Below, one piece after another: positions 1 to 64,000 of a stretch of DNA of 64,000 nt. The notes under the pieces are model-generated. The model was not told the origin of the DNA and made no database searches. It saw nothing but the letters and a program-made list of their open reading frames with translations. The translations under genes and the position numbers were made by a program. Origin of the DNA: Alphaproteobacteria bacterium (lineage in GTDB: Bacteria > Pseudomonadota > Alphaproteobacteria > Micavibrionales > UBA2020); the NCBI GenBank assembly GCA_025934695.1, contig JAICWS010000002.1, positions 770,230 to 834,229 of the forward strand, given 5' to 3'. Each line of letters starts with the position of its first letter. Position 1 is the first letter of the stretch.

Positions 1-1277
1 AGCGCGCCGAAGGCCAGATTAAGGCCATCGTGAACGACAAAGGTATCGTGACGAATACGGCGCAGGAAGGCGATCAAGTCTCCATCGTTGTGAACCAGAC
101 GCCCTTCTACGGCGAGTCTGGCGGCCAGGTGGGCGATGTCGGCGCCATGACCACGCCCAAGGGCGCCGTCATCGAAATCACCGACACGCAGAAGAAGGCA
201 GGCGGCCTCTTCGTCCATATCGGAAAGGTCGCGAAAGGCAAAATCCTCGAAGGCGACCCGGTCGATATGGTGATCGACATCCGCCGCCGCAACGCCATCC
301 GCGCAAACCATTCGGCCACGCATCTGCTGCATGCCGCGCTGCGACGGAACATCGGCAAGCATGTGACGCAGAAAGGCTCCGTCGTCGATGAGAACCGGTT
401 GCGCTTCGACATCAGCCAGCCCGCGGCCCTGACGGCGGAACAGATATCCGTGGTCGAGAAAGAGGTGAACGAGCGCATCCGCATGAATTCGGATGTGACC
501 ACGCGCCTCATGCCGGTCGATGACGCCAGGGCGCTGGGGGCCATGGCCATGTTCGGCGAAAAATACGACGAGGAAGTCCGCGTGCTCGCCATGGGCGGCG
601 CGGATCCGGACGATGCGAAAAAGACCTATTCCATGGAACTTTGCGGCGGCACGCATGTGCGCCGCACCGGCGACATCGGCCTGTTCAAGCTGGTCGCCGA
701 AAGCGCACTGGCCTCGGGCATCCGCCGCATCGAGGCGGTGACGGGCGAAGGCGCGCTGAAATATTTGAGCGAACAGGAAGACCGCCTTTACAAGGTGGCC
801 GATCTCCTGAAGACCTCGCCTGCAGATGCGGTAATGCGTGTCGAGGCGCTGGTCAACGACCGCAAGAAGCTCGAAAAAGAAGTCTCCGACCTGCGTCGCA
901 AGCTGGCGTCGGGCGGCGGTTCTGTATCGGGCCCCGACGCGAAAGAGATCAAGGGCATCAAGTTCTCGAGCCGTGTTCTCGAAAACGTCCCCGCCAATGA
1001 GCTGAAACCCCTGGCCGATGAACTGAAGTCGAAGCTGGGCTCCGGCGTCGTGGCGCTCGTCTCGGTCGGTGAGGACGGCAAGGCTTCGCTCGTCGTCGCC
1101 GTGACGCAGGACCTCACCTCGAAGGTCGACGCGGTCAAGCTCGTTAAAATCGGCGCCGAAAAGCTGGGCGGCAAAGGCGGCGGTGGCCGCCCTGACATGG
1201 CCCAGGCCGGCGGTCCCGAAGGCGCGAAAGCTCAGGTCGCCATTGACTCCATCGAGGGGGCACTGGCGGCGGCTTAA
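1..1277 (+). CDS. alaS: Alanine--tRNA ligase, C-terminal part (5' end lies left of the window)
   Basis: The frame is open from nt 3 with no stop, so the track start at 30 is an internal GTG. Editing-domain motifs HSATHLLH and CGGTHV are present, plus the C-terminal GGKGGGGRPDMAQAGG segment typical of AlaS. Confidence 0.95.
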   Translation, partial: RAEGQIKAIVNDKGIVTNTAQEGDQVSIVVNQTPFYGESGGQVGDVGAMTTPKGAVIEITDTQKKAGGLFVHIGKVAKGKILEGDPVDMVIDIRRRNAIRANHSATHLLHAALRRNIGKHVTQKGSVVDENRLRFDISQPAALTAEQISVVEKEVNERIRMNSDVTTRLMPVDDARALGAMAMFGEKYDEEVRVLAMGGADPDDAKKTYSMELCGGTHVRRTGDIGLFKLVAESALASGIRRIEAVTGEGALKYLSEQEDRLYKVADLLKTSPADAVMRVEALVNDRKKLEKEVSDLRRKLASGGGSVSGPDAKEIKGIKFSSRVLENVPANELKPLADELKSKLGSGVVALVSVGEDGKASLVVAVTQDLTSKVDAVKLVKIGAEKLGGKGGGGRPDMAQAGGPEGAKAQVAIDSIEGALAAA

Positions 1278-1284
1278 CCCCTCC

Positions 1285-1352
1285 AGGTGTCATTCCGGGC
1301 GTCGCGAGGAATCTTCTCAACTCCAGCTGTACGCTCGGAATGACACCTTTTT
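1285..1352 (+). terminator. Long inverted repeat followed by a T-run after alaS; member of the GTCATTCC/GGAATGAC palindrome family
   Basis: AGGTGTCATTCCG (1285-1297) pairs with CGGAATGACACCT (1336-1348) and is followed by TTTTT. An inner ATTCC...GGAAT pair lies at 1292-1312. Confidence 0.5.
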
Positions 1353-1460
1353 CGGGGTTGTTTGTTATTTAATATCAAACTCTTATATCTTCTTGATTTG
1401 CCTCTCAAAAGACCTTATATATCTCCGCTGAAACCCAATTTTTGAACAGAGGGAATAAAA

Positions 1461-1889
1461 ATGGGCGCCGCAAAAGAACGCACGCTGTCAATCATCAAGC
1501 CGGATGCAACCCGCCGCAACCTGACTGGAAAAATCAACGCCAAATTCGAGGACAGCGGACTGCATATCGTCGCGCAGAAGCGCCTACACCTGACGCAGGA
1601 GCAGGCCGAGAAATTCTATGAAGTCCACAGAGAGCGTCCTTTCTTCAAGGACCTCGTGAAGTTCATGATCTCCGGCCCCGTCGTCGTCCAGGTCCTCGAA
1701 GGCCCCGACGCCGTGTCGCAGAACCGCAAGATCATGGGCGCGACCAACCCCGCGAACGCCGAACCCGGCACGATCCGCAAGGAATTCGCCGAAAGCATCG
1801 AAGCAAACTCGGTGCACGGCTCCGACAGCCTCGACAACGCCAAGCGCGAGATCACCTTCTTCTTCTCCGAAACCGAAATCGTCGGCTAA
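1461..1889 (+). CDS. ndk: Nucleoside diphosphate kinase
   Basis: 142 aa. N-terminal [10 protein letters not shown] and active-site NSVHGSDS motifs. Confidence 0.97.
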
Positions 1890-1911
1890 GAGCTTACTTA
1901 CACACGAAACG

Positions 1912-1948
1912 AAAAGCCCGTCATGGCGACATGACGGGCTTTTATTTT
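1912..1948. terminator. Bidirectional rho-independent terminator between ndk (+) and kdpE (-)
   Basis: AGCCCGTCATG-gcga-CATGACGGGCT forms an 11-bp stem. It is flanked by AAAA on the left and TTTTATTTT on the right. Confidence 0.75.
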
Positions 1949-1950
1949 CA

Positions 1951-2646
1951 TTATTTCTCCTCGTTCAGCCGGTACCCGATGCCGGGTTCGGTGAAGATGT
2001 AGGAAGGATGCAGCGGGTCGTCGCCCAGTTTCTGGCGCAGGCGCTGGACGTAGATACGCAGGTAATGATCGTGCTCGTCCGAATTCTTGCCCCAGACCTC
2101 GCGCAGGATTTCTGCATGAGTGACAACCTGTCCCGCCTTGCGGGCGAGTAGCGCGAGAAGATCGTATTCGGTTGGCGTCAGGTGGATTTCCTCGCCTTTC
2201 AGCTGCGCCTTGCGGCGCGCCAGATCGACCCGCAGGTCATGGAAGGCGTAGACCAATTCGGCCAGCTGTTCGCGCCGGTTGGCATGTCGCAGGGCCACCT
2301 TGATGCGCGCCATCAGTTCCTGCGTGCCGAAAGGCTTGGTCAGGTAATCGTCAGCACCCAACTCCAGCGCTGCGACTTTTTCAGCTTCCTGGTCGCGGGC
2401 GGAGAGGATAATGACCGGTACACGGCTCCATTCGCGCGTCCTGCGAATGACGTCCTTGCCATCCATGTCGGGCAGGCCGAGATCGAGGATGACGAGGTCC
2501 GGCGGCGCCGCAGCGCAAAGCTTCAGCGCGTCCTTGCCGGTGCTCACCGTCTCGACCCTGTAGCCGCCATCGGTCAGGGCGGTTTCGAGAAACCGGCTGA
2601 TCTCCGGCTCGTCCTCGACAATCAGGACGCGGGCCTTGCTAACCAT
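1951..2646 (-). CDS. kdpE: OmpR/KdpE-type response regulator
   Basis: Receiver domain (RVLIVEDEP, DLVILDLGLPDMDG) plus a winged-helix output domain (LTPTEYDLLALLARKAGQVVTH, GIGYRL). Start placed at MVSKARV (ATG 2646). The longer track ORF overlaps the kinase gene. Confidence 0.9.
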   Translation of the reverse strand: MVSKARVLIVEDEPEISRFLETALTDGGYRVETVSTGKDALKLCAAAPPDLVILDLGLPDMDGKDVIRRTREWSRVPVIILSARDQEAEKVAALELGADDYLTKPFGTQELMARIKVALRHANRREQLAELVYAFHDLRVDLARRKAQLKGEEIHLTPTEYDLLALLARKAGQVVTHAEILREVWGKNSDEHDHYLRIYVQRLRQKLGDDPLHPSYIFTEPGIGYRLNEEK

Positions 2647-4123
2647 GCGCCGACCCCATATCCCTGGGCAGTGTGAGGTCGGGCGGGAATTCCACCACGA
2701 AACGGCAGCCGCCTTCGGGGCGGTTGCGCGCGTAGACGCGGCCATGGTGCGCATTCACGATGGCGTTGCAGATGGCAAGGCCCAGACCCGTGCCCTTCGG
2801 CCGGTCACCCGCCGCATAGGTGGCGAATTTGCTGAAAATCTCCTGCTCCTGTCCTTTCGGAATGCCGGGGCCGTTGTCGGCCACGACCAGGCACAGGCTT
2901 CCTTCGCGGATGTAGGCCTGCAGCTCGATCTTTGCGTCCTGCTGCGTATGGCGCACGGCGTTTTCCAGCAGGTTCTGGATCAGCTGGCTGATCAGCAGCC
3001 CGTCCATGCGCACGAAAGGCAGGCCAGGCCCGACGTCCATGCGCAGGTCGCGCCCTTGCAGCGTCTCGGCGCAGGCAGCAGCCGCGCTGCCGATGATCTC
3101 GGCGGGGTCATAGGCGCGCATGTTCAGTTTGACATGTCCGCCCTCGATGCGCGTGATGTCGAGCAGGTTGTTGACGATCTTCGTCACGCGCGCGGCTTCC
3201 TGCCGGATGGATTCGAGCAGGGGATTCCCCTGGAGCGACTTGAGCAGCGTTTCCGCGGCACCCGAAATGGCGGCGAGGGGTGTGCGCAGGTCATGCGACA
3301 CGGAAGACAGCAGCACGTTCCTGATCTTTTCCTTCTCCGCCATGATCCGCGAGACTTGCGCCGCCTGCGTCGTTTCCGCGCGCGTCAGCGCCGCGCCGAA
3401 CAGGCCGATGAAGTTCTCCATCATCATTTTCTGATCCGGAAGAAGTCCGTGATCGGCGATTGCCACGGTGCAGATCGTGCGGTCCATGCTTCTGACCGGA
3501 ATCTCGAGGAGGGGAGCAGCGACCGCAGGCCCGAAAAATGCGCCGTCGGGAAAACGGATGGCGGCGTCCGCCTGCACGGCGCGGGAAATGGAATGGATCA
3601 GGCTTTTGCTCATCGCTTCGCGGCTGTCGGCGTCGGCGAGCTCTTTCATCAGCTCGTACAGCATCAGCGCCTCGTGCTCGCGCCGGCCCGAGACCAGCAC
3701 TTGGTCGCGCAGGCGCGCCGCAAGGTGGGAAATCACGAAACTCGTGACGAACATGACGAGGAACGTCAGCGAATAACGCAAGTCGCTGAAGGCCAGCGTG
3801 AACTGGGGTTCGACGAAGAAGAAGTCGAAGGCCGCGACGCTCAGGGCGGAACAAAATAGCGATGGGCCGCGTCCCAGCCAGGCGGCGGTGACCATCACAC
3901 CGGCCAGGTAGAACATGATGATGTCGGTCTCGGTAAAGACGTGGCGCAACGCATATCCGGCGGCAGTGCAGGCGACCGTGATGGCGGCGGCCAGCGCATA
4001 GCCAACGCCGCGTTTCTTCAGCATATCCGGAAGGTTTCTGCCCATGGCGGTTCTTTCCTGCCGGGGCATTATATGGTTTCCGCCGTCTCGCCGGTAGGGG
4101 CCGCTAATGGGCTGATAATACAT
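2639..4123 (-). CDS. kdpD: KdpD-type sensor histidine kinase lacking the N-terminal KdpD/Usp half
   Basis: DUF4118-like membrane block (FYLAGVMVTAAWLGRGPS, FDFFFVEP), H-box SHDLRTPLAAI, and G-boxes DNGPGIP and GTGLGLAI. ATG 4123 overlaps the kup stop as TGATG. Alternative starts are ATG 4066 and ATG 4045. Confidence 0.85.
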   Translation of the reverse strand: MYYQPISGPYRRDGGNHIMPRQERTAMGRNLPDMLKKRGVGYALAAAITVACTAAGYALRHVFTETDIIMFYLAGVMVTAAWLGRGPSLFCSALSVAAFDFFFVEPQFTLAFSDLRYSLTFLVMFVTSFVISHLAARLRDQVLVSGRREHEALMLYELMKELADADSREAMSKSLIHSISRAVQADAAIRFPDGAFFGPAVAAPLLEIPVRSMDRTICTVAIADHGLLPDQKMMMENFIGLFGAALTRAETTQAAQVSRIMAEKEKIRNVLLSSVSHDLRTPLAAISGAAETLLKSLQGNPLLESIRQEAARVTKIVNNLLDITRIEGGHVKLNMRAYDPAEIIGSAAAACAETLQGRDLRMDVGPGLPFVRMDGLLISQLIQNLLENAVRHTQQDAKIELQAYIREGSLCLVVADNGPGIPKGQEQEIFSKFATYAAGDRPKGTGLGLAICNAIVNAHHGRVYARNRPEGGCRFVVEFPPDLTLPRDMGSAHG

Positions 4124-6048
4124 CAAATTATCACATGGCGGCCGATTTCTATGACGCGGCCGACGGGCAGCTTATAGAAATCCGTTGGCTCGGCCGAATG
4201 CTTGGAGAGCCAGATGTAAAGGAAATCCTGCCAGCCCGGCAGGCCATAGCGCGGGTGAGATTTTATAGCACGACGAGATAGGAACAGCGAGGTGTCCTCC
4301 CAGTTGAAGTCGATGCCGCTGTCAGGCTGGTGATTGAGCCGCACCAGCTCCTGCTGCACGTTCGGCGTCTCCTGGAAGCCGAAGCGCAGCACGACGACGC
4401 TGAATTCGGGGCTCAGATGCGAAATCAGCATGCGGCCTTCCTGCGGCACATAGGGCTGCGGCTCGATCTTCACCGACAGGATGATGTTTTTCTCATGAAT
4501 GATCTTGTTGTGGCGGATATTCTGCAGCAGAGACGAGGGCGTGCGGTTCGGGTCGGCGGCGAAGAAGAAGGCCGAGCCATGGACTTTGCGCAGGCCCGGG
4601 AACATCGTCTGATACTCGCGGATGAACTTGTCGAGCTTGATCTCGCGCTTGCGGGCGCGGCTGTTGAGGATGAAGGTTCCCTGCACCCAGGTCAGCATCA
4701 GGATGGTGATGCCCGTGGCAATGGCGACCGTCACCCAGCCGCCGTCGACGAATTTCGTCAGGTTTGACGCAAGGAACACGAGATCGATCGTCAGCAAGGG
4801 GCCCATGATGAGCGCCGCTATCCACCATTTCCATTCCCAGCTCTGCCAGATGATGAAGAAGGTCATGATTGCGGTCAGCACCATCGTGCCAGTCACGCTG
4901 ATGCCGTAGGCGGAGGCCATCGCGTCGGACGAGCGGAAGACGAGCACGAAGATGATGACGCCCACCATCAGCAGCCAGTTCACCTGGGGTACGTAAATCT
5001 GGCCATGATGGATGGCCGAGGTGTGCTTGATCTCCATGCGCGGCAGCAGGCCGAGGTTCACGGCCTGGCGGGTGAGCGAATAGGCACCGGTGATGACAGC
5101 CTGGCTCGCGATGATCGTGGCAAGCGTGGTCAGGATGACCAGTGGCATCATCCACTGCGCGCTCACCAGCTTGAAGAAGGGATTGTCGAGCGCCGACGGG
5201 TCATGAATAACAAGGGCGGCCTGGCCCGCGTAGTTCAGCGCGAGCGCCGGCAGCACGAACCACATCCAGGCGGTCTGGATCGGGCGGCGGCCGAAATGGC
5301 CGAGGTCGGCATAGAGCGCTTCCGCCCCGGTCACCGCGAGGAAGACGGAGCCGAGGGCGACGAAGGACACTTTGCCGTGCGCAACGAGGAACAGGGCCGC
5401 GTAATAAGGGTTCATGGCGGTCAGGACGATGGGTGCTTCCTGGATATGCTGAAGTCCCGTGACGGCGAGCACCACGAACCAGACGGCGGTCACCGGACCG
5501 AACAAGGTCGAAACTTTTTCGGTGCCCTTTTTCTGGAAGTAGAACAGCACCAGGATGATCGCGAGGGTGATGGGAATGACATAGGGCGTAAAGGCGGGCG
5601 TCGCGACCTCGAGGCCCTCGATGGCGGACAGGACTGAGAGAGCGGGTGTGATGACGCTGTCGCCGTAGAACAGGGCCGTGCCCATCATGCCCAGCAGCAG
5701 GAACACTGTGGTATTGCGATAGATAACCTGGCGCGCCAGCGCCATCAGGGCGAGGATGCCGCCTTCGCCGTGGTTGTCGACTTTCAGCAGGATGCCGATG
5801 TATTTGATCGTCGGAATGATGATGAGCGTCCACAGGATCAGCGAGAGGATGCCCAGCACATCGTTGACAGCGGCCGTGCCGCCCTCGGGCACGACAGCCT
5901 TCATGCATTCCCGCAAGGTATAGATCGGGCTCGTTCCAATGTCGCCGTAAACGACACCGACGGCGCCGATGGTCAGCTTCCAGAAATGGGAATCTTCACT
6001 CGTGGAATGGGTAGGCGCGCCTTCCGCTTCGTCCTGGGTCGCTTCCAT
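4123..6048 (-). CDS. kup: Kup/HAK/KT family potassium uptake transporter
   Basis: 641 aa, polytopic. N-terminal signature GVVYGDIGTSPIYT and a long cytoplasmic C-terminal domain. Confidence 0.95.
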   Translation of the reverse strand: MEATQDEAEGAPTHSTSEDSHFWKLTIGAVGVVYGDIGTSPIYTLRECMKAVVPEGGTAAVNDVLGILSLILWTLIIIPTIKYIGILLKVDNHGEGGILALMALARQVIYRNTTVFLLLGMMGTALFYGDSVITPALSVLSAIEGLEVATPAFTPYVIPITLAIILVLFYFQKKGTEKVSTLFGPVTAVWFVVLAVTGLQHIQEAPIVLTAMNPYYAALFLVAHGKVSFVALGSVFLAVTGAEALYADLGHFGRRPIQTAWMWFVLPALALNYAGQAALVIHDPSALDNPFFKLVSAQWMMPLVILTTLATIIASQAVITGAYSLTRQAVNLGLLPRMEIKHTSAIHHGQIYVPQVNWLLMVGVIIFVLVFRSSDAMASAYGISVTGTMVLTAIMTFFIIWQSWEWKWWIAALIMGPLLTIDLVFLASNLTKFVDGGWVTVAIATGITILMLTWVQGTFILNSRARKREIKLDKFIREYQTMFPGLRKVHGSAFFFAADPNRTPSSLLQNIRHNKIIHEKNIILSVKIEPQPYVPQEGRMLISHLSPEFSVVVLRFGFQETPNVQQELVRLNHQPDSGIDFNWEDTSLFLSRRAIKSHPRYGLPGWQDFLYIWLSKHSAEPTDFYKLPVGRVIEIGRHVII

Positions 6049-6254
6049 TTGTTGAACACCACTTCTTTGTTTTTGGGAGTGATTATGGGTTCAAGAGCCG
6101 AAGGGGTCGCGTAAATAAGCCGTAAAAAATGGAAATAACTTGTTATTTCAATGCGATGACGACAACTCTCTAAGGGATCACGACCTCCTTTTTTACGGCT
6201 TTTTTACGCGCCAGGAACGAGGCGGGCGCGCAAAGTCGGCGCGGAGTTTATGCC

Positions 6255-7406
6255 ATGAAACGAATTTCCGCCGCGTCGGTCCTGATCTCCCTGTCGCTGT
6301 GTGCCACTTGGGCCGCAGCCGAGGAGTCCGCCGCGCCGGCGCTCATGCCATCTGTCGGCGCGACACTTTCGGCACCCTCGAATCCATATTTTTACAACGT
6401 CCCGGATTTCGGCAAAATCTACATGACCGGCGCCGTGAGCGGCCTCGCCTTCACGCAAAGCCATCACGCAGTGGGCAACGTCGATTCGACCGCCGATTGG
6501 GGCAATGGGCAGGTTTTCGTGCAAAAAGTGGACGGCGTCCTGCAGTTCTTCGTGCAGGCGGGAATTTATTCCGTTCCTTCGTTGGGAACGCCCTATGTCC
6601 GTGCGGAAGATTTCACCGAAAGGACATTCGGTTATTTACCGCAGGGTTTCGCGAAGGTCGCGCCGACCGGCAATTTCTCCGTCGAGGTGGGCAAGCTGCC
6701 CACGCTGTTCGGCGCGGAATCGACCTTCACCTTCCAGAACGTCAACATCGAGCGCGGGCTGCTCTGGAACCAGGAAAACGCCGTTAATCGCGGCGTGCAG
6801 GCAAACTACACCTATGGTCCCGTGGCCTTCAACCTGTCGCTGAACGATGGATTCTACTCGAACAATTACAACTGGCTCACCGGCGCTGCGACCTGGACGA
6901 TCAACAGCTCGAATATGCTGGAGTTCGTGGCCGGCGGAAACCTCAATCATACCTCGCATACCGACTTCGCAACGCCGCTGGCGCAGAACAACGGGCAGAT
7001 TTATGATCTCGAATATACCTGGACATCCGGCCCCTGGGCCCTCGAGCCTTATCTGCAGTATACCCGCACGCCGCAGGACACGGGCCTCGGCCTGGCCCAC
7101 AGCGCCTCGACCTTCGGCGCCGCCGTCGTCGGCAAGTATTCGTTCAACCCGAACTGGAGCCTCGGCGGCCGCGCGGAATATATCGCCGAAAACGGCAGCG
7201 CCGCGTCGCCGAACCTGCTGTATGGACCGAACAGCAACTGCTGGTCCCTGACCCTCACGCCGACCTATCAGCAGGGCATCTGGTTCGGCCGCATGGATGG
7301 TTCATATGTACAGGCGAATAAAATCATCGCAGGCGACGCCTTCGGGGCAGCAGGCAATGATAAATCGCAAGGGCGCCTCATGCTGGAAGCAGGGACGCTG
7401 TTTTAG
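6255..7406 (+). CDS. Outer-membrane beta-barrel protein (porin-like)
   Basis: Signal peptide MKRISAASVLISLSLCATWAAA. Alternating aromatic/Gly-rich strands throughout. Ends in a terminal Phe (EAGTLF), typical of OMP beta-barrels. Confidence 0.7.
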   Translation: MKRISAASVLISLSLCATWAAAEESAAPALMPSVGATLSAPSNPYFYNVPDFGKIYMTGAVSGLAFTQSHHAVGNVDSTADWGNGQVFVQKVDGVLQFFVQAGIYSVPSLGTPYVRAEDFTERTFGYLPQGFAKVAPTGNFSVEVGKLPTLFGAESTFTFQNVNIERGLLWNQENAVNRGVQANYTYGPVAFNLSLNDGFYSNNYNWLTGAATWTINSSNMLEFVAGGNLNHTSHTDFATPLAQNNGQIYDLEYTWTSGPWALEPYLQYTRTPQDTGLGLAHSASTFGAAVVGKYSFNPNWSLGGRAEYIAENGSAASPNLLYGPNSNCWSLTLTPTYQQGIWFGRMDGSYVQANKIIAGDAFGAAGNDKSQGRLMLEAGTLF

Positions 7407-8161
7407 CCGGCCAGGGCGGCGTAGAGCAATATCGCGGTGGTGGCTGACACATTGAGCGACTGCACATGGCCCGAGCCGGGAATGGTCACGATTTCGCTGC
7501 AGGCCTTCAGGCTTGCGGGCGGCAGGCCTTCTTCCTCGTTGCCCATGACGATGGCGAAGGGCTTGCCCGGCTGTTTTTTAAGATTAGGCAGCGGCGTGTA
7601 ATCGCCCAAGGCAGTGCCGATAACATGGTAGAACTCCTGCAGCTGTTTCAGCATGTCGGCAAAATCATTGGCGCCAAATACGTCGATATATTCAAAGCCG
7701 CCTTCCGAAATGCGGTAGGACGCATCCGATAGTCCCGCCTGCTGCGGATGATCCGACAGGACAAGGCGCGGAATGCCAAAAAACGCCGCGGTCCGCGCGA
7801 TGGCGCCGAGGTTGTGCGGATTGCCGATGCCGTCCAGCAGCAGCAGCGGCGCGCCGTCTTTCGCCCATTTGCGCGCCTCCGCGATTTTGAAGAGGTTGAC
7901 GTCTTTCTCGCGCGCGACGGCGACGATGCCGCCGTGCATCGGAGTGCCAGCAATCCGCGCAAGTTCGTCGGGCTGCACTTCCCGGAACGGCTTGCGTGCC
8001 TGGACCATGGCTGCGCAGAACGGTTTAGCCTCGTGCTTCGCGCGTTCATCGTAGAACAGGCGCTCGACGCGATCCGGGTCGCGGTCGAACAGGGCCGCCA
8101 CGGCGGCGTAACCCGCGATGCGGACATCGGTTTTCCGGGCGCCGTATTTCTTCTTCGTCAT
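7403..8161 (-). CDS. TrmH/SpoU family RNA 2'-O-methyltransferase
   Basis: SpoU motifs LLLDGIGNPHNLGAIARTAAFFG, IVMGNEEEGL and IPGSGHVQSLNVSATTAILLY. The start overlaps the upstream peptidase stop as ATGA. Confidence 0.85.
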   Translation of the reverse strand: MTKKKYGARKTDVRIAGYAAVAALFDRDPDRVERLFYDERAKHEAKPFCAAMVQARKPFREVQPDELARIAGTPMHGGIVAVAREKDVNLFKIAEARKWAKDGAPLLLLDGIGNPHNLGAIARTAAFFGIPRLVLSDHPQQAGLSDASYRISEGGFEYIDVFGANDFADMLKQLQEFYHVIGTALGDYTPLPNLKKQPGKPFAIVMGNEEEGLPPASLKACSEIVTIPGSGHVQSLNVSATTAILLYAALAG

Positions 8162-10122
8162 CGCGAGGCCGCGGCCTGGGGTTGATGTCGGACCGAGGCC
8201 GGATCGACGCGCAGGACTGAAAGACGCGTGGCGACATCAGGGGGAACATCCTGCTGGCAGCGTCCGCCCAGGTGCTTCGCCAGGAAAGATTCGATGGCCG
8301 TGAACATGGCCAGCTTATTCAACTCGCCGCTGAACCCGTGTCCCTCATCGGGCGCGACCAGATATTCGACGGGGAAACGATGCCGGTGCAGGGCCTCGAC
8401 GATCTGGTCGGATTCGGCGATCGTCACGCGCGGGTCATTGGCGCCCTGCACGACCATCAACGGCGTTTTGATCCTGTCCGCCGAGAACAGCGGCGACTGG
8501 CGGCGCAACTGCTGGCGGCCTTCCTCGGTGCGCGGATCGCCCATGCGGCGGTAGAAGACGGTGCGCATCGACTCCCAATAGGGCGGGAAGGACGCCATCA
8601 GCGTCAAAAGGTTCGAGGGCGCGACGATGGCCACGGCGGCGGCATATAAGTCCGGCGTGAAGGCGACGCCGGCCAGTGTCGCATAGCCGCCGTAGGAAAT
8701 GCCGAGGATGCCGGTGCGCTTCGGGTCGGCGATGCCGCGCGAGATCATTTCCCGGACGCCCCAGGTCAGATCGTCCTGCATCTTGTCGCCCCATTGCAAA
8801 TTTCCGGCGTTGATGAACTCCTTGCCGTGGCCCGACGAGCCACGAAAATTTGGCTGCAGCACGGCGTAGCCGCGATTGGCGAGGAACTGGACCGCGCTGT
8901 TAAAACCCCAGTTGTCGCGGCCCCAGGGACCGCCGTGCGGCAGCACGATCAGCGGCAGGTTCTTGTCGCCCAGCCCCACGGGCAGCGTCAGATAGGCGGG
9001 GATGTCGAGTCCGTCGGATGATTTGTACGATAACGGTTGCTGCGCGGATAAACCCGCGCGCGGCAGCGACTCGCGAAGACGGAAGATGGGCGTCAGTTTT
9101 CCCGCTGCCCGGTCGAGAAGCCAAGTGCCCCCGGGATCATTGTCCGCATAGGCACGGACGAGCCAGCGGTTGTCGTCCCGCGTGCCGGATTCGAGGCTCA
9201 GTGTCATGCCCGGCAGCTCTGCCGCGAGAAGATCGCCGGTCGCGCGCCAGTCGGGCGTCTGCCAGTGGAAAGCGATTTTTTCGCGGTTATAAACGGTTGC
9301 TATCAGGCTGTCGGACGCCTCCGAGAACACGGCGCCCCACAGATCGGTGCGGTTTTCGGGATCGCGCTCCACAAGCTCTTCGGAACCCGTATCGAGGTCG
9401 AGCAGGATCAGCTCGGTCAGCTTCCGGCCTTCGCCCTTGTCCGTGACGAGCCAGGCGCGTCGGCCGTCAGGGTGAAACCTTTGGAAATTGACGCCCTCGA
9501 AAGGGTCGGTGACGAAGATCACGCGCAGGCCGTCGGCGTCCACGCGCAGCATCTCCTTGGTCCCGTCGGGACGCGCGCGCACGGCGAGGCGCGGCTTTCC
9601 ATCGTTGTCGAAATGCCACCAGGCGATGCGGTCGTTATTTTGGCGAATCAGCTCGCGTTCCCCCGTCGAGATCCGGATGCGATAGAGGTCGTGCCAGGCC
9701 GGATCGCGGTCGTTGAGACCGGCGTAGATCACATCCGGCTCGTTGCGCGGCAGCGCGTAAATGATGGTGGCGATCTTTCCGCCGCCCGTGAGATTACGCG
9801 AGGGCGCGGCGCCTTCCGCGCCGGCGGCGCGCGGGTCCACGGCGTGAAGATTGAAATTTTCGTCGCCGCCCTCGTCCTTGTAGACCAGGATATATTTCCC
9901 GTCGCGCGTCCAGCGGAAAAAATCCACGGAGCGGCGGGTCTCGGCGGTCAGGCGCCGCGCGGCATCGAAGGGTTCGTCCGTGCGCTTGATCCAGAGGTTG
10001 CGCATCTGCTTCCAGGGCTTCAGGAAGGCGATGAATTCGCCGTCCGGCGACAGCTGCGCGCCTGAAATATCGGGGTCGCCGAAGAAGAGGCTGCGGTCAA
10101 TGAGCGGCGTCGCGTCGGCCAT
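8158..10122 (-). CDS. S9 family (prolyl oligopeptidase / acylaminoacyl-peptidase type) serine peptidase
   Basis: 654 aa. N-terminal beta-propeller-like region, nucleophile elbow GISYGGYA, and a C-terminal DEGHGF catalytic His region. Confidence 0.9.
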   Translation of the reverse strand: MADATPLIDRSLFFGDPDISGAQLSPDGEFIAFLKPWKQMRNLWIKRTDEPFDAARRLTAETRRSVDFFRWTRDGKYILVYKDEGGDENFNLHAVDPRAAGAEGAAPSRNLTGGGKIATIIYALPRNEPDVIYAGLNDRDPAWHDLYRIRISTGERELIRQNNDRIAWWHFDNDGKPRLAVRARPDGTKEMLRVDADGLRVIFVTDPFEGVNFQRFHPDGRRAWLVTDKGEGRKLTELILLDLDTGSEELVERDPENRTDLWGAVFSEASDSLIATVYNREKIAFHWQTPDWRATGDLLAAELPGMTLSLESGTRDDNRWLVRAYADNDPGGTWLLDRAAGKLTPIFRLRESLPRAGLSAQQPLSYKSSDGLDIPAYLTLPVGLGDKNLPLIVLPHGGPWGRDNWGFNSAVQFLANRGYAVLQPNFRGSSGHGKEFINAGNLQWGDKMQDDLTWGVREMISRGIADPKRTGILGISYGGYATLAGVAFTPDLYAAAVAIVAPSNLLTLMASFPPYWESMRTVFYRRMGDPRTEEGRQQLRRQSPLFSADRIKTPLMVVQGANDPRVTIAESDQIVEALHRHRFPVEYLVAPDEGHGFSGELNKLAMFTAIESFLAKHLGGRCQQDVPPDVATRLSVLRVDPASVRHQPQAAASR

Positions 10123-10146
10123 GCAGGTTCCGTTGTCAGGGGAGGA

Positions 10147-13100
10147 TCAGTTCAGCTTCATCCACTTGTCGACGATGGAGCGGGTATCGTAATAGGTGGG
10201 GCGCAGCTTGCGCACGATATCGCCCAGCGTATCCATCGAGAAATTCTCTTTGGCCTGGCGCTCGAGCCGCGCGCCGAGCTCGCTGAGCGCGGTGAGGCCG
10301 AAGTTCGAGGTCATGCCCTTGATGTCGTGGCCGCGGCCGACGAGGGCCTTGGTGTCGCTGTCCTGGATGGCCTTCTCGGCGGCGCCGATCAGCTCCTCGG
10401 TTTTCTGGTACAGCCCGTCCATCATCTCGTCCATGGCGTCCTTGCCGAGGCTGCCTTTTAAGCCCCCCAATACGTCTATGCTGAACAGTTTCTGCTGCTC
10501 GAACTGGATCAGGTCCTGGGGCGAGGGGGCGGGCGCTGCAGCTGCAGCAGCGGGAGCGGCGGGCGCGGGCGCCGCCGATCCATTCAATCCATTCGCCGCC
10601 GGAGTGGCAGGAGCTTCGGCGGTCATTACGGCAGCCGCCGGTTCCGCAACGGGCGCGGCGGGGGCCGCAGGTGTCGCCGGCGCTGCTGGCGCTGCAGCTG
10701 CGGCCGATGCGGGGGCGGGAGCCGCAGGAGCCGCCGGACGTGGCGCGGCGGGAACAGCGGGAGGAGCTGCCGGGGCCGCAGGAGCGGCCGGCACGACCGG
10801 CTGCTGGTTCGGGTATTTGCGCTTGCCGAACTGGATCAGAAGCTTGCGCAGGGCTTCCGGGTTCACGGGCTTGCTGACGTAATCGTCCATGCCCGCGTCG
10901 CGGCAGCGCTGGATGTCTTCCTTGCGCGTATTGGCGGTCATCGCGATGACGGTGGTCTTCGACTTCACGGGGTCCGGCAGCCGGCGGATCATCTGCGTGG
11001 CGGTGACGCCGTCGATCTGCGGCATTTCCATGTCCATCAGCACGATGTCGAAAGGCTTGTCCTTGATTTCGGCCAGCGCCGGCTCCGCGCCGCCGACGGT
11101 GACGATCTTGTGGCCGTCTTTTTCGAGCAGCCCCGCCACCACGCGCTGGTTGATGATGTTGTCGTCAACGACGAGGATTTTCATCGGGATGACGCCCATC
11201 GCGGCTGCCTGCTGCGCGGCTTGGGCTTCCGTCACGCCGATATCCATCGAGAGGATGAAGTAGAAGACGGTGCCTTCGCCCATCTTGCTCGCGATCTGGA
11301 TCGACGAACCCATGGCTTCCACGAGGCGTTTGCAGATCGAGAGGCCGAGGCCGGTGCCGCCGAACTTGCGCGCTGTCGAGGCGTCGGCTTGCTGGTAGGG
11401 CTGGAACAGCTTCTTCTGCACGTCTTCGGAAATGCCGATGCCGGTGTCCTTGACGCCGAAGTAGATGCGCGGCTTCTTGGCCGTCTTGTCGTGCGCCTTG
11501 ATGATGACGGTCACGCCGCCCTTCTCGGTGAACTTGATCGCGTTACCGATCAGGTTCAGCAAAATCTGCCGCATGCGGTTCGGGTCGCCCTTGAGCACGA
11601 GCGGGCACTCGGGGTCGATTTCGGCCTTCAGGTAGATTTTCTTTTCCTCGGCGCGGCCCGACATCAGCAGCACGACGGCTTCGACCAGCTTGCCGAGGTC
11701 GAAGTCGATGTTCTCGATCGACATCTTGCCTTCCTCGACCTTGGAGAGATCGAGGATGTCGTTGAGCAGCGTCAAAAGCGCGTCGCCCGAGTACTGGATG
11801 GTCTTCGCGAATTCCTTCTGCTTGTCGTTGAGCGGCGTATCCAGCAGCAGGCGGATCATTCCCATGATGCCGGTCATCGGCGTGCGGATCTCGTGCGAGA
11901 TCACGGCCAGGAAGTCCGACTTCGCCTTGTTCGCCTGGTCGGCGGATTCTTTCGCGCGGCGCAGGGCGGACAGGCGCTCGGATTCTCTGTTGCGCAGGTC
12001 GGCCATCAGCTCTTTCTCGCGCTGCAACACGCCCAGCATGCGGGACTGGTCGGCGATTTCCTTGGTCTTGCGCAGCTCGTCCGCTTCCTCGCGGCGGCGC
12101 TTGGCCTCGGTCTGCTCGTGGCGCACCATCTCTTCGGAGACCGCCATGAAGCGCAGCGCCGAGAACGACAGGACCGTCAGGTGCAGGATGAAGAAGATCC
12201 AGTAGGCATAGGCGATCGTCGGCGTGTAATGCAGGATGCCCGCGTAAGAAAGCTCGGCGATAAGGCCGCCCGCCAGCAGCAGGCCCCAGGCGACGCCGTA
12301 GGTCATCGATTGCGGGCGGTTTCCCTTGATCGCCGTGGCGACGCTGAGGCCCAGCAGCAGGCCGGGGATCAGCACGCCGCCCAGGCGCGCGAACATCGTG
12401 GCGGCGATGCTCGAGGCGACGTCGGTGACAGCGGCAAGGCCGACGACGATGGGGATCGCGACGCTGACCAGAGTCAGGATGATGCGGTTCTTGTCCTTGC
12501 GGTGGCGGGAAAAGAGCACCTGACGCGAGATCATCATCGACGTGAAGGCCTGCAGCGCGTAGATGATGTCGAGGTACTGCGCCGTCGTGTTGTTGCCGTA
12601 GGGGACGATTTCGTCGCTCGCCATGTAAATGACGTATTCGAGCGAGACATAGGCGATCAGCAGCATCGGAATCGCATTGCGGTAATTGACCCAGAACACG
12701 AGGTAGATGCAGCCCGCCAGGATCGCGCCGACCTTGACGAAGTTGTTCCACATCGTCGTCTGGTCGACCTGCGTCTGGTAAACCGTGGGTTCTTCGAGCT
12801 GCGGGGCGAGAGACAGCGCCACGCCGGGCGCGGGCTCGATTTGCAGCGCGATGGTTTTCAGCTGGCCGGGCTCGAGGTTCAGGGGCAGCGCGTTGCGCTC
12901 CTGGCCCTGGATGTGCAGCTTGTTTTTCACGATGCGCCCGTCGGTCATCAGCGCATGTTCCGGATCGACGTCGGTATAGATCTTGAGGGAATTGACAACG
13001 CCGATGGTGCCCGTCGCGCGGTTGCCGAAGTCGAGGATCCAGCGGCTCTTGCTCTGGCTCAGGTTATAGACGCTGAAAATAAGCCAATAGGACGAGGACG

Positions 13101-13473
13101 AATAGCCGATAAAGACGGAATCCGCGTTCGGCGGCGCCACGCCGTCGCCGGCGCGATATTGCGGCAGCAGCTCCTTGAAGGTCAGCTGGTGCTGCGGATC
13201 GTTGAAGACGCGGATGGCCGAGGCGACGGGATAGACCGAGGATTTGCTCGACAGGTAGATCGGCTGCACCGCCGACGGAATTTTCTGCGGCGCCGCCGCG
13301 CTATAAGTCGGCGTGAAGGTGGGCGCCGGAACGTAAGGATGCTGCGGAATGGCGGAAGCGGGGACAGGCTGCGCGGTTGCGGGCGCCTGCGTCTGGGCAA
13401 AGCTTTGCCCTGCCCAAAAGCTGAGCATCATGGCCAAGGCCAAGCACCGAAGATAGAACCCCAAAGTCCCCAA
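10147..13473 (-). CDS. Hybrid sensor histidine kinase/response regulator with 7TMR-DISM-type input, REC and HPt domains
   Basis: Signal peptide plus a periplasmic domain, then about 7 TM helices and a coiled coil. H-box [11 protein letters not shown]-boxes DTGIGI and [11 protein letters not shown] (ILVVDDN...[14 protein letters not shown]), a Pro/Ala linker of about 100 aa, and a C-terminal HPt ([12 protein letters not shown]). The track start is TTG. An ATG alternative lies at 13431. Confidence 0.9.
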
Positions 13474-13507
13474 AAAAAACCCCCAAACGGTCTTTCAGGA
13501 AGGCAGC

Positions 13508-13636
13508 TTAAACGAGAAGAAACGTCACAAAGGCGACGATGACGGCGATGACCACGATGGATGCGGCGGCGGCATGCGTGAAATTCACCCAGCCTTGCCA
13601 TGCTTTCTGCGTATCTTTATCCATTCTCATTTCCAT
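13508..13636 (-). CDS. 42-aa single-pass membrane protein (not in the ORF track); possibly aa3 oxidase subunit IV-like
   Basis: ATG 13636 is preceded by GAGAGG about 10 nt upstream. Product is MEMRMDKDTQKAWQGWVNFTHAAAASIVVIAVIVAFVTFLLV. GC-rich third codon positions. The pattern D-x3-Q-x3-G-(F/W) followed by a TM helix recalls PF07835-type subunit IV. Confidence 0.45.
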   Translation of the reverse strand: MEMRMDKDTQKAWQGWVNFTHAAAASIVVIAVIVAFVTFLLV

Positions 13637-13816
13637 CGGGTCGCTACCTCTCTTCGTTACCGCTAAAAGAACCGTTAGCCTTTTAAGATAATGGCCTTCA
13701 CGCGGATACTCAACAATACCATGATATTTTTAACAAAATATGACTGGAATATCTGGATTTTATGCGGGGCGCCGCGTATCTTCACTCCACGAATCTCACA
13801 TCGGCCCGGTTGCGTT

Positions 13817-15418
13817 ATGTCAAAAAAATTTCCAGCGCTGCTGTTTATCGCTATCTATTTGATATTCCTAAGCTCGCTCGGAAGCGCCCACGCCGCGGTC
13901 GGCCCTAAAAATGGCGATACCTGGGTTCCGGCGCCCGCTGCGCCCGCACCGGTCGACAAAGATCCGCTCACCGTGGCCGACATGGTCGTCGATAAAACCG
14001 CCGCCAATTCCGTCGCCGCGCGCGACCAGGCCATTGCGGACGCGCCCGCGCTCGCTTTTCATAAGCTTGCCGAGCGCAACATGACGGACAAGCAACTCAA
14101 GTCGCTTAAAACGCCGAAAAACGTATCGTCGCTCGTACAGGATCTCGAAATCAAGAACGAGCATATGTCTTCCACGCGCTATGTGGCGAAATTCACGGTA
14201 CGTTTCAGCGATGCCGTGCGCAATTACATCGACATTCGCGAAACGCCCGTCGCTTCCGTTGCGAACGCAGGGCAGCCCGACGTGAACGGCGGCGCGGCCG
14301 AGACTGATGAGGGCGCCGGCGAGGAAGATGAAAACATGGTCGGCGAAGAACCCGCCGGCACCCCGGACCAGAACGGCGTCATCTGGAACGACGCCAGCGC
14401 GAAGCCCGTGGCACCCACGGCACCGGCGGCGCCCGCATCGCCGCCCGCGGCTGCCGAAGCGCTCGGACATACCGTATTGATCCTTCCTTATTACGAGGAT
14501 ATGGCGGGACAGACCGTGCTGTGGGAAGACCCAAACCCCTGGCGCCGCATCTGGCAGAACGCGCTTCCCTCGGGGACGCTCGGCAAGACCCAGTTAGTCG
14601 TGCCGCTCGGCGATGTCGACGATATTTCAGCCGGCCCCGCCAATGCTGTCTGGTCGGGCGACTACGGTCCCGTGGAAAAACTGCGCCAGCATTATAATGC
14701 CGATGAAGTCCTGCTGCTCGCCGCCAATAAATCCGGCAGCTCCATGACGGTCGATGTGTACAGCTATCACGAGGGGCACTTCCGCCATACCGGCTCGATC
14801 ACGCCCTTCGTGGGCGAGAAGACGGAAGTCGAAGCCTTCCGCCAGGCGCTCGCCGATACGCTGCGCTACCTCTCCGCCGCAAAACAGTCCGCGCCGGCGG
14901 CGCCGCACGGCCGTCACCCGTCGCTGGAAACTATCTCGCATGAAGTGACCCGCGAAGCGCCGACCACCGTCGTCGACGGTTCCACGCCGCCGGGTCCCGC
15001 ACGTATGCCGGGCACCCTGATCCTGAAGCCCTACGGCGCGCCGCAGCCCTATGCGCCGCCCCTGCAACAGCCGATGCCGCAGCCAGCGCCTTATGCCGCG
15101 CCCTATTATGTGGCGCCTGCCGCGCCGGCACCCATGGCGCCTCCGCCCGCGGCGATGAATGGCGGTCGCGCCCAGCTCTCGGCCACGGCCCGCTTCGGAG
15201 ACTTCCGGTCCTGGATGGAGCTGCAAAAGCGCCTGAGCAGCATGTCGCCGATGGTGGGGGTGGATATCCGTTCCATCAACAGCAACAGCGCCGAAGTGAC
15301 GCTCAGCTATTCGAGCTCTCTCGAAGCGCTGCGCGGGGAGCTGGCGACCCGCGGCGTCGCGCTCAGCCTGCCGCCCTCTCCGGGCTCGACCGCCTTCAGC
15401 CTGCAACTCGCCAACTGA
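13817..15418 (+). CDS. Secreted protein, DUF2066-like, with Pro/Ala-rich linkers
   Basis: Start placed at MSKKFPALLFIAIYLIFLSSLGSAHA (signal peptide). Translationally coupled to hdaA (TGATG at 15416-15420). DUF2066 genes neighbour hda in other proteobacteria (from memory). The family call is tentative. Confidence 0.65.
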   Translation: MSKKFPALLFIAIYLIFLSSLGSAHAAVGPKNGDTWVPAPAAPAPVDKDPLTVADMVVDKTAANSVAARDQAIADAPALAFHKLAERNMTDKQLKSLKTPKNVSSLVQDLEIKNEHMSSTRYVAKFTVRFSDAVRNYIDIRETPVASVANAGQPDVNGGAAETDEGAGEEDENMVGEEPAGTPDQNGVIWNDASAKPVAPTAPAAPASPPAAAEALGHTVLILPYYEDMAGQTVLWEDPNPWRRIWQNALPSGTLGKTQLVVPLGDVDDISAGPANAVWSGDYGPVEKLRQHYNADEVLLLAANKSGSSMTVDVYSYHEGHFRHTGSITPFVGEKTEVEAFRQALADTLRYLSAAKQSAPAAPHGRHPSLETISHEVTREAPTTVVDGSTPPGPARMPGTLILKPYGAPQPYAPPLQQPMPQPAPYAAPYYVAPAAPAPMAPPPAAMNGGRAQLSATARFGDFRSWMELQKRLSSMSPMVGVDIRSINSNSAEVTLSYSSSLEALRGELATRGVALSLPPSPGSTAFSLQLAN

Positions 15419-16089
15419 TGGGCGCCAAACAGCTTCCCTTTGATCTTCCGCATCGCAGCGCCTATGCGCGCGAAGATTTATGGGTTTCACCTGCCAATGC
15501 GGACGCCGTGGCCTGGCTCGACAAATGGCCCGACTGGGGCGCGCCGGCGCTCGTGCTGTACGGGCCGCCCGCCTCGGGCAAGACGCACCTGTCCTGCGTC
15601 TGGCAGAAATCCTCGGGCGCCGTCCTGTGGACGCCGGCGACGCACGGCGGCGACATGCCGAAGAGTGTCATTGTTGACGGCGCCGAAAAATACGCAGGCG
15701 ATGAAAAATGCGAAACGGCTCTGTTTCACCTGTACAACCGGGCGAAGGAGCAGGGCGGCCACATCCTGTTCACCGCGGCGACTCCGCCCAAGGAATGGCA
15801 TTTCGCGCTGCCCGACCTCAAGTCCCGCCTGCTGGCCGCGCCCGCGGTCGCCGTCGGCTCTCCCGACGAGCAGACGATGGCGGTCGTTTTGTCGAAGCTC
15901 TTCTCCGACCGGCAGATTTTCGTCCCGCAGGACGTCGTACAGTTCATCCTTGCCCGCGTCGAGCGCTCGTTCAAGGCGCTGCGCGACGTCGCCGACGCGG
16001 TCGATCGCAAGGCGCTCGCGGAAAAGCGCCCGGTCACGATTCCCCTCGTGCGGGAAATCCTGCAGGAGCAGGGAACTCTGCTTCCTTAA
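15418..16089 (+). CDS. hdaA: DnaA regulatory inactivator HdaA
   Basis: N-terminal clamp-binding-type motif QLPFDL, Walker A GPPASGKTHL, and a DnaA-like AAA+ core of about 220 aa. Confidence 0.9.
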   Translation: MGAKQLPFDLPHRSAYAREDLWVSPANADAVAWLDKWPDWGAPALVLYGPPASGKTHLSCVWQKSSGAVLWTPATHGGDMPKSVIVDGAEKYAGDEKCETALFHLYNRAKEQGGHILFTAATPPKEWHFALPDLKSRLLAAPAVAVGSPDEQTMAVVLSKLFSDRQIFVPQDVVQFILARVERSFKALRDVADAVDRKALAEKRPVTIPLVREILQEQGTLLP

Positions 16090-16198
16090 CCAAATTTTAG
16101 CCATCCCGGATTTGCCTAAAATGCCGATGATCGGAGAAAAGGCAAAGCGAAACAACGCCAGTGCCGTTGAATCCCGACAATTTCGCTCAGATTGTCGG

Positions 16199-16217
16199 CG
16201 CGTTTTAATAAAACGCG
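16199..16217. promoter_or_regulatory. Perfect 9-bp-arm palindrome upstream of the RTX gene
   Basis: CGCGTTTTA-A-TAAAACGCG lies in the AT-rich hdaA/RTX intergenic region, about 100 nt upstream of ATG 16318. It could be an operator or a hairpin. Confidence 0.3.
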
Positions 16218-16317
16218 ATGGAAGATTTACCGGAGCTTCAACCGGTTTTGATATTCTGGACTTATTCGTTCTCAAGAAAAATAATAATCGCACACAAAAA
16301 ACGGCAGGGGAAATACC

Positions 16318-16884
16318 ATGTCAAACCAGGGACACACATCGGACACGTTGACGCATCACAGCATGCAGGGCGGCGGCGGCAAAACCAGCGGCGGCTCGAC
16401 TGTCATGGACGGAACATCGGGAAATGACTTTCTGACGGCGCCGGACAGCAGCAACTGGACGCTCAATGGACTGGACGGAAACGACAACCTGACCGGCGGA
16501 AAGGGCAACGATACGCTCAATGGCGGCACCGGCAACGACATGCTGGATGGCGAAGGCGGGCATGACATGCTGACCGGCGGCACGGGCGCCGACACCTTCG
16601 TCTTCGACAGCAATGCGGCGGGCAAAGGCGGCGACGACGTCGTGACCGACTTCAACATGCTGGACGGGGACGTCATCGATATCCAGAGCGTCGTGTCGGG
16701 CTTCGACCCCAACAACCTCGCGAACTTCGTGCAACTGACCGACGACGGCAACGGCAATACGATCGTTTCGGTAAATACCGGCAACACGCATCACGCGCAT
16801 TTCGAACAGGTCGCGACGCTGGAAGGCGTGACCGGCCTTGACGAAAGCGCGATGTTCTCCCGCGGCGCTCTTCTCGTCAACTGA
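16318..16884 (+). CDS. Calcium-binding RTX-repeat protein with a type I secretion C-terminal target domain
   Basis: Tandem GGxGxD nonapeptides (GGKGNDTLNGGTGNDMLDGEGGHDMLTGGTGADTFVF). The C-terminal block DVIDIQ...FVQLTDDGNGNTIVSVN resembles the VC_A0849-type T1SS target domain. Confidence 0.85.
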   Translation: MSNQGHTSDTLTHHSMQGGGGKTSGGSTVMDGTSGNDFLTAPDSSNWTLNGLDGNDNLTGGKGNDTLNGGTGNDMLDGEGGHDMLTGGTGADTFVFDSNAAGKGGDDVVTDFNMLDGDVIDIQSVVSGFDPNNLANFVQLTDDGNGNTIVSVNTGNTHHAHFEQVATLEGVTGLDESAMFSRGALLVN

Positions 16885-16926
16885 TCTTCATTCTTCGCAC
16901 TTCGCCTGGCTTGGGCTCCAGCCTTC

Positions 16927-17424
16927 CTACAGGGGAAGGCGGGGGCCTCCCGGCGCGGCGGCTTTCGTCCGCGCGCGCGATTGCGTAGGATGCGGCAGCA
17001 GGGCCAGCGCCTTTATGAAGCGCGCCTTCGCATTGAAGGATGCAAGCCGCGAATGGGCCGCCCGCATCAATGACGGCGCCGGGGACGCGGCGACGGTCAG
17101 GAGTGGGGCCTTTTCGGCTTTACGCTGCTCAATCGTGCGAAGCCCCTTTTGATGCAATGCGTGGAACGCCTTCTGCAACACGACGGATTTCGCCGCCATC
17201 GCCACGCCGAAAACGATGCTCGAAACGCCGGCCGCGCCCGCGAACGGCACGGCGATGCCCGCCGCTTTCAAGCCCAATACGCCCAGGCCGAGCGCGACGC
17301 CGCCGCCCCAAAACAACACGCCGCTGGCGCACCACAGCTCCGCCCCGCGCGCGAAGCTCGTCGCGACGTGAAGCTGCCGGTCCGACAGGTGGCATTTCGC
17401 CAGGATGGTTTCCTTGAAAGGCAT
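16927..17424 (-). CDS. Hypothetical membrane protein
   Basis: Start placed at MPFKETIL. Gly/Ala-rich predicted TM helices (VLFWGGGVALGLGVLGL, VSSIVFGVAMAA). No recognisable family and no clear SD. Confidence 0.35.
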   Translation of the reverse strand: MPFKETILAKCHLSDRQLHVATSFARGAELWCASGVLFWGGGVALGLGVLGLKAAGIAVPFAGAAGVSSIVFGVAMAAKSVVLQKAFHALHQKGLRTIEQRKAEKAPLLTVAASPAPSLMRAAHSRLASFNAKARFIKALALLPHPTQSRARTKAAAPGGPRLPL

Positions 17425-17539
17425 GAAATCCCGATCCAAAAATCGGAAATAAATTACCATAATATATGCGAAAGCGCAATTTAAATATGTTCCGCCAATT
17501 CCGGCGGTTTTTTGGGCGCGGAGGGGAGGCTGGACAGGG

Positions 17540-17746
17540 TCAGGCGATAATGTCGGGGAGCAGCATGCTCTCGATCTTGGAAATCGAATCTTTCAGGAAC
17601 AGCTTGCGCTTCTTCAGGCGCTGCATGCGCAGAAAATCCACAGGCGTCGCGTCACCCAACTGCTGGATAATGATATCCAGGTCGCGGTGTTCGGTGCGGA
17701 GCTCTTCGAGCATCTTGCTCAGCTCTTCTTCTTCTTCCTGCATCAT
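17540..17746 (-). CDS. DUF465 (YdcH-like) small protein
   Basis: 68 aa. Pattern LEELRTEHRDLDIIIQQL...RLKKRKLFLKDSISKIE is typical of DUF465. Confidence 0.8.
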   Translation of the reverse strand: MMQEEEEELSKMLEELRTEHRDLDIIIQQLGDATPVDFLRMQRLKKRKLFLKDSISKIESMLLPDIIA

Positions 17747-17917
17747 GAAGCGGTGCGGATCGTCCTTTAAAAGCGAAAATATATTATCAGGAAACCCTTG
17801 TTTTTTTAAGCTTTATTTGTTGCAATTGACCCTCAATTAAAGCAATTTGCCCCTGTCTTGGCGAAAGACAAGGGACTCTTGCCAGTCTAGACCACAAAAG
17901 TTAAGGAAATTATAAAA

Positions 17918-19003
17918 ATGGCGAAGAAAAAGCGGATCGGCATTCTGACCAGTGGGGGTGATTGCGCCGGCCTGAACGCTGTGATCCGGGCGGTCGTGCA
18001 TGCCGCCACGGAAAAAGGGTGGGAAGTCATCGGTCTTGAGGACGGCACCGCAGGCTTGCTCGACCGGCCGCTACGCTACCGCGTTCTTTCCAAAACCATG
18101 TTCGATACGACGATCATGCGCTTAGGGGGAACCATTCTCGGCACGACGAACAAAGGCAACCCGTTCCAGTTCCCCATGGGCGACGGCTCCATGAAGGATC
18201 GCTCGGGGGAGATCATCGACGGCATCCAGCAGCTCGGCCTCGACGCGGTCATCGGCATCGGCGGCGACGGCTCCATGGCGATCCTGCGCAAGCTGGCCGA
18301 GCGTGGCAAGTTCGGCCTCGTCTGCGTCCCCAAGACGATCGATAACGATGTCGGCATGACGGAAATGTCGGTCGGTTTCGAGACGGCGTTGTATGTCGCC
18401 ACGGAAGCGCTCGACCGCCTCCAGCCGACGGCGGCCAGCCATGACCGCGTCATGGTGCTTGAAGTGATGGGCCGCGACGCGGGCAACATCGCGCTCTCGA
18501 CAGGCATCGCGGGGGGCGCGGACGTCATCCTGATCCCCGAGATCCCCTACGACATTAACAAGGTCGCGGAAAAGATCATCCATGTGCGCGACAAGGAACA
18601 ACGCAACTTCGCGCTCTGCGTCGTGTCCGAGGCGGTGAAGACCGTCGAGGGCGGCGCCAAGCAGATGGAATTCCGCGGCGGCGAAAAGCGCTATGGCGGC
18701 ATCGGCTATTACATCGGCGAGCAGATCGCGGAAAAGACCGGCTTCGAAACGCGGGTGACCGTGCTCGGCCACGTCCAGCGCGGCTCGGCGCCAATCCCTT
18801 CAGATCGGTTGGTCGCGGCCGCCTTCGGTGTGAAGGCGGTGGAGCTTGTCGCCGCCGGAAAGTTTGACAGAATGGTGGCCTGGTCGAACCGCCAGGTCAT
18901 CGACGTTCCCATCGAGGAAGCCATCGCCAGCTATCAGCAGGTCGACGTCAAAGGCCCGCTCGTGCACACCGCCCGCATGCTGGGCATTTGCCTTGGCGAT
19001 TAA
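17918..19003 (+). CDS. pfk: 6-phosphofructokinase (PfkA family; phosphoryl donor ATP or PPi not resolved)
   Basis: Motifs GILTSGGDCAGLNAVIRAVV, IGGDGS, PKTIDNDV and MGRDAG. The Lys in PKTIDND is seen in PPi-type and group-III enzymes, whereas GGDGS is ATP-type. Confidence 0.93.
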   Translation: MAKKKRIGILTSGGDCAGLNAVIRAVVHAATEKGWEVIGLEDGTAGLLDRPLRYRVLSKTMFDTTIMRLGGTILGTTNKGNPFQFPMGDGSMKDRSGEIIDGIQQLGLDAVIGIGGDGSMAILRKLAERGKFGLVCVPKTIDNDVGMTEMSVGFETALYVATEALDRLQPTAASHDRVMVLEVMGRDAGNIALSTGIAGGADVILIPEIPYDINKVAEKIIHVRDKEQRNFALCVVSEAVKTVEGGAKQMEFRGGEKRYGGIGYYIGEQIAEKTGFETRVTVLGHVQRGSAPIPSDRLVAAAFGVKAVELVAAGKFDRMVAWSNRQVIDVPIEEAIASYQQVDVKGPLVHTARMLGICLGD

Positions 19004-19094
19004 CGGAACCTTAATTACAATCAAATAAAGTTAGGGTTGGGGTTTTGGGTCCCGCCTGATCTATGCGCCACGGGACCGCCTTGAGGGGGTTCGC

Positions 19095-19733
19095 ATGCTT
19101 TACGTCCAGCAGTCATTAGGCCCGAAAGAAGAGATTCTGATGGCGGCGCGCTTCCATTGGATGTACACGCTGCAGGCGATTTTCTGGATCCTCTTCGGCC
19201 TGGCCATGGGCATCATGCTGGGCTGGGTCGCGATCTGGTGGGTGGTCACGCAGGAGATGCGCGACTATACCGGCGGCGCCGATGTCGATGACAAGACCTA
19301 CCAGCTTCTGTGGCGCAAGATCGTCCACGAGCACGGCGGCTACCTGAAGATATTGTGGAGCCTGCACTTCCTCGTGCGTTTCGGCATCCTGTTCCTGTTC
19401 CTGCTCGGTCTCTGGTTCTTCGCCCACATGATGGTGGTGAAGGCCACGACCGAGATCGCGGTCACGACAGAGCGTCTCATATATAAGAAGGGACTGATCG
19501 CCCGACACGTGGGCGAACTGAACGTCGACCGAATAGAAGGCGTGTCCGTCCGGCAGGACGTGCTGGCCCGATTATTCGGTTACGGGCGGGTCTGCGTCCG
19601 AGGCATGGGGGTGGGCGAGGTCCTGCTGCCGCCGATCGAACAGCCGATCGAGTTCAAAAAGGCCATCCATGAGGCCAAGGACACCAAGGAAAAGGCCGGC
19701 CTTATGCGCAAGGTCAGTCCCGACGACTTCTAA
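19095..19733 (+). CDS. Membrane protein with a bacterial PH domain (bPH_2/YdbT-like)
   Basis: Two TM pairs flank the segment TTEIAVTTERLIYKKGLIARHVGELNVDRIEGVSVRQDVLARLFGYG. Confidence 0.8.
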   Translation: MLYVQQSLGPKEEILMAARFHWMYTLQAIFWILFGLAMGIMLGWVAIWWVVTQEMRDYTGGADVDDKTYQLLWRKIVHEHGGYLKILWSLHFLVRFGILFLFLLGLWFFAHMMVVKATTEIAVTTERLIYKKGLIARHVGELNVDRIEGVSVRQDVLARLFGYGRVCVRGMGVGEVLLPPIEQPIEFKKAIHEAKDTKEKAGLMRKVSPDDF

Positions 19734-19800
19734 CCCTCTATTGACATAAATATGCCAGCTTTGTTATCCTGCAGGGCGATCAAAAACCTGCGGAATAGCC

Positions 19801-20547
19801 ATGTTGAGCGATCATTCAGTCGGCCCGAAGAACGGCGGAAAGCCGGAATACCTGGTGATCTTCTTCCACGGCTATGGCTCGAACGGCGAACTCATGGCGC
19901 AGCACGTCGGCAACCTCTTGGGGCCCCTGCTGCCCGAAGCCAAGATCCGCTGCCCCGACGGTCCCATCGACATCCATGTGCCGGAAGATAAAAACGGCCC
20001 CGTTCTGAAAAGCTGGTTTGAATTGCGCGACCTGATCGAGGGCGACAAGCCGCCCGACAAGGCCGAAATCGGCAAGCGCGCGACCGCCGCCGCAAAAGAG
20101 ATGAACGACTATATAAATGCCGTCACCGCCGCGGAAGGCATTCCGGATAACCGCGTCATTATCGCCGGTTTTTCGCAGGGCGGGACGATGGCTTTCTATA
20201 CGGCCTTGCTGCGCGACGCGCCGGTCGCCGGTATTTACAGCCTCTCGGGCGGCGCGCTGGATCAATTGCAGAATCCCGTTTCAAAGCCGCCCGTCGGTCT
20301 CGTCGCCGGAGGAAACGAGGAACAGGATTATTCCGGCAAGCCGCATGCATTGGCCGTCCATAAAGCGCTGGACGCAGCGGGCTTTCGCGCCGACTGCGTC
20401 GTCATCGAGGGGCAGGGGCATGATATCAGCTGGAAGTCGATGGAATTGCTGAGTGTTTTTACGCGCGCCGTAGCGAAGAACCCTGATGCCGAACAGGACA
20501 ATGCTCCGCGCCGGCCGCAGCATGGAAAAAAAGGTCCTCAGCCCTGA
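19801..20547 (+). CDS. Alpha/beta hydrolase, phospholipase/carboxylesterase family
   Basis: Motifs LVIFFHGYGSNG, nucleophile elbow GFSQGG, and a C-terminal GQGHDI His motif. Confidence 0.85.
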   Translation: MLSDHSVGPKNGGKPEYLVIFFHGYGSNGELMAQHVGNLLGPLLPEAKIRCPDGPIDIHVPEDKNGPVLKSWFELRDLIEGDKPPDKAEIGKRATAAAKEMNDYINAVTAAEGIPDNRVIIAGFSQGGTMAFYTALLRDAPVAGIYSLSGGALDQLQNPVSKPPVGLVAGGNEEQDYSGKPHALAVHKALDAAGFRADCVVIEGQGHDISWKSMELLSVFTRAVAKNPDAEQDNAPRRPQHGKKGPQP

Positions 20548-21006
20548 AAGCATGCTCCGCAAGGATGAAACCATCCTTTTGCGCTTCTAAAAACCTTCCG
20601 TCGACCGCCGAAGATACTCCAAAAGTGGCGCAGACATTGTCCATAACTTGTCGAATTTCAATGTTCCGGCTTCGTTATGGCGTGTGCGCGAATCTGATTC
20701 GCTCCCCGTTTCCCGCAATTGCCAAGATCACCGCTTCGCCCGGTATTATTGAACAAGTGAGCCCTTGAAGAAACCAGGTCGCTGCGCCATCTCGCTTGAA
20801 TTGGACTTTTGAAAAAAGTTCCAAAGACGCGTACGTACGTCATCCGAAAGTGAATTTTGAAATTATCATCGCCTTTTTTCTTATTACTTGAACGATGATT
20901 TCAGGATTACGGAATAGACGCAGGTTTACCCTTGAAACCCGAAAATTTTTGCTATTCTTTTGTTCGGGAGTACGCAACACCAAAACAACAAGTGGGGTTA
21001 AAACTC

Positions 21007-21612
21007 ATGAAGCGATTTATCAACCCGAGCGACTTGCTCGAGAAGAACCGCATTGCGGCCGACAAGTTCGACAGCGACCGCCGGGGCTTCCTGAAACATG
21101 GAATGCTCTTTACCGCGGCTCTCGGTTTCTGGACGCCGGAACTCGCGAAAGCCTCCACCGGGCCCGCGAACGGCAGGGCCCTCCATTTTACCAACGTGCA
21201 TACGGGTGAAAAATTCCAAGGCGAGTATTGGGCCAATGGCCGCTACCTCCCTGACGCCTTCGGCGAGATCAAGACCGTCATGCGCGACTATCGCACCGGC
21301 GAGAAGTTCCCGATCGACCCCCGTCTTATGGACATCCTTTACGTCCTCCAGCACCGGGTGGAGAACTTCAGCGGCTACGAGGTCTTCTCGGGCTACCGCT
21401 GCGAGGCGACCAACGCCCGCCTGCGCCGCATCAGCCGCGGCGTCGCTGCCCACAGCCTGCACATGACAGGCCAGGCCTGCGACATGAACATGCCGGGCAC
21501 GCGCCTCGCGACCGTGCGCCAGGCCGCCGTCGGCCTCCGCTCGGGGGGCGTCGGCTATTACCCTGTCAGCGACTTCGTCCACGTCGACACGGGCCGCGTC
21601 CGCTACTGGTAA
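21007..21612 (+). CDS. DUF882/YcbK (MepK-like) peptidase M15A family protein with Tat signal
   Basis: Start placed at MKRFINP. Twin-arginine signal DRRGFLKHG. Motifs FSGYRCEATN, AAHSLHMTGQACD and FVHVDTGRVRYW. Confidence 0.9.
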   Translation: MKRFINPSDLLEKNRIAADKFDSDRRGFLKHGMLFTAALGFWTPELAKASTGPANGRALHFTNVHTGEKFQGEYWANGRYLPDAFGEIKTVMRDYRTGEKFPIDPRLMDILYVLQHRVENFSGYEVFSGYRCEATNARLRRISRGVAAHSLHMTGQACDMNMPGTRLATVRQAAVGLRSGGVGYYPVSDFVHVDTGRVRYW

Positions 21613-21733
21613 GCCAAGTCCCTTTTCCATCGCCGCCCCGGTTTTAAGACCGGGGCGGCGATTGCTTTTGGCGAAGATTCGCGGGATGGCATTTTGCTTG
21701 CCGGGTGCTACTATCCTCTCCGGGAAAGAGAGC

Positions 21734-23251
21734 ATGACCGTCCCTTATCACAACCCCATGTCGTTCTGGCTTATGCCGAGCGACGAATTCAACGAATGGC
21801 GCGCGCAGAACGATCTGCCGCAGCTCTATCGTTTTTTCGCCGGACGGCTACCGCATTTCAAAGACTGGCTCGACGAGTTCGGCATCGACGAGGAGATGTT
21901 CTGCAGGGTCGTGCCGACGGGCGCGCTGTTCTTTGGCGAGGGCCGCAAGCTGATCGCGCGCGAAGAGATCGCGAGCGAGAAGAATTCCTTCTATCGGCAC
22001 CGCAACGTCTCGGCGCACGACTTCGAGCGGCGCTATCGCGAGATGGGCCGCCCCGCGCCACCGTACAAGGAATTCGAGCCGTATTTCGCCTGGGCGAAAA
22101 AACACCTGGGGCGCGGGCGCTATTTCCGCCTCGACCCGTCGAACGAGGCGCGCATCGACGGTTTCATCTTCAACCGCTGGACGTCGCACCGCATCCCCGA
22201 AAAAAGCCGCGCGGTGCTGCTGGGCGATTTCGAGGTGCTCAAGCTGGGCGGCGTGACGCTGCAGGAACGCATCTACATGGGCAACCGCAACCTCGACTTT
22301 GCGGACCTCGATTACCTCATCATCAAGGACAAGTGGCACGGGCCCGGCGCGGTCGAGATCAATTTCTCCTCCTGCCGCCACATGGCTTTTTCCGAGACGC
22401 TTTTGTACCACTTCGAATTCCGCGGCTGCGACCTCGACCGGCTACAATGCGTTAAAAGCGACCTGGCGAACTTCAGGTTCATCGACTGCACCGGCAACCA
22501 GCCCTCCTTCAGCGACTGCCGCCTGTCCAAGGTCGCCTTCCTGCGCGGCGCTTTCTTCCCGGAATTCGAGCGTTGCGACATGAAGGACATCGTCTACAAG
22601 CCCGGCCACGGCAGCTCTCCCGCCGCCGTCTCCGACCAGTACCGGCGCCTGCGCACCGCGGCGCAGGGCGCGGGCAAGCGCCACGAAGCCTCGCAGTACT
22701 ATTACCGGGAGCGTAAATACGAACGCAAGGCGCTGGCCAGCCCCTATGCCGAGAACCCGTCGACTTTCTCCGGCTACAGCGGACGCCTGTCAGACGTCGT
22801 CGAGCGCTGGTGGAAGGGCGAGATCACCGGCGTCAAGGCGCTGCGCGATACGATCCGCATCGCGCTGTTTCATCTTGGCGTCTGGACCAGTCCGAAAACT
22901 TTTTCGAAGGCGCTGGGGTTCAAGCTGCGCTATCTCGCGTCATTGTTCGAGGAAATCGTCTGGGGCTATGGCGAACGCCCGTTGCGGATTTTCATGACGG
23001 CCTTCTCGCTGATCGGCCTTTACGCCGCGGTGTATTATTTCTTCGCGCCCGAACTGACGATGGAAGAATCGAAGGCGACGCATCTCGTCAACTCGATCTA
23101 TTTCTCGGTCATCACCTTTACGACGGTAGGCTTCGGCGATATCCTGCCCAAGACGCCGCACATGAAGCTCATCTGCGCATCGGAAGCGCTGTTCGGCTGC
23201 TTCACCATGGGCCTCGTCGTCGCCGGTTTTTCGAACAAGAGTCGCTATTGA
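21734..23251 (+). CDS. Pentapeptide-repeat domain fused to a 2-TM potassium channel pore
   Basis: Start placed at MTVPYHN. The central region has pentapeptide-like repeats (CDLDRLQCVKSDLANFRFIDCTGNQPSFSDCRLSKVAFLRGAFF). The C-terminal pore carries the selectivity filter TTVGFGD between two TM helices. Confidence 0.8.
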   Translation: MTVPYHNPMSFWLMPSDEFNEWRAQNDLPQLYRFFAGRLPHFKDWLDEFGIDEEMFCRVVPTGALFFGEGRKLIAREEIASEKNSFYRHRNVSAHDFERRYREMGRPAPPYKEFEPYFAWAKKHLGRGRYFRLDPSNEARIDGFIFNRWTSHRIPEKSRAVLLGDFEVLKLGGVTLQERIYMGNRNLDFADLDYLIIKDKWHGPGAVEINFSSCRHMAFSETLLYHFEFRGCDLDRLQCVKSDLANFRFIDCTGNQPSFSDCRLSKVAFLRGAFFPEFERCDMKDIVYKPGHGSSPAAVSDQYRRLRTAAQGAGKRHEASQYYYRERKYERKALASPYAENPSTFSGYSGRLSDVVERWWKGEITGVKALRDTIRIALFHLGVWTSPKTFSKALGFKLRYLASLFEEIVWGYGERPLRIFMTAFSLIGLYAAVYYFFAPELTMEESKATHLVNSIYFSVITFTTVGFGDILPKTPHMKLICASEALFGCFTMGLVVAGFSNKSRY

Positions 23252-23305
23252 GAAACCTTTCCGGCAGGTTTATCCTGTCGGGCAAGACAACGACGGAGGA
23301 CTCCA

Positions 23306-23860
23306 ATGATTTCGGCACGCCACATTCTCGCAGCATTCATCATCACGATCGCGCTGGTGTTCGGCGCGGCGACGCAAGTGAGGGCCGACACGGCCGCGGA
23401 GCTGGATCGCGACTCGCACAACGCGCTCGCGAAGCTGTACCGCAACAATGCGACGGCGGAATCGATCGGCAAGAAAGCCAAGGCCGTCCTCATCTTCCCG
23501 AAAATCGTCAAGGCGGGCCTCGTCTTTGGCGGCAGCTACGGCGAAGGCGCGCTGATCATGGGCGGCAAGACGCAGGCCTATTACAGCTCGGCCAGCGCCT
23601 CCTGGGGATTGCAGGCGGGCGCGCAGTCCTACGGCTATGCGCTGTTCCTGATGACCGACAAGGCGATGGAATACGTGAACAAGAGCAAGGGCTGGGAAGT
23701 CGGCGTGGGCCCGACCGTCGTGATTGTGGACGCGGGCGCCGCCAAGAACCTCTCCACCTCGACGCTGAAGGACGATGCCTACGGCTTCATCTTCGGCCAG
23801 CAGGGGCTGATGGCCGGCATCAGCATCGAAGGTTCGAAGGTCACGAAGATCAAGCGCTGA
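23306..23860 (+). CDS. SYLF (Ysc84/DUF500) lipid-binding domain protein, secreted
   Basis: Signal peptide, then VLIFPKIVKAGLVFGGSYGEGALI...WGLQAGAQSYGYALFLM...GISIEGSKV, characteristic of SYLF. GGAGG SD upstream. Confidence 0.85.
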   Translation: MISARHILAAFIITIALVFGAATQVRADTAAELDRDSHNALAKLYRNNATAESIGKKAKAVLIFPKIVKAGLVFGGSYGEGALIMGGKTQAYYSSASASWGLQAGAQSYGYALFLMTDKAMEYVNKSKGWEVGVGPTVVIVDAGAAKNLSTSTLKDDAYGFIFGQQGLMAGISIEGSKVTKIKR

Positions 23861-23987
23861 TATCCAGCTGCCTGAACCAGTCCGCCTTCGCCCTGCGGGC
23901 TACGGCGTGAGAGTCTTCGTGCACCGAAGAAGTACTTCTTGTATTTGGGAGGGGCTCGCCAAGTCGAAGCCCCGAAGGGGCGAAGAC

Positions 23988-24064
23988 TGGTGCGCCCGGC
24001 GGGAGTCGAACCCACAACCTTTGGCTTCGGAGGCCAACACTCTATCCAGTTGAGCTACGGGCGC
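23988..24064 (-). tRNA. tRNA-Arg (anticodon CCG), 77 nt with encoded CCA
   Basis: The reverse complement folds as a cloverleaf. Acceptor stem GCGCCCG/CGGGCGC, D arm GCTC...GAGT, anticodon stem TTGGC/GCCAA with loop CT-CCG-AA, T arm GTGGG-TTCGACT-CCCGC, then discriminator A and CCA. Confidence 0.95.
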
Positions 24065-24123
24065 ACTTGCCCCTAGTTTATCAGGGATTGCAGGGTTTCT
24101 GTCAACAAATCGCGCGAAAGCCC

Positions 24124-24645
24124 TTAATCGTGATATTTTTCAAGCGTGTTCTTCAGCCGGTCGAGCAAAGGCACCAGCTCCCGCTTGAACTGCTCCTGCT
24201 TCTCGTCGGGCACATGGAATGAGATGTTCTTGACCGTCATGTGCGCGGTTTCGTGGATTTCGGCAAGCTCCAGGTTCTGCTGCACCAGTTTGGCGTTGGT
24301 GTCGCGCAGACGCTCGGCCATAAGCCGCATGACGTGCTGGAACAGCCCGTTGGGCTGGCCGATGCTTTCCTCGATGTCGCGTGCGGAGATGACGATGAGC
24401 ACGGAGTCTTCGAGCGTCTTGATGCTGGCGCTGCGCCGGCCGCCCGTAAGAAGGGCCATTTCGCCGATGATGGCGCCCGGGCCCGCTTCCGCGATTTTGA
24501 CGGTGCGGTCCTTCGCGTCGCGCATATAGATTTCGACGTGGCCGCTCTCGATGAGAAAGGCGCGGTTGCCGATGTTGCCCTGTTCGATGACGATCTCGCC
24601 GGCGGGCACGAAACGGCGATCGAGAATCTTGACTTTCCGTGGCAT
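24124..24645 (-). CDS. Cyclic nucleotide-binding domain protein
   Basis: Start placed at MPRKVKIL, with an AGGGGGG SD upstream. cNMP-binding core GNRAFLIESGHVEI...GAIIGEMALLTGGRRSASIKT. The C-terminal helical region has no DNA-binding HTH that I recognise. Confidence 0.85.
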   Translation of the reverse strand: MPRKVKILDRRFVPAGEIVIEQGNIGNRAFLIESGHVEIYMRDAKDRTVKIAEAGPGAIIGEMALLTGGRRSASIKTLEDSVLIVISARDIEESIGQPNGLFQHVMRLMAERLRDTNAKLVQQNLELAEIHETAHMTVKNISFHVPDEKQEQFKRELVPLLDRLKNTLEKYHD

Positions 24646-24848
24646 GGATAAAGTCCCCCCTAGTTTTAAGTATACAGTCACACCCTTTGATATTCCGTTG
24701 ATTATGCATATAATTTTATGAAAATTAAGCCTATATCATCCCTTGGAAGTCCTTGAATTTACATAAAATATTTGAATCCTTGACAGGAGAAGGTCCCGCC
24801 GCATATACAGCTACCTTGGGATTTTATGACGAGTAATGGAGATACGAC

Positions 24849-24983
24849 GTGAAACGCACCTACCAACCCAGCAAGCTGGTCCGCAAACGCCGCCATGGCT
24901 ACCGTGCCCGCATGGCCACCAAGAACGGCCAGAAAGTCGTGGCGGCGCGCCGCGCGAAGGGTCGCAAACGCCTGTCGGCCTGA
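24849..24983 (+). CDS. rpmH: 50S ribosomal protein L34 (below the ORF-track size cut-off)
   Basis: GTG start 7 nt after GGAG. Product is [44 protein letters not shown], 44 aa. Confidence 0.95.
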
Positions 24984-25318
24984 TGCTGACACTGAAGGCC
25001 TCATCCGATTTCCAGCGCATTGCGAAACAGGGCAAGAAGTGGACGGGGGCAGCCTTCATCATGCTGGGCCTTAAAACAGACAACGAGACAGCGCCGTTCC
25101 GCGTGGGCTTCACAGTCAGCCGCCGCGTCGGCAATGCTGTCGAGCGCAACCGCGCCAAGCGGCGCCTGCGCGAAATGGTCCGCCGCTTCCTGAAACACAA
25201 CAAGCCCCAGGGATTCGATATCGTGCTGATCGCCAAGGCGCAGGCGCGGGAGACGGATTTTTCCACCATATGCGCGGACTTCGAAAAGGGCATGGCCGCC
25301 CTTGCGGGCCGCAGATGA
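24983..25318 (+). CDS. rnpA: Ribonuclease P protein component
   Basis: The ATG overlaps the rpmH stop as TGATG. Motif FRVGFTVSRRVGNAVERNRAKRRLRE. The track ORF from 24836 is an artificial 5' extension. Confidence 0.9.
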   Translation: MLTLKASSDFQRIAKQGKKWTGAAFIMLGLKTDNETAPFRVGFTVSRRVGNAVERNRAKRRLREMVRRFLKHNKPQGFDIVLIAKAQARETDFSTICADFEKGMAALAGRR

Positions 25319-25596
25319 CATGGCCTTCGAAAATCCTGCTCGGGATGATCTGGCTTTACCAGCACAGCTTCTCGGCCTTTATGGGAAGACGCTGCCGCTA
25401 TTATCCGAGCTGCTCCGCCTATACGGCCGGGGCGATCCGGCGCTTCGGCGCGGCAAAGGGGGCGGCGATGGGCGTTTGGCGCATCTGCCGCTGCAATCCC
25501 TGGAGCCGCGGCGGACACGATCCGGTGCCGCAGGAATTCAGCTTGAAGTTTTTCTCTAAAAAACCGGGCTGCTGTGATAGAAATCTGGGCACTTAA
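25315..25596 (+). CDS. yidD: Membrane protein insertion efficiency factor YidD
   Basis: The ATG overlaps the rnpA stop as ATGA. Conserved YQHSFSAFMGRRCRYYPSCSAY and CNPWSRGGHDPVP. Confidence 0.9.
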   Translation: MTWPSKILLGMIWLYQHSFSAFMGRRCRYYPSCSAYTAGAIRRFGAAKGAAMGVWRICRCNPWSRGGHDPVPQEFSLKFFSKKPGCCDRNLGT

Positions 25597-25623
25597 GGGC
25601 ACGACAGAAAGAGACTGCGACAA

Positions 25624-27498
25624 ATGCTGAACATGAGGCCGAACGACCCGAATTCCGCCGAAGACCGCGCCCGCACGATGGTCGCGGTCGTCCTGTCGCT
25701 CGCGATCCTCCTGGCCTATTACATCTTCTATGCCAAGCCGCATGCCGACGCGCTGCGCCAGGCCGAACAGCAAAAGCAGGAACAGCAGCAGTCCACCGCC
25801 GCGCCCGGCAAGCTTGCGCCCGTCGTCGCGCCCGCGGCGTCCAAGCCCATCCTCTCGCGCGAGGAAGCGCTGAAGGAAAGTCCGCGCATTTCCGTCGACG
25901 GCAAGCGTATCGAAGGCTCGATCTCGCTCAAAGGCGCGCGCATCGACGACATCCGCCTCAAGGATTACTACCAGGACCTCTCGAAGACGGAAAAGGTGGC
26001 GCTGCTCTCGCCGGCCGACTCCGCGCGCGGCTATTACGTCGACAACGGCTGGCTCAGCAATCAGTCCGGCCCCGCGCTTCCCGATGCGAACACGGTCTGG
26101 AAGCTCTCCCCCAACGGCGCGCAGACAGTGGCGAGCGGCGGCAAGCCCGTCATCCTCGAATGGGACAACGGGCACGGTTTGAAGTTTGAAACCGACGTCT
26201 CGCTCGACGACAATTATCTTTTCACGATCCGGCAGAGCGTGACGAACAACGGCGCGCAGCCGGTGTCGATCAACCCGTATCACACCACCTCGCGCGACAG
26301 CCTGCCGGTCGATTTCCGCGGCTTTTACGCGCTGCATGAAGGGCCGGTCGCTTTCCTGGGCGGCAAGACGGTCGATCCGCAGTACAAATCGCTGGCGTCC
26401 GGCTCCGGCTATGACATTCCGGACACGACGGGATGGATCGGCATCACCGACCGCTACTGGCTGGTAGCGATGCTGCCCAAACCCGACCAGCAATTCAACG
26501 CCTCCATCAAGGGCAGGAATTACGGGCGCCCCGACCAGCATTACCAGGCCGATATCGTCGACGCGACGGTGACGCTGAAGCCGGGCGAGACGAAGGACGA
26601 GACCAGCTATCTTTATGCCGGCGCGAAAGAGCTCGACCAGATCCAGGGCTACCAGGAAAAGCTGGGCCTCAGGAACTTCGAGCTGACCTTCGACTTCGGC
26701 ATCTACTACCTCATCACCAAGCCCTTCTATTACCTGCTGCGCTTCCTGATCAGCATCTCGGGCAAGATCACGGCTTCGGGGCGGGTGGGCCTCGGCATGC
26801 TGCTCATGACGCTTGTCGTGCGCGGCGGGATGTTCCCGGTCGCCAGCAAGTCGTTCCGCTCGATGGCGATGATGAAAAAGATCCAGCCTCTCATGAAAGA
26901 GATCCAGGAGAAATATAAGGACGACAAGGTCCGCCTGCAGGAGGAGATCTTCGCGCTTTACAAGGAATACAACGTCAACCCGTTCTCGAGCTGCCTGCCG
27001 GTATTCATCCAGATCCCCGTGTTCTTCGGGCTGTACAAAGTCATCCTGCTCTCGATCGAGTTGCGCCAGGCGCCGTTCTGGGGCTGGATCCCCGATCTCT
27101 CGTCGCCCGATCCCACGTCGATCTTCAATCTCTTCGGCCTGCTGCCGTTCGCGCCGCCGTTCTCGCTGACGCTGGGCGCCTGGCCCTGCATCTACTGCCT
27201 GACGATGATCCTCCAAAAACGCGTCAGCCCGCCGCTGCCCGACGCCGCGCAGGAGCGCATGCAGGCCTACTTCCCGTACTTCTTCAGCCTGATGATGTCG
27301 GGTTTCCCGGCGGGTCTCGTCATTTACTACTCCTGGTCGAACTTGCTCGGCGTCTTCCAGCAATATTACATCCTGAAGCAGGTCGGCGGACACGACACCT
27401 CGCTGATCCGCGGCCATTCCGCGCGCCGCAAGCCCAAGGACAAGGGCGATAGCGACAATCCGGCCGCGGCTGCCAGCGACATCAAGCCGCCCAGCTGA
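25624..27498 (+). CDS. yidC: Membrane protein insertase YidC
   Basis: 624 aa. N-terminal TM helix, a large periplasmic domain, and the C-terminal 60-kDa IMP core (MKKIQPLMKEIQEKYKDD, NPFSSCLPVFIQIPVFFGLY). Confidence 0.95.
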   Translation: MLNMRPNDPNSAEDRARTMVAVVLSLAILLAYYIFYAKPHADALRQAEQQKQEQQQSTAAPGKLAPVVAPAASKPILSREEALKESPRISVDGKRIEGSISLKGARIDDIRLKDYYQDLSKTEKVALLSPADSARGYYVDNGWLSNQSGPALPDANTVWKLSPNGAQTVASGGKPVILEWDNGHGLKFETDVSLDDNYLFTIRQSVTNNGAQPVSINPYHTTSRDSLPVDFRGFYALHEGPVAFLGGKTVDPQYKSLASGSGYDIPDTTGWIGITDRYWLVAMLPKPDQQFNASIKGRNYGRPDQHYQADIVDATVTLKPGETKDETSYLYAGAKELDQIQGYQEKLGLRNFELTFDFGIYYLITKPFYYLLRFLISISGKITASGRVGLGMLLMTLVVRGGMFPVASKSFRSMAMMKKIQPLMKEIQEKYKDDKVRLQEEIFALYKEYNVNPFSSCLPVFIQIPVFFGLYKVILLSIELRQAPFWGWIPDLSSPDPTSIFNLFGLLPFAPPFSLTLGAWPCIYCLTMILQKRVSPPLPDAAQERMQAYFPYFFSLMMSGFPAGLVIYYSWSNLLGVFQQYYILKQVGGHDTSLIRGHSARRKPKDKGDSDNPAAAASDIKPPS

Positions 27499-27499
27499 C

Positions 27500-28132
27500 A
27501 TGCACGGCTTTGTCATCGACGATGCGGCGCTCAAATACGGCGAAAAACTTTTCCGCCAGGAATGCCGCTTCGTGGCGGGCGCCGATAATGCGGGCGCGCT
27601 GCCCCCTGACGAACTGCCCGAGATCGCTTTCGCCGGCCGCTCGAACGTCGGCAAATCCAGCCTCATCAACGCGCTGACGGGCCGCAAGGGGTTGGCGCGC
27701 GCCTCCAACACGCCGGGCCGCACGCAACAGATCAACTTCTTCGACCTCGGCGGAACGCTGCGCCTCGTCGATCTGCCGGGCTACGGCTATGCGATCGCGT
27801 CGAAGACGAAAATCGAGAAGTGGAATAATTTCATCCGCGCCTATTTGCGCGGGCGGCGCAGTCTCAAGCGCGTCTGCGTGCTGATCGACGCGCGGCGCGG
27901 CATCATGGCGGTCGACCAGGACACGATGGAGACCCTAAGCCACGCGGGGGTGCCTTATGTCGTCGTCTTCACCAAGGCCGACAAGGCGACTCCGGACGAG
28001 CTCGCCTCGCTTCAAAAGCGCATCGAGGACGAATTACGCGTGACACCCGGCGCCTATCACAAAACCTACGCGACGAGCTCGGCCGATAAAAAAGGCATCG
28101 CAGAGTTGCGTGCCATCCTCGCAGGGCTTTGA
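27500..28132 (+). CDS. engB: Ribosome biogenesis GTPase EngB/YsxC
   Basis: G1 GRSNVGKSSLINAL, G3 DLPGYG, G4 TKADK. Confidence 0.95.
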   Translation: MHGFVIDDAALKYGEKLFRQECRFVAGADNAGALPPDELPEIAFAGRSNVGKSSLINALTGRKGLARASNTPGRTQQINFFDLGGTLRLVDLPGYGYAIASKTKIEKWNNFIRAYLRGRRSLKRVCVLIDARRGIMAVDQDTMETLSHAGVPYVVVFTKADKATPDELASLQKRIEDELRVTPGAYHKTYATSSADKKGIAELRAILAGL

Positions 28133-28231
28133 TATTAGGTAATATTGGGGATAGATACAAATCCGTTACAAACCGATACATAACTTTTACTCTAAAGTTG
28201 TGCGATCTTTGAAAAATGTTTGTTACCTTAT

Positions 28232-28267
28232 AAGGAGAAAGGCATGCGTAATTACCTCCCCAGGTAA
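28232..28267 (+). other. Consensus SD plus a 7-codon mini-ORF (MRNYLPR); possible leader peptide or 5' part of an sRNA
   Basis: AAGGAG (28232-28237), 6-nt spacer, then ATG 28244 ... TAA 28267. The segment contains CCUCCCC, which can pair with GGGGAG at 28279-28284 just before the terminator. Confidence 0.3.
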
Positions 28268-28281
28268 ATGTGTCTTTCGGG

Positions 28282-28315
28282 GAGCCCGGCCCGTTCCGTG
28301 CCGGGCTCTTTTTTT
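28282..28315 (+). terminator. Rho-independent terminator about 150 nt downstream of engB
   Basis: GAGCCCGGC-ccgttccgt-GCCGGGCTC forms a 9-bp GC-rich stem and is followed by TTTTTTT. Confidence 0.85.
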
Positions 28316-28822
28316 GCCTTATTCCCGCCTTAAATCGTAAAATTTGAAACAGGCCCAGTACTTTAGGCGTCCTTTTGACAATGGCCGCCATTCTGGGCGC
28401 CCTCTCCAATGGATACGGAAAATGACGTTGGACAATTCCTGGCCGGTTTAGGGCTGGAGAAGATCGATCGCGCGACACATGCCTCTCTGTGCCATTGCTA
28501 CCGCAAAATCCTGCTCGTTTACGCCCCGCGAAACGCGCGATGAGCGCGCGCGGCGCCGCTGGACTACCGTCGTGTGTGCGAGAGGGACCGGGCGCCGGAA
28601 GGGGTCACGGCGCGGTTGCGTAACATCGAATTTGAACAGGCGCTGAGTAAATAGGCCACGGGCCTCTTTAACCCATTCATAAATAAGCGCCGGACCGCGC
28701 ATTATGTCATTCATTTTTTCTTGATCTTTGCTTCACTTTAGAAGAGGGCGGGTGTATATCTCTTTTTGACTGCGCTCCGGATTCCGGAGGCGATCCCCGA
28801 CAAAAACGGATTCAAAAACGAC

Positions 28823-31356
<2,534 letters not shown>

Positions 31357-31427
31357 TTTTTAGGACTTCTCCGCTTGCGGAAGGCGACTTCCGCAAGCGG
31401 CAATAACAAGAACAACAAGGAATTTTG

Positions 31428-32318
31428 ATGGCCGATATCGCCACATATAGCGCACCTGCCGCATCTTCCGCGAAAGTGGGCGACTTCATCGAATTGCTGA
31501 AGCCGCGCGTCATGACGCTCGTGGTGTTTTCGGGCCTCGCGGGCGTCGTGCTGGCGCCCGGCCACCTGCATCCGTTCCTCGCTTTCGTGGCGGTCCTGTG
31601 CATCGCGGTCGGCGCGGGAGCCTCGGGTGCCATCAACATGTGGTACGAGCGCGACATCGACGCCATCATGAACCGCACGCGCGGCCGTCCGCTGCCCTCG
31701 GGCCGCGTCGATCCGGCGGAAGCGCTGGCCTTCGGCGGCGTGCTGACACTGCTGTCCGTCGGTCTCATGGGGGTCGCGCTCAACTGGACAGCGGCGGCGC
31801 TGCTCGCCTTCGCGTCGTTCTTTTATGTGTTCATCTACACGATCTGGCTCAAGCGCATCACGCCGCAGAACATCGTGATCGGGGGCGCCGCCGGCGCATT
31901 CCCGCCGATGATCGGCTGGGCGGCGGTGACGGGCCAGGTTTCCATCGAATCCATCGTGCTGTTCACGCTTATCTTCCTCTGGACGCCGCCGCACTTCTGG
32001 GCGCTGGCCCTCTACCGCAACGAGGATTACAAGCGCGCCAACATCCCCATGCTGCCCGTGGTGGCCGGCGAGCGCGAAACCAAGAAGCAGATGATCATCT
32101 ACACGCTGTTGCTGACGCCTTTCGCGCTGGCGCCCTATTTCATGCATATCGCAGGCGCCGCTTATCTTGGGCTCGCGGGGCTCCTGCAGGCGCTGTTCGT
32201 CATCAGCGCGCTTAAAGTATGGACCGACAAGACCCACAAGTTCGCCCGGATCATGTTTGGCTACTCGATTTTCTACCTCTTCGCGCTGTTCGCGCTCATG
32301 ATGTTCGACAAGGTGTAA
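31428..32318 (+). CDS. ctaB: Protoheme IX farnesyltransferase (heme O synthase)
   Basis: UbiA-family polytopic protein. Motifs NMWYERDIDAIMNRT, and FLWTPPHFWALAL. ATG 31428 preferred over the track's TTG 31425. Confidence 0.95.
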   Translation: MADIATYSAPAASSAKVGDFIELLKPRVMTLVVFSGLAGVVLAPGHLHPFLAFVAVLCIAVGAGASGAINMWYERDIDAIMNRTRGRPLPSGRVDPAEALAFGGVLTLLSVGLMGVALNWTAAALLAFASFFYVFIYTIWLKRITPQNIVIGGAAGAFPPMIGWAAVTGQVSIESIVLFTLIFLWTPPHFWALALYRNEDYKRANIPMLPVVAGERETKKQMIIYTLLLTPFALAPYFMHIAGAAYLGLAGLLQALFVISALKVWTDKTHKFARIMFGYSIFYLFALFALMMFDKV

Positions 32319-32322
32319 AAAA

Positions 32323-32442
32323 ATGCCCCACGCAGAAGTTCACGAAAGAAAGAAAAGCCGGAACTACGCGGTGCTCTTCGCGCTGCTCGGTTTCGTCGCG
32401 ACGGTCTTCGCCGTCAGCATCATCCGCATGAAAGGCGGCTGA
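32323..32442 (+). CDS. 39-aa single-pass membrane protein between ctaB and ctaG (CoxF-like small ORF; not in the track)
   Basis: Product is MPHAEVHERKKSRNYAVLFALLGFVATVFAVSIIRMKGG. It sits 4 nt after the ctaB stop and 7 nt before ctaG. A small ORF at this position is common in alphaproteobacterial cox clusters. Confidence 0.55.
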   Translation: MPHAEVHERKKSRNYAVLFALLGFVATVFAVSIIRMKGG

Positions 32443-32449
32443 AGAGCCC

Positions 32450-33052
32450 ATGCAGGACGTGCAGGCAAAGAACAGGAAGGTCATGGCCGCGATGCTCTCG
32501 TTCGCGGGCGTCATGATCCTCGTGTCGTTCCTGTCCGTCCCGCTTTACCGCCTGACCTGCAAGGTCACCGGCTGGGAGGGCACAACGCAGAAGGCGGCGG
32601 CAAATACATCGCGCACCGTCATCAATCACGTGATGGAAATCCGCTTCAACACCGACACGGCGACCGATATGCCCTGGACCTTCCATGCCGAACAGGGGCC
32701 GGTCGAGGTGAAGGCGGGGGCCGACAAGCTCGTTTCCTTCTCCGCCGAGAACAATTCTGACGAGCCCATCACCGGCACCGCCGTCTACAACGTGACGCCG
32801 CTCGAGGCGGGCAAGTATTTCTTCAAGACTCAGTGCTTCTGCTTCTCCAAGCAGGTCCTGCAGCCGCACCAGAAGGTGCATATGCCGGTGTCCTTCTACG
32901 TCGACCCGAAGATCGCGGACGACCCGGACCTGAAGGACCTCAAGACGATCACGCTTTCCTACACCTTCTTCCGCGCGGAATCGCCGGCGCTGGAGCAGGC
33001 GACTCAAAAATTCTATAACGACCATAGCGCAAAACAGGCAAAAGCAAACTAA
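32450..33052 (+). CDS. ctaG: Cytochrome c oxidase assembly protein CtaG/Cox11
   Basis: N-terminal TM anchor and the Cu-binding TQCFCFSKQ motif. Confidence 0.95.
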   Translation: MQDVQAKNRKVMAAMLSFAGVMILVSFLSVPLYRLTCKVTGWEGTTQKAAANTSRTVINHVMEIRFNTDTATDMPWTFHAEQGPVEVKAGADKLVSFSAENNSDEPITGTAVYNVTPLEAGKYFFKTQCFCFSKQVLQPHQKVHMPVSFYVDPKIADDPDLKDLKTITLSYTFFRAESPALEQATQKFYNDHSAKQAKAN

Positions 33053-33062
33053 GGGGAGCCCC

Positions 33063-33920
33063 ATGGCAGAGACACCCACCTTCGACCTCAAGAACGGCAA
33101 ACCGCAGCCGTTCCACCTCGTCCGGCCCAGCGTCTGGCCGCTTCTGGGCGCCATCGCCGCGGGGATCCTGACCTCGGGCACGGTCATGTATATGCACAAC
33201 ATCAAAATCGGCGACGTGCCGGTCGGCTTCAAGGGCATCATCCTGGGCTTCCTCGGCGTGCTGGCGACGATGTGGGTATGGTGGAAGGACGTCATCAAGG
33301 AAGCGGTCGTCGAAAAGGCGCATTCGCCCATCGTCAAGATCGGCTTCCGCTACGGCATGGCCCTGTTCATCTCGTCCGAGGTCATGTTCTTCGTGGCCTT
33401 CTTCTGGGCCTTCTTCGCCTCCTCGCTGTTCCCGAAAGAGGCGATCGGCTTCGTCTGGCCGCCCGCGAACGTGCATGCGATCCATCCGTTCGAGCTGCCG
33501 TTCCTCATGACCATGCTGCTGCTCCTCTCGGGCTGCACGGTCACTTGGGCGCACCATGCGATCATCGAGGGCAAACAGCAGGAGGCCACCAAGGCGCTCT
33601 TTATCACCGTCGTCCTTGGCGTCCTGTTCACCTGCTTCCAGGCGTTCGAGTATTACCACGCAACCTTCCGCTTCTCCTCGGCCAACGGCGGCAACATCTA
33701 TTCCTCGGCCTTCTATATGGCGACGGGGTTCCACGGCTTCCACGTGCTGGTCGGCTCGATCTTCCTGATCGTCTGCCTGTTCCGCAACATGAAGGGCCAC
33801 TTCACGCCGACCAGCCACTTCGGCTTCGAGGCGGCAGCTTGGTACTGGCACTTCGTTGACGTGGTATGGCTGTTCCTGTTCACCGCCATCTACTGGTGGG
33901 GCAACGGCCTCGGCCACTAA
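33063..33920 (+). CDS. ctaE: Cytochrome c oxidase subunit III
   Basis: 285 aa, 7 TM. Motifs FFWAFF, FYMATGFHGFHVLVG and WYWHFVDVVWLFLF. Confidence 0.97.
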   Translation: MAETPTFDLKNGKPQPFHLVRPSVWPLLGAIAAGILTSGTVMYMHNIKIGDVPVGFKGIILGFLGVLATMWVWWKDVIKEAVVEKAHSPIVKIGFRYGMALFISSEVMFFVAFFWAFFASSLFPKEAIGFVWPPANVHAIHPFELPFLMTMLLLLSGCTVTWAHHAIIEGKQQEATKALFITVVLGVLFTCFQAFEYYHATFRFSSANGGNIYSSAFYMATGFHGFHVLVGSIFLIVCLFRNMKGHFTPTSHFGFEAAAWYWHFVDVVWLFLFTAIYWWGNGLGH

Positions 33921-33922
33921 AG

Positions 33923-34264
33923 GTGTCGCTGCCCGACGATATCGCTTTCAGCCTTCATCCGCGCTGTCCGGTCTGCCGCAAGGGCCGCCTGTTCAAGCCA
34001 TGGTCGATCAGCGTTGTCGACAAATGCGCAGAATGCGGCGCGAACCTCGGCGCTCATGACGTGGGCGACGGCGCTTCCGTGTTCCTGATCTTCCTGCTGG
34101 GCGCGACGCTGGTGCCTTCCGCCTGGTTCTTCGACAAGGCCTTTTCCCCGCCGCTCTGGGTGCATGCAATCTTGTGGACGGTCGTGGGGCTTTGCATCAT
34201 CGCGCTCGTGCTGCCCGCCGTGAAGGCTTATATCATCCTGCTGGAATTCCGTCACCGGAAGTAG
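33923..34264 (+). CDS. DUF983 membrane protein
   Basis: GTG 33923, just after the ctaE stop. Zinc-ribbon-like CPVCRKGRLF...CAECG followed by two TM helices. This is the usual neighbour of ctaE in alphaproteobacteria. Confidence 0.85.
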   Translation: MSLPDDIAFSLHPRCPVCRKGRLFKPWSISVVDKCAECGANLGAHDVGDGASVFLIFLLGATLVPSAWFFDKAFSPPLWVHAILWTVVGLCIIALVLPAVKAYIILLEFRHRK

Positions 34265-34272
34265 GGCGGAAG

Positions 34273-35115
34273 TTACTTCTTCAACGCGAAGGGCATGATC
34301 GGCGCCGCCGTCTCGGCCATATTGACTGCCGCGCGCAGGACGAGGTTTTCGGTTTTTTCCATCAACGTAGGATTGCGGGCGTAAGACGGATCTGCGTTGA
34401 ACTTCGCCATGACCTTATCGAGGTCCGCGTCATGCTGCGCCTGCGCGGCCGCGTCCTTCTTGCGCTGATCGTTTACCTGGTCGGCATATTTCTTCGTGAA
34501 GTGGGCCTGGCCTTCGCTGTCGAAAGCGACGGTGCCTGACGCCTCGGCCGTCCTGACCTGCAGCGACGTGGGTTCTTTCTCCCGCATTTGTGTCAGCATT
34601 TTCAGCTGCGCGCCGCCGAAAAAGCTCTTGTCGAGACCTTCGGGCGTGGCGTCCGGCAGCGGCGGATCCGGATGTGCCCTGCGCTGCTTCGACAGGTAAT
34701 TGTCGGCCACCATGTCCGCCTGCTGCTCGAGGTTATAATCGAGCAGGTCCTTTTTCGGATCCGGCGTGTAGTCGTAGGCCGAGGTGTAGCAAAAGCCGGA
34801 TTTGAATTCTTCCTTGACCGCCGCAATCCGCGGGTTGAGGACATTGTTCTGGTACTGCCAGATATGCGTCATTTCATGGACGAAACGATGCACGTCGCCC
34901 TTGGAAAAATCGTCGCTGTAACTGTCCGCGCCACAATACATCTCGCCGTTGGGCGTGACTGTCGTGTCCTTCGACTGGAACATATTGCTGGTGTCGTTGT
35001 GGATGCGTACCTTGGAATAGTCGATGGAACCGCCGAAGACGGAGCGGGCAATCTCCAGCTCTCCGGGCGTCAGGCCGCGGCTTTGGCCTTTCGGCAGTTT
35101 CGGCGTGTCATCCAT
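34273..35115 (-). CDS. HExxH metallopeptidase-like protein ('vgr-related protein' type), long form
   Basis: 280 aa with no signal peptide. N-terminal LTPGELEIARSVFGGSIDYSKVRIH, zinc motif FVHEMTHIWQYQN, then DLLDYNLEQQA. Carries an extra C-terminal region relative to its paralogue. Confidence 0.8.
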   Translation of the reverse strand: MDDTPKLPKGQSRGLTPGELEIARSVFGGSIDYSKVRIHNDTSNMFQSKDTTVTPNGEMYCGADSYSDDFSKGDVHRFVHEMTHIWQYQNNVLNPRIAAVKEEFKSGFCYTSAYDYTPDPKKDLLDYNLEQQADMVADNYLSKQRRAHPDPPLPDATPEGLDKSFFGGAQLKMLTQMREKEPTSLQVRTAEASGTVAFDSEGQAHFTKKYADQVNDQRKKDAAAQAQHDADLDKVMAKFNADPSYARNPTLMEKTENLVLRAAVNMAETAAPIMPFALKK

Positions 35116-35233
35116 TCCCGATATCCCATTCGTAACCCTAGAAATATATTACCATAACTTGCAAAAGATTCCGACTGCCGCCTTAAAACGCCAAGCATTT
35201 CAAGCAGCAGCGGATGGCTTCTGCGGGAAAATA

Positions 35234-35818
35234 TCAGGCGGCTTTGGGCGGCTTCGGCTTGCCGAGGCCAAAGGCGGGGAAGGCGGTGCGTTTCGCATAG
35301 GCCGGATCGGCCAGGAATTTTTCCAGCACCTTTTCGTAGAGCCGGAGCTTTTCGACATCATCACAGGGATTATAGCAGCGGTCCCAGACCGAGGTGCCGC
35401 GGTCCTTCAGCACGAAGTAATCCTGAACAATGGTCGCCTGCTGCTCCATGTTGTAGTCGAGCAGGTCCTTTTTATCGTCCAGCACGTAATTGTAGGCGGC
35501 GGCGTAGTCGAACTTGTGCTTCACCGCCAGTTTCGCGGCCGTCGCAATGGGGTTCAGCACCTTGTTCTGGTACTGCCAGACATGGGTCATTTCATGCAGG
35601 AAAGTACCCTGCCACAGCGTGTCTTCCGTGCTGTAATCCGTTTTGTAGCAGCCCGGCATGAAGAGGCTGCCGTTCGGCGCCATGGCCGTGCCCTCGGGCA
35701 GAAACGGAATTCCCATGAATTTCTGATCCGAGACAGTAACTGTCGCGTAGTCGATGGAATCCGCAAAAATCGTGCGCGCGAGCGCGATTTCGCCTTTGGT
35801 CAAAGGACGCGAGACCAT
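35234..35818 (-). CDS. HExxH metallopeptidase-like protein ('vgr-related protein' type), short form
   Basis: 194 aa. Motifs LTKGEIALARTIFADSIDYATVTV, FLHEMTHVWQYQN and DLLDYNMEQQA. Colinear with 34273-35115 over its N-terminal ~130 aa; the shared ADP(S/A)YA(R/K) motif sits near the C-terminal end of both proteins. Confidence 0.8.
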   Translation of the reverse strand: MVSRPLTKGEIALARTIFADSIDYATVTVSDQKFMGIPFLPEGTAMAPNGSLFMPGCYKTDYSTEDTLWQGTFLHEMTHVWQYQNKVLNPIATAAKLAVKHKFDYAAAYNYVLDDKKDLLDYNMEQQATIVQDYFVLKDRGTSVWDRCYNPCDDVEKLRLYEKVLEKFLADPAYAKRTAFPAFGLGKPKPPKAA

Positions 35819-35915
35819 GGAGCCTCTTCTGTAAATTATGTATAAAGATTGCTATTCCTTCTTGCCGAACAAAGTTACTATAATCAAGCAAAATTTATCC
35901 GAGGTTTTCAAAGCC

Positions 35916-36647
35916 ATGGCGGCGAGAAAATTCCGTCCTACCCTGCTTTCCAGTCTCATCACTTTTGCGCTTTTCGGCGTCATGATCTGGCTCGGTACCT
36001 GGCAGGTGCACCGCATGCACTGGAAAGAAAGCATGCTGGCCCAGATCAATGAAAATATGGCCCGCAAGCCGGTGCCGATGCCCGAGAAGATCGACAATCC
36101 GGAGGACTGGAAGTTCCGGCGGGTGACGCTGGCGGGTTCGTTCGACTACAGCCACGAAATGCTCGTGAAGCCGCGCACCCTGGACGGTGCAGTGGGTTAT
36201 GACATGGTGGTGCCCTTTATTCGCGCTTCCGGCGGCACGGTGCTGGTCGACCGGGGCTGGATTTCCGACGCGCTGATGGACAAGGCCAGCCGCCCCGACC
36301 ACGGCATGATGCAGATCGAAGGCGTCCTGCGCACGCCGGAAAAGCCCAGCTTCTTCACGCCCGACAACAACCCCGCCAAGAAGGACTGGTTCTGGACCGA
36401 CGTCAAAGGCATGGCGGATGCCGCGGGTCTGGAGGATGTCGCACCGATGGTTCTCTATATCTCGGCCAAGCAGCCCGGCGTCTACCCCGTCGGCGGCCGC
36501 GTGCAGGGCCTCCAGGTCGCCATTCTTCCGAACGACCACAAGCAATATGCGATTTTTTGGTTCGGCATGTCCTTCGTGCTGCTGATCGTCTGGTTTTTGT
36601 CGCATCTTGAACGCGCGTCTTTAGAGGAAAAACATGCAAGCCTATAA
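35916..36647 (+). CDS. SURF1 family cytochrome oxidase biogenesis protein
   Basis: Start placed at MAARKFRPTLL. Motifs LGTWQVHRMHWKESML, and a C-terminal TM helix after HKQYAIFWFGMS. Confidence 0.9.
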   Translation: MAARKFRPTLLSSLITFALFGVMIWLGTWQVHRMHWKESMLAQINENMARKPVPMPEKIDNPEDWKFRRVTLAGSFDYSHEMLVKPRTLDGAVGYDMVVPFIRASGGTVLVDRGWISDALMDKASRPDHGMMQIEGVLRTPEKPSFFTPDNNPAKKDWFWTDVKGMADAAGLEDVAPMVLYISAKQPGVYPVGGRVQGLQVAILPNDHKQYAIFWFGMSFVLLIVWFLSHLERASLEEKHASL

Positions 36648-38175
36648 GCAGCTCGAGGAACGTTTCGGGCGTTTAACCGCCTTGCGCGAGATTTCCAGCT
36701 TCCTGTCCTGGGACCGCTCGGTGCTGATGCCCGAAAAGGGCGTGGATCAGCGCGCGCGCCAGATGGAAATTTTAAGCGTCCTTATCCACGACCTGCAGAC
36801 GGCGGACGAGGTCGGCGAATGGCTGGCCCAGGTCGACCGCAAGAAGCTGGGCGACTGGCAGCGCGCCAACATCGACGTGATGGAATGGCTTTATAACCAT
36901 GCCACCGCCGTTCCGGCTGCGCTCGTCGCGAAGAAAATGAACCAGGAGACGAGGACGGAAGTCCTCTGGCGCCAGGCGCGGGCGGAAAGCAATTTCGCCA
37001 TGGTGCGGGACGAACTCGCGCGCCTGCTCGACATCGTGCGCGAGCACGCGGAAGTGAAGGGCAAAAAGCTGAAGAAGCCCGCTTACGACGCGCTGATGGA
37101 CAGTTACGTTCCCCACATGACGTCGCTGGAAGTCGACGCCGTTTTCGACGATGTCGCCGCATTCATCCCGGGCTTCCTCACAGCCGCCCTTGAATACCAG
37201 AAAGAGCCTCTGCCGATCAAAGGGCCGTATCCCAGGGACCGGCAGGAACAGCTGGGCCGCGATCTTTGCGGCACCCTCGGCTTCGACTTCAAGTGGGGAA
37301 GGCTCGACACCTCGACTCACCCCTTCAGCATGGGCATCGGCGACGATGTGCGCATCACGACGCGTTACAACGAGGATGAATTCATCACCGCCATGCAGGC
37401 GGTCGCGCATGAGGCGGGCCATGGTTTTTACGACCGGCATACCCCGAAGGAATGGCACCAGCAGCCCGTGGGCGCAAGCCAGAACATGGGCATGGGCATC
37501 CATGAATCCCAGTCTTTGAGCATCGACATGCAGCTCTACCGCAGCCGCGATTTCTGGGAGTTTTTCGCGCCGCGGGTGCAGAAAATCCTGGGCAAGTCCG
37601 GCGCCGAATATTCGGCCGAAAACCTCTATCGCCACGCGACGCGCGCCAGGCGCGGCTTTATCCGCGTCGAGGCGGACGAAATCACCTATCCCGCCCACGT
37701 GATCCTGCGCTACCGGCTCGAGAAGAAGATGGTCGAGGGCAAGCTCGAGGTCAAAGACCTGCCGGAGGCCTGGAACGCGGCGATGAAAGAACTCATCGGC
37801 GCCGTGCCGCCCAACGACAAACTGGGCTGCCTGCAGGACATCCATTGGTATTCAGGCGCCTTCGGCTATTTCCCGTCTTACGCGCTGGGCGCGATCATCG
37901 CGGCGCAACTGGTCGACAAGATGAAGCGCGATATTCCGGATGTCATGGCGCAGGTGCGGCAGGGGAACATCGCGCCTTATACCGGCTGGCTGCGCGACAA
38001 TGTGCAGGCGAAGGGTTGCCTCTACCGGCCGCAGGAACTCATTGAAAAGGCGACCGGCGCGAAAATGTCGACGCATTTCTTCAAGAAGCACCTGACCGAG
38101 CGTTATCTTGAAAAAGCCTATGGGGGTGAGGCGTGCTCAGATACATCAGCACCCGGGGCCAAGCGCCGCGCTTAG
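36634..38175 (+). CDS. M32 family carboxypeptidase (Taq-like)
   Basis: 513 aa. Zinc motif HEAGHGFYD, plus GIHESQS and DIHWYSGAFGYFPSY. Overlaps the SURF1 end by 14 nt. Confidence 0.92.
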   Translation: MQAYKQLEERFGRLTALREISSFLSWDRSVLMPEKGVDQRARQMEILSVLIHDLQTADEVGEWLAQVDRKKLGDWQRANIDVMEWLYNHATAVPAALVAKKMNQETRTEVLWRQARAESNFAMVRDELARLLDIVREHAEVKGKKLKKPAYDALMDSYVPHMTSLEVDAVFDDVAAFIPGFLTAALEYQKEPLPIKGPYPRDRQEQLGRDLCGTLGFDFKWGRLDTSTHPFSMGIGDDVRITTRYNEDEFITAMQAVAHEAGHGFYDRHTPKEWHQQPVGASQNMGMGIHESQSLSIDMQLYRSRDFWEFFAPRVQKILGKSGAEYSAENLYRHATRARRGFIRVEADEITYPAHVILRYRLEKKMVEGKLEVKDLPEAWNAAMKELIGAVPPNDKLGCLQDIHWYSGAFGYFPSYALGAIIAAQLVDKMKRDIPDVMAQVRQGNIAPYTGWLRDNVQAKGCLYRPQELIEKATGAKMSTHFFKKHLTERYLEKAYGGEACSDTSAPGAKRRA

Positions 38176-39542
38176 GTTTCGCCGATACGACGCTCGCGGG
38201 CCTCGCCTCCGACGGCGGGCTCTATGTGCCCGAAGCCTGCCCGAAGATCGAGCCCGGCGAAATCGGCAATATGGCGAACCAGAATTATCTCGAAATCGCC
38301 TGGCGCGTGATGCTGCCCTTCGTCTCCGAGGACCTGAGTTCGGAAGACCTCCTCAGGCTTTTGAAAGCATCCTATAAAAATTTCGACACCAAGGACATCG
38401 CGCCGCTCAAAGAGCTCGAAGATAATCTGCATGTGCTGGAGCTGTTCCACGGCCCGACGCTCGCCTTCAAGGATGTGGCGTTGCAATTCCTGGGCAACGT
38501 CTTCGACCATTTCCTGAAAATCCGCAAAGAAAAAGTCACCATCGTCGGCGCGACGTCGGGCGATACGGGCTCGGCCGCAATCGAGGCGTTCCGCGGCAAG
38601 CCCAATGTGAACATCTTCATCTTCCATCCGCACAAGCGCGTCTCCGACGTGCAGCGGCGGCAGATGACGACGGTCCAGGATTCCAATGTTTTCAACGTCG
38701 CCATCGACGGCAGTTTCGACGATTGCCAGGACCTGGTGAAGGCGATGTTCAACGACGCGAAATTCCGCGCCGAAATGAAGCTTTCCGCCATAAATTCAAT
38801 TAATTGGGCCCGGATTCTGGCGCAAACCGTATACTATATATATGCAGGCGCGAAACTGCATGACAAAACCGGCAAAGACGTGACCTTCTGCGTGCCCACA
38901 GGGAACTTCGGGAACGTCTATGCGGGCTATGTCGCGCAGTCGATGGGGCTGCCGGTGGAACGGCTGCTCGTCGCCACCAACCGCAACGACATTCTCCACC
39001 GTTTTTTCGTCAGCGGGAAGATGAAGACCGAGGGCGTCGTGCCGACCATCAGCCCCAGCATGGATATCCAGATTTCGAGCAATTTCGAACGCCTGCTGTT
39101 CGACATGTTCGGGCGCATGCCCAAGGCGGTCGCGCAGACCATGGAGCATTTTCGCAAGGACGGCCCGTTCAAGATGGACGACAAGGTCATGGAAGGCGTG
39201 CGCAAGCTGTTCGCGAGCGGACGCATGGACGACGCGCAGACGAGCGAGGTGATCAAGCGCACCTGGCAGAAATACGGCTATCTCGTCGATCCGCACACGG
39301 CGGTGGGCCTCGGCGTCGCGCAGGCCTATCTGGCCGAAAATCCGAAGAGCACAGTCATCTCGCTCGCTACCGCCCATCCGGCCAAATTCCCTGACGCGGT
39401 GAAGCGCGCCTCGGGCGTCGATCCGCAATTGCCCGAGAGGCTTGCGGACCTTCACAAACGGCCCGAAAAGTACGAGGTCATGGCAAACGACCTCGCGAAA
39501 GTGCAGGATTTTGTCAGAAGCGGGGTGAAGCATGCCGGTTAA
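38133..39542 (+). CDS. thrC: Threonine synthase
   Basis: GTG start giving the canonical MLRYISTRGQ N-terminus. PLP-lysine motif HGPTLAFKDVALQ. The start overlaps the M32 gene end by 43 nt. Confidence 0.95.
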   Translation: MLRYISTRGQAPRLGFADTTLAGLASDGGLYVPEACPKIEPGEIGNMANQNYLEIAWRVMLPFVSEDLSSEDLLRLLKASYKNFDTKDIAPLKELEDNLHVLELFHGPTLAFKDVALQFLGNVFDHFLKIRKEKVTIVGATSGDTGSAAIEAFRGKPNVNIFIFHPHKRVSDVQRRQMTTVQDSNVFNVAIDGSFDDCQDLVKAMFNDAKFRAEMKLSAINSINWARILAQTVYYIYAGAKLHDKTGKDVTFCVPTGNFGNVYAGYVAQSMGLPVERLLVATNRNDILHRFFVSGKMKTEGVVPTISPSMDIQISSNFERLLFDMFGRMPKAVAQTMEHFRKDGPFKMDDKVMEGVRKLFASGRMDDAQTSEVIKRTWQKYGYLVDPHTAVGLGVAQAYLAENPKSTVISLATAHPAKFPDAVKRASGVDPQLPERLADLHKRPEKYEVMANDLAKVQDFVRSGVKHAG

Positions 39543-39549
39543 CTTCCAT

Positions 39550-39635
39550 ACGTCATTCCCGCGGAAGGGGGGACCCCGTGACGTTACAAGAGCAGGCTCC
39601 TTACTGAACGAGATTCCCGCTTGCGCGGGAATGAC
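39550..39635. repeat. Intergenic palindromic element of the GTCATTCC...GGAATGAC family
   Basis: GTCATTCCCGC (39552-39562) is the exact inverted copy of GCGGGAATGAC (39625-39635). A local hairpin ATTCCCGC-ttgc-GCGGGAAT lies at 39613-39632, and ACGTCA...TGACGT at 39550-39584. Confidence 0.55.
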
Positions 39636-39656
39636 AAAGAAAGGAAGACGGGGCGC

Positions 39657-40748
39657 ATGAATGTCTATCCCTTCCTTCGCCCCATCCTTATGTCGATGGA
39701 CGCCGAAAAGGCGCATCGCCTGACGATTAGCCTGCTGAAGACCGGCCTTGGCCCGCGCTATGCATGCGCCGATCCCGCGCTGTCATGCAAGGTTTTCGGC
39801 ATCGAGTTCAAAAACCCGCTCGGCCTTGCCGCCGGTTTCGACAAGGATGCCGAAGTAATTGCGCCGCTTTTTCACATGGGTTTCGGCTTCGTCGAGGCGG
39901 GAACGGTCACGCCCAGGCCGCAGCCGGGCAATCCGAAACCGCGCGTGTTCCGCGATGCGGGCAATAAGTCGGTCATCAACCGCATGGGCTTTCCGGGCAA
40001 GGGTCTCGATTATTTCGCCGGCAATGTCGCGGCCTACCGGCAGGGTCACGGCAAGGGGCAGGACGTCCTCGGCGCCAATATCGGCATCAACAAGGACGCA
40101 CCGTCGCCCGTGGACGACTACCGTGACGGCATTGCCCGCCTGGCGCCCGCGGCCGACTACATCACGGTGAACGTGTCCTCGCCCAACACGGCGGGCCTGC
40201 GCGACCTGCAGCGGCGCGACGAGCTCGACCGTCTGCTCGAGGCGCTGATGGAGGAGCGTAACCGCCAGCCCGTGAAGCCGCCCCTGCTTCTGAAAGTGGC
40301 GCCCGACCTCGATTCCGCCCAGCGGGCCGCCATTGCCGAGCTGGCCCTGCGGCATCGCATCGACGGGCTGATCGTCTCCAATACGACCTTGGCGCGCCCC
40401 GCGGCGCTGGCGCCTGCGCTGAAGGAAGAAAAAGGCGGGTTGAGCGGTCAATTGCTGAAGGATCTCGCGACGGATGTCATCGGCGACTTTTACCGGCTGA
40501 CAGAGGGCAACTTGCCGATCGTGGGCGCGGGCGGCATCGGCGGGCCGGAAGATGCCTATGCGAAGATCTGCGCCGGTGCGTCGCTGGTGCAGGTCTATAC
40601 CGGCCTCGTGTTCGAAGGCCCAAGCCTCGTGCCGCGCATACTCGAGGGCCTTGCGGCGCTGTTGAAAAAGGACGGTTTCTCGCATGTTGCGGAAGCCGTG
40701 GGGGCCGCACATGCGTATGGCCAGCGCGCCGCGAAAGCAGTAAGGTGA
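39657..40748 (+). CDS. pyrD: Dihydroorotate dehydrogenase (quinone), class 2
   Basis: Start placed at MNVYPFLRPIL. Motifs NPLGLAAGFDKD, NRMGFPG, SSPNTAGLRDLQ and GAGGI. Confidence 0.95.
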   Translation: MNVYPFLRPILMSMDAEKAHRLTISLLKTGLGPRYACADPALSCKVFGIEFKNPLGLAAGFDKDAEVIAPLFHMGFGFVEAGTVTPRPQPGNPKPRVFRDAGNKSVINRMGFPGKGLDYFAGNVAAYRQGHGKGQDVLGANIGINKDAPSPVDDYRDGIARLAPAADYITVNVSSPNTAGLRDLQRRDELDRLLEALMEERNRQPVKPPLLLKVAPDLDSAQRAAIAELALRHRIDGLIVSNTTLARPAALAPALKEEKGGLSGQLLKDLATDVIGDFYRLTEGNLPIVGAGGIGGPEDAYAKICAGASLVQVYTGLVFEGPSLVPRILEGLAALLKKDGFSHVAEAVGAAHAYGQRAAKAVR

Positions 40749-40752
40749 AAAC

Positions 40753-42090
40753 ATGAACAAGCCGCAGGAAAAGCCGGATGGCAACGTGGTCGACTTCAAC
40801 TCCCTTCGCAAGCCGCCGGAGATACGCCCGGCCGGGTTCCGCCCCTTCGCCGAATATCTGACCTTCCGCAACGCCGTCATGGCGCTGGCGCTCGCGACCT
40901 TCCTGATCTTCCTGGGCAGCGTCGCCTCGGCGCGCATCGCCTTCCTCTTCGCGGCGCTCCTGGGCCTTCTCGGCCTGCTGGTGCATGAAATGATGTCGCG
41001 CCGCAAGTGGGAGGCGGACCTTGTTTCCCAGCTGCAGCGCATGTCGGGCGATTACGAGCGCCTCGTGCGCGAAACCGCCCGCAACCGCAATGAATTGACC
41101 GTCCTCAAGCGCCAGCTCGCCGACGCAGGCGAGGCCGCGCGCAGCCACGGCAAGACGGGCGGCGGCGACCTGGAGCAGCGCATGGTCCGCACGCTGGCGG
41201 AGCAGCTCTCGAAGCTTGGCGACGCCCCGGAAGGGGCCGCGCCCGACCGTGCCATTTCGGCGGTCGAGGCCGGCGTCGTCGATGCGCATTCTCCGCTTAT
41301 GACGGCGACGCAGGAAACGGTCGGGCGGCTGGTGACCGACGAACAGGTGCTGGCCCTCGTGAATGCCGCGGTGCGGCAGGACCGCATCGACCTCTTCCTC
41401 CAGCCCATCGTCGCGCTGCCGCAGCGCAAACTGCGCTTTTTCGAGATGTTTTCGCGCATCCGCATCCGCGACGAAGTGTACCTTCCGGCCGAACGCTACA
41501 TCGAGGTCGCGATGCGCCAGGACCTCGTGCCCGCCATCGACAACCTGCTGCTGCTGCGCGGCCTCCAGCTGATCCGCGAGGTGCAGGACGACGCGGTGAG
41601 CGCCTTTTTCTGCAACATCACCAGCATTACCCTGAACGACCCGAAATTCATGGCCGATCTCGTCGAATTCATCGCGCAGAACCGCGGTCTCGCGCCCAGG
41701 CTCGTCTTCGAGCTGGGCCAGCGCGATCTTGCTTCCATGAGCCCCGACGTGCTGCCGATCCTCGAAGGCCTGTCGCGCCTGGGCTGCCGCTTCTCGATGG
41801 ACCAGGTGCGTTCGCTGTCCTTCGATTTCGAGCATATGGCCGTGCGGCACATCCGCTTCGTCAAGGCCGACGCGTCCATGGTGCTGAAGGAAATGAAAGA
41901 GCGTGGCGGCGCCGCGCGGCTCAAGCGCCTGAAAGCGGAAATGGACCGCAACGGCGTCGATTTCATCGTGACAAGGATAGAAACCGAGCGCGAGCTTGTC
42001 GAGCTTCTCGATCTCGGTATCGACTACGGGCAGGGCTTTTTGTTCGGCAGGCCCGCGCCGGAGCTGCTGCGCCGGCCGGAGAAGGCTTAA
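40753..42090 (+). CDS. Membrane-anchored coiled-coil protein with a degenerate EAL domain
   Basis: N-terminal TM helices, then a coiled coil. EAL-like core: QPIVALP...FFEMFSRIR, CNITS, FELGQ, MDQVRS (in place of DDFGTG), VKAD, TRIET (in place of AEGVE), GQGFLFGRP. Confidence 0.85.
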   Translation: MNKPQEKPDGNVVDFNSLRKPPEIRPAGFRPFAEYLTFRNAVMALALATFLIFLGSVASARIAFLFAALLGLLGLLVHEMMSRRKWEADLVSQLQRMSGDYERLVRETARNRNELTVLKRQLADAGEAARSHGKTGGGDLEQRMVRTLAEQLSKLGDAPEGAAPDRAISAVEAGVVDAHSPLMTATQETVGRLVTDEQVLALVNAAVRQDRIDLFLQPIVALPQRKLRFFEMFSRIRIRDEVYLPAERYIEVAMRQDLVPAIDNLLLLRGLQLIREVQDDAVSAFFCNITSITLNDPKFMADLVEFIAQNRGLAPRLVFELGQRDLASMSPDVLPILEGLSRLGCRFSMDQVRSLSFDFEHMAVRHIRFVKADASMVLKEMKERGGAARLKRLKAEMDRNGVDFIVTRIETERELVELLDLGIDYGQGFLFGRPAPELLRRPEKA

Positions 42091-42096
42091 GATCCC

Positions 42097-42951
42097 ATGC
42101 TTGCCGCCAACACCAACCTGCCCAAGCGCATCCGCGGCCTCGGCGATATCGCCGGCTTTTACGACGGGTTCATCCTCGACCTCTGGGGCGTCGTGCACGA
42201 CGGGGTGAAGCCTTTCGAGACGACGATCGAGACGCTCGAGGAACTCAAGCGCGCCAAGCGCATCGTCTGGCTGCTCTCCAACGCGCCCCGGCGCTCCTGG
42301 GTCGTGCGCGACAAGCTGACGGAAATGGGCATCGGCCAGGATCTCTATGACGGCGTGCTGACCTCGGGCGAGGCGACATGGATGGCGCTTAAGCAAAAAT
42401 ACCTCAAGCAATGGGGCACGCGCTGCTATCACTTGGGCCCGCGTGACAAGGACGCGACGCTGTACGAGGCGCTGATCATCGACATCGTTGACACGCCGGC
42501 GGAAGCCGACTTCGTCCTCAACAGCGGCGTCGAGGACTTCAACGACACGGCGGAAAAATACCAGCCGGTGTTGCAGGCCTGCTTCGAGCGCGGGCTGCCG
42601 ATGATCTGCGCCAATCCCGACCGCATCGTGCATGTCGAGGATAAGCTCGTCATTTGTCCCGGGACCTTCGCGGATACCTACGAGCAGATGGGCGGGCAGG
42701 TGATTTATTTCGGAAAACCGCACCGGGCCGTTTACAGCATCTGTCTGGAAAATATGGGCGTGCAGCGCGTGCTCGCGGTCGGCGACGGCATGCAGACCGA
42801 CATCGCGGGGGCGACGGGGGCCGGGCTCGACTCTGTTCTGGTCACGTCCGGCATCCACCGGCATGAAGTTGCGGACGAGAGTCGCTTGCAGGAACTTCTG
42901 CGCCGTTACCCCTATCGGCCAAGTTACCTCCTGCAGCGCTTTGAATGGTAA
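42097..42951 (+). CDS. HAD superfamily hydrolase, subfamily IIA
   Basis: Motif I FILDLWGVVHDG, SNAPR, C-terminal motif AVGDGMQTDIAGA. Confidence 0.88.
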   Translation: MLAANTNLPKRIRGLGDIAGFYDGFILDLWGVVHDGVKPFETTIETLEELKRAKRIVWLLSNAPRRSWVVRDKLTEMGIGQDLYDGVLTSGEATWMALKQKYLKQWGTRCYHLGPRDKDATLYEALIIDIVDTPAEADFVLNSGVEDFNDTAEKYQPVLQACFERGLPMICANPDRIVHVEDKLVICPGTFADTYEQMGGQVIYFGKPHRAVYSICLENMGVQRVLAVGDGMQTDIAGATGAGLDSVLVTSGIHRHEVADESRLQELLRRYPYRPSYLLQRFEW

Positions 42952-43019
42952 TATCCTGAATTCACCTTGAAAAACAAAGAATTAAGAATAGATAAAATTT
43001 TGCATAAATGTTCGTTAAT

Positions 43020-43048
43020 TTGACGGTTTTGGGAAACCGGCGTATCAT
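43020..43048 (+). promoter_or_regulatory. Candidate sigma-70-type promoter of the DotA/TraY-like gene
   Basis: TTGACG, 17-nt spacer, TATCAT, in the AT-rich spacer about 50 nt upstream of ATG 43101. Confidence 0.4.
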
Positions 43049-43100
43049 TAAAGAATAAGCCTGAAAAGGTGTGTGTGGCTTTATTTGTCGGGGTCCAATC

Positions 43101-46100
43101 ATGAGCGAATCCAATCAGAATAATAAATTCTCCGTTGGGGCATTCCTTTTCATGCCTCAATTTAAGTACAGTTTCAGGGCGGCGGCGCACCTGTATCCCG
43201 TGTTCATCCAGCTCATCGCGACCGTTTTCGCGGCGTCGGGCCTCCTACCCAAGAACCACGAGGCCATGCGCTTCGGTTCTTCGGACGTTACGAAGAAATA
43301 CACCTTCCGCGACCTCGTCGGGGAAGCCTGGTATCACCTCCGCCGCACCCGCGCGACCCCGCGGCAGTGGGCGATGTATTTCTCCGTCCTCCTGATGATT
43401 TTCTGCTTTGCAACCGCGATCATCGGCGTCACCGGCCGCGTCTTCCTGGGCATCGGCGTTTCTGCCCAGGCGCAGCTTTTCACTCTCGGCGCGTCCAACA
43501 CCTCGATTCAGAACGGCATGTCTTCCGCTTCGTCCCTCCTCTTCGACAAGCGCATGGACCAAAGCCAGATGGGCGGTATCGGTTATAACGACTGGGGCCT
43601 GTTCATGCTCGACAAGATCGTGCGTGAATCCGCGCAGACCCCGCAGGTCGGCGGTACTCTCCAGAACGCTTTCTCCGCGATCATCCTGACCTATAACACG
43701 GCGATCACCGTTGTGGCGGCCGTGATGATCTTCTGGATCATCCTCTCCGTCGTCGTGGACACGGCCAAGACCGGCGTCCTGGGCGGCGGGCGGCATAACA
43801 TGGTCTGGGCGCCGATCCGCATCGTGTTCGCGCTCGGCCTGATGATTCCGCTCGGCTCGGCCGGTTATTCTTCGGGCCAGTATTGCGTCATGAAGCTGGC
43901 GGAATGGGGCTCGAACCTCGGCACCAACGGGTGGAACGCCTATGTGGGCGCGCTCTCGGCCAACAACGACTTCCTGGCGCCCATCATGCCGGGCGGCTCG
44001 ACGAGTCTTGTCAACGCGATCGCCGAAATGCGCCTGTGCCAGGTGGCCTATAACTCTTATGTCGTCAAGGCGACCAACCCGCCGCCGGCGCGCCAGCTTG
44101 TCGGCGCACGCAACACCTGGTCGGCCGATGGCGGCACGCTGATGCATGCGCTGACGAACGGTAACGACGCGGCGCTGTGCGGCGCTCTCAATATCGCGGC
44201 GCCTGCCGGTAACGGCGACGCGCTGATGTCGGGCACGCTCAGCAGCTGGAGCTATTCGCCAGGCGGCATGGGCACGGTGCCTCCTCGTCCCAGTGACAAT
44301 ACGAATTCGTTCCTGACGTCGCTCACGACTGCCCTGGAAGACGCCACAATCGTCGGGCTGGCCCTCGTGAACCCGATGAGCCCGCTCGGTAAAGGCTCCT
44401 CGCCCTGGATGTCCGGTTATACATTCGGCAACCCCTTTACCGCGATGGCAGGTATCGCCAGCTTCCAGGCGGCCCAGGCAACGATGCGCCAGACGATCAT
44501 CGCGAATACCCTTGGCACGCTGACAGGCACGGTCGAACCGAACATGCTGAAGTTCGCCTGCGCCTATGCTGCGCACCATGTCGTCGGCGGCACGCCGATC
44601 GTGACGGCAGCGGTTGACGTTAACCCGGTCGCGTTCACCACCATGGGCAACCTGTGCACCGGCAACCCGGATACCGACTGCGGAGCGACAGCGCTTCCGC
44701 CGCCTCCGGGTCCGGCGACGGGCGCCTACGACCCGAACTACAGCTGCCACGGCGCATCCATCGCGGCGTTCAACACGAACCTGGGCGGCGCGCTGAACGG
44801 CGCCATGACGGCTCTCCTGAGCTGGCTGACCGGCGGTAACTTCAAGTCCGAGATGCTGCAGTACGGCTGGGCAAGCGCGGGCGCGTTCTACAACAAGGTC
44901 ACGTCCATGAACGCCTCGGCGCAGGCCATGGGGCAACCCACCATTACCTATACTCCGGGCAAGCTGGGCGCGGCGATGGCGGACTGCTACAGTTCCTATT
45001 CTTCCATCGGCGACTGCCATGGCACTCACATCGACTATGAAACCGCCATGGTCATGCAGGAATATACCCGTTGGTACGAAGAATATGCAGCCACGGCGGC
45101 AGGCGCCGCCGGTCTGGGCGACGGTACGGCCAGTATCGGCCAGCAGGCCGCTCAGGCGGACAAGCCCAACGGCATGAGCATGTGGAAAATTGGCCTTGCA
45201 CTGATCAAGGGCGGTTCATCCGCAGTCGCGTCTCTCATCGAGACGTCGGTCTTCGGTCCCGACTCTCGTAACCAGCTGCTGGTCAACCTGGTGGGCAGCG
45301 TGAACGACAACACGCTTCCGCTGGCCAACCTCGCCAAGATGGGCGTCGGCATGGTCATCATGGGCGGCTCCATCATCTTCGCCTGCTCGGTTCTGCAGGG
45401 CGCGTTGGGAGCGATCCCGCTCGCCGGCACGGCCATTGCGAACAGCGCGATCTTCGCTTTCGTGACGGCGACGGCTGCGACGCTGATTTCGTCGGGCATG
45501 ATGCTGACGTTCTTCACGCCGATCATGCCTTTCATCCGGTCTGCCTTCGCGACACTGACATGGATGGTCTCCATCTTCGAGGCCGTCTGCATGGTCCCGA
45601 TCGCGGCGCTGGCGCACCTGACGACGGAAGGCGAAGGCCTTGCCGCCGGCGCGCGCCAGTGCTGGGTGCTGTGGCTGAACGTGCTGGTCAGGCCTATACT
45701 ATATGTTATGGGCTTCGTGGGCGCGTTCATCGTGTTCAACGCCTGGGTCTGCTACTTCACCACGGCGTTCGCCGCGGCCGCCGCGTCTTCCCCGATCCAG
45801 GACAACATCATCCTGCGTATCATCGCCATGTTCTTCAACTCGACGGTGTATGTGGGCACGGTATGGGCGACGGCCAACTCCTGCTTCAAGATGGTCGACA
45901 TCATCCCGAACGCCCTGATGCGCTGGATGCCGGGCGGATCGGTCGACCATAGCTTCGACGACGGCGCCCAGGCGGCCCAGGGCTATGCGCAAAGCGCGGC
46001 TTCCACCATCAGCCGCGGCTACGGCGCGGTCGCTCAGGACACCGGCTATGGCATGGGCAAGGCGGCTGGCGCGGCGACGATGACCACGACGAAGGGCGCC

Positions 46101-46286
46101 GATGGCAGCACGACCACCTCGAACTTTGCCGGCAGCGTCACACAAGCCCAGGACGGCTCGTTCCAATCAGGTACGGGCATGGCCGGAGCGGCGGCTAAGT
46201 GGGGTAATTCCAAGCAGACGGCAAGCGGCGAGAATCCCAACACCGACCAATACAACAAAACCTTCGGTGGTGGCGGCACCGGCTAA
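43101..46286 (+). CDS. DotA/TraY family-like polytopic inner-membrane protein (type IVB secretion component homologue)
   Basis: Start placed at MSESNQNN; 1061 aa. The block TAKTGVLGGGRHNMVWAPIRIVFALGLMIPLGSAGYSSGQYCVMKLAEWGS, and the C-terminal block VSIFEAVCMVPIAALAHLTTEGEGL...LNVLVRPILYVMGF, match from memory the two most conserved DotA/TraY segments. A large Gly/Ala/Thr-rich periplasmic middle region and a size of about 1000 aa also fit. Confidence 0.72.
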   Translation: MSESNQNNKFSVGAFLFMPQFKYSFRAAAHLYPVFIQLIATVFAASGLLPKNHEAMRFGSSDVTKKYTFRDLVGEAWYHLRRTRATPRQWAMYFSVLLMIFCFATAIIGVTGRVFLGIGVSAQAQLFTLGASNTSIQNGMSSASSLLFDKRMDQSQMGGIGYNDWGLFMLDKIVRESAQTPQVGGTLQNAFSAIILTYNTAITVVAAVMIFWIILSVVVDTAKTGVLGGGRHNMVWAPIRIVFALGLMIPLGSAGYSSGQYCVMKLAEWGSNLGTNGWNAYVGALSANNDFLAPIMPGGSTSLVNAIAEMRLCQVAYNSYVVKATNPPPARQLVGARNTWSADGGTLMHALTNGNDAALCGALNIAAPAGNGDALMSGTLSSWSYSPGGMGTVPPRPSDNTNSFLTSLTTALEDATIVGLALVNPMSPLGKGSSPWMSGYTFGNPFTAMAGIASFQAAQATMRQTIIANTLGTLTGTVEPNMLKFACAYAAHHVVGGTPIVTAAVDVNPVAFTTMGNLCTGNPDTDCGATALPPPPGPATGAYDPNYSCHGASIAAFNTNLGGALNGAMTALLSWLTGGNFKSEMLQYGWASAGAFYNKVTSMNASAQAMGQPTITYTPGKLGAAMADCYSSYSSIGDCHGTHIDYETAMVMQEYTRWYEEYAATAAGAAGLGDGTASIGQQAAQADKPNGMSMWKIGLALIKGGSSAVASLIETSVFGPDSRNQLLVNLVGSVNDNTLPLANLAKMGVGMVIMGGSIIFACSVLQGALGAIPLAGTAIANSAIFAFVTATAATLISSGMMLTFFTPIMPFIRSAFATLTWMVSIFEAVCMVPIAALAHLTTEGEGLAAGARQCWVLWLNVLVRPILYVMGFVGAFIVFNAWVCYFTTAFAAAAASSPIQDNIILRIIAMFFNSTVYVGTVWATANSCFKMVDIIPNALMRWMPGGSVDHSFDDGAQAAQGYAQSAASTISRGYGAVAQDTGYGMGKAAGAATMTTTKGADGSTTTSNFAGSVTQAQDGSFQSGTGMAGAAAKWGNSKQTASGENPNTDQYNKTFGGGGTG

Positions 46287-46310
46287 TAACCATCGTATTT
46301 CCAAGATTAA

Positions 46311-46346
46311 ACCGCCGGGCCTCAAAACCCCGGCGGTTCTCATTTG
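46311..46346 (+). terminator. Hairpin terminator candidate after the DotA-like gene
   Basis: ACCGCCGGG-cctcaaaac-CCCGGCGGT forms a 9-bp stem. It is followed by the weak U-tract TCTCATTTGT. Confidence 0.55.
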
Positions 46347-46448
46347 TGGGTATTTCCACGTCATCTGCCGTCCCTTGCCACCCGAGAACCCCGCCGCTAT
46401 AGTGGGACCTTATTAATTTAAGCCACTGTATTCGCGGGAGTTTATAGA

Positions 46449-48299
46449 ATGCACATGCTGCGGCAGGCCGCCCTTGTCCTTGCGCTGACCCTGATCTCCT
46501 TCCTCGCCGCACAGGCGGAGGAGGCGCCCCAGCCCAAGCCTTCCATCGCGATGTACGGCGAAACGAAATACCAGCCCGGCTTTGCACACGTCGACTACGC
46601 GAACCCTGAGGCGCGGAAGGGCGGCGAGATGCATCTCGCCGAAGAAGGGACTTTTGATACGCTGAACCCCTTCGTGCTCAAGGGCTTGGCGGCGCCCGCT
46701 GTCGCCGGCATGCTGTTCCAGACCCTGACCACGGGCACCGAGGACGAACCGTTTTCCCGCTACGGCCTCGTCGCCGAGACGATCGAGATGCCCGAGGACC
46801 GCAGCTGGGTCGCCTTCAACCTGCGCAAGGAGGCGAAGTTCAACGACGGCACGCCGATCACCGCCGACGACGTCGTGTGGACTTTCAATACGCTCATGGA
46901 AAAGGGCCATCCGTTTTTCAAGGCCTATTATGCCAAGGTCGCCAAGGCCGAGGCGACCAGCCCATCGCGCGTCAAGTTCACCTTCAGCATGGCCAATAAC
47001 CGCGAGCTGCCCCTGATCATGGGCGAGCTGCCGGTCATGTCGAAGCATTACTGGGAAGGCAAGACCTTCGACGCCTCGACGCTGGAAGCGCCCTTGGGCA
47101 GCGGCCCTTACCGCGTTAAATCGGTCGACCAGGGCCGCCGCATCACCTTCGAGCGCGTGAAGGACTGGTGGGCGAAAGATCTGCCGATCGTGAAAGGGAT
47201 GTATAACTTCGACACTATCGTCATCGACATGTATCGCGACGAAACGGTGCTGTTCCAGGCCTTTTTCTCCGGCGAATACGATTTCCGCCAGGAAAACGTC
47301 GCCAAGAACTGGGCCGCCGAATATGACGAAAAGAAGCCCGTCAAGGAGGGGCTGATCAAGAAGGCGGAGATCAAGCACAGCCTGCCCACCGGCATGCAGG
47401 CTTTCGCCTACAACATCCGCAAGCCCGTATTCCAGGATCCGCGCGTGCGCGAAGCGCTGGGCTACGCCTTCGACTTCGAATGGTCGAACAAGCAGTTCGC
47501 CTACGGCACCTATGCGCGCACGCACAGCTATTTCGAGAATTCGGACATGGCAGCCACCGGCCTGCCCACCGGCAAGGAGCTCGAGATCCTGCAGCAGTAT
47601 AAGGGCAAGATCCCGGACGAGGTCTTCACCAAGGAATTCACGCTGCCCACGACCGACGGCAGCGGCAACGGCATCCGCGACAATCTGGCCAAGGCGAAGG
47701 AACTGCTGACGCAGGCCGGCTGGAAGATCGGTTCCAGCGGCGTGCTCGAAAAGGACGGTCAGCCCTTCAAGTTCGAAATCCTCATCGACAGTCCGGCATT
47801 CGAGCGCTGGATCCTGCCCTTCATCGGCAACCTGAAGAAACTGGGCGTCGTGGCCAACTTGCGCAACGTCGATACCGCGCAGTACCAGCACCGCATCGAG
47901 AACTTCGATTTCGACATGACGGTGCATTCCTTCGGCCAGTCGCTGTCGCCCGGCAACGAGCAGCGCGACTACTGGGGTTCTGACAAGGCCGATGTCCACG
48001 GCAGCCGCAACATCATCGGCATCAAAAACCCGGTCCTCGACGATCTCATCCAAAAGCTGGTCAGCGCGAAGGATCGTGAAGAACTCGTGGCCATCTGTCA
48101 CGCCATGGACCGCGTGCTACTGTGGAATTATTATGTGATCCCCCAATGGTATCATCCCGCCTGGTGGATCGCCTATTGGGACAAATTCGGCCGCCCCGAG
48201 ACTGCCCCCAAATACGGACTGGGCGTTCCCGAAACCTGGTGGTACGACGCCCAGAAGGCTGCTAAAATTGCGGAAAAAGCGCCGGAGAAAAAACAATAG
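46449..48299 (+). CDS. yejA: ABC transporter periplasmic substrate-binding protein, family 5 (YejA-like peptide/microcin C type)
   Basis: Signal peptide MHMLRQAALVLALTLISFLAAQA. About 600-aa SBP_bac_5 architecture. First gene of a yejABEF-ordered operon. Confidence 0.88.
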   Translation: MHMLRQAALVLALTLISFLAAQAEEAPQPKPSIAMYGETKYQPGFAHVDYANPEARKGGEMHLAEEGTFDTLNPFVLKGLAAPAVAGMLFQTLTTGTEDEPFSRYGLVAETIEMPEDRSWVAFNLRKEAKFNDGTPITADDVVWTFNTLMEKGHPFFKAYYAKVAKAEATSPSRVKFTFSMANNRELPLIMGELPVMSKHYWEGKTFDASTLEAPLGSGPYRVKSVDQGRRITFERVKDWWAKDLPIVKGMYNFDTIVIDMYRDETVLFQAFFSGEYDFRQENVAKNWAAEYDEKKPVKEGLIKKAEIKHSLPTGMQAFAYNIRKPVFQDPRVREALGYAFDFEWSNKQFAYGTYARTHSYFENSDMAATGLPTGKELEILQQYKGKIPDEVFTKEFTLPTTDGSGNGIRDNLAKAKELLTQAGWKIGSSGVLEKDGQPFKFEILIDSPAFERWILPFIGNLKKLGVVANLRNVDTAQYQHRIENFDFDMTVHSFGQSLSPGNEQRDYWGSDKADVHGSRNIIGIKNPVLDDLIQKLVSAKDREELVAICHAMDRVLLWNYYVIPQWYHPAWWIAYWDKFGRPETAPKYGLGVPETWWYDAQKAAKIAEKAPEKKQ

Positions 48300-48348
48300 C
48301 CCGAGCTTAAGGGCTTAAAGGCTTAAAGGCGCCCTTGGGGTTCGTTCA

Positions 48349-49467
48349 GTGGCCGCATATATCATCCGCCGCCTGCTGCTCATGATACCGACGCTGTTCG
48401 GCATCATCCTGATCAATTTTCTCATCATCCAGCTGGCCCCGGGCGGCCCGGTCGAGCAGATGATCGCCAAGCTGCAGGGGATGGATGTTTCCGCGACGCA
48501 GCGTTTTTCCGGCGGTGGCAGCGATACCAGCCTTTCCAGTCAGCAATCCCAGGCGGCGATGAACATGTCGAGTGGCGCGTCGAAATACCGCGGCGCGCAG
48601 GGCCTGCCGCCTGAATTCATCGCCAGTCTCGAAAAGCAGTTCGGCTTCGACAAGCCGCTGCACGAGCGCTTCTTCCTGATGCTGAAGAACTACCTGACGT
48701 TCGATTTCGGCAAGAGCTATTTCCAGGACAAAAAGGTGACCGACCTGCTGCTGGAAAAGATGCCGGTCTCGATCTCGCTCGGCCTGTGGGCGACACTGCT
48801 GATCTATATGATCTCCATTCCGCTCGGCATTGCGAAGGCGGTACGCGACGGATCGAAGTTCGATGTCTGGTCCAGCGTCGTCATTATCGTGGGGCATTCA
48901 ATCCCGCAGTTCCTCTTCGCCATTCTGCTCGTCATCGTCTTCGCGGGCGGCAAATACCTGAATATCTTCCCGCTGCGGGGCCTGACCTCCGACAACTGGC
49001 ACGAGATGGACTGGCCGCACCGCATCCTCGACTATTTCTGGCATATCACGTTGCCTGTCACCGCCAGCGTCATCACCGGCTTCGCGGGACTCACCATCCT
49101 GACCAAGAACTCCTTCCTCGAGGAGGTGAGCAAGCTCTACGTGCTGACCGCGCGGGCCAAAGGGCTGACCGAGCATAGAATCCTTTATGGACACGTGTTT
49201 CGCAATGCGATGCTGATCGTGATCTCGCAGATCCCGGGCAGCCTGCTCGGCATTTTCCTGACGGGATCGGTCCTGATCGAGGTGATCTTCTCCCTCGACG
49301 GCTTAGGATTGCTGGGTTACGAATCCACGCTCAACCGCGATTATCCCGTCATGTTCGCGACACTGTATATTTTCACCATCTTCGGGATGCTCATCACGCT
49401 GATCAGCGACCTGACCATGACCTGGGTTGACCCGCGCATCGACTTTCGCGCGCTGGAGGGCCGCTGA
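48349..49467 (+). CDS. yejB: ABC transporter permease (YejB-like)
   Basis: GTG start. N-terminal YIIRRLLLMIPTLFGIILINFLIIQLAPGGP. Binding-protein-dependent permease fold. Confidence 0.9.
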   Translation: MAAYIIRRLLLMIPTLFGIILINFLIIQLAPGGPVEQMIAKLQGMDVSATQRFSGGGSDTSLSSQQSQAAMNMSSGASKYRGAQGLPPEFIASLEKQFGFDKPLHERFFLMLKNYLTFDFGKSYFQDKKVTDLLLEKMPVSISLGLWATLLIYMISIPLGIAKAVRDGSKFDVWSSVVIIVGHSIPQFLFAILLVIVFAGGKYLNIFPLRGLTSDNWHEMDWPHRILDYFWHITLPVTASVITGFAGLTILTKNSFLEEVSKLYVLTARAKGLTEHRILYGHVFRNAMLIVISQIPGSLLGIFLTGSVLIEVIFSLDGLGLLGYESTLNRDYPVMFATLYIFTIFGMLITLISDLTMTWVDPRIDFRALEGR

Positions 49468-50495
49468 TGGCCCTGTCCTCCATCATGCAGCGGCGCATCC
49501 AGCAGTTCAGGCGCAACAAGCGCGCCTACTGGTCGCTGTGGATTTTCCTGTCGCTTTTCATCGTCAGCCTTTTCGCCGAAGTCGTCGCGAACGACAAGCC
49601 GCTCCTCGTGCATTACGCCGGTGGCTGGTATGTGCCGGCCATGAAAACCTATCCCGAGACCGCGTTCGGCGGCGAGTTCGAGACGGAAGCGGATTACCGC
49701 GACCCCGTCGTGCAGAAGCTGATCGACGCCAAGGGCTGGATGGTCTGGCCGCCCATCCATTATTCCTACCAGACCATCAATTATAACCTGACCGTTCCGG
49801 CACCCGCGCCGCCGTCGGCCGAGAACTGGCTCGGCACCGACGACCAGGGCAGGGACCTGCTGGCGCGGCTCATCTACGGCTTTCGCATCTCGGTCGTTTT
49901 CGGCCTGATCCTGACCGTCATCAGCAGCGCCATCGGCATCACGATCGGCGCCATCGCCGGATACCGCGGCGGGCTTTTCGACCTTTTGTCCCAGCGTTTC
50001 ATGGAAATATGGGACAGCATGCCGATGCTCTACATGCTGATGATCATGGCGAGCGTGATCACGCCGGGCTTCTTCTCGCTATTGGGGCTGATGCTGCTGT
50101 TCTCCTGGATGCGCCTCGTCGGCGTCGTGCGGGCGGAATTCCTCAAAGCCCGCAACCTCGATTATATCCGCGCCGCCAAGGCGCTTGGCCTCTCCACCCC
50201 CGCGATCATCTTCAAGCACGCGCTGCCCAACGCGATGGTGGCGACGGTGTCGATGATGCCTTTCGTGGTCTCGGCTTCGGTCACGACGCTCACCAGCCTC
50301 GACTTCCTCGGCTTCGGCATGCCGCCGGGATCGCCGTCGCTGGGCGACATCGTGCTGCAGGGCAAGAATAACCTGCAGGCGCCCTGGCTCGGCATCACGG
50401 CCTTCCTGTCGCTCGCCACCATGCTGTGCCTCTTCACCTTCATCGGCGAGGGCGTGCGCGACGCCTTCGATCCGCGCAAAATTTTCAGGGAGTGA
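49467..50495 (+). CDS. yejE: ABC transporter permease (YejE-like)
   Basis: The ATG overlaps the yejB stop (TGATG). Motifs WLGTDDQGRDLLARLIYG and the EAA-type loop YIRAAKALGLS. Confidence 0.9.
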   Translation: MALSSIMQRRIQQFRRNKRAYWSLWIFLSLFIVSLFAEVVANDKPLLVHYAGGWYVPAMKTYPETAFGGEFETEADYRDPVVQKLIDAKGWMVWPPIHYSYQTINYNLTVPAPAPPSAENWLGTDDQGRDLLARLIYGFRISVVFGLILTVISSAIGITIGAIAGYRGGLFDLLSQRFMEIWDSMPMLYMLMIMASVITPGFFSLLGLMLLFSWMRLVGVVRAEFLKARNLDYIRAAKALGLSTPAIIFKHALPNAMVATVSMMPFVVSASVTTLTSLDFLGFGMPPGSPSLGDIVLQGKNNLQAPWLGITAFLSLATMLCLFTFIGEGVRDAFDPRKIFRE

Positions 50496-50503
50496 GTTTC
50501 GAT

Positions 50504-52117
<1,614 letters not shown>

Positions 52118-52205
52118 CAACTTTAATTCTAAATTAAAATCTTCGATGCTATACTTAAATTATCCGGGGGACGCTAAGGAAGAATAAGAAAAGGATGCGG
52201 ACCCC

Positions 52206-52439
52206 ATGAAAAATTTCATCAAATTTAAGAAGCATTTTATCCTTATGCTGGTTGTCACGAGCCCGCTGTTGCTGGGCGGCGCCAAGTATTGGGTCGATCC
52301 CGCGGCGCTTCCGGAGGACCAGAACTGCGCGAACGGCGTCTGCTGCGCGAAATGCATCGAAACGCCGGACGGCGGCTCCTACGAGCATACGGCAGGCTGG
52401 CAGTGGAAGATGCAGATCGCTTCGCACTACACGCGGTAG
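52206..52439 (+). CDS. Small hypothetical secreted/membrane-anchored Cys-rich protein
   Basis: 77 aa. N-terminal MKNFIKFKKHFILMLVVTSPLLLGG (signal peptide or anchor). The mature part has a CxxxxCCxxC cluster. GC-rich third positions in the 3' two-thirds. Followed by a strong terminator. Confidence 0.45.
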   Translation: MKNFIKFKKHFILMLVVTSPLLLGGAKYWVDPAALPEDQNCANGVCCAKCIETPDGGSYEHTAGWQWKMQIASHYTR

Positions 52440-52450
52440 AGCAATAATCT

Positions 52451-52476
52451 GTCATTCCAGCGTAAGCCGGAATCAC
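52451..52476. repeat. Degenerate GTCATTCC...GGAAT palindrome unit
   Basis: GTCATTCCAG-cgtaag-CCGGAATCAC lies directly after the small ORF stop. Confidence 0.4.
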
Positions 52477-52486
52477 TAAAATTTTA

Positions 52487-52524
52487 GCCATTCCGGCGCA
52501 TCCGGAATGGCTTTTTTGTTTTTG
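52487..52524 (+). terminator. Rho-independent terminator built on a CCATTCCGG/CCGGAATGG palindrome
   Basis: GCCATTCCGG-cgcat-CCGGAATGGC is followed by TTTTTTGTTTTT. Confidence 0.8.
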
Positions 52525-52526
52525 AG

Positions 52527-52546
52527 ATGCCAGCGTGCGCTGGCAT
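52527..52546 (-). terminator. Hairpin 14 nt downstream of the oxidoreductase stop (minus strand)
   Basis: ATGCCAGCG-tg-CGCTGGCAT. There is no U-tract of its own, so it may act together with the adjacent palindrome read on the minus strand. Confidence 0.4.
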
Positions 52547-52559
52547 GGCAATTAAATCT

Positions 52560-55500
52560 TTAAGCGGCCTTCTTCTGTTCCGGCGCGGCGGGGCGGCCGA
52601 ATTTTTCCAGCAGGGCGGCTTCGGCCGCCTTCGCCTTTTTCAGGTGTTCTTCCTTCACATGGCCATAGCCCCGGATATGCTCGGGGATGGAGGCGATCTC
52701 GACAGCGACCTCGTAGTTCGCGCCATTGAGGCGCGCCAGGATATCCTCCAGCGTGCGCTTGTAATCCTTGATCAGCTGGCGTTCCATGCGGCGTTCGGCG
52801 GTATAGCCGAAGATGTCGAGCGGCGTGCCGCGCAAGGACTTCATCTTGGCGAGCACCTTGAACGCCTGCAGCACCCAGGGGCCGAATTCCATCTTCTGCA
52901 GCTGCCCGGTCACGGCATCGCGCTTGGCGAGCAGGGGCGGGGCCATGTTGAAGCGCAGCTTGTAATCGCCGCCGAAAGTGTTCTTGAGCTGCGAGATGAA
53001 CTGCCCGTCGGTATAAAGACGCGCGACCTCGTATTCGTCCTTGTAGGCCATCAGCTTGTAGTAATAGCGGGCGACGGCTTCCGTGAGCTTGCCGGGGTTG
53101 CCTTTCAGCCTGATCTCGGCTTCGCGCACTGTGTCGACGAGCGCCTTATAGCGGTTCGCGTAGGCGGCGTTCTGGTAGCCGGTCAGCGACATCATGCGGC
53201 GGTCGATGATTTCCTCGAGCGAGGTCGAGATCTGGCGGTGGCGGTCGGAACCGTCGGCTGCTTTCGAGGGCGTCGCGATTTCCTGCACCTTCGCGAGGTT
53301 CCAGGCGGCTCGACGACCCCAGACGAAGGCCTGCTGGTTCATCGGGATGGAGACGCCGTTGAGCTCGATAGCCTTCATGATGGCCTCGCGCCCGACTGGC
53401 ACATAGCCAAGCTGCCAGGCATAGCCCAGCATGAACATGTTGGTCGCGATGGAATCGCCCGACAAGGCAGTCGCGATCTGGGTCGCGTCGAGCGTGGAGA
53501 GGTTGTTTTCGCCGCACAGGTTCGCGATGGCGCTCAGGACCTTGTTGGTCGGAATGTTCCAGTCCGGCTTGTGGGTGAATTCGCCGGTCTGCGCCTTATG
53601 CGTGTTCAGGATGATCTTGGTCTCACTGTCGGAACCCTTGGGACGGATTTTCGACAGGCAGTCGCCGTCCGCTGTCACCAGCATGTCCGCGCCGATGATG
53701 ACGTTCGCGCCGGCGATGCCGATGCGCACAGTGTTGATTTCGTCCGGCGTCTTCGCGAGGCGGATATGGCTCGTCACCGCGCCGCCCTTCTGGGCGAGGC
53801 CGGTCTGGTCCATGGTGGTGGCGCCCTTATTCTCGATATGCGCCGCCATGGCCAGGATCGCGCCGATGGTCACGACGCCCGTGCCACCCACGCCCGTCAC
53901 GAGGATGGCGACCGGCTTGTCGACATCGCCCATCTGCGGTTCTGGCATCGCCTTGAAGAATTCGTCCACCGCCGCGTCGGCTTTGGCCACTTCCGGCTTT
54001 TTGAGGCCGCCGCCCAGGACGGTCACGAAGCTGGGGCAGAAGCCTTTGACGCAGGAGAAATCTTTATTGCAGGTCGATTGGTCGATCTGGCGCTTGCGGC
54101 CGAATTCGGTCTCGACCGGCGCGACCGACAGGCAGTTCGATTTCTTGCCGCAGTCGCCGCAACCTTCGCAGACGCGCTCGTTGATCAGCACGCGCTTGGC
54201 GGGATCTTCCATCAGGCCGCGCTTGCGGCGGCGGCGTTTTTCGGCGGCGCAGGTCTGGTCGTAAATGAGGATCGTGACACCCGGGGTTTCGCGCAATTTG
54301 CGCTGCACTGCATCCAGACTGTCGCGATGCTCGATGGTGGTGCCGTTGGGGAAGCGCGCCGCGCCATATTTCCACGGCTCGTCCGAAACAATGTAGATCG
54401 TCTTGATGCCTTCGGCCGCCAGCTGGTCCGTCAGCATCGGCACGGTCAGCTGCCCGTCGACATGCTGGCCGCCGGTCATGGCGACGGCGTCGTTATAGAG
54501 GATTTTGTAGGTGATGTTGACGTTGGCGGCGACCGCGGCGCGGATCGCGAGCAGGCCGGAATGGAAATAGGTGCCGTCGCCCAAATTCGCGAAGACGTGT
54601 TTTTCGGTAGTGAAGGGCGACTGGCCGATCCAGGGCACGCCTTCGCCGCCCATCTGCGTGAACATGACGGTGGAACGGTCCATCCACATCGCCATGTAAT
54701 GGCAGCCGATGCCGGCGAGCGCGCGGCTGCCTTCCGGGACGACGGTCGAAGTGTTGTGCGGACAGCCCGAGCAATACCATGGCATGCGCACGACCGGCGC
54801 GGGCTTGCCTTTCAGGTCGAAATTCTTGTGGATGAGCGCCATGCGGCTCGCGAAGGCCGAGGTGTCCGTCATCGGCGCCAGGCGCTTGATCAGCGCGTCG
54901 GCGATCTGTCCCGGCGACAGTTCATATGTTTCCGGCAGCAAGGGCGCGCCTTTGTCATCCGTCTTTCCGGTGACGCGCGGGCGCTTATCGGCGGGCATAT
55001 TGAAGAGGATTTTCTTGATCTGCTCTTCGATCAATCCGCGCTTTTCCTCGACGACGAAAAGTTCTTCCACTTCACTGGCGATCTTCTGGATGCCGACCGG
55101 ATCGAGCGGCCAGACGAGCGCGATCTTGTAGACCGCGATGCCCATTTCCTCGGCGCGCTTGTTGGTGATGCCGAGGTCGTCGAGCGCTTGCATCGTATCC
55201 ATCCAGCCCTTGCCGGTTGCGACGATGCCGAGGCGCTTCTTCGCCGGATTGATGATGAAACGGTCGAGGCCATTAGCACGCGCATAGGCCTGCGCGGCGG
55301 GCAACTTGAGACGAATAAGACGATCTTCCTGCTCGACCGGCGGATCGTACCAGCGGATGTTCAGCCCTTCCTTCGGCATGTCGAAATCGGTGGGCAGCCG
55401 GAACGCGAGCGCGAAAGGATCGGTCGAGACAGAAGCGGAAGAGTCCGCGAAATCGGAAATGATCTTGAATGCCGTCCAGCAGCCCGAATAGCGCGACATG

Positions 55501-56060
55501 GCGATCCCGTGCAGGCCGAGGTTCAACGCGTCCTCGATCCCGGCGGGGTGCAGGACGGGGATCATCGCGTGGATGAAAGCATGTTCCGACTGGTGCGGGA
55601 AAGTGGAGGATTTGCAGGCATGGTCGTCGCCCGCCAGCGCCAGGACGCCGCCATGTTTCGAGGTGCCTGCGCCGTTAGCGTGCTTGAGGACGTCAACGGA
55701 ACGGTCGACGCCTGGGCCCTTGCCGTACCACATGCCGACGACGCCGTCATAGGCGGCGCCGGGACCGAGATTGAGTTGCTGGCTGCCCCAGACGGCGGTC
55801 GCGCCCAGGTCTTCGTTCACGCCGGGGACAAACTTGATGTCATGCTCTTCCAGGAACTTGCGGGCGCTTTTGAGGGCCATATCCAGTCCGCCCAAAGGGG
55901 ACCCCCGGTAACCCGAGATAAAAGTGCCCGTTTTAAGGCCTTTGGACGTGTCCAGCTGGTGCTGCATGATCGGAAGGCGCACGAGGGCCTGGAGGCCGTT
56001 CAGGTAGATCCGGCCCGCTTTTTCGGTGTATTTATCGTCGAGTGTGACTGTATCGCGCAT
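52560..56060 (-). CDS. Indolepyruvate:ferredoxin oxidoreductase family protein (fused alpha/beta)
   Basis: About 1166 aa from MRDTVTLDDKY (ATG 56060). Upstream alternatives are ATG 56126 and TTG 56132. Motifs YLNGLQALVRLP, the TPP-binding region GDGTYFHSG, and the ferredoxin-type cluster CEGCGDCGKKSNC. Confidence 0.92.
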   Translation of the reverse strand: MRDTVTLDDKYTEKAGRIYLNGLQALVRLPIMQHQLDTSKGLKTGTFISGYRGSPLGGLDMALKSARKFLEEHDIKFVPGVNEDLGATAVWGSQQLNLGPGAAYDGVVGMWYGKGPGVDRSVDVLKHANGAGTSKHGGVLALAGDDHACKSSTFPHQSEHAFIHAMIPVLHPAGIEDALNLGLHGIAMSRYSGCWTAFKIISDFADSSASVSTDPFALAFRLPTDFDMPKEGLNIRWYDPPVEQEDRLIRLKLPAAQAYARANGLDRFIINPAKKRLGIVATGKGWMDTMQALDDLGITNKRAEEMGIAVYKIALVWPLDPVGIQKIASEVEELFVVEEKRGLIEEQIKKILFNMPADKRPRVTGKTDDKGAPLLPETYELSPGQIADALIKRLAPMTDTSAFASRMALIHKNFDLKGKPAPVVRMPWYCSGCPHNTSTVVPEGSRALAGIGCHYMAMWMDRSTVMFTQMGGEGVPWIGQSPFTTEKHVFANLGDGTYFHSGLLAIRAAVAANVNITYKILYNDAVAMTGGQHVDGQLTVPMLTDQLAAEGIKTIYIVSDEPWKYGAARFPNGTTIEHRDSLDAVQRKLRETPGVTILIYDQTCAAEKRRRRKRGLMEDPAKRVLINERVCEGCGDCGKKSNCLSVAPVETEFGRKRQIDQSTCNKDFSCVKGFCPSFVTVLGGGLKKPEVAKADAAVDEFFKAMPEPQMGDVDKPVAILVTGVGGTGVVTIGAILAMAAHIENKGATTMDQTGLAQKGGAVTSHIRLAKTPDEINTVRIGIAGANVIIGADMLVTADGDCLSKIRPKGSDSETKIILNTHKAQTGEFTHKPDWNIPTNKVLSAIANLCGENNLSTLDATQIATALSGDSIATNMFMLGYAWQLGYVPVGREAIMKAIELNGVSIPMNQQAFVWGRRAAWNLAKVQEIATPSKAADGSDRHRQISTSLEEIIDRRMMSLTGYQNAAYANRYKALVDTVREAEIRLKGNPGKLTEAVARYYYKLMAYKDEYEVARLYTDGQFISQLKNTFGGDYKLRFNMAPPLLAKRDAVTGQLQKMEFGPWVLQAFKVLAKMKSLRGTPLDIFGYTAERRMERQLIKDYKRTLEDILARLNGANYEVAVEIASIPEHIRGYGHVKEEHLKKAKAAEAALLEKFGRPAAPEQKKAA

Positions 56061-56322
56061 CCCTTTTACCGCACCGTCGTTTCCCGATTCTTGGTTCAGG
56101 AGTAAGGTAGTGGGGCGAGGGCCCATAAGCAATATAATTTCGTGGCCGATTGCGATAATATTTTTTCAAATTGCCCCAATAAATCAAAGGTATGAGCCGA
56201 ATTTTTATGTTGCGGCGCACCATTTGAACTGGTTAACAAATTATTATCAGAATCGCTTGTGTTTTGACAGAAGCTTACGTAATATGTAAAACGATTGGAT
56301 AGGTAATAGAGAGAATCTGACC

Positions 56323-56625
56323 ATGAGCGAGTCTGAAATCGCGCAGCTGCGCGGCAATTTTTGTCTTGCCGCAGGGCGAGACGCGGTCGTCGACATGCAG
56401 CCGTATCTGAAAACGGCCGCAAATGATCCTTGCCGGGAGAGCATCCTGGCGATGGCCTTCTCGCTGGCGTTAGCGCACCGGCAGGAGAATTCCGTGCGCT
56501 GTCTTGCCCCCGTCCTCGCGACAGAAGGATTGGGCAGCGAATACCAGGTCTCGCTCGCGCAACAACAGGGAGCGGGACGCTTTCTAACCGACGTCATAAG
56601 AAAAATGAAAACTGAGGCAGCATGA
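56323..56625 (+). CDS. Hypothetical protein, 100 aa
   Basis: First gene after an AT-rich 190-nt spacer. GC3-rich codons. No recognisable motif. Its stop overlaps the next ATG (ATGA at 56622-56625). Confidence 0.5.
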   Translation: MSESEIAQLRGNFCLAAGRDAVVDMQPYLKTAANDPCRESILAMAFSLALAHRQENSVRCLAPVLATEGLGSEYQVSLAQQQGAGRFLTDVIRKMKTEAA

Positions 56626-56768
56626 TGACCCCTAACATATCTTCCTTCCGGAGCGGCTTCGAAAAAGCCGGTGCCAAGCTCTTCCGCGTCGATCCGCGCA
56701 AGGCGACCAACGACGCCGCGCGTTTCTTCCTCGAGATTCTCAAGAAAATGCCCGTCGAGCAGGAGTGA
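56622..56768 (+). CDS. Hypothetical small protein, 48 aa (not in the track)
   Basis: Product is MMTPNISSFRSGFEKAGAKLFRVDPRKATNDAARFFLEILKKMPVEQE. GC3-rich. The overlapping alternative frame (track ORF start 56671) reads as a Ser/Arg/Pro-rich out-of-frame artefact. Confidence 0.4.
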   Translation: MMTPNISSFRSGFEKAGAKLFRVDPRKATNDAARFFLEILKKMPVEQE

Positions 56769-56772
56769 TCGA

Positions 56773-57708
56773 ATGGTCATTATTGACGATTTTGGCGATT
56801 ACGACAGCGCGTCCGAACGTCAAAAACGGCACGAAGCTTCGGATCGCAAGGACCGGTTCCTGATGGCCGCGGGCGCACGTCCCGCAAGCGCCCAGGACTA
56901 CCAGGCCTGGCTCGAAAGCCATCTCGATCATGGCGGCAAGATCGGAAGCGTTGAACAGCGCGCGTTCAATAGCTCCGGCACATACACGATCTCGCGCGAC
57001 GCCGAATTGCCGGCGGGGCTTTGTGGCTCTGATTCCGTACATGTCATCGTGCCCGAGGGCATTACCCTGACTACGAAAAACCGGGGTCATTGCACCGTCT
57101 ATAACATCGCGGACGGCAGTGGCGACGATTTCCGCCAGTCGGTCGTTTATCGCGAAATCCTGCCCTCAATGATCGAGCGCGGCTATGCGCTCGATCAGCT
57201 CGTCCCGCAGAAGGACTGGGAAGGCATTGTCAGCGGCGTTCTTGAAGCGAAGGTCGGCAATATGCGCAAGGCCAGCGTCGCCGATGCCGATGCGATATTG
57301 AAAGTTCTGGGTGCACTCGATCTCGCCTCCGAGGCGAAGCGCCAGCTCGGCCTCGATCCCGCGATGCAGCTGCCCGCGCCGATGCAGAAAGCGGCGGATG
57401 ATTTCAAAGACGGGCTGACCGAGAGCTACAAGGCTTTCCGCTACAAGCTCGATCCTACCAGCCAGACGCCGGGACCGTCGCTGCTCAAGCCCAAGGTCAA
57501 TCCGGCGAAACAGGCGAAACAGGCGATGCAGGTGGCGGTGCAAGCGGCGACGACGGGCGCACCGGAGAAAATCGTTGTCATGCCGCGGCTGAAATTCAAG
57601 GGCGCGGCGCAGCCACCCTCGCCGGCCCCTGCCGCCGCCGCCGCGGATACGGATTCAGCCCCAAAAAAATGGGGTTTTCGGCGGCTTCTCGGCAAGATGA
57701 TGCCCTGA
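56773..57708 (+). CDS. Hypothetical protein, 311 aa, with Pro/Ala-rich basic C-terminus
   Basis: Start placed at MVIIDDFGDYD, 4 nt after the preceding stop. No signal peptide and no known motif. C-terminus ...AAAADTDSAPKKWGFRRLLGKMMP. Confidence 0.6.
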   Translation: MVIIDDFGDYDSASERQKRHEASDRKDRFLMAAGARPASAQDYQAWLESHLDHGGKIGSVEQRAFNSSGTYTISRDAELPAGLCGSDSVHVIVPEGITLTTKNRGHCTVYNIADGSGDDFRQSVVYREILPSMIERGYALDQLVPQKDWEGIVSGVLEAKVGNMRKASVADADAILKVLGALDLASEAKRQLGLDPAMQLPAPMQKAADDFKDGLTESYKAFRYKLDPTSQTPGPSLLKPKVNPAKQAKQAMQVAVQAATTGAPEKIVVMPRLKFKGAAQPPSPAPAAAAADTDSAPKKWGFRRLLGKMMP

Positions 57709-57872
57709 CGGGTCCTCGGCTTATCCGACTGAATCCGTTACCCTTTTTCGATGTTTGTGAAAGGCGGAAACGCGCATAGGCGCAAGAATCCGCTTCCCAA
57801 CGCTGTTTTTTGCGTGTAAAAGGGCCATCTGATTGGCTTAACCTTTTAAACTTAAAGAGATATCGGAAAGGG

Positions 57873-58088
57873 GTGATTACCATCGTACAGGTTATCGTAC
57901 GCGATAATAACGTCGACCAGGCTCTGCGCGCACTCAAGAAAAAGATGCAGCGCGAAGGTCTGTTCCGCGAAATGAAGATCCGCCGCCACTATGAAAAGCC
58001 TTCTGTGAAGAAGGCGCGCGAGCGGTCTGAAGCCGTGAGACGTCATCGCAAGCTCGAGCGCAAACGCAAAGAGCGCGACGGCGATTAG
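57873..58088 (+). CDS. rpsU: 30S ribosomal protein S21
   Basis: GTG start after GGAAAGGGG. Core sequence [40 protein letters not shown]. Confidence 0.93.
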
Positions 58089-58124
58089 GCCGTTATTATC
58101 GGATCACTTATCCGTTAAAAAATG

Positions 58125-58163
58125 AAGGAGCCCGCGCGATGTGCCGGGCTCCTTTTTTATTTT
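58125..58163. terminator. Bidirectional rho-independent terminator (rpsU on +, periplasmic protein gene on -)
   Basis: AAGGAGCCCG...CGGGCTCCTT forms a 10-bp stem, followed by TTTTTTATTTT. An A-rich stretch on the left serves the minus strand. Confidence 0.8.
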
Positions 58164-58175
58164 CGCGAATTTTCC

Positions 58176-58847
58176 TCACTGGCCCGGATGCAGGCGGCTT
58201 TCGCATGCCTTGTAAAAGGCCGGGTTGATGTTCTGATAGGCTGCGCAGGCATCCGCCTGACCCGATGTGCCCGATGCCGCCGTCGGTGTGGGCGCGGACG
58301 CGCCGCCCTGCAGCGACTTGATCAACGCCGCCTTTTGCTCGGGCGACAGGTTCTGGATCTGCTGCGTCAGCGACGCGACCGGATCCGCCGCGGTCGCCGC
58401 CTGCGGCTGGTCCGCCATTTGCTGCTCGGTCGACTTCACGTAGGGCTGAAGCTGGTCGTGCAGCATCTGCTTCTGGTCGTTCGTGAGCATCTTGTCCCAT
58501 TGCGAACCGAAAGATCCGCTGTCGCCGCCCATTGACTTGGCCTGGTTGGTCAGCGCCTCGCGTTGCTCCGGCGACATGTTTTTGAATGTCTCGATCGCCT
58601 GTTGGAGCATGGCGTTGCGCTCCTCGGGCGACATGCCCTGAAACGCCTGCATCGCGGCGTCGGCCGGCGCCGCCGCCGCTCCACCGCCGGTGCCAGACGG
58701 TCCCGGCATTTCGGCGACGCTGTGAAAGGTTGTCGTATCCGCCCCTGGTGGCGTCGTGACGGATTGCTGCGCGAAGGCCGCGGGCGCGACAGCCAGGCCG
58801 ATGCCGAACACACAGGCGACAACCGTTTTTCCGACAATAGTTCTCAT
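58176..58847 (-). CDS. Periplasmic repeat protein with LTXXQ-like (Spy/CpxP-like) motifs
   Basis: Start at MRTIVGKT with an AGGAGG SD. Signal peptide ...APAAFAQ. Repeated MSPEER, MSPEQR, LTNDQK and LSPEQK helices. C-terminal Cys pair. The family call is tentative. Confidence 0.65.
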   Translation of the reverse strand: MRTIVGKTVVACVFGIGLAVAPAAFAQQSVTTPPGADTTTFHSVAEMPGPSGTGGGAAAAPADAAMQAFQGMSPEERNAMLQQAIETFKNMSPEQREALTNQAKSMGGDSGSFGSQWDKMLTNDQKQMLHDQLQPYVKSTEQQMADQPQAATAADPVASLTQQIQNLSPEQKAALIKSLQGGASAPTPTAASGTSGQADACAAYQNINPAFYKACESRLHPGQ

Positions 58848-58947
58848 GGGCACCTCCTGCCGTTGGCCACCCTTCAATTATACCGGAAGATTGCCTACGA
58901 AAGATAAACGAGGGCGAGAGCCTGAAAATATTCGTGAAAACAATAAG

Positions 58948-59889
58948 TTACAGATTGAATGCCGATTTCGGCCGCTTGCCACCGCCCAGCACATAGGCCT
59001 CGTCGGCCTCGCCGCCCAGGCGCTGGAATTCGGCCAGCGCCTTGCGCAGGGCTTCCTCGTTGATACGGTCGAAGCTTTCCGGGGGCGCCAAGGTCTCGGC
59101 GCCCGTCTTCAGGTTTTCGGAGACGACCGTGCGCTCGCGCGCCTCGAAATTGAAAATCTCCGTGACCTTGCGGCCGATGCCGGGATAGAGGCCATTCAGC
59201 GCGACGCGATTTTTTCCCACGAGGCTCCAGCTTTCCGACGTCTCCGCGGACGAGGGCGCGGACGCCACGGCGGGTGTGACGGCAGGCGCGGGTGAAGGCG
59301 CGCCTTTTTGTAGCAGCTTCAGCACATGCGGCTTGGCTTTCGCGAGATCAACCGCGGTCTTTCCCGCCTTGTCCGCGATGTCGGTGCGCGCGCCCGCCTT
59401 GATCAGGCAGTCGACGGTGCTCGTCATTTCCTTCTCGACCGCCCAGTGCAGCGCCGTGCGCCCGTTGGTGCGGATGATCGCATCGAGATCGGCCTGCGCC
59501 GCGATAAGCGCCTTGACGACATCGAGGTCGCCCGCGAAAGCGGCGAGATGGATCGGATAAATGTACTCGGGGCTATGCGTGTTCGGTTTCGCGCCGCCCT
59601 CGATGAGCGCCAGCGCGGCGTTCGGCTTCTTCTCGTCCATCGCGGCCATCAAGGGCGTTTGTCCCTCGCGCGACGGAATATTGGGGTCCGCCCCGAAGCC
59701 GATCAGCATCTGGATAATCCGCACATCGCCCTTTGTCGCCGCGATATGAAGCGCAGTGAGGCCTTTGTCGTCCTGGACGTCGATGCCGAACTTGCGCGGA
59801 ATGTAATAGGTGAGGCAATGCCGGATTTCGTCTGCGTCGCCCGTGCGTGCGGCATTCAGGAAGCTTTTCTTGCTGTGGAACAGGGGCAT
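58948..59889 (-). CDS. Ankyrin-repeat protein with conserved C-terminal module (array member 1)
   Basis: Start at MPLFHSKKSFLNAARTGD (ATG 59889, 2 nt after the upstream stop). ANK repeats (GLTALHIAATKGDVRIIQMLIGFGADPN...). Pro/Ala linker. C-terminal ESWSLVG...TEIFNFEARER...ENLKTGAE...LGG...KSAFNL. Confidence 0.88.
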   Translation of the reverse strand: MPLFHSKKSFLNAARTGDADEIRHCLTYYIPRKFGIDVQDDKGLTALHIAATKGDVRIIQMLIGFGADPNIPSREGQTPLMAAMDEKKPNAALALIEGGAKPNTHSPEYIYPIHLAAFAGDLDVVKALIAAQADLDAIIRTNGRTALHWAVEKEMTSTVDCLIKAGARTDIADKAGKTAVDLAKAKPHVLKLLQKGAPSPAPAVTPAVASAPSSAETSESWSLVGKNRVALNGLYPGIGRKVTEIFNFEARERTVVSENLKTGAETLAPPESFDRINEEALRKALAEFQRLGGEADEAYVLGGGKRPKSAFNL

Positions 59890-59891
59890 GC

Positions 59892-61037
59892 TTAAGGATT
59901 GCCGGCTTGCGGTTTCAGTGTTTTCTTGGCCAGGCGCGCGCCGAAGACGGCCTCGTCGTCGGCCTTGCCGCCCAGATCGCGCAAGGCACGGAGCGCCTTG
60001 TCCAGCAGCCCCTCGGGTGTCGCATCGAAAGACATGGGCTGCGTGACGGTTTCCGCCTGCGTCCGGAGGTTTTCCGAGATGGTGAAACGCTCGCGGCTTT
60101 CGAAATTGAATACTTCCGTCAGACGGCGCAGCAGCGCCGGATGGACGCTGACGCGCGCGACCTTTTCCTCGCCCATCAGCACCCAGGCTTCCGCGTCGCT
60201 CAAGGGGAGCTCGGTCGCCGTCGCATTCAGCGGCGTGGTGCGGCTCGCGATGATTTTTTTCACATGCGGCTCGATAAGCGGCACGATCGCCGCCGCGTGA
60301 TTGGACCGCCGCGCACATTCGAGCGCATCCTGGGACTGGCTGTTGAGAATATCGACGCGCGCCCCGCGGTCGATCAGCAGCTTGACGATATCCGCCTCGC
60401 CGGCGTTGATCGCGGAGTGGAGCGCCGTATTCCTGTAGTCCGCCCGCGCGTTGATATCAGCGCCTTTGTCGAGCAGCGCCTGGGCCAGGTCAAGCTGACC
60501 ATGCATTGCCGCATAATGAAGCGGACGGTATCCATTACTGGCGCGGGCATTGGGATTCGCCCCGGCGTCGATCATGTCTCCAGCCAGTTTCCATGCGCTC
60601 TTCTCAAGCGCCTTCAACAGCGGAGCACCCTTGCTCACATCGGCTTTCGCGTCGAGCAGGAGGCGGGCGATCTCCGTGTTGCTGCCGTGGCGGTTCAGCG
60701 AAAGGCTGAGAATACTTTCGTCATTCGGCATCTCGGCGTTCGGGTCCGCCCCGGCCTTGAGCAGCGCGGCGACAATCTCCTTGGCCCCATCGGGGTTGCG
60801 CAGGACGGCAAGCGCGAGCGGCGTATAGCCAAATTGGCAGGTGGCGTCGACGGGGAATCCCGCCTGGATCAGGGCTTCCACGGTTTCGGTGTGGCCTTCC
60901 TGCGCTGCCAGGTGCAACGCAGTATTTCCATCGTTGCGCGCAGCAAGGCACACCTGCGGCTCGCGCTGCAGGTACTGCCTGACGGCGTCGGTATCGCCCC
61001 GTTCGGCGGCTTTCAGGAAATTCCGCGCGGTGAACAA
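59892..61037 (-). CDS. Ankyrin-repeat protein with conserved C-terminal module (array member 2, largest)
   Basis: Probable TTG start 61037, 7 nt after GGAG, giving (M)FTARNFLKAAERGD like its paralogues. The track start 61079 is also TTG. More ANK repeats than the other members. C-terminal EAWVLMG...TEVFNFESRER...ENLRTQAE...LGG, with a divergent tail KKTLKPQAGNP. Confidence 0.85.
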   Translation of the reverse strand: MFTARNFLKAAERGDTDAVRQYLQREPQVCLAARNDGNTALHLAAQEGHTETVEALIQAGFPVDATCQFGYTPLALAVLRNPDGAKEIVAALLKAGADPNAEMPNDESILSLSLNRHGSNTEIARLLLDAKADVSKGAPLLKALEKSAWKLAGDMIDAGANPNARASNGYRPLHYAAMHGQLDLAQALLDKGADINARADYRNTALHSAINAGEADIVKLLIDRGARVDILNSQSQDALECARRSNHAAAIVPLIEPHVKKIIASRTTPLNATATELPLSDAEAWVLMGEEKVARVSVHPALLRRLTEVFNFESRERFTISENLRTQAETVTQPMSFDATPEGLLDKALRALRDLGGKADDEAVFGARLAKKTLKPQAGNP

Positions 61038-61069
61038 TGGATTGCTCCATAAATACGGTAAACTATCGC

Positions 61070-61098
61070 AATATGGCAAGTTTTTGGCACGACGTCAA
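61070..61098 (-). promoter_or_regulatory. Candidate internal promoter in the only long spacer of the ankyrin array
   Basis: The minus strand reads TTGACG, 17-nt spacer, CATATT, ending about 30 nt upstream of the TTG 61037 start. Confidence 0.3.
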
Positions 61099-61138
61099 TT
61101 CTGTAAATTTGGCCAAAAATCAGCTTGTTAGGAAACGC

Positions 61139-62065
61139 CTACAGATTGAAGGATTTCTTCGCTGCCTTGTCGGCCGGATCTCCGCCCAGTTGCCGGAAGG
61201 CGTCCGCCGCCTGCGCGACCGCGGCATCGGACAGCATGTCGAACTTTTCCGCCGGTCCCATCGTCTCCGCGCCCGTCTTGAGGTTCTCGGTGATGACGAT
61301 GCGCTCGCGGGTCGCAAAGTTGAAAACTTGGGTGATCTTGCGCGCAAGGTCCGGGTAAACGCCGACATGGGCCGCCTTGTCCTCGCCCATGCGCTTCCAG
61401 GTCTCGCTGTCGGCGCAGGCTGCCGCCGGCGCTATCGTCGCGGCAGGAGCTGGCGCTTCTTTCCGGGGCGCCTTGAGCGCCGCGTCGATCATCGCCGCGA
61501 TGCGCGGTTTATTCTGACGCGCATAAGACGCAGGCGTGACTCCATCGGTTCCGGGAATATCGGGCCGCGCGCCCGCGTCCAGCAGGAATTGAACCATGGC
61601 GCCGCGATTTGACGCGACGGCGTAATAAAGTGGCGTACGTTCTTCCGTGGTATTGACGGGATCGATTAGGGCACCGCGCGAAATGAGGTCCTTCGCGGTG
61701 TCGAGATCGCCCAGATGAGCGGCCCAATGCAGTGCATATGAATATGTCGGAGCATGCGCATTGACGTCCGCCCCCGCCGCCATCAGGACTTTCGCGGCTT
61801 CAGGCTTTCCTTCGGAGACGGCAACGAACAGCGGCGTGGCGCCGATAGTGTTGCTGGCCTCAATGTCCGCCTTCATTTCGATCAGGAAGCGGAGCGCCTC
61901 GATCCGGCCATGCTTCGCCGCCAGGTGCAGGGCCGTATTGCCTTCCTTGTCGCGGACGCTGGCCGGCAGATATTCGGGAATATAATAGTCGTAGCAATAC
62001 TTCAGCTCGGCGACATCGCCCGCGGCGGCGGCTTTGAGGAATTTCTTCTGCGGCGATCCGAACAT
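61139..62065 (-). CDS. Ankyrin-repeat protein with conserved C-terminal module (array member 3)
   Basis: N-terminal MFGSPQKKFLKAAAAGD. ANK repeats (GNTALHLAAKHGRIEALRFLIEMKADIE...). C-terminal ETWKRMG...TQVFNFATRER...ENLKTGAE...LGG...KKSFNL. Confidence 0.88.
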   Translation of the reverse strand: MFGSPQKKFLKAAAAGDVAELKYCYDYYIPEYLPASVRDKEGNTALHLAAKHGRIEALRFLIEMKADIEASNTIGATPLFVAVSEGKPEAAKVLMAAGADVNAHAPTYSYALHWAAHLGDLDTAKDLISRGALIDPVNTTEERTPLYYAVASNRGAMVQFLLDAGARPDIPGTDGVTPASYARQNKPRIAAMIDAALKAPRKEAPAPAATIAPAAACADSETWKRMGEDKAAHVGVYPDLARKITQVFNFATRERIVITENLKTGAETMGPAEKFDMLSDAAVAQAADAFRQLGGDPADKAAKKSFNL

Positions 62066-62077
62066 GACGTCCTGCGC

Positions 62078-63025
62078 TTAAAGGTTGAAGGCTTTTTTGG
62101 CGCCCTTGTCGGGCTGCTCGCCGCCCAGCGACTTCAGCTTCTCGGCCGCCCGCGCGAGAATGTCGGGGGAAAGGGCGTCGAACTTTTCGGGCGGCGTCAT
62201 GGTCTCGGCCGCGGTCTTCAGGTTCTCGGTGATGACCGTGCGTTCGCCCGCGGTGAAATTGAAGATCTCGGTCAGCTTGCGGGAAATGGGCGGATAGACG
62301 TTGACATGCGCAAGCGTGTCCGGGGCCAGCAGCATCCAGCTCTCGCCCGCGACGATCGGCTCGTTTGCGGGCGCTTGTGCGGCTGCGGGCTGCGAGACCG
62401 GCACCGGCGCATGCATGCCGCGTTTCTGGGCCGCTTCGATCATTTCCTGCAGCGCCTTGCTACCGATCGCCTTCGCGCGGTCCCAGGCGACGTAATTGTT
62501 GCTGTCCTTCATGTCCGTGCGCGCCCCCTGGTCGAGCAGGAACTGCGCTTCGGGGTTGCGGCGGTTTTCGACCGCCATGTGCAGCGGCGTCTGGAGATAG
62601 CTGCGCGTCACCACGTTGAGGTCCGCGCCCGCGCCCGCCAGCGCCTTGACGGCATCGAGATCGCCGTTGCGCGCCGCCCAGTGCAGCGGATAATAATAGT
62701 CGTTGTCGTGCGCGCTGACGTTCGCGCCCGCCGCGACGAGAAGCTTCGTGGCCTCCGTGCAGCGGTTGTAGCAGGCCCACCACAGGGCGGTGCGTCCCGA
62801 ACTGTCGGCGATTTCCAGGTCGGCCTTCTTCGCGATCAGGATCTTCAGCGTGTCGACCGCGCCCGCCTTGGCCGCGAGGATCAGCGCCGTGCGGCCCGCG
62901 CCGCCGCGCACGTTGATGTCGTATTGCGAAGGAATGTCCTGCGACAGGCAGCGGTTGAGCTCGGCCACATCGCCGCCTGAGGCGGCATTGAGGAATTTTT
63001 TCTGCGGTGAGGATCCGAACATCAT
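62078..63025 (-). CDS. Ankyrin-repeat protein with conserved C-terminal module (array member 4)
   Basis: N-terminal MMFGSSPQKKFLNAASGGD. ANK repeats. C-terminal ESWMLLA...TEIFNFTAGER...ENLKTAAE...LGG...KKAFNL. Confidence 0.88.
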   Translation of the reverse strand: MMFGSSPQKKFLNAASGGDVAELNRCLSQDIPSQYDINVRGGAGRTALILAAKAGAVDTLKILIAKKADLEIADSSGRTALWWACYNRCTEATKLLVAAGANVSAHDNDYYYPLHWAARNGDLDAVKALAGAGADLNVVTRSYLQTPLHMAVENRRNPEAQFLLDQGARTDMKDSNNYVAWDRAKAIGSKALQEMIEAAQKRGMHAPVPVSQPAAAQAPANEPIVAGESWMLLAPDTLAHVNVYPPISRKLTEIFNFTAGERTVITENLKTAAETMTPPEKFDALSPDILARAAEKLKSLGGEQPDKGAKKAFNL

Positions 63026-63031
63026 TGCACC

Positions 63032-63940
63032 TTAAAGGTTAAAAGCTTTCTTCTGGCCGCGCTCGGGAGGCTGGCCGCCCAGGCTTTTCAGCCGGTCTTC
63101 GGCGCGTCCCACCACCTCCTCGCCCAGAGTTTCGAATTTTTCGGGCTGCGCCAGGCTTTCCGCGCCGGTCTTCAGGTTTTCTGCGATGATGACGCGCTCG
63201 CGGTTCTCGAAATTGAAGATCTCGGTGATCCGGCGGCCCATCGATGGATAGTCGGCGATATGCGCCACGCGCGCCGCGCCCATGAGCTTCCAGCTATCGC
63301 CATCTTCCGCCGGAGAAGTTTCGGCTTGCGGCGCTTTCTGTTTCGCGGCGGCGGTGATGATATTCAGGAGGCGGTCGGTTCTCTTGTCGCGCGCATGGTC
63401 GGCAGGCGTCTTGTTGTCGCGGTCGGCGATATCAGTGCGCGCGTGGCTCGCCATCAGGAATTCGACGACCGGCCCGTGGCCGTTGATGACCGCCCAATGG
63501 AGGGCGGTGCGGCCGGTTTCCTTGCTGACGGCATTCAGGTCGGCGCCCGCTGAAACAAGGTCTTTGACGACATCGAGCTGGCCGTAGCGCGCGGCGGTCA
63601 GCAGCGGCGAGACATAGCTGGTCGTATGCGTGTTGACGTCGGCGCCCGACGCGATCAGGAAACGCGCCACGGCGGTCTTGTCGTTGGTGATGGCGATGTG
63701 CAGCGGTGTCTTGCCGTCGCCGTCGGAGATGTTCAGGTCGGCCTTCGCTTCGACCAGCGCTTTGACCGCGTCAAGCTGGCCGCTTTCGGCCGCCAGATAC
63801 AAAGCCGTTTTACCGCTGCCGTTTTTGACGTCGACGCTGAAGTTGCCCGGAACCAGGGCGGAAAGGCAATATAGCAGCTCCGCCATGTCGCCTTTCGCCG
63901 CGGCCTTCAGAAAGGATTTTTTCGAGCTGATGAAAGCCAT
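63032..63940 (-). CDS. Ankyrin-repeat protein with conserved C-terminal module (array member 5)
   Basis: N-terminal MAFISSKKSFLKAAAKGD. ANK repeats (GKTALYLAAESGQLDAVKALVEAKADLN...). C-terminal DSWKLMG...TEIFNFENRER...ENLKTGAE...LGG...KKAFNL. Confidence 0.88.
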   Translation of the reverse strand: MAFISSKKSFLKAAAKGDMAELLYCLSALVPGNFSVDVKNGSGKTALYLAAESGQLDAVKALVEAKADLNISDGDGKTPLHIAITNDKTAVARFLIASGADVNTHTTSYVSPLLTAARYGQLDVVKDLVSAGADLNAVSKETGRTALHWAVINGHGPVVEFLMASHARTDIADRDNKTPADHARDKRTDRLLNIITAAAKQKAPQAETSPAEDGDSWKLMGAARVAHIADYPSMGRRITEIFNFENRERVIIAENLKTGAESLAQPEKFETLGEEVVGRAEDRLKSLGGQPPERGQKKAFNL

Positions 63941-63954
63941 TTACGATCGGTCCT

Positions 63955-64000
63955 TCAGAGATTGAATGTTTTCTTCGGCGCGTCGCCGCCGCCGCCCAGG
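63955..64000 (-). CDS. 3' end of a sixth array member (rest lies right of the window)
   Basis: The minus strand reads ...LGGGGDAPKKTFNL-stop (TGA at 63955-63957). This is the same LGG...KK-x-FNL ending as members 1, 3, 4 and 5. Confidence 0.6.
   Translation of the reverse strand, partial: LGGGGDAPKKTFNL

Follow-up and report, generated by a model that had tools for sequence, protein, structure and literature searches.

At the end of the window, that is, the whole stretch of 64,000 nucleotides analysed here, a Micavibrio-like (predatory) alphaproteobacterium encodes a tandem set of minus-strand genes (58948-64000), five of which are complete and one is cut off. From N- to C-terminus the proteins of this array comprise ankyrin repeats, a linker rich in Pro and Ala, a conserved module about 78 residues long and a tail of basic character. 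The question raised by the locus is what the constant C-terminal module is and what it might do on proteins of variable ankyrin part. Sequence comparisons show that the module represents a domain family with no catalogued relative, residing on a known kind of protein, the ankyrin-repeat protein.

Organisation of the array

The genes of the array, and the regions of member 5, which holds the interval singled out in the initial annotation, are as follows.

63032..63940, minus strand: array member 5, an ORF of 302 aa
63371..63913, minus strand: ankyrin repeats of member 5, approximately residues 10-190 (Pfam Ank, Ank_2, Ank_4, Ank_5)
63302..63370, minus strand: linker of member 5, about residues 191-213, Ala/Pro/Gln/Glu-rich, from the sequence
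63074..63301, minus strand: folded module core of member 5, residues 214-289, from AlphaFold2 and family conservation
63035..63073, minus strand: basic tail of member 5, QPPERGQKKAFNL, from pLDDT below 60 and tail charge statistics
62078..63025, minus strand: array member 4, 315 aa; module 62078-62344; C-terminus KKAFNL
61139..62065, minus strand: array member 3, 308 aa, the same as database protein P0158; module 61139-61405; C-terminus KKSFNL
59892..61079, minus strand: array member 2, 395 aa, carrying additional ankyrin repeats; module 59892-60191
58948..59889, minus strand: array member 1, 313 aa when counted from MPLFHSKKSF; module 58948-59235
63955..64000, minus strand: 3' end of the sixth array member, cut by the window end; its tail (63955-63999) translates to …LGGGGDAPKKTFNL followed by the stop

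Member 5, with its stop codon at 63032-63034, is identical to a database protein (P0017) encoded on a 1.22-Mb NCBI contig. Its Pfam Ank_2 assignment (E=2e-31) extends over residues 13-162, PADLOC matches of the ankyrin type are confined to residues 26-189 and the module profile matches it with an E-value of 1.7e-45. Database protein P0018 matches member 4 starting at the second Met. The listed ORF of member 1 reaches 60318, and this N-terminal extension, which overlaps member 2, is probably untranslated.

Ank_2 has been assigned to the N-terminal two thirds of all five complete members (E=1e-26 to 1e-37), and membership of the Pfam Ank clan pertains to this N-terminal part only and not to the module. 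In the linkers that follow, the residues P, A, S, T, G, E and Q together make up 52-70%. The array is operon-like; its intergenic gaps are of 2-59 nt and no terminators have been found between the genes. No signal peptide, transmembrane or hydrophobic segment or RTX repeat has been identified in the five members; having no signal peptide, they are made in the cytoplasm. Type I (RTX) substrates are marked by GGxGxD nonapeptide repeats and by an acidic passenger that folds slowly and bears a C-terminal signal. The five members do not resemble them, as they have no GGxGxD motif, pI values of 5.9-7.8 and ankyrin repeats as passengers.

Sequence conservation of the C-terminal module

A C-terminal module shared by the members of the array had been proposed in the initial annotation, and alignments of the five complete members reveal it to be real, the stretch from the invariant Trp to LGG being ungapped. 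The motif positions proposed there (W at 3, FNF at 28-30, ENL(K/R)T at 40-44 and LGG at 73-75) are exact, and re-mapping returned the same coordinates for the five modules. In member 5, where the module starts at residue 215 (nt 63298), these motifs correspond to W217, F242-N243-F244, E254-N255-L256-K-T258 and L287-G288-G289; its core residues further include T239, R247-E248-R249, E261 and F269. The similarity among the copies is not due to chance: all five agree in 23 of the 92 alignment columns, and a profile of these five sequences reaches unrelated metagenomic proteins with E-values down to 1e-40. At the DNA level the copies share only 65-71% identity over 155 nt and are therefore old duplicates and not a recent repeat.

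The terminal motif KK-x-FNL, which had been considered common to all members, is not so. Member 2 has a long-form tail, …GGKADDEAVFGARLAKKTLKPQAGNP, which lacks the FNL end and finishes as …LAKKTLKPQAGNP (KKTLKPQAGNP), and member 1, also with a long-form tail, ends in KRPKSAFNL (C-terminus KSAFNL). Members 3-5 carry a 7-residue deletion with respect to members 1 and 2, which keep the long form. Rough pattern counts over the family give FNL-type ends as a minority (about 25 of 190 tails) and the form LGG-K-A-D-E-x-x-V-F-..-L-x-K-K-x-L-K-P in 68 of the 190.

Predicted fold and charge of the module and tail

The module is predicted by AlphaFold2, in two independent runs that include the module of member 2, to form a four- to five-stranded antiparallel sheet with one helix, with a core pLDDT of about 95. 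The predicted topology has long strands b1-b4, a short b5 and a single C-terminal helix ending in LGG; the module is thus a self-folding antiparallel β-meander packed on this helix. The tail following it is disordered (low pLDDT), 5-42 residues in length and rich in Lys, Arg, Pro and Gly. The architecture described earlier, in which a short basic tail comes after a folded domain, is thus supported.

The mean net charge of the tail is +2.2 and it is positive in 93% of 190 members; the module core carries a net negative charge in 91% of the members. Family-wide, the tails are composed of K 13.7%, R 7.5%, L 9.5%, Pro 8.6% and Gly 7.8%, with K+R amounting to 21% and D+E to 10%. In the long-form tail a weak helix is predicted by AlphaFold2 over residues 83-94 (pLDDT 50-80). 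The maximum helical hydrophobic moment of the tails has a family mean of 0.469 against 0.453 for shuffled tails, with p<0.05 in 7% of the tails; individual long-form tails have a higher moment (e.g. 0.66 vs 0.41). For an amphipathic membrane helix in the tail, the comparison with shuffled tails gives no family-wide signal.

Searches for known domains

The module had been described as not assignable to any known domain, and within the libraries searched this is the case, the fold search being negative as well. Searched alone against Pfam-A (2025 copy) at E<=10, the module returns only noise (E>=0.037, scores below the cut-offs), and 141 full-length family members have no Pfam family over the module. 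NCBIfam 20 and PADLOC match the ankyrin region only, with nothing over the module, and NCBIfam models of sorting domains (T9SS CTD, PEP-CTERM and similar) at E<=1 do not match the array proteins. Such sorting combines a Sec signal at the N-terminus with a C-terminal β-sandwich or a tripartite motif-TM-basic signal, whereas the array proteins have neither signal peptide nor hydrophobic segment. Two profiles searched against PDB sequences at E<=10 found no relative of the module. Foldseek, run twice against PDB and once against BFVD, found no match either, the best E-values being 0.08 (PDB) and 0.03 (BFVD) and the highest TM-score 0.54.

Several candidates have been set aside. The low-scoring fold neighbours C1QBP/p32, the DnaK substrate-binding domain, ExsC, BRICHOS, monellin and bradavidin (E>=0.08, TM<=0.45) have not been taken as relatives. 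PilZ-like binding of c-di-GMP is rejected, the RxxxR...D/NxSxxG motif and a Pfam match being absent. A ligand of PDZ type (Phi-x-Phi-COOH) fits the FNL, FTL and LKI ends only; many members, including member 2, run past the motif (KKxLKP plus 2-6 residues) and the free carboxylate is therefore not conserved.

Distribution of the family

A search of metagenomes with a profile built from the five modules, which the initial annotation had proposed as a check, retrieves a real family of 550 representatives (clusters at 50% identity) at E<=1e-3, of which 221 are found at E<=1e-10. The module is C-terminal in 150 of 150 among the matches listed. In every one of 193 family sequences inspected it lies at the extreme C-terminus, and the profile match is followed by no more than 23 residues. 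Ankyrin matches are found by Pfam in 130 of the 141 representatives scanned.

In 417 of 424 comparisons the ankyrin part is less well conserved than the module (mean identity 33% vs 48%); between the same genomes the flanking IOR gene has an identity of 70-82%. Near-invariant across the family are W (100%), T29 (96%), F-N-F (97-100%), R-E-R (about 85%), E-N-L (about 85%) and F59 (97%). Most of them are polar or aromatic, which makes it plausible that they form a conserved surface for binding. The genomes encoding the family are labelled Micavibrio, Micavibrio-like or 'Bdellovibrionales', the order under which NCBI places Micavibrio. The module is lineage-restricted, and it has not been found in plasmids, phages or IMG/VR. 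An origin from mobile elements or phages is rejected on this absence and because the chromosomal site of the array is conserved.

In one subfamily the proteins, some 190 residues long, are made up of two modules only and lack ankyrin repeats. Its N-terminal half is a degenerate copy of the module, recognised by hhalign in this one subfamily with a probability of only 83% (E=9e-6) over 48 columns. A tandem domain pair often mimics a homodimer. The existence of these ankyrin-free proteins suggests that the module is an independent functional unit, with a role that needs no ankyrin cargo. Three 'module-only' proteins of 79 residues have been discarded: P0010 is probably a fragment, as it lies on a contig of 849 bp and falls in a cluster of at least 90% identity with the 322-residue P0159, and P0011 and P0012 are on contigs of just 1-1.4 kb.

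Genomic context of the array

In about 20 Micavibrio-like MAGs the array is found at the same housekeeping location (pepP … rpsU-IOR), with 1-5 copies in the related loci and at least 6 in the genome of the window. Two genes of the window mark this site.

57810..58088, plus strand: rpsU (ribosomal protein S21), an ORF with S21 homology; 85-99% identity to the S21 gene adjoining the array in related loci
52560..56132, minus strand: indolepyruvate:ferredoxin oxidoreductase (IOR)-like gene, 1190 aa; 70-82% identity to the POR/DUF6537 gene that borders the array in 16 related loci

For the region past the window end a syntenic locus (L034) was used. Neither the 64-kb window nor the neighbourhood of the array in about 20 syntenic loci (20-kb flanks) contains secretion genes, and no VirB/VirD4 genes have been seen in the window or in the 20-kb flanks of related loci. 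The neighbours of the array are housekeeping genes and give no functional clue. A conserved protein of 249 residues was considered as a partner and rejected; it adjoins the array in only 10 loci and is therefore not an obligate neighbour.

Comparison with known systems

The array had been likened to the Bartonella Bep proteins, the substrates that carry a BID domain and a positive tail. The likeness holds for the tail, which is net positive and unstructured, and for the general design: a C-terminal folded domain of about 80-100 residues followed by a disordered positive tail, a modular variable N-terminal part and tandem arrays of paralogous genes. It does not hold for the fold, as BID (about 100-140 residues) is a helical bundle whereas the module is a β-meander with one core helix, and there is no match in sequence or fold. 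The Bep substrates moreover use VirB/D4; none is seen near the array, and the one cultured relative considered, M. aeruginosavorus ARL-13, has been reported without a type IV system (PMC3189940).

The likeness to Dot/Icm signals does not survive, since the last 90 or so residues are folded and the tail is basic and not an acidic E-block. The Dot/Icm signals are unstructured stretches of the last 20-35 residues and are often acidic (E-block). Points shared with the Legionella/Coxiella effectors are the ankyrin repeats, with NCBIfam models AnkY, AnkH and AnkX matching the ankyrin part, and a hydrophobic residue at -3 (F-N-L) in members 1, 3, 4 and 5 and the partial sixth gene. The NCBIfam matches are far below the curated cut-offs (98 bits vs 600) and cover the repeats only.

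The XVIPCD, a VirD4-interacting domain of the X-Tfes (antibacterial type IV effectors of Xanthomonadales), resembles the module in being a conserved C-terminal domain on diverse proteins of contact-killing bacteria, and would be the natural analogue if the array proteins were predator effectors. XVIPCD is about 120 residues long with a Gln-rich tail; the tails of the array family are instead rich in K/R/P/G. Although a solved XVIPCD structure exists in PDB, no XVIPCD-like chain appeared in the PDB-sequence profile search (E<=10) or among the top Foldseek matches.

The ANK-PRANC proteins of Poxvirus, Wolbachia and Rickettsia also combine variable ankyrin repeats with a small constant C-terminal domain and form large paralogue families. 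PRANC is an F-box-like domain that binds SKP1. It is helical and has a Pfam model, whereas the module is β-rich and has no PRANC match; the PRANC hosts are viruses and endosymbionts of eukaryotes, while those of the array are free-living or predatory Alphaproteobacteria.

Adaptors of the SspB type comprise a substrate-binding domain, a flexible linker and a short C-terminal docking tail. By analogy, the array proteins may follow the same logic, with a client-binding domain, a linker and a basic/hydrophobic C-terminal peptide on a conserved machine. SspB has no sequence or fold similarity to the array proteins, and the likeness is a pure analogy.

Proposed function and alternative explanations

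We tentatively favour, at somewhat less than even probability, the explanation that the module is a constant handle for partner docking or self-association, carried by fast-evolving ankyrin binders and acting inside the producer cell. Both the docking or self-association and the action within the producer cell are what we infer from the following. The ankyrin part is variable and the module constant, the copy number varies, synthesis is cytoplasmic and the charge pattern is that of an acidic core with a basic tail. The neighbours of the array are ordinary housekeeping genes, the near-invariant residues could form a binding surface, and the two-module proteins may mimic a homodimer.

A conserved polar/aromatic patch of the sheet, formed by W7, T29, F32-N33-F34, R37-E38-R39, E44-N45 and E51 together with F59-D60, would dock to one conserved partner or to a second copy of the module, and the acidic core and basic tail would supply electrostatic contacts. 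The flexible Pro/Ala linker would leave the variable ankyrin domain free to capture different client proteins, and the paralogues may then function as alternative adaptors, recruiting various clients to a single shared place within the producer cell. A membrane- or partner-binding domain had been put forward earlier as a fallback; partner binding fits the data better, and membrane binding receives no support from the hydrophobic-moment test of the tails. Against docking inside the producer cell it counts that the C-terminal position and the basic disordered tail would also suit a one-step secretion signal, and that bacterial ankyrin-repeat expansions are classically secreted effectors. The label of the lineage as an obligate contact-dependent predator also counts against it, as do gene neighbourhoods that offer no hint of function, and the pseudo-dimer argument draws on one subfamily with an hhalign probability of only 83%.

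It is rather unlikely that the module and basic tail form a bipartite C-terminal export signal through which a coupling protein or machine delivers the ankyrin proteins into prey or host. Such a signal would agree with the extreme C-terminal position of the module in 193 of 193 sequences, with the disordered, net positive tail, with the variable, fast-evolving ankyrin part and changing copy number, and with the Micavibrio, Micavibrio-like or 'Bdellovibrionales' labels of the host genomes. The array proteins have no Sec signal and any export would therefore be one-step. The module resembles no known signal domain, being β-rich where BID is helical and having no XVIPCD or other match in PDB; the NCBIfam models of T9SS and other sorting domains are silent, and ankyrin repeats, because they fold fast, make poor substrates for type I secretion. 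Further points against export are the two-module proteins without a cargo domain, the absence of the module from plasmids, phages and IMG/VR, and a window and array surroundings (about 20 genomes) that lack secretion genes.

Micavibrio are epibiotic predators whose route of delivery is unknown (PMC3189940; PMC12428579), which counts in favour of export, and the M. aeruginosavorus ARL-13 genome is reported to encode type I and II systems and no type III or IV (PMC3189940), which counts against it. In the literature no paper has been found linking Micavibrio with ankyrin proteins of this kind, and the supplements of the ARL-13 genome paper make no mention of ankyrin. The earlier suggestion of a translocation signal thus finds no positive evidence, the fold being β-rich, the tail K/R/P/G-rich and secretion genes not adjacent. 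A bolder version, in which the module and tail are the signal of an undescribed contact-dependent export route by which Micavibrio-like predators inject diversifying ankyrin proteins into prey, is judged unlikely.

It is improbable that the proteins are peripheral membrane anchors in which the basic tail, aided by dimerisation of the module, binds anionic phospholipids and holds the ankyrin domains at the cytoplasmic membrane's inner face, as C-terminal targeting sequences of the MinD type do. The K/R-rich tail with interspersed L and F, the weak AlphaFold2 helix of the long-form tail and the conserved acidic-core/basic-tail dipole would suit such an anchor; the helical moment barely differing from that of shuffled tails (significant in just 7%, as given above), the richness in Pro and Gly, the variable length of 5-42 residues and the lack of a hydrophobic segment in the array proteins argue against it.

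An activity of the module itself (ligand-, nucleic-acid- or nucleotide-binding, or enzymatic), with the ankyrin repeats serving only in targeting or regulation, is the least probable of these explanations. Near-invariant charged and polar residues cluster on two adjacent strands (T-E-I-F-N-F, R-E-R, E-N-L), a pattern that active sites and ligand sites typically show, and module-only proteins of the two-module type exist; no similarity to an enzyme or binding fold is found in PDB or BFVD, 78 residues are small for an enzyme, the acidic core speaks against nucleic-acid binding by the core itself and the six tandem copies without cognate immunity or antitoxin genes speak against a toxin. A toxin domain of polymorphic-toxin type is rejected on the six tandem copies with no interleaved immunity genes, on the housekeeping context and on the absence of a toxin-family match.

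Implications

At the least, the module is a well-defined, confidently folded domain family that has no entry in the curated libraries and deserves one; at most, it would expose a new system of effector recognition. Should an undescribed export route prove to be true, folded C-terminal translocation domains would gain a new class in the module, which could also lead to the machine itself.

The ankyrin-repeat proteins of the family belong to an order of obligate bacterial predators, and how these exploit their prey at the molecular level is hardly known. Should the module serve in docking or delivery, it marks the whole family of 550 representative clusters at 50% identity. Its sequence could then be used as a tag to isolate the partner, be it a machine, a site on the membrane or another copy of the module, and the client-binding paralogues could be listed genome by genome.

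Array of ankyrin-repeat genes

A head-to-tail gene array on the minus strand occupies the final 5 kb of the window:

58948-59889, minus strand: array member 1, ankyrin repeats and module
59892-61079, minus strand: array member 2, ankyrin repeats and module
61139-62065, minus strand: array member 3, ankyrin repeats and module
62078-63025, minus strand: array member 4, ankyrin repeats and module
63032-63940, minus strand: array member 5, ankyrin repeats and module
63955-64000, minus strand: 3' end of a sixth array gene

Only 2, 59, 12, 6 and 14 nt separate the genes, without any terminator-like site, and the array is therefore probably a single operon. Each complete member has ankyrin repeats at the N-terminus (Pfam Ank_2, E=1e-26 to 1e-37 in the five complete members), a Pro/Ala/Ser-rich linker and the module at the C-terminus. 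A signal peptide, a hydrophobic segment and RTX repeats are absent from every complete member.

The extreme N-terminus of the family is also conserved, as M-[AP]-[FLM]-[FI]-x-[ST]-x-x-x-F-[LF]-x-A-A-x-x-G-D (window 63911-63940 and the equivalents in other members); in 61 of 114 members the first ankyrin cap motif comes after exactly 9 residues. This stretch may be another functional element of these proteins or no more than the N-cap. The start codon of member 2 (59892-61079, minus strand) is uncertain; the listed TTG start places about 12 extra residues (MPYCDSLPYLWS) before the family N-terminal motif (NPLFTARNFLKAA).

Alignment of the modules and forms of the tail

The ungapped alignment from the invariant Trp to LGG that the initial annotation had described holds in all five modules (alignment A2). 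Its motif positions in member 5, where the module begins at residue 215 (nt 63298), are correct (W 3, FNF 28-30, ENLKT 40-44, LGG 73-75), as are the coordinates of the other modules. A KK-x-FNL ending common to all members had been claimed as well, but member 2 ends in KKTLKPQAGNP and member 1 in KSAFNL, and the FNL-type ending is a minority form, which a rough pattern count assigns to about 25 of 190 family tails. A longer form, LGG-(K/E)-A-D-(D/E)-x-x-V-(F/L)-...-K-K-x-L-K-P, is retained in members 1 and 2 and, by the same rough count, occurs in 68 of the 190 tails; relative to it, members 3-5 have a 7-residue deletion. The module copies are 44-53% identical as protein and 65-71% over 155 nt as DNA. 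Judged from their sequences they are old duplicates, and, being old and diverged, owe their similarity neither to a recent repeat nor to an assembly artefact.

An unnamed domain family

Among 1.84 billion cluster representatives, the profile built from the five modules matches 550 proteins at E<=1e-3, of which 221 reach E<=1e-10. The module is C-terminal in all 193 of the 193 mapped sequences, with at most 23 residues beyond the profile match, and ankyrin repeats lie upstream of it in 130 of 141 representatives. None of these 141 has a Pfam match over the module, and modules alone gave only noise against Pfam at E<=10. Matches in NCBIfam and PADLOC are confined to the ankyrin part, far under the curated cut-offs, with none on the module, and two profile searches of PDB sequences gave no meaningful match to it. 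The profile search has thus recovered a real family and no named one, and the earlier view that the module belongs to no known domain family is borne out in Pfam, NCBIfam, PADLOC and PDB sequence searches. It was not found in plasmids or phages by tblastn, nor in IMG/VR by a pattern scan. Source records, where they give a name, call the family proteins 'hypothetical protein' or 'ankyrin repeat domain-containing protein'.

Predicted structure and conservation

AlphaFold2 predicts the same module core from two different alignments and for two different members (core pLDDT ~95, pTM 0.75-0.76), comprising four strands (4-11, 14-21, 26-33 and 38-45), a short fifth one (51-53) and a helix (64-76) with LGG at its end. 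The short-form tail is disordered in the model (pLDDT below 60) and the long-form tail is a low-confidence helix (pLDDT 50-80). Foldseek searches of the model against PDB and BFVD gave no match at E<=1e-3 (best E-values 0.08 and 0.03, respectively; top TM-score 0.54), so that the lack of a known fold refers to solved structures and viral models.

Conservation of module positions, counted over 187 non-redundant modules
W7: 100%
T29: 96%
F32: 100%
N33: 97%
F34: 98%
R37, E38, R39: about 85%
E44, N45, L46: 81-89%
E51: 86%
F59: 97%
D60: 76%
A70: 94%
G78-G79: about 90%

Polar residues on neighbouring strands account for many of these positions, suggesting that they form a conserved interaction surface and do not serve packing alone. 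Core and tail differ in net charge, which is negative in the core (mean -2.5; 91% of members) and positive in the K-, R-, P- and G-rich tail (mean +2.2; 93%). In 417 of 424 comparisons the module shows higher conservation than the ankyrin part (48% versus 33%).

Module proteins without ordinary ankyrin repeats

A subfamily of about 190 residues (P0192-P0198, P0147, P0056, P0109) lacks ankyrin repeats and pairs a degenerate N-terminal copy of the module with a canonical one that carries the basic tail; an hhalign comparison of alignments A6 and A5 supports the degenerate copy as a module (probability 83%, E=9e-6). A tandem domain pair in one chain often substitutes for a homodimer. Such a modules-only protein is hard to reconcile with the module as a mere export tag.

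One two-module gene lies at L038:1673-2287. At this locus and at L039 the first 8 nt of the two-module gene overlap the end of another ORF; in L038 this ORF encodes 266 residues, is Cadherin_4/Big_9-like and has no signal peptide, and in L039 it is cut by the contig end. Another subclass, of about 270 residues, starts with MMFDNLRNKWR and has a degenerate, ankyrin-like helical N-terminal part (loci L004, L013, L014, L017 and L018; module ~10001-10258). At four of the five (L004, L013, L014 and L017) it lies away from the rpsU/IOR site and adjoins polyhydroxyalkanoate-like genes (PhaC-, PhaR- and reductase-like, judged by sequence alone).

Occurrence and chromosomal site

A scan of one genome per species revealed 33 loci, nearly all in MAGs labelled Alphaproteobacteria, Micavibrio sp. 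or 'Bdellovibrionales', under which NCBI places Micavibrio. The indolepyruvate:ferredoxin oxidoreductase-like (IOR) protein of the window is 70-82% identical to those of module-bearing MAGs, and the host is therefore, going by record labels and not by phylogeny, a Micavibrio-like alphaproteobacterium. In about 20 of these genomes the ankyrin-module genes are found at one and the same chromosomal site, with PGM, an FtsJ-like gene and pepP (M24 peptidase) on one side and rpsU, IOR and an oligopeptide ABC transporter on the other. The copy number at this site ranges from 1 to 5 in the other genomes and is at least 6 in the window, the most seen. The remaining window is ordinary chromosome (alaS, Kup transporter, histidine kinases, YidC, an aa3 cytochrome oxidase cluster, threonine synthase, DHODH, an EAL protein and Opp), and no secretion system is encoded in the 64 kb.

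Two lineage-specific genes, 56671-57708 (plus strand) and 58176-58877 (minus strand), lie between IOR/rpsU and the array. One encodes 345 residues without Pfam match; the other, of 233 residues, has at its N-terminus a hydrophobic segment resembling a signal peptide, and shows repeated MSPEQR/LSPEQK motifs and only a weak DUF3106 match. The syntenic locus L034 has a zeta-toxin-like kinase in their place. A divergently oriented gene at the array's upstream end encodes a conserved protein of about 250 residues without Pfam match in 10 loci (L001:8305-9054 and L034:7889-8656, both minus strand, and 8 others) and is missing from others; its position falls beyond the window end.

Among other ORFs, that at 43071-46286 (plus strand; 1071 residues, no Pfam match at E<=1e-4) is probably a real gene because of its high GC3 (0.82). 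The 974-residue ORF at 24811-27735 (minus strand), antisense to yidC (25624-27498, plus strand) and without Pfam match, and that at 52527-56105 (plus strand), opposite the IOR gene, are almost certainly high-GC shadow ORFs.

Possible role of the module

The module and its basic tail are, on the predicted structure, a new, confidently folded and strictly C-terminal domain. A flexible linker joins it to fast-evolving ankyrin binders, and in this predatory lineage the genes occupy a site of the core genome. The reading we favour, at somewhat below even chance, is that the module serves as a constant handle for docking or self-association; variable ankyrin-bound clients would be brought through it to one partner inside the cell.

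The initial annotation had proposed a translocation signal, a reading in keeping with the module's place at the C-terminus, its basic tail, the ankyrin cargo and a predatory lifestyle. This role is unlikely, as the module does not resemble BID, XVIPCD, Dot/Icm, type IX or type I signals, secretion genes are absent near the array, and two-module proteins without cargo exist; the cultured relative M. aeruginosavorus ARL-13 has also been reported to possess neither a type III nor a type IV system (PMC3189940). A membrane-anchoring tail received no family-wide support from a hydrophobic-moment test. A ligand-binding or catalytic role is conceivable, though the fold lends it no support.

The architecture is already known. 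PRANC proteins have the same design of variable ankyrin repeats and one small constant C-terminal domain, and BID-bearing Bep effectors are another example of a variable part with a constant C-terminal domain. The module itself, by its sequence and predicted fold, appears to lie outside known families. It represents a solid new domain family, which would be of importance only if the export reading proves true.
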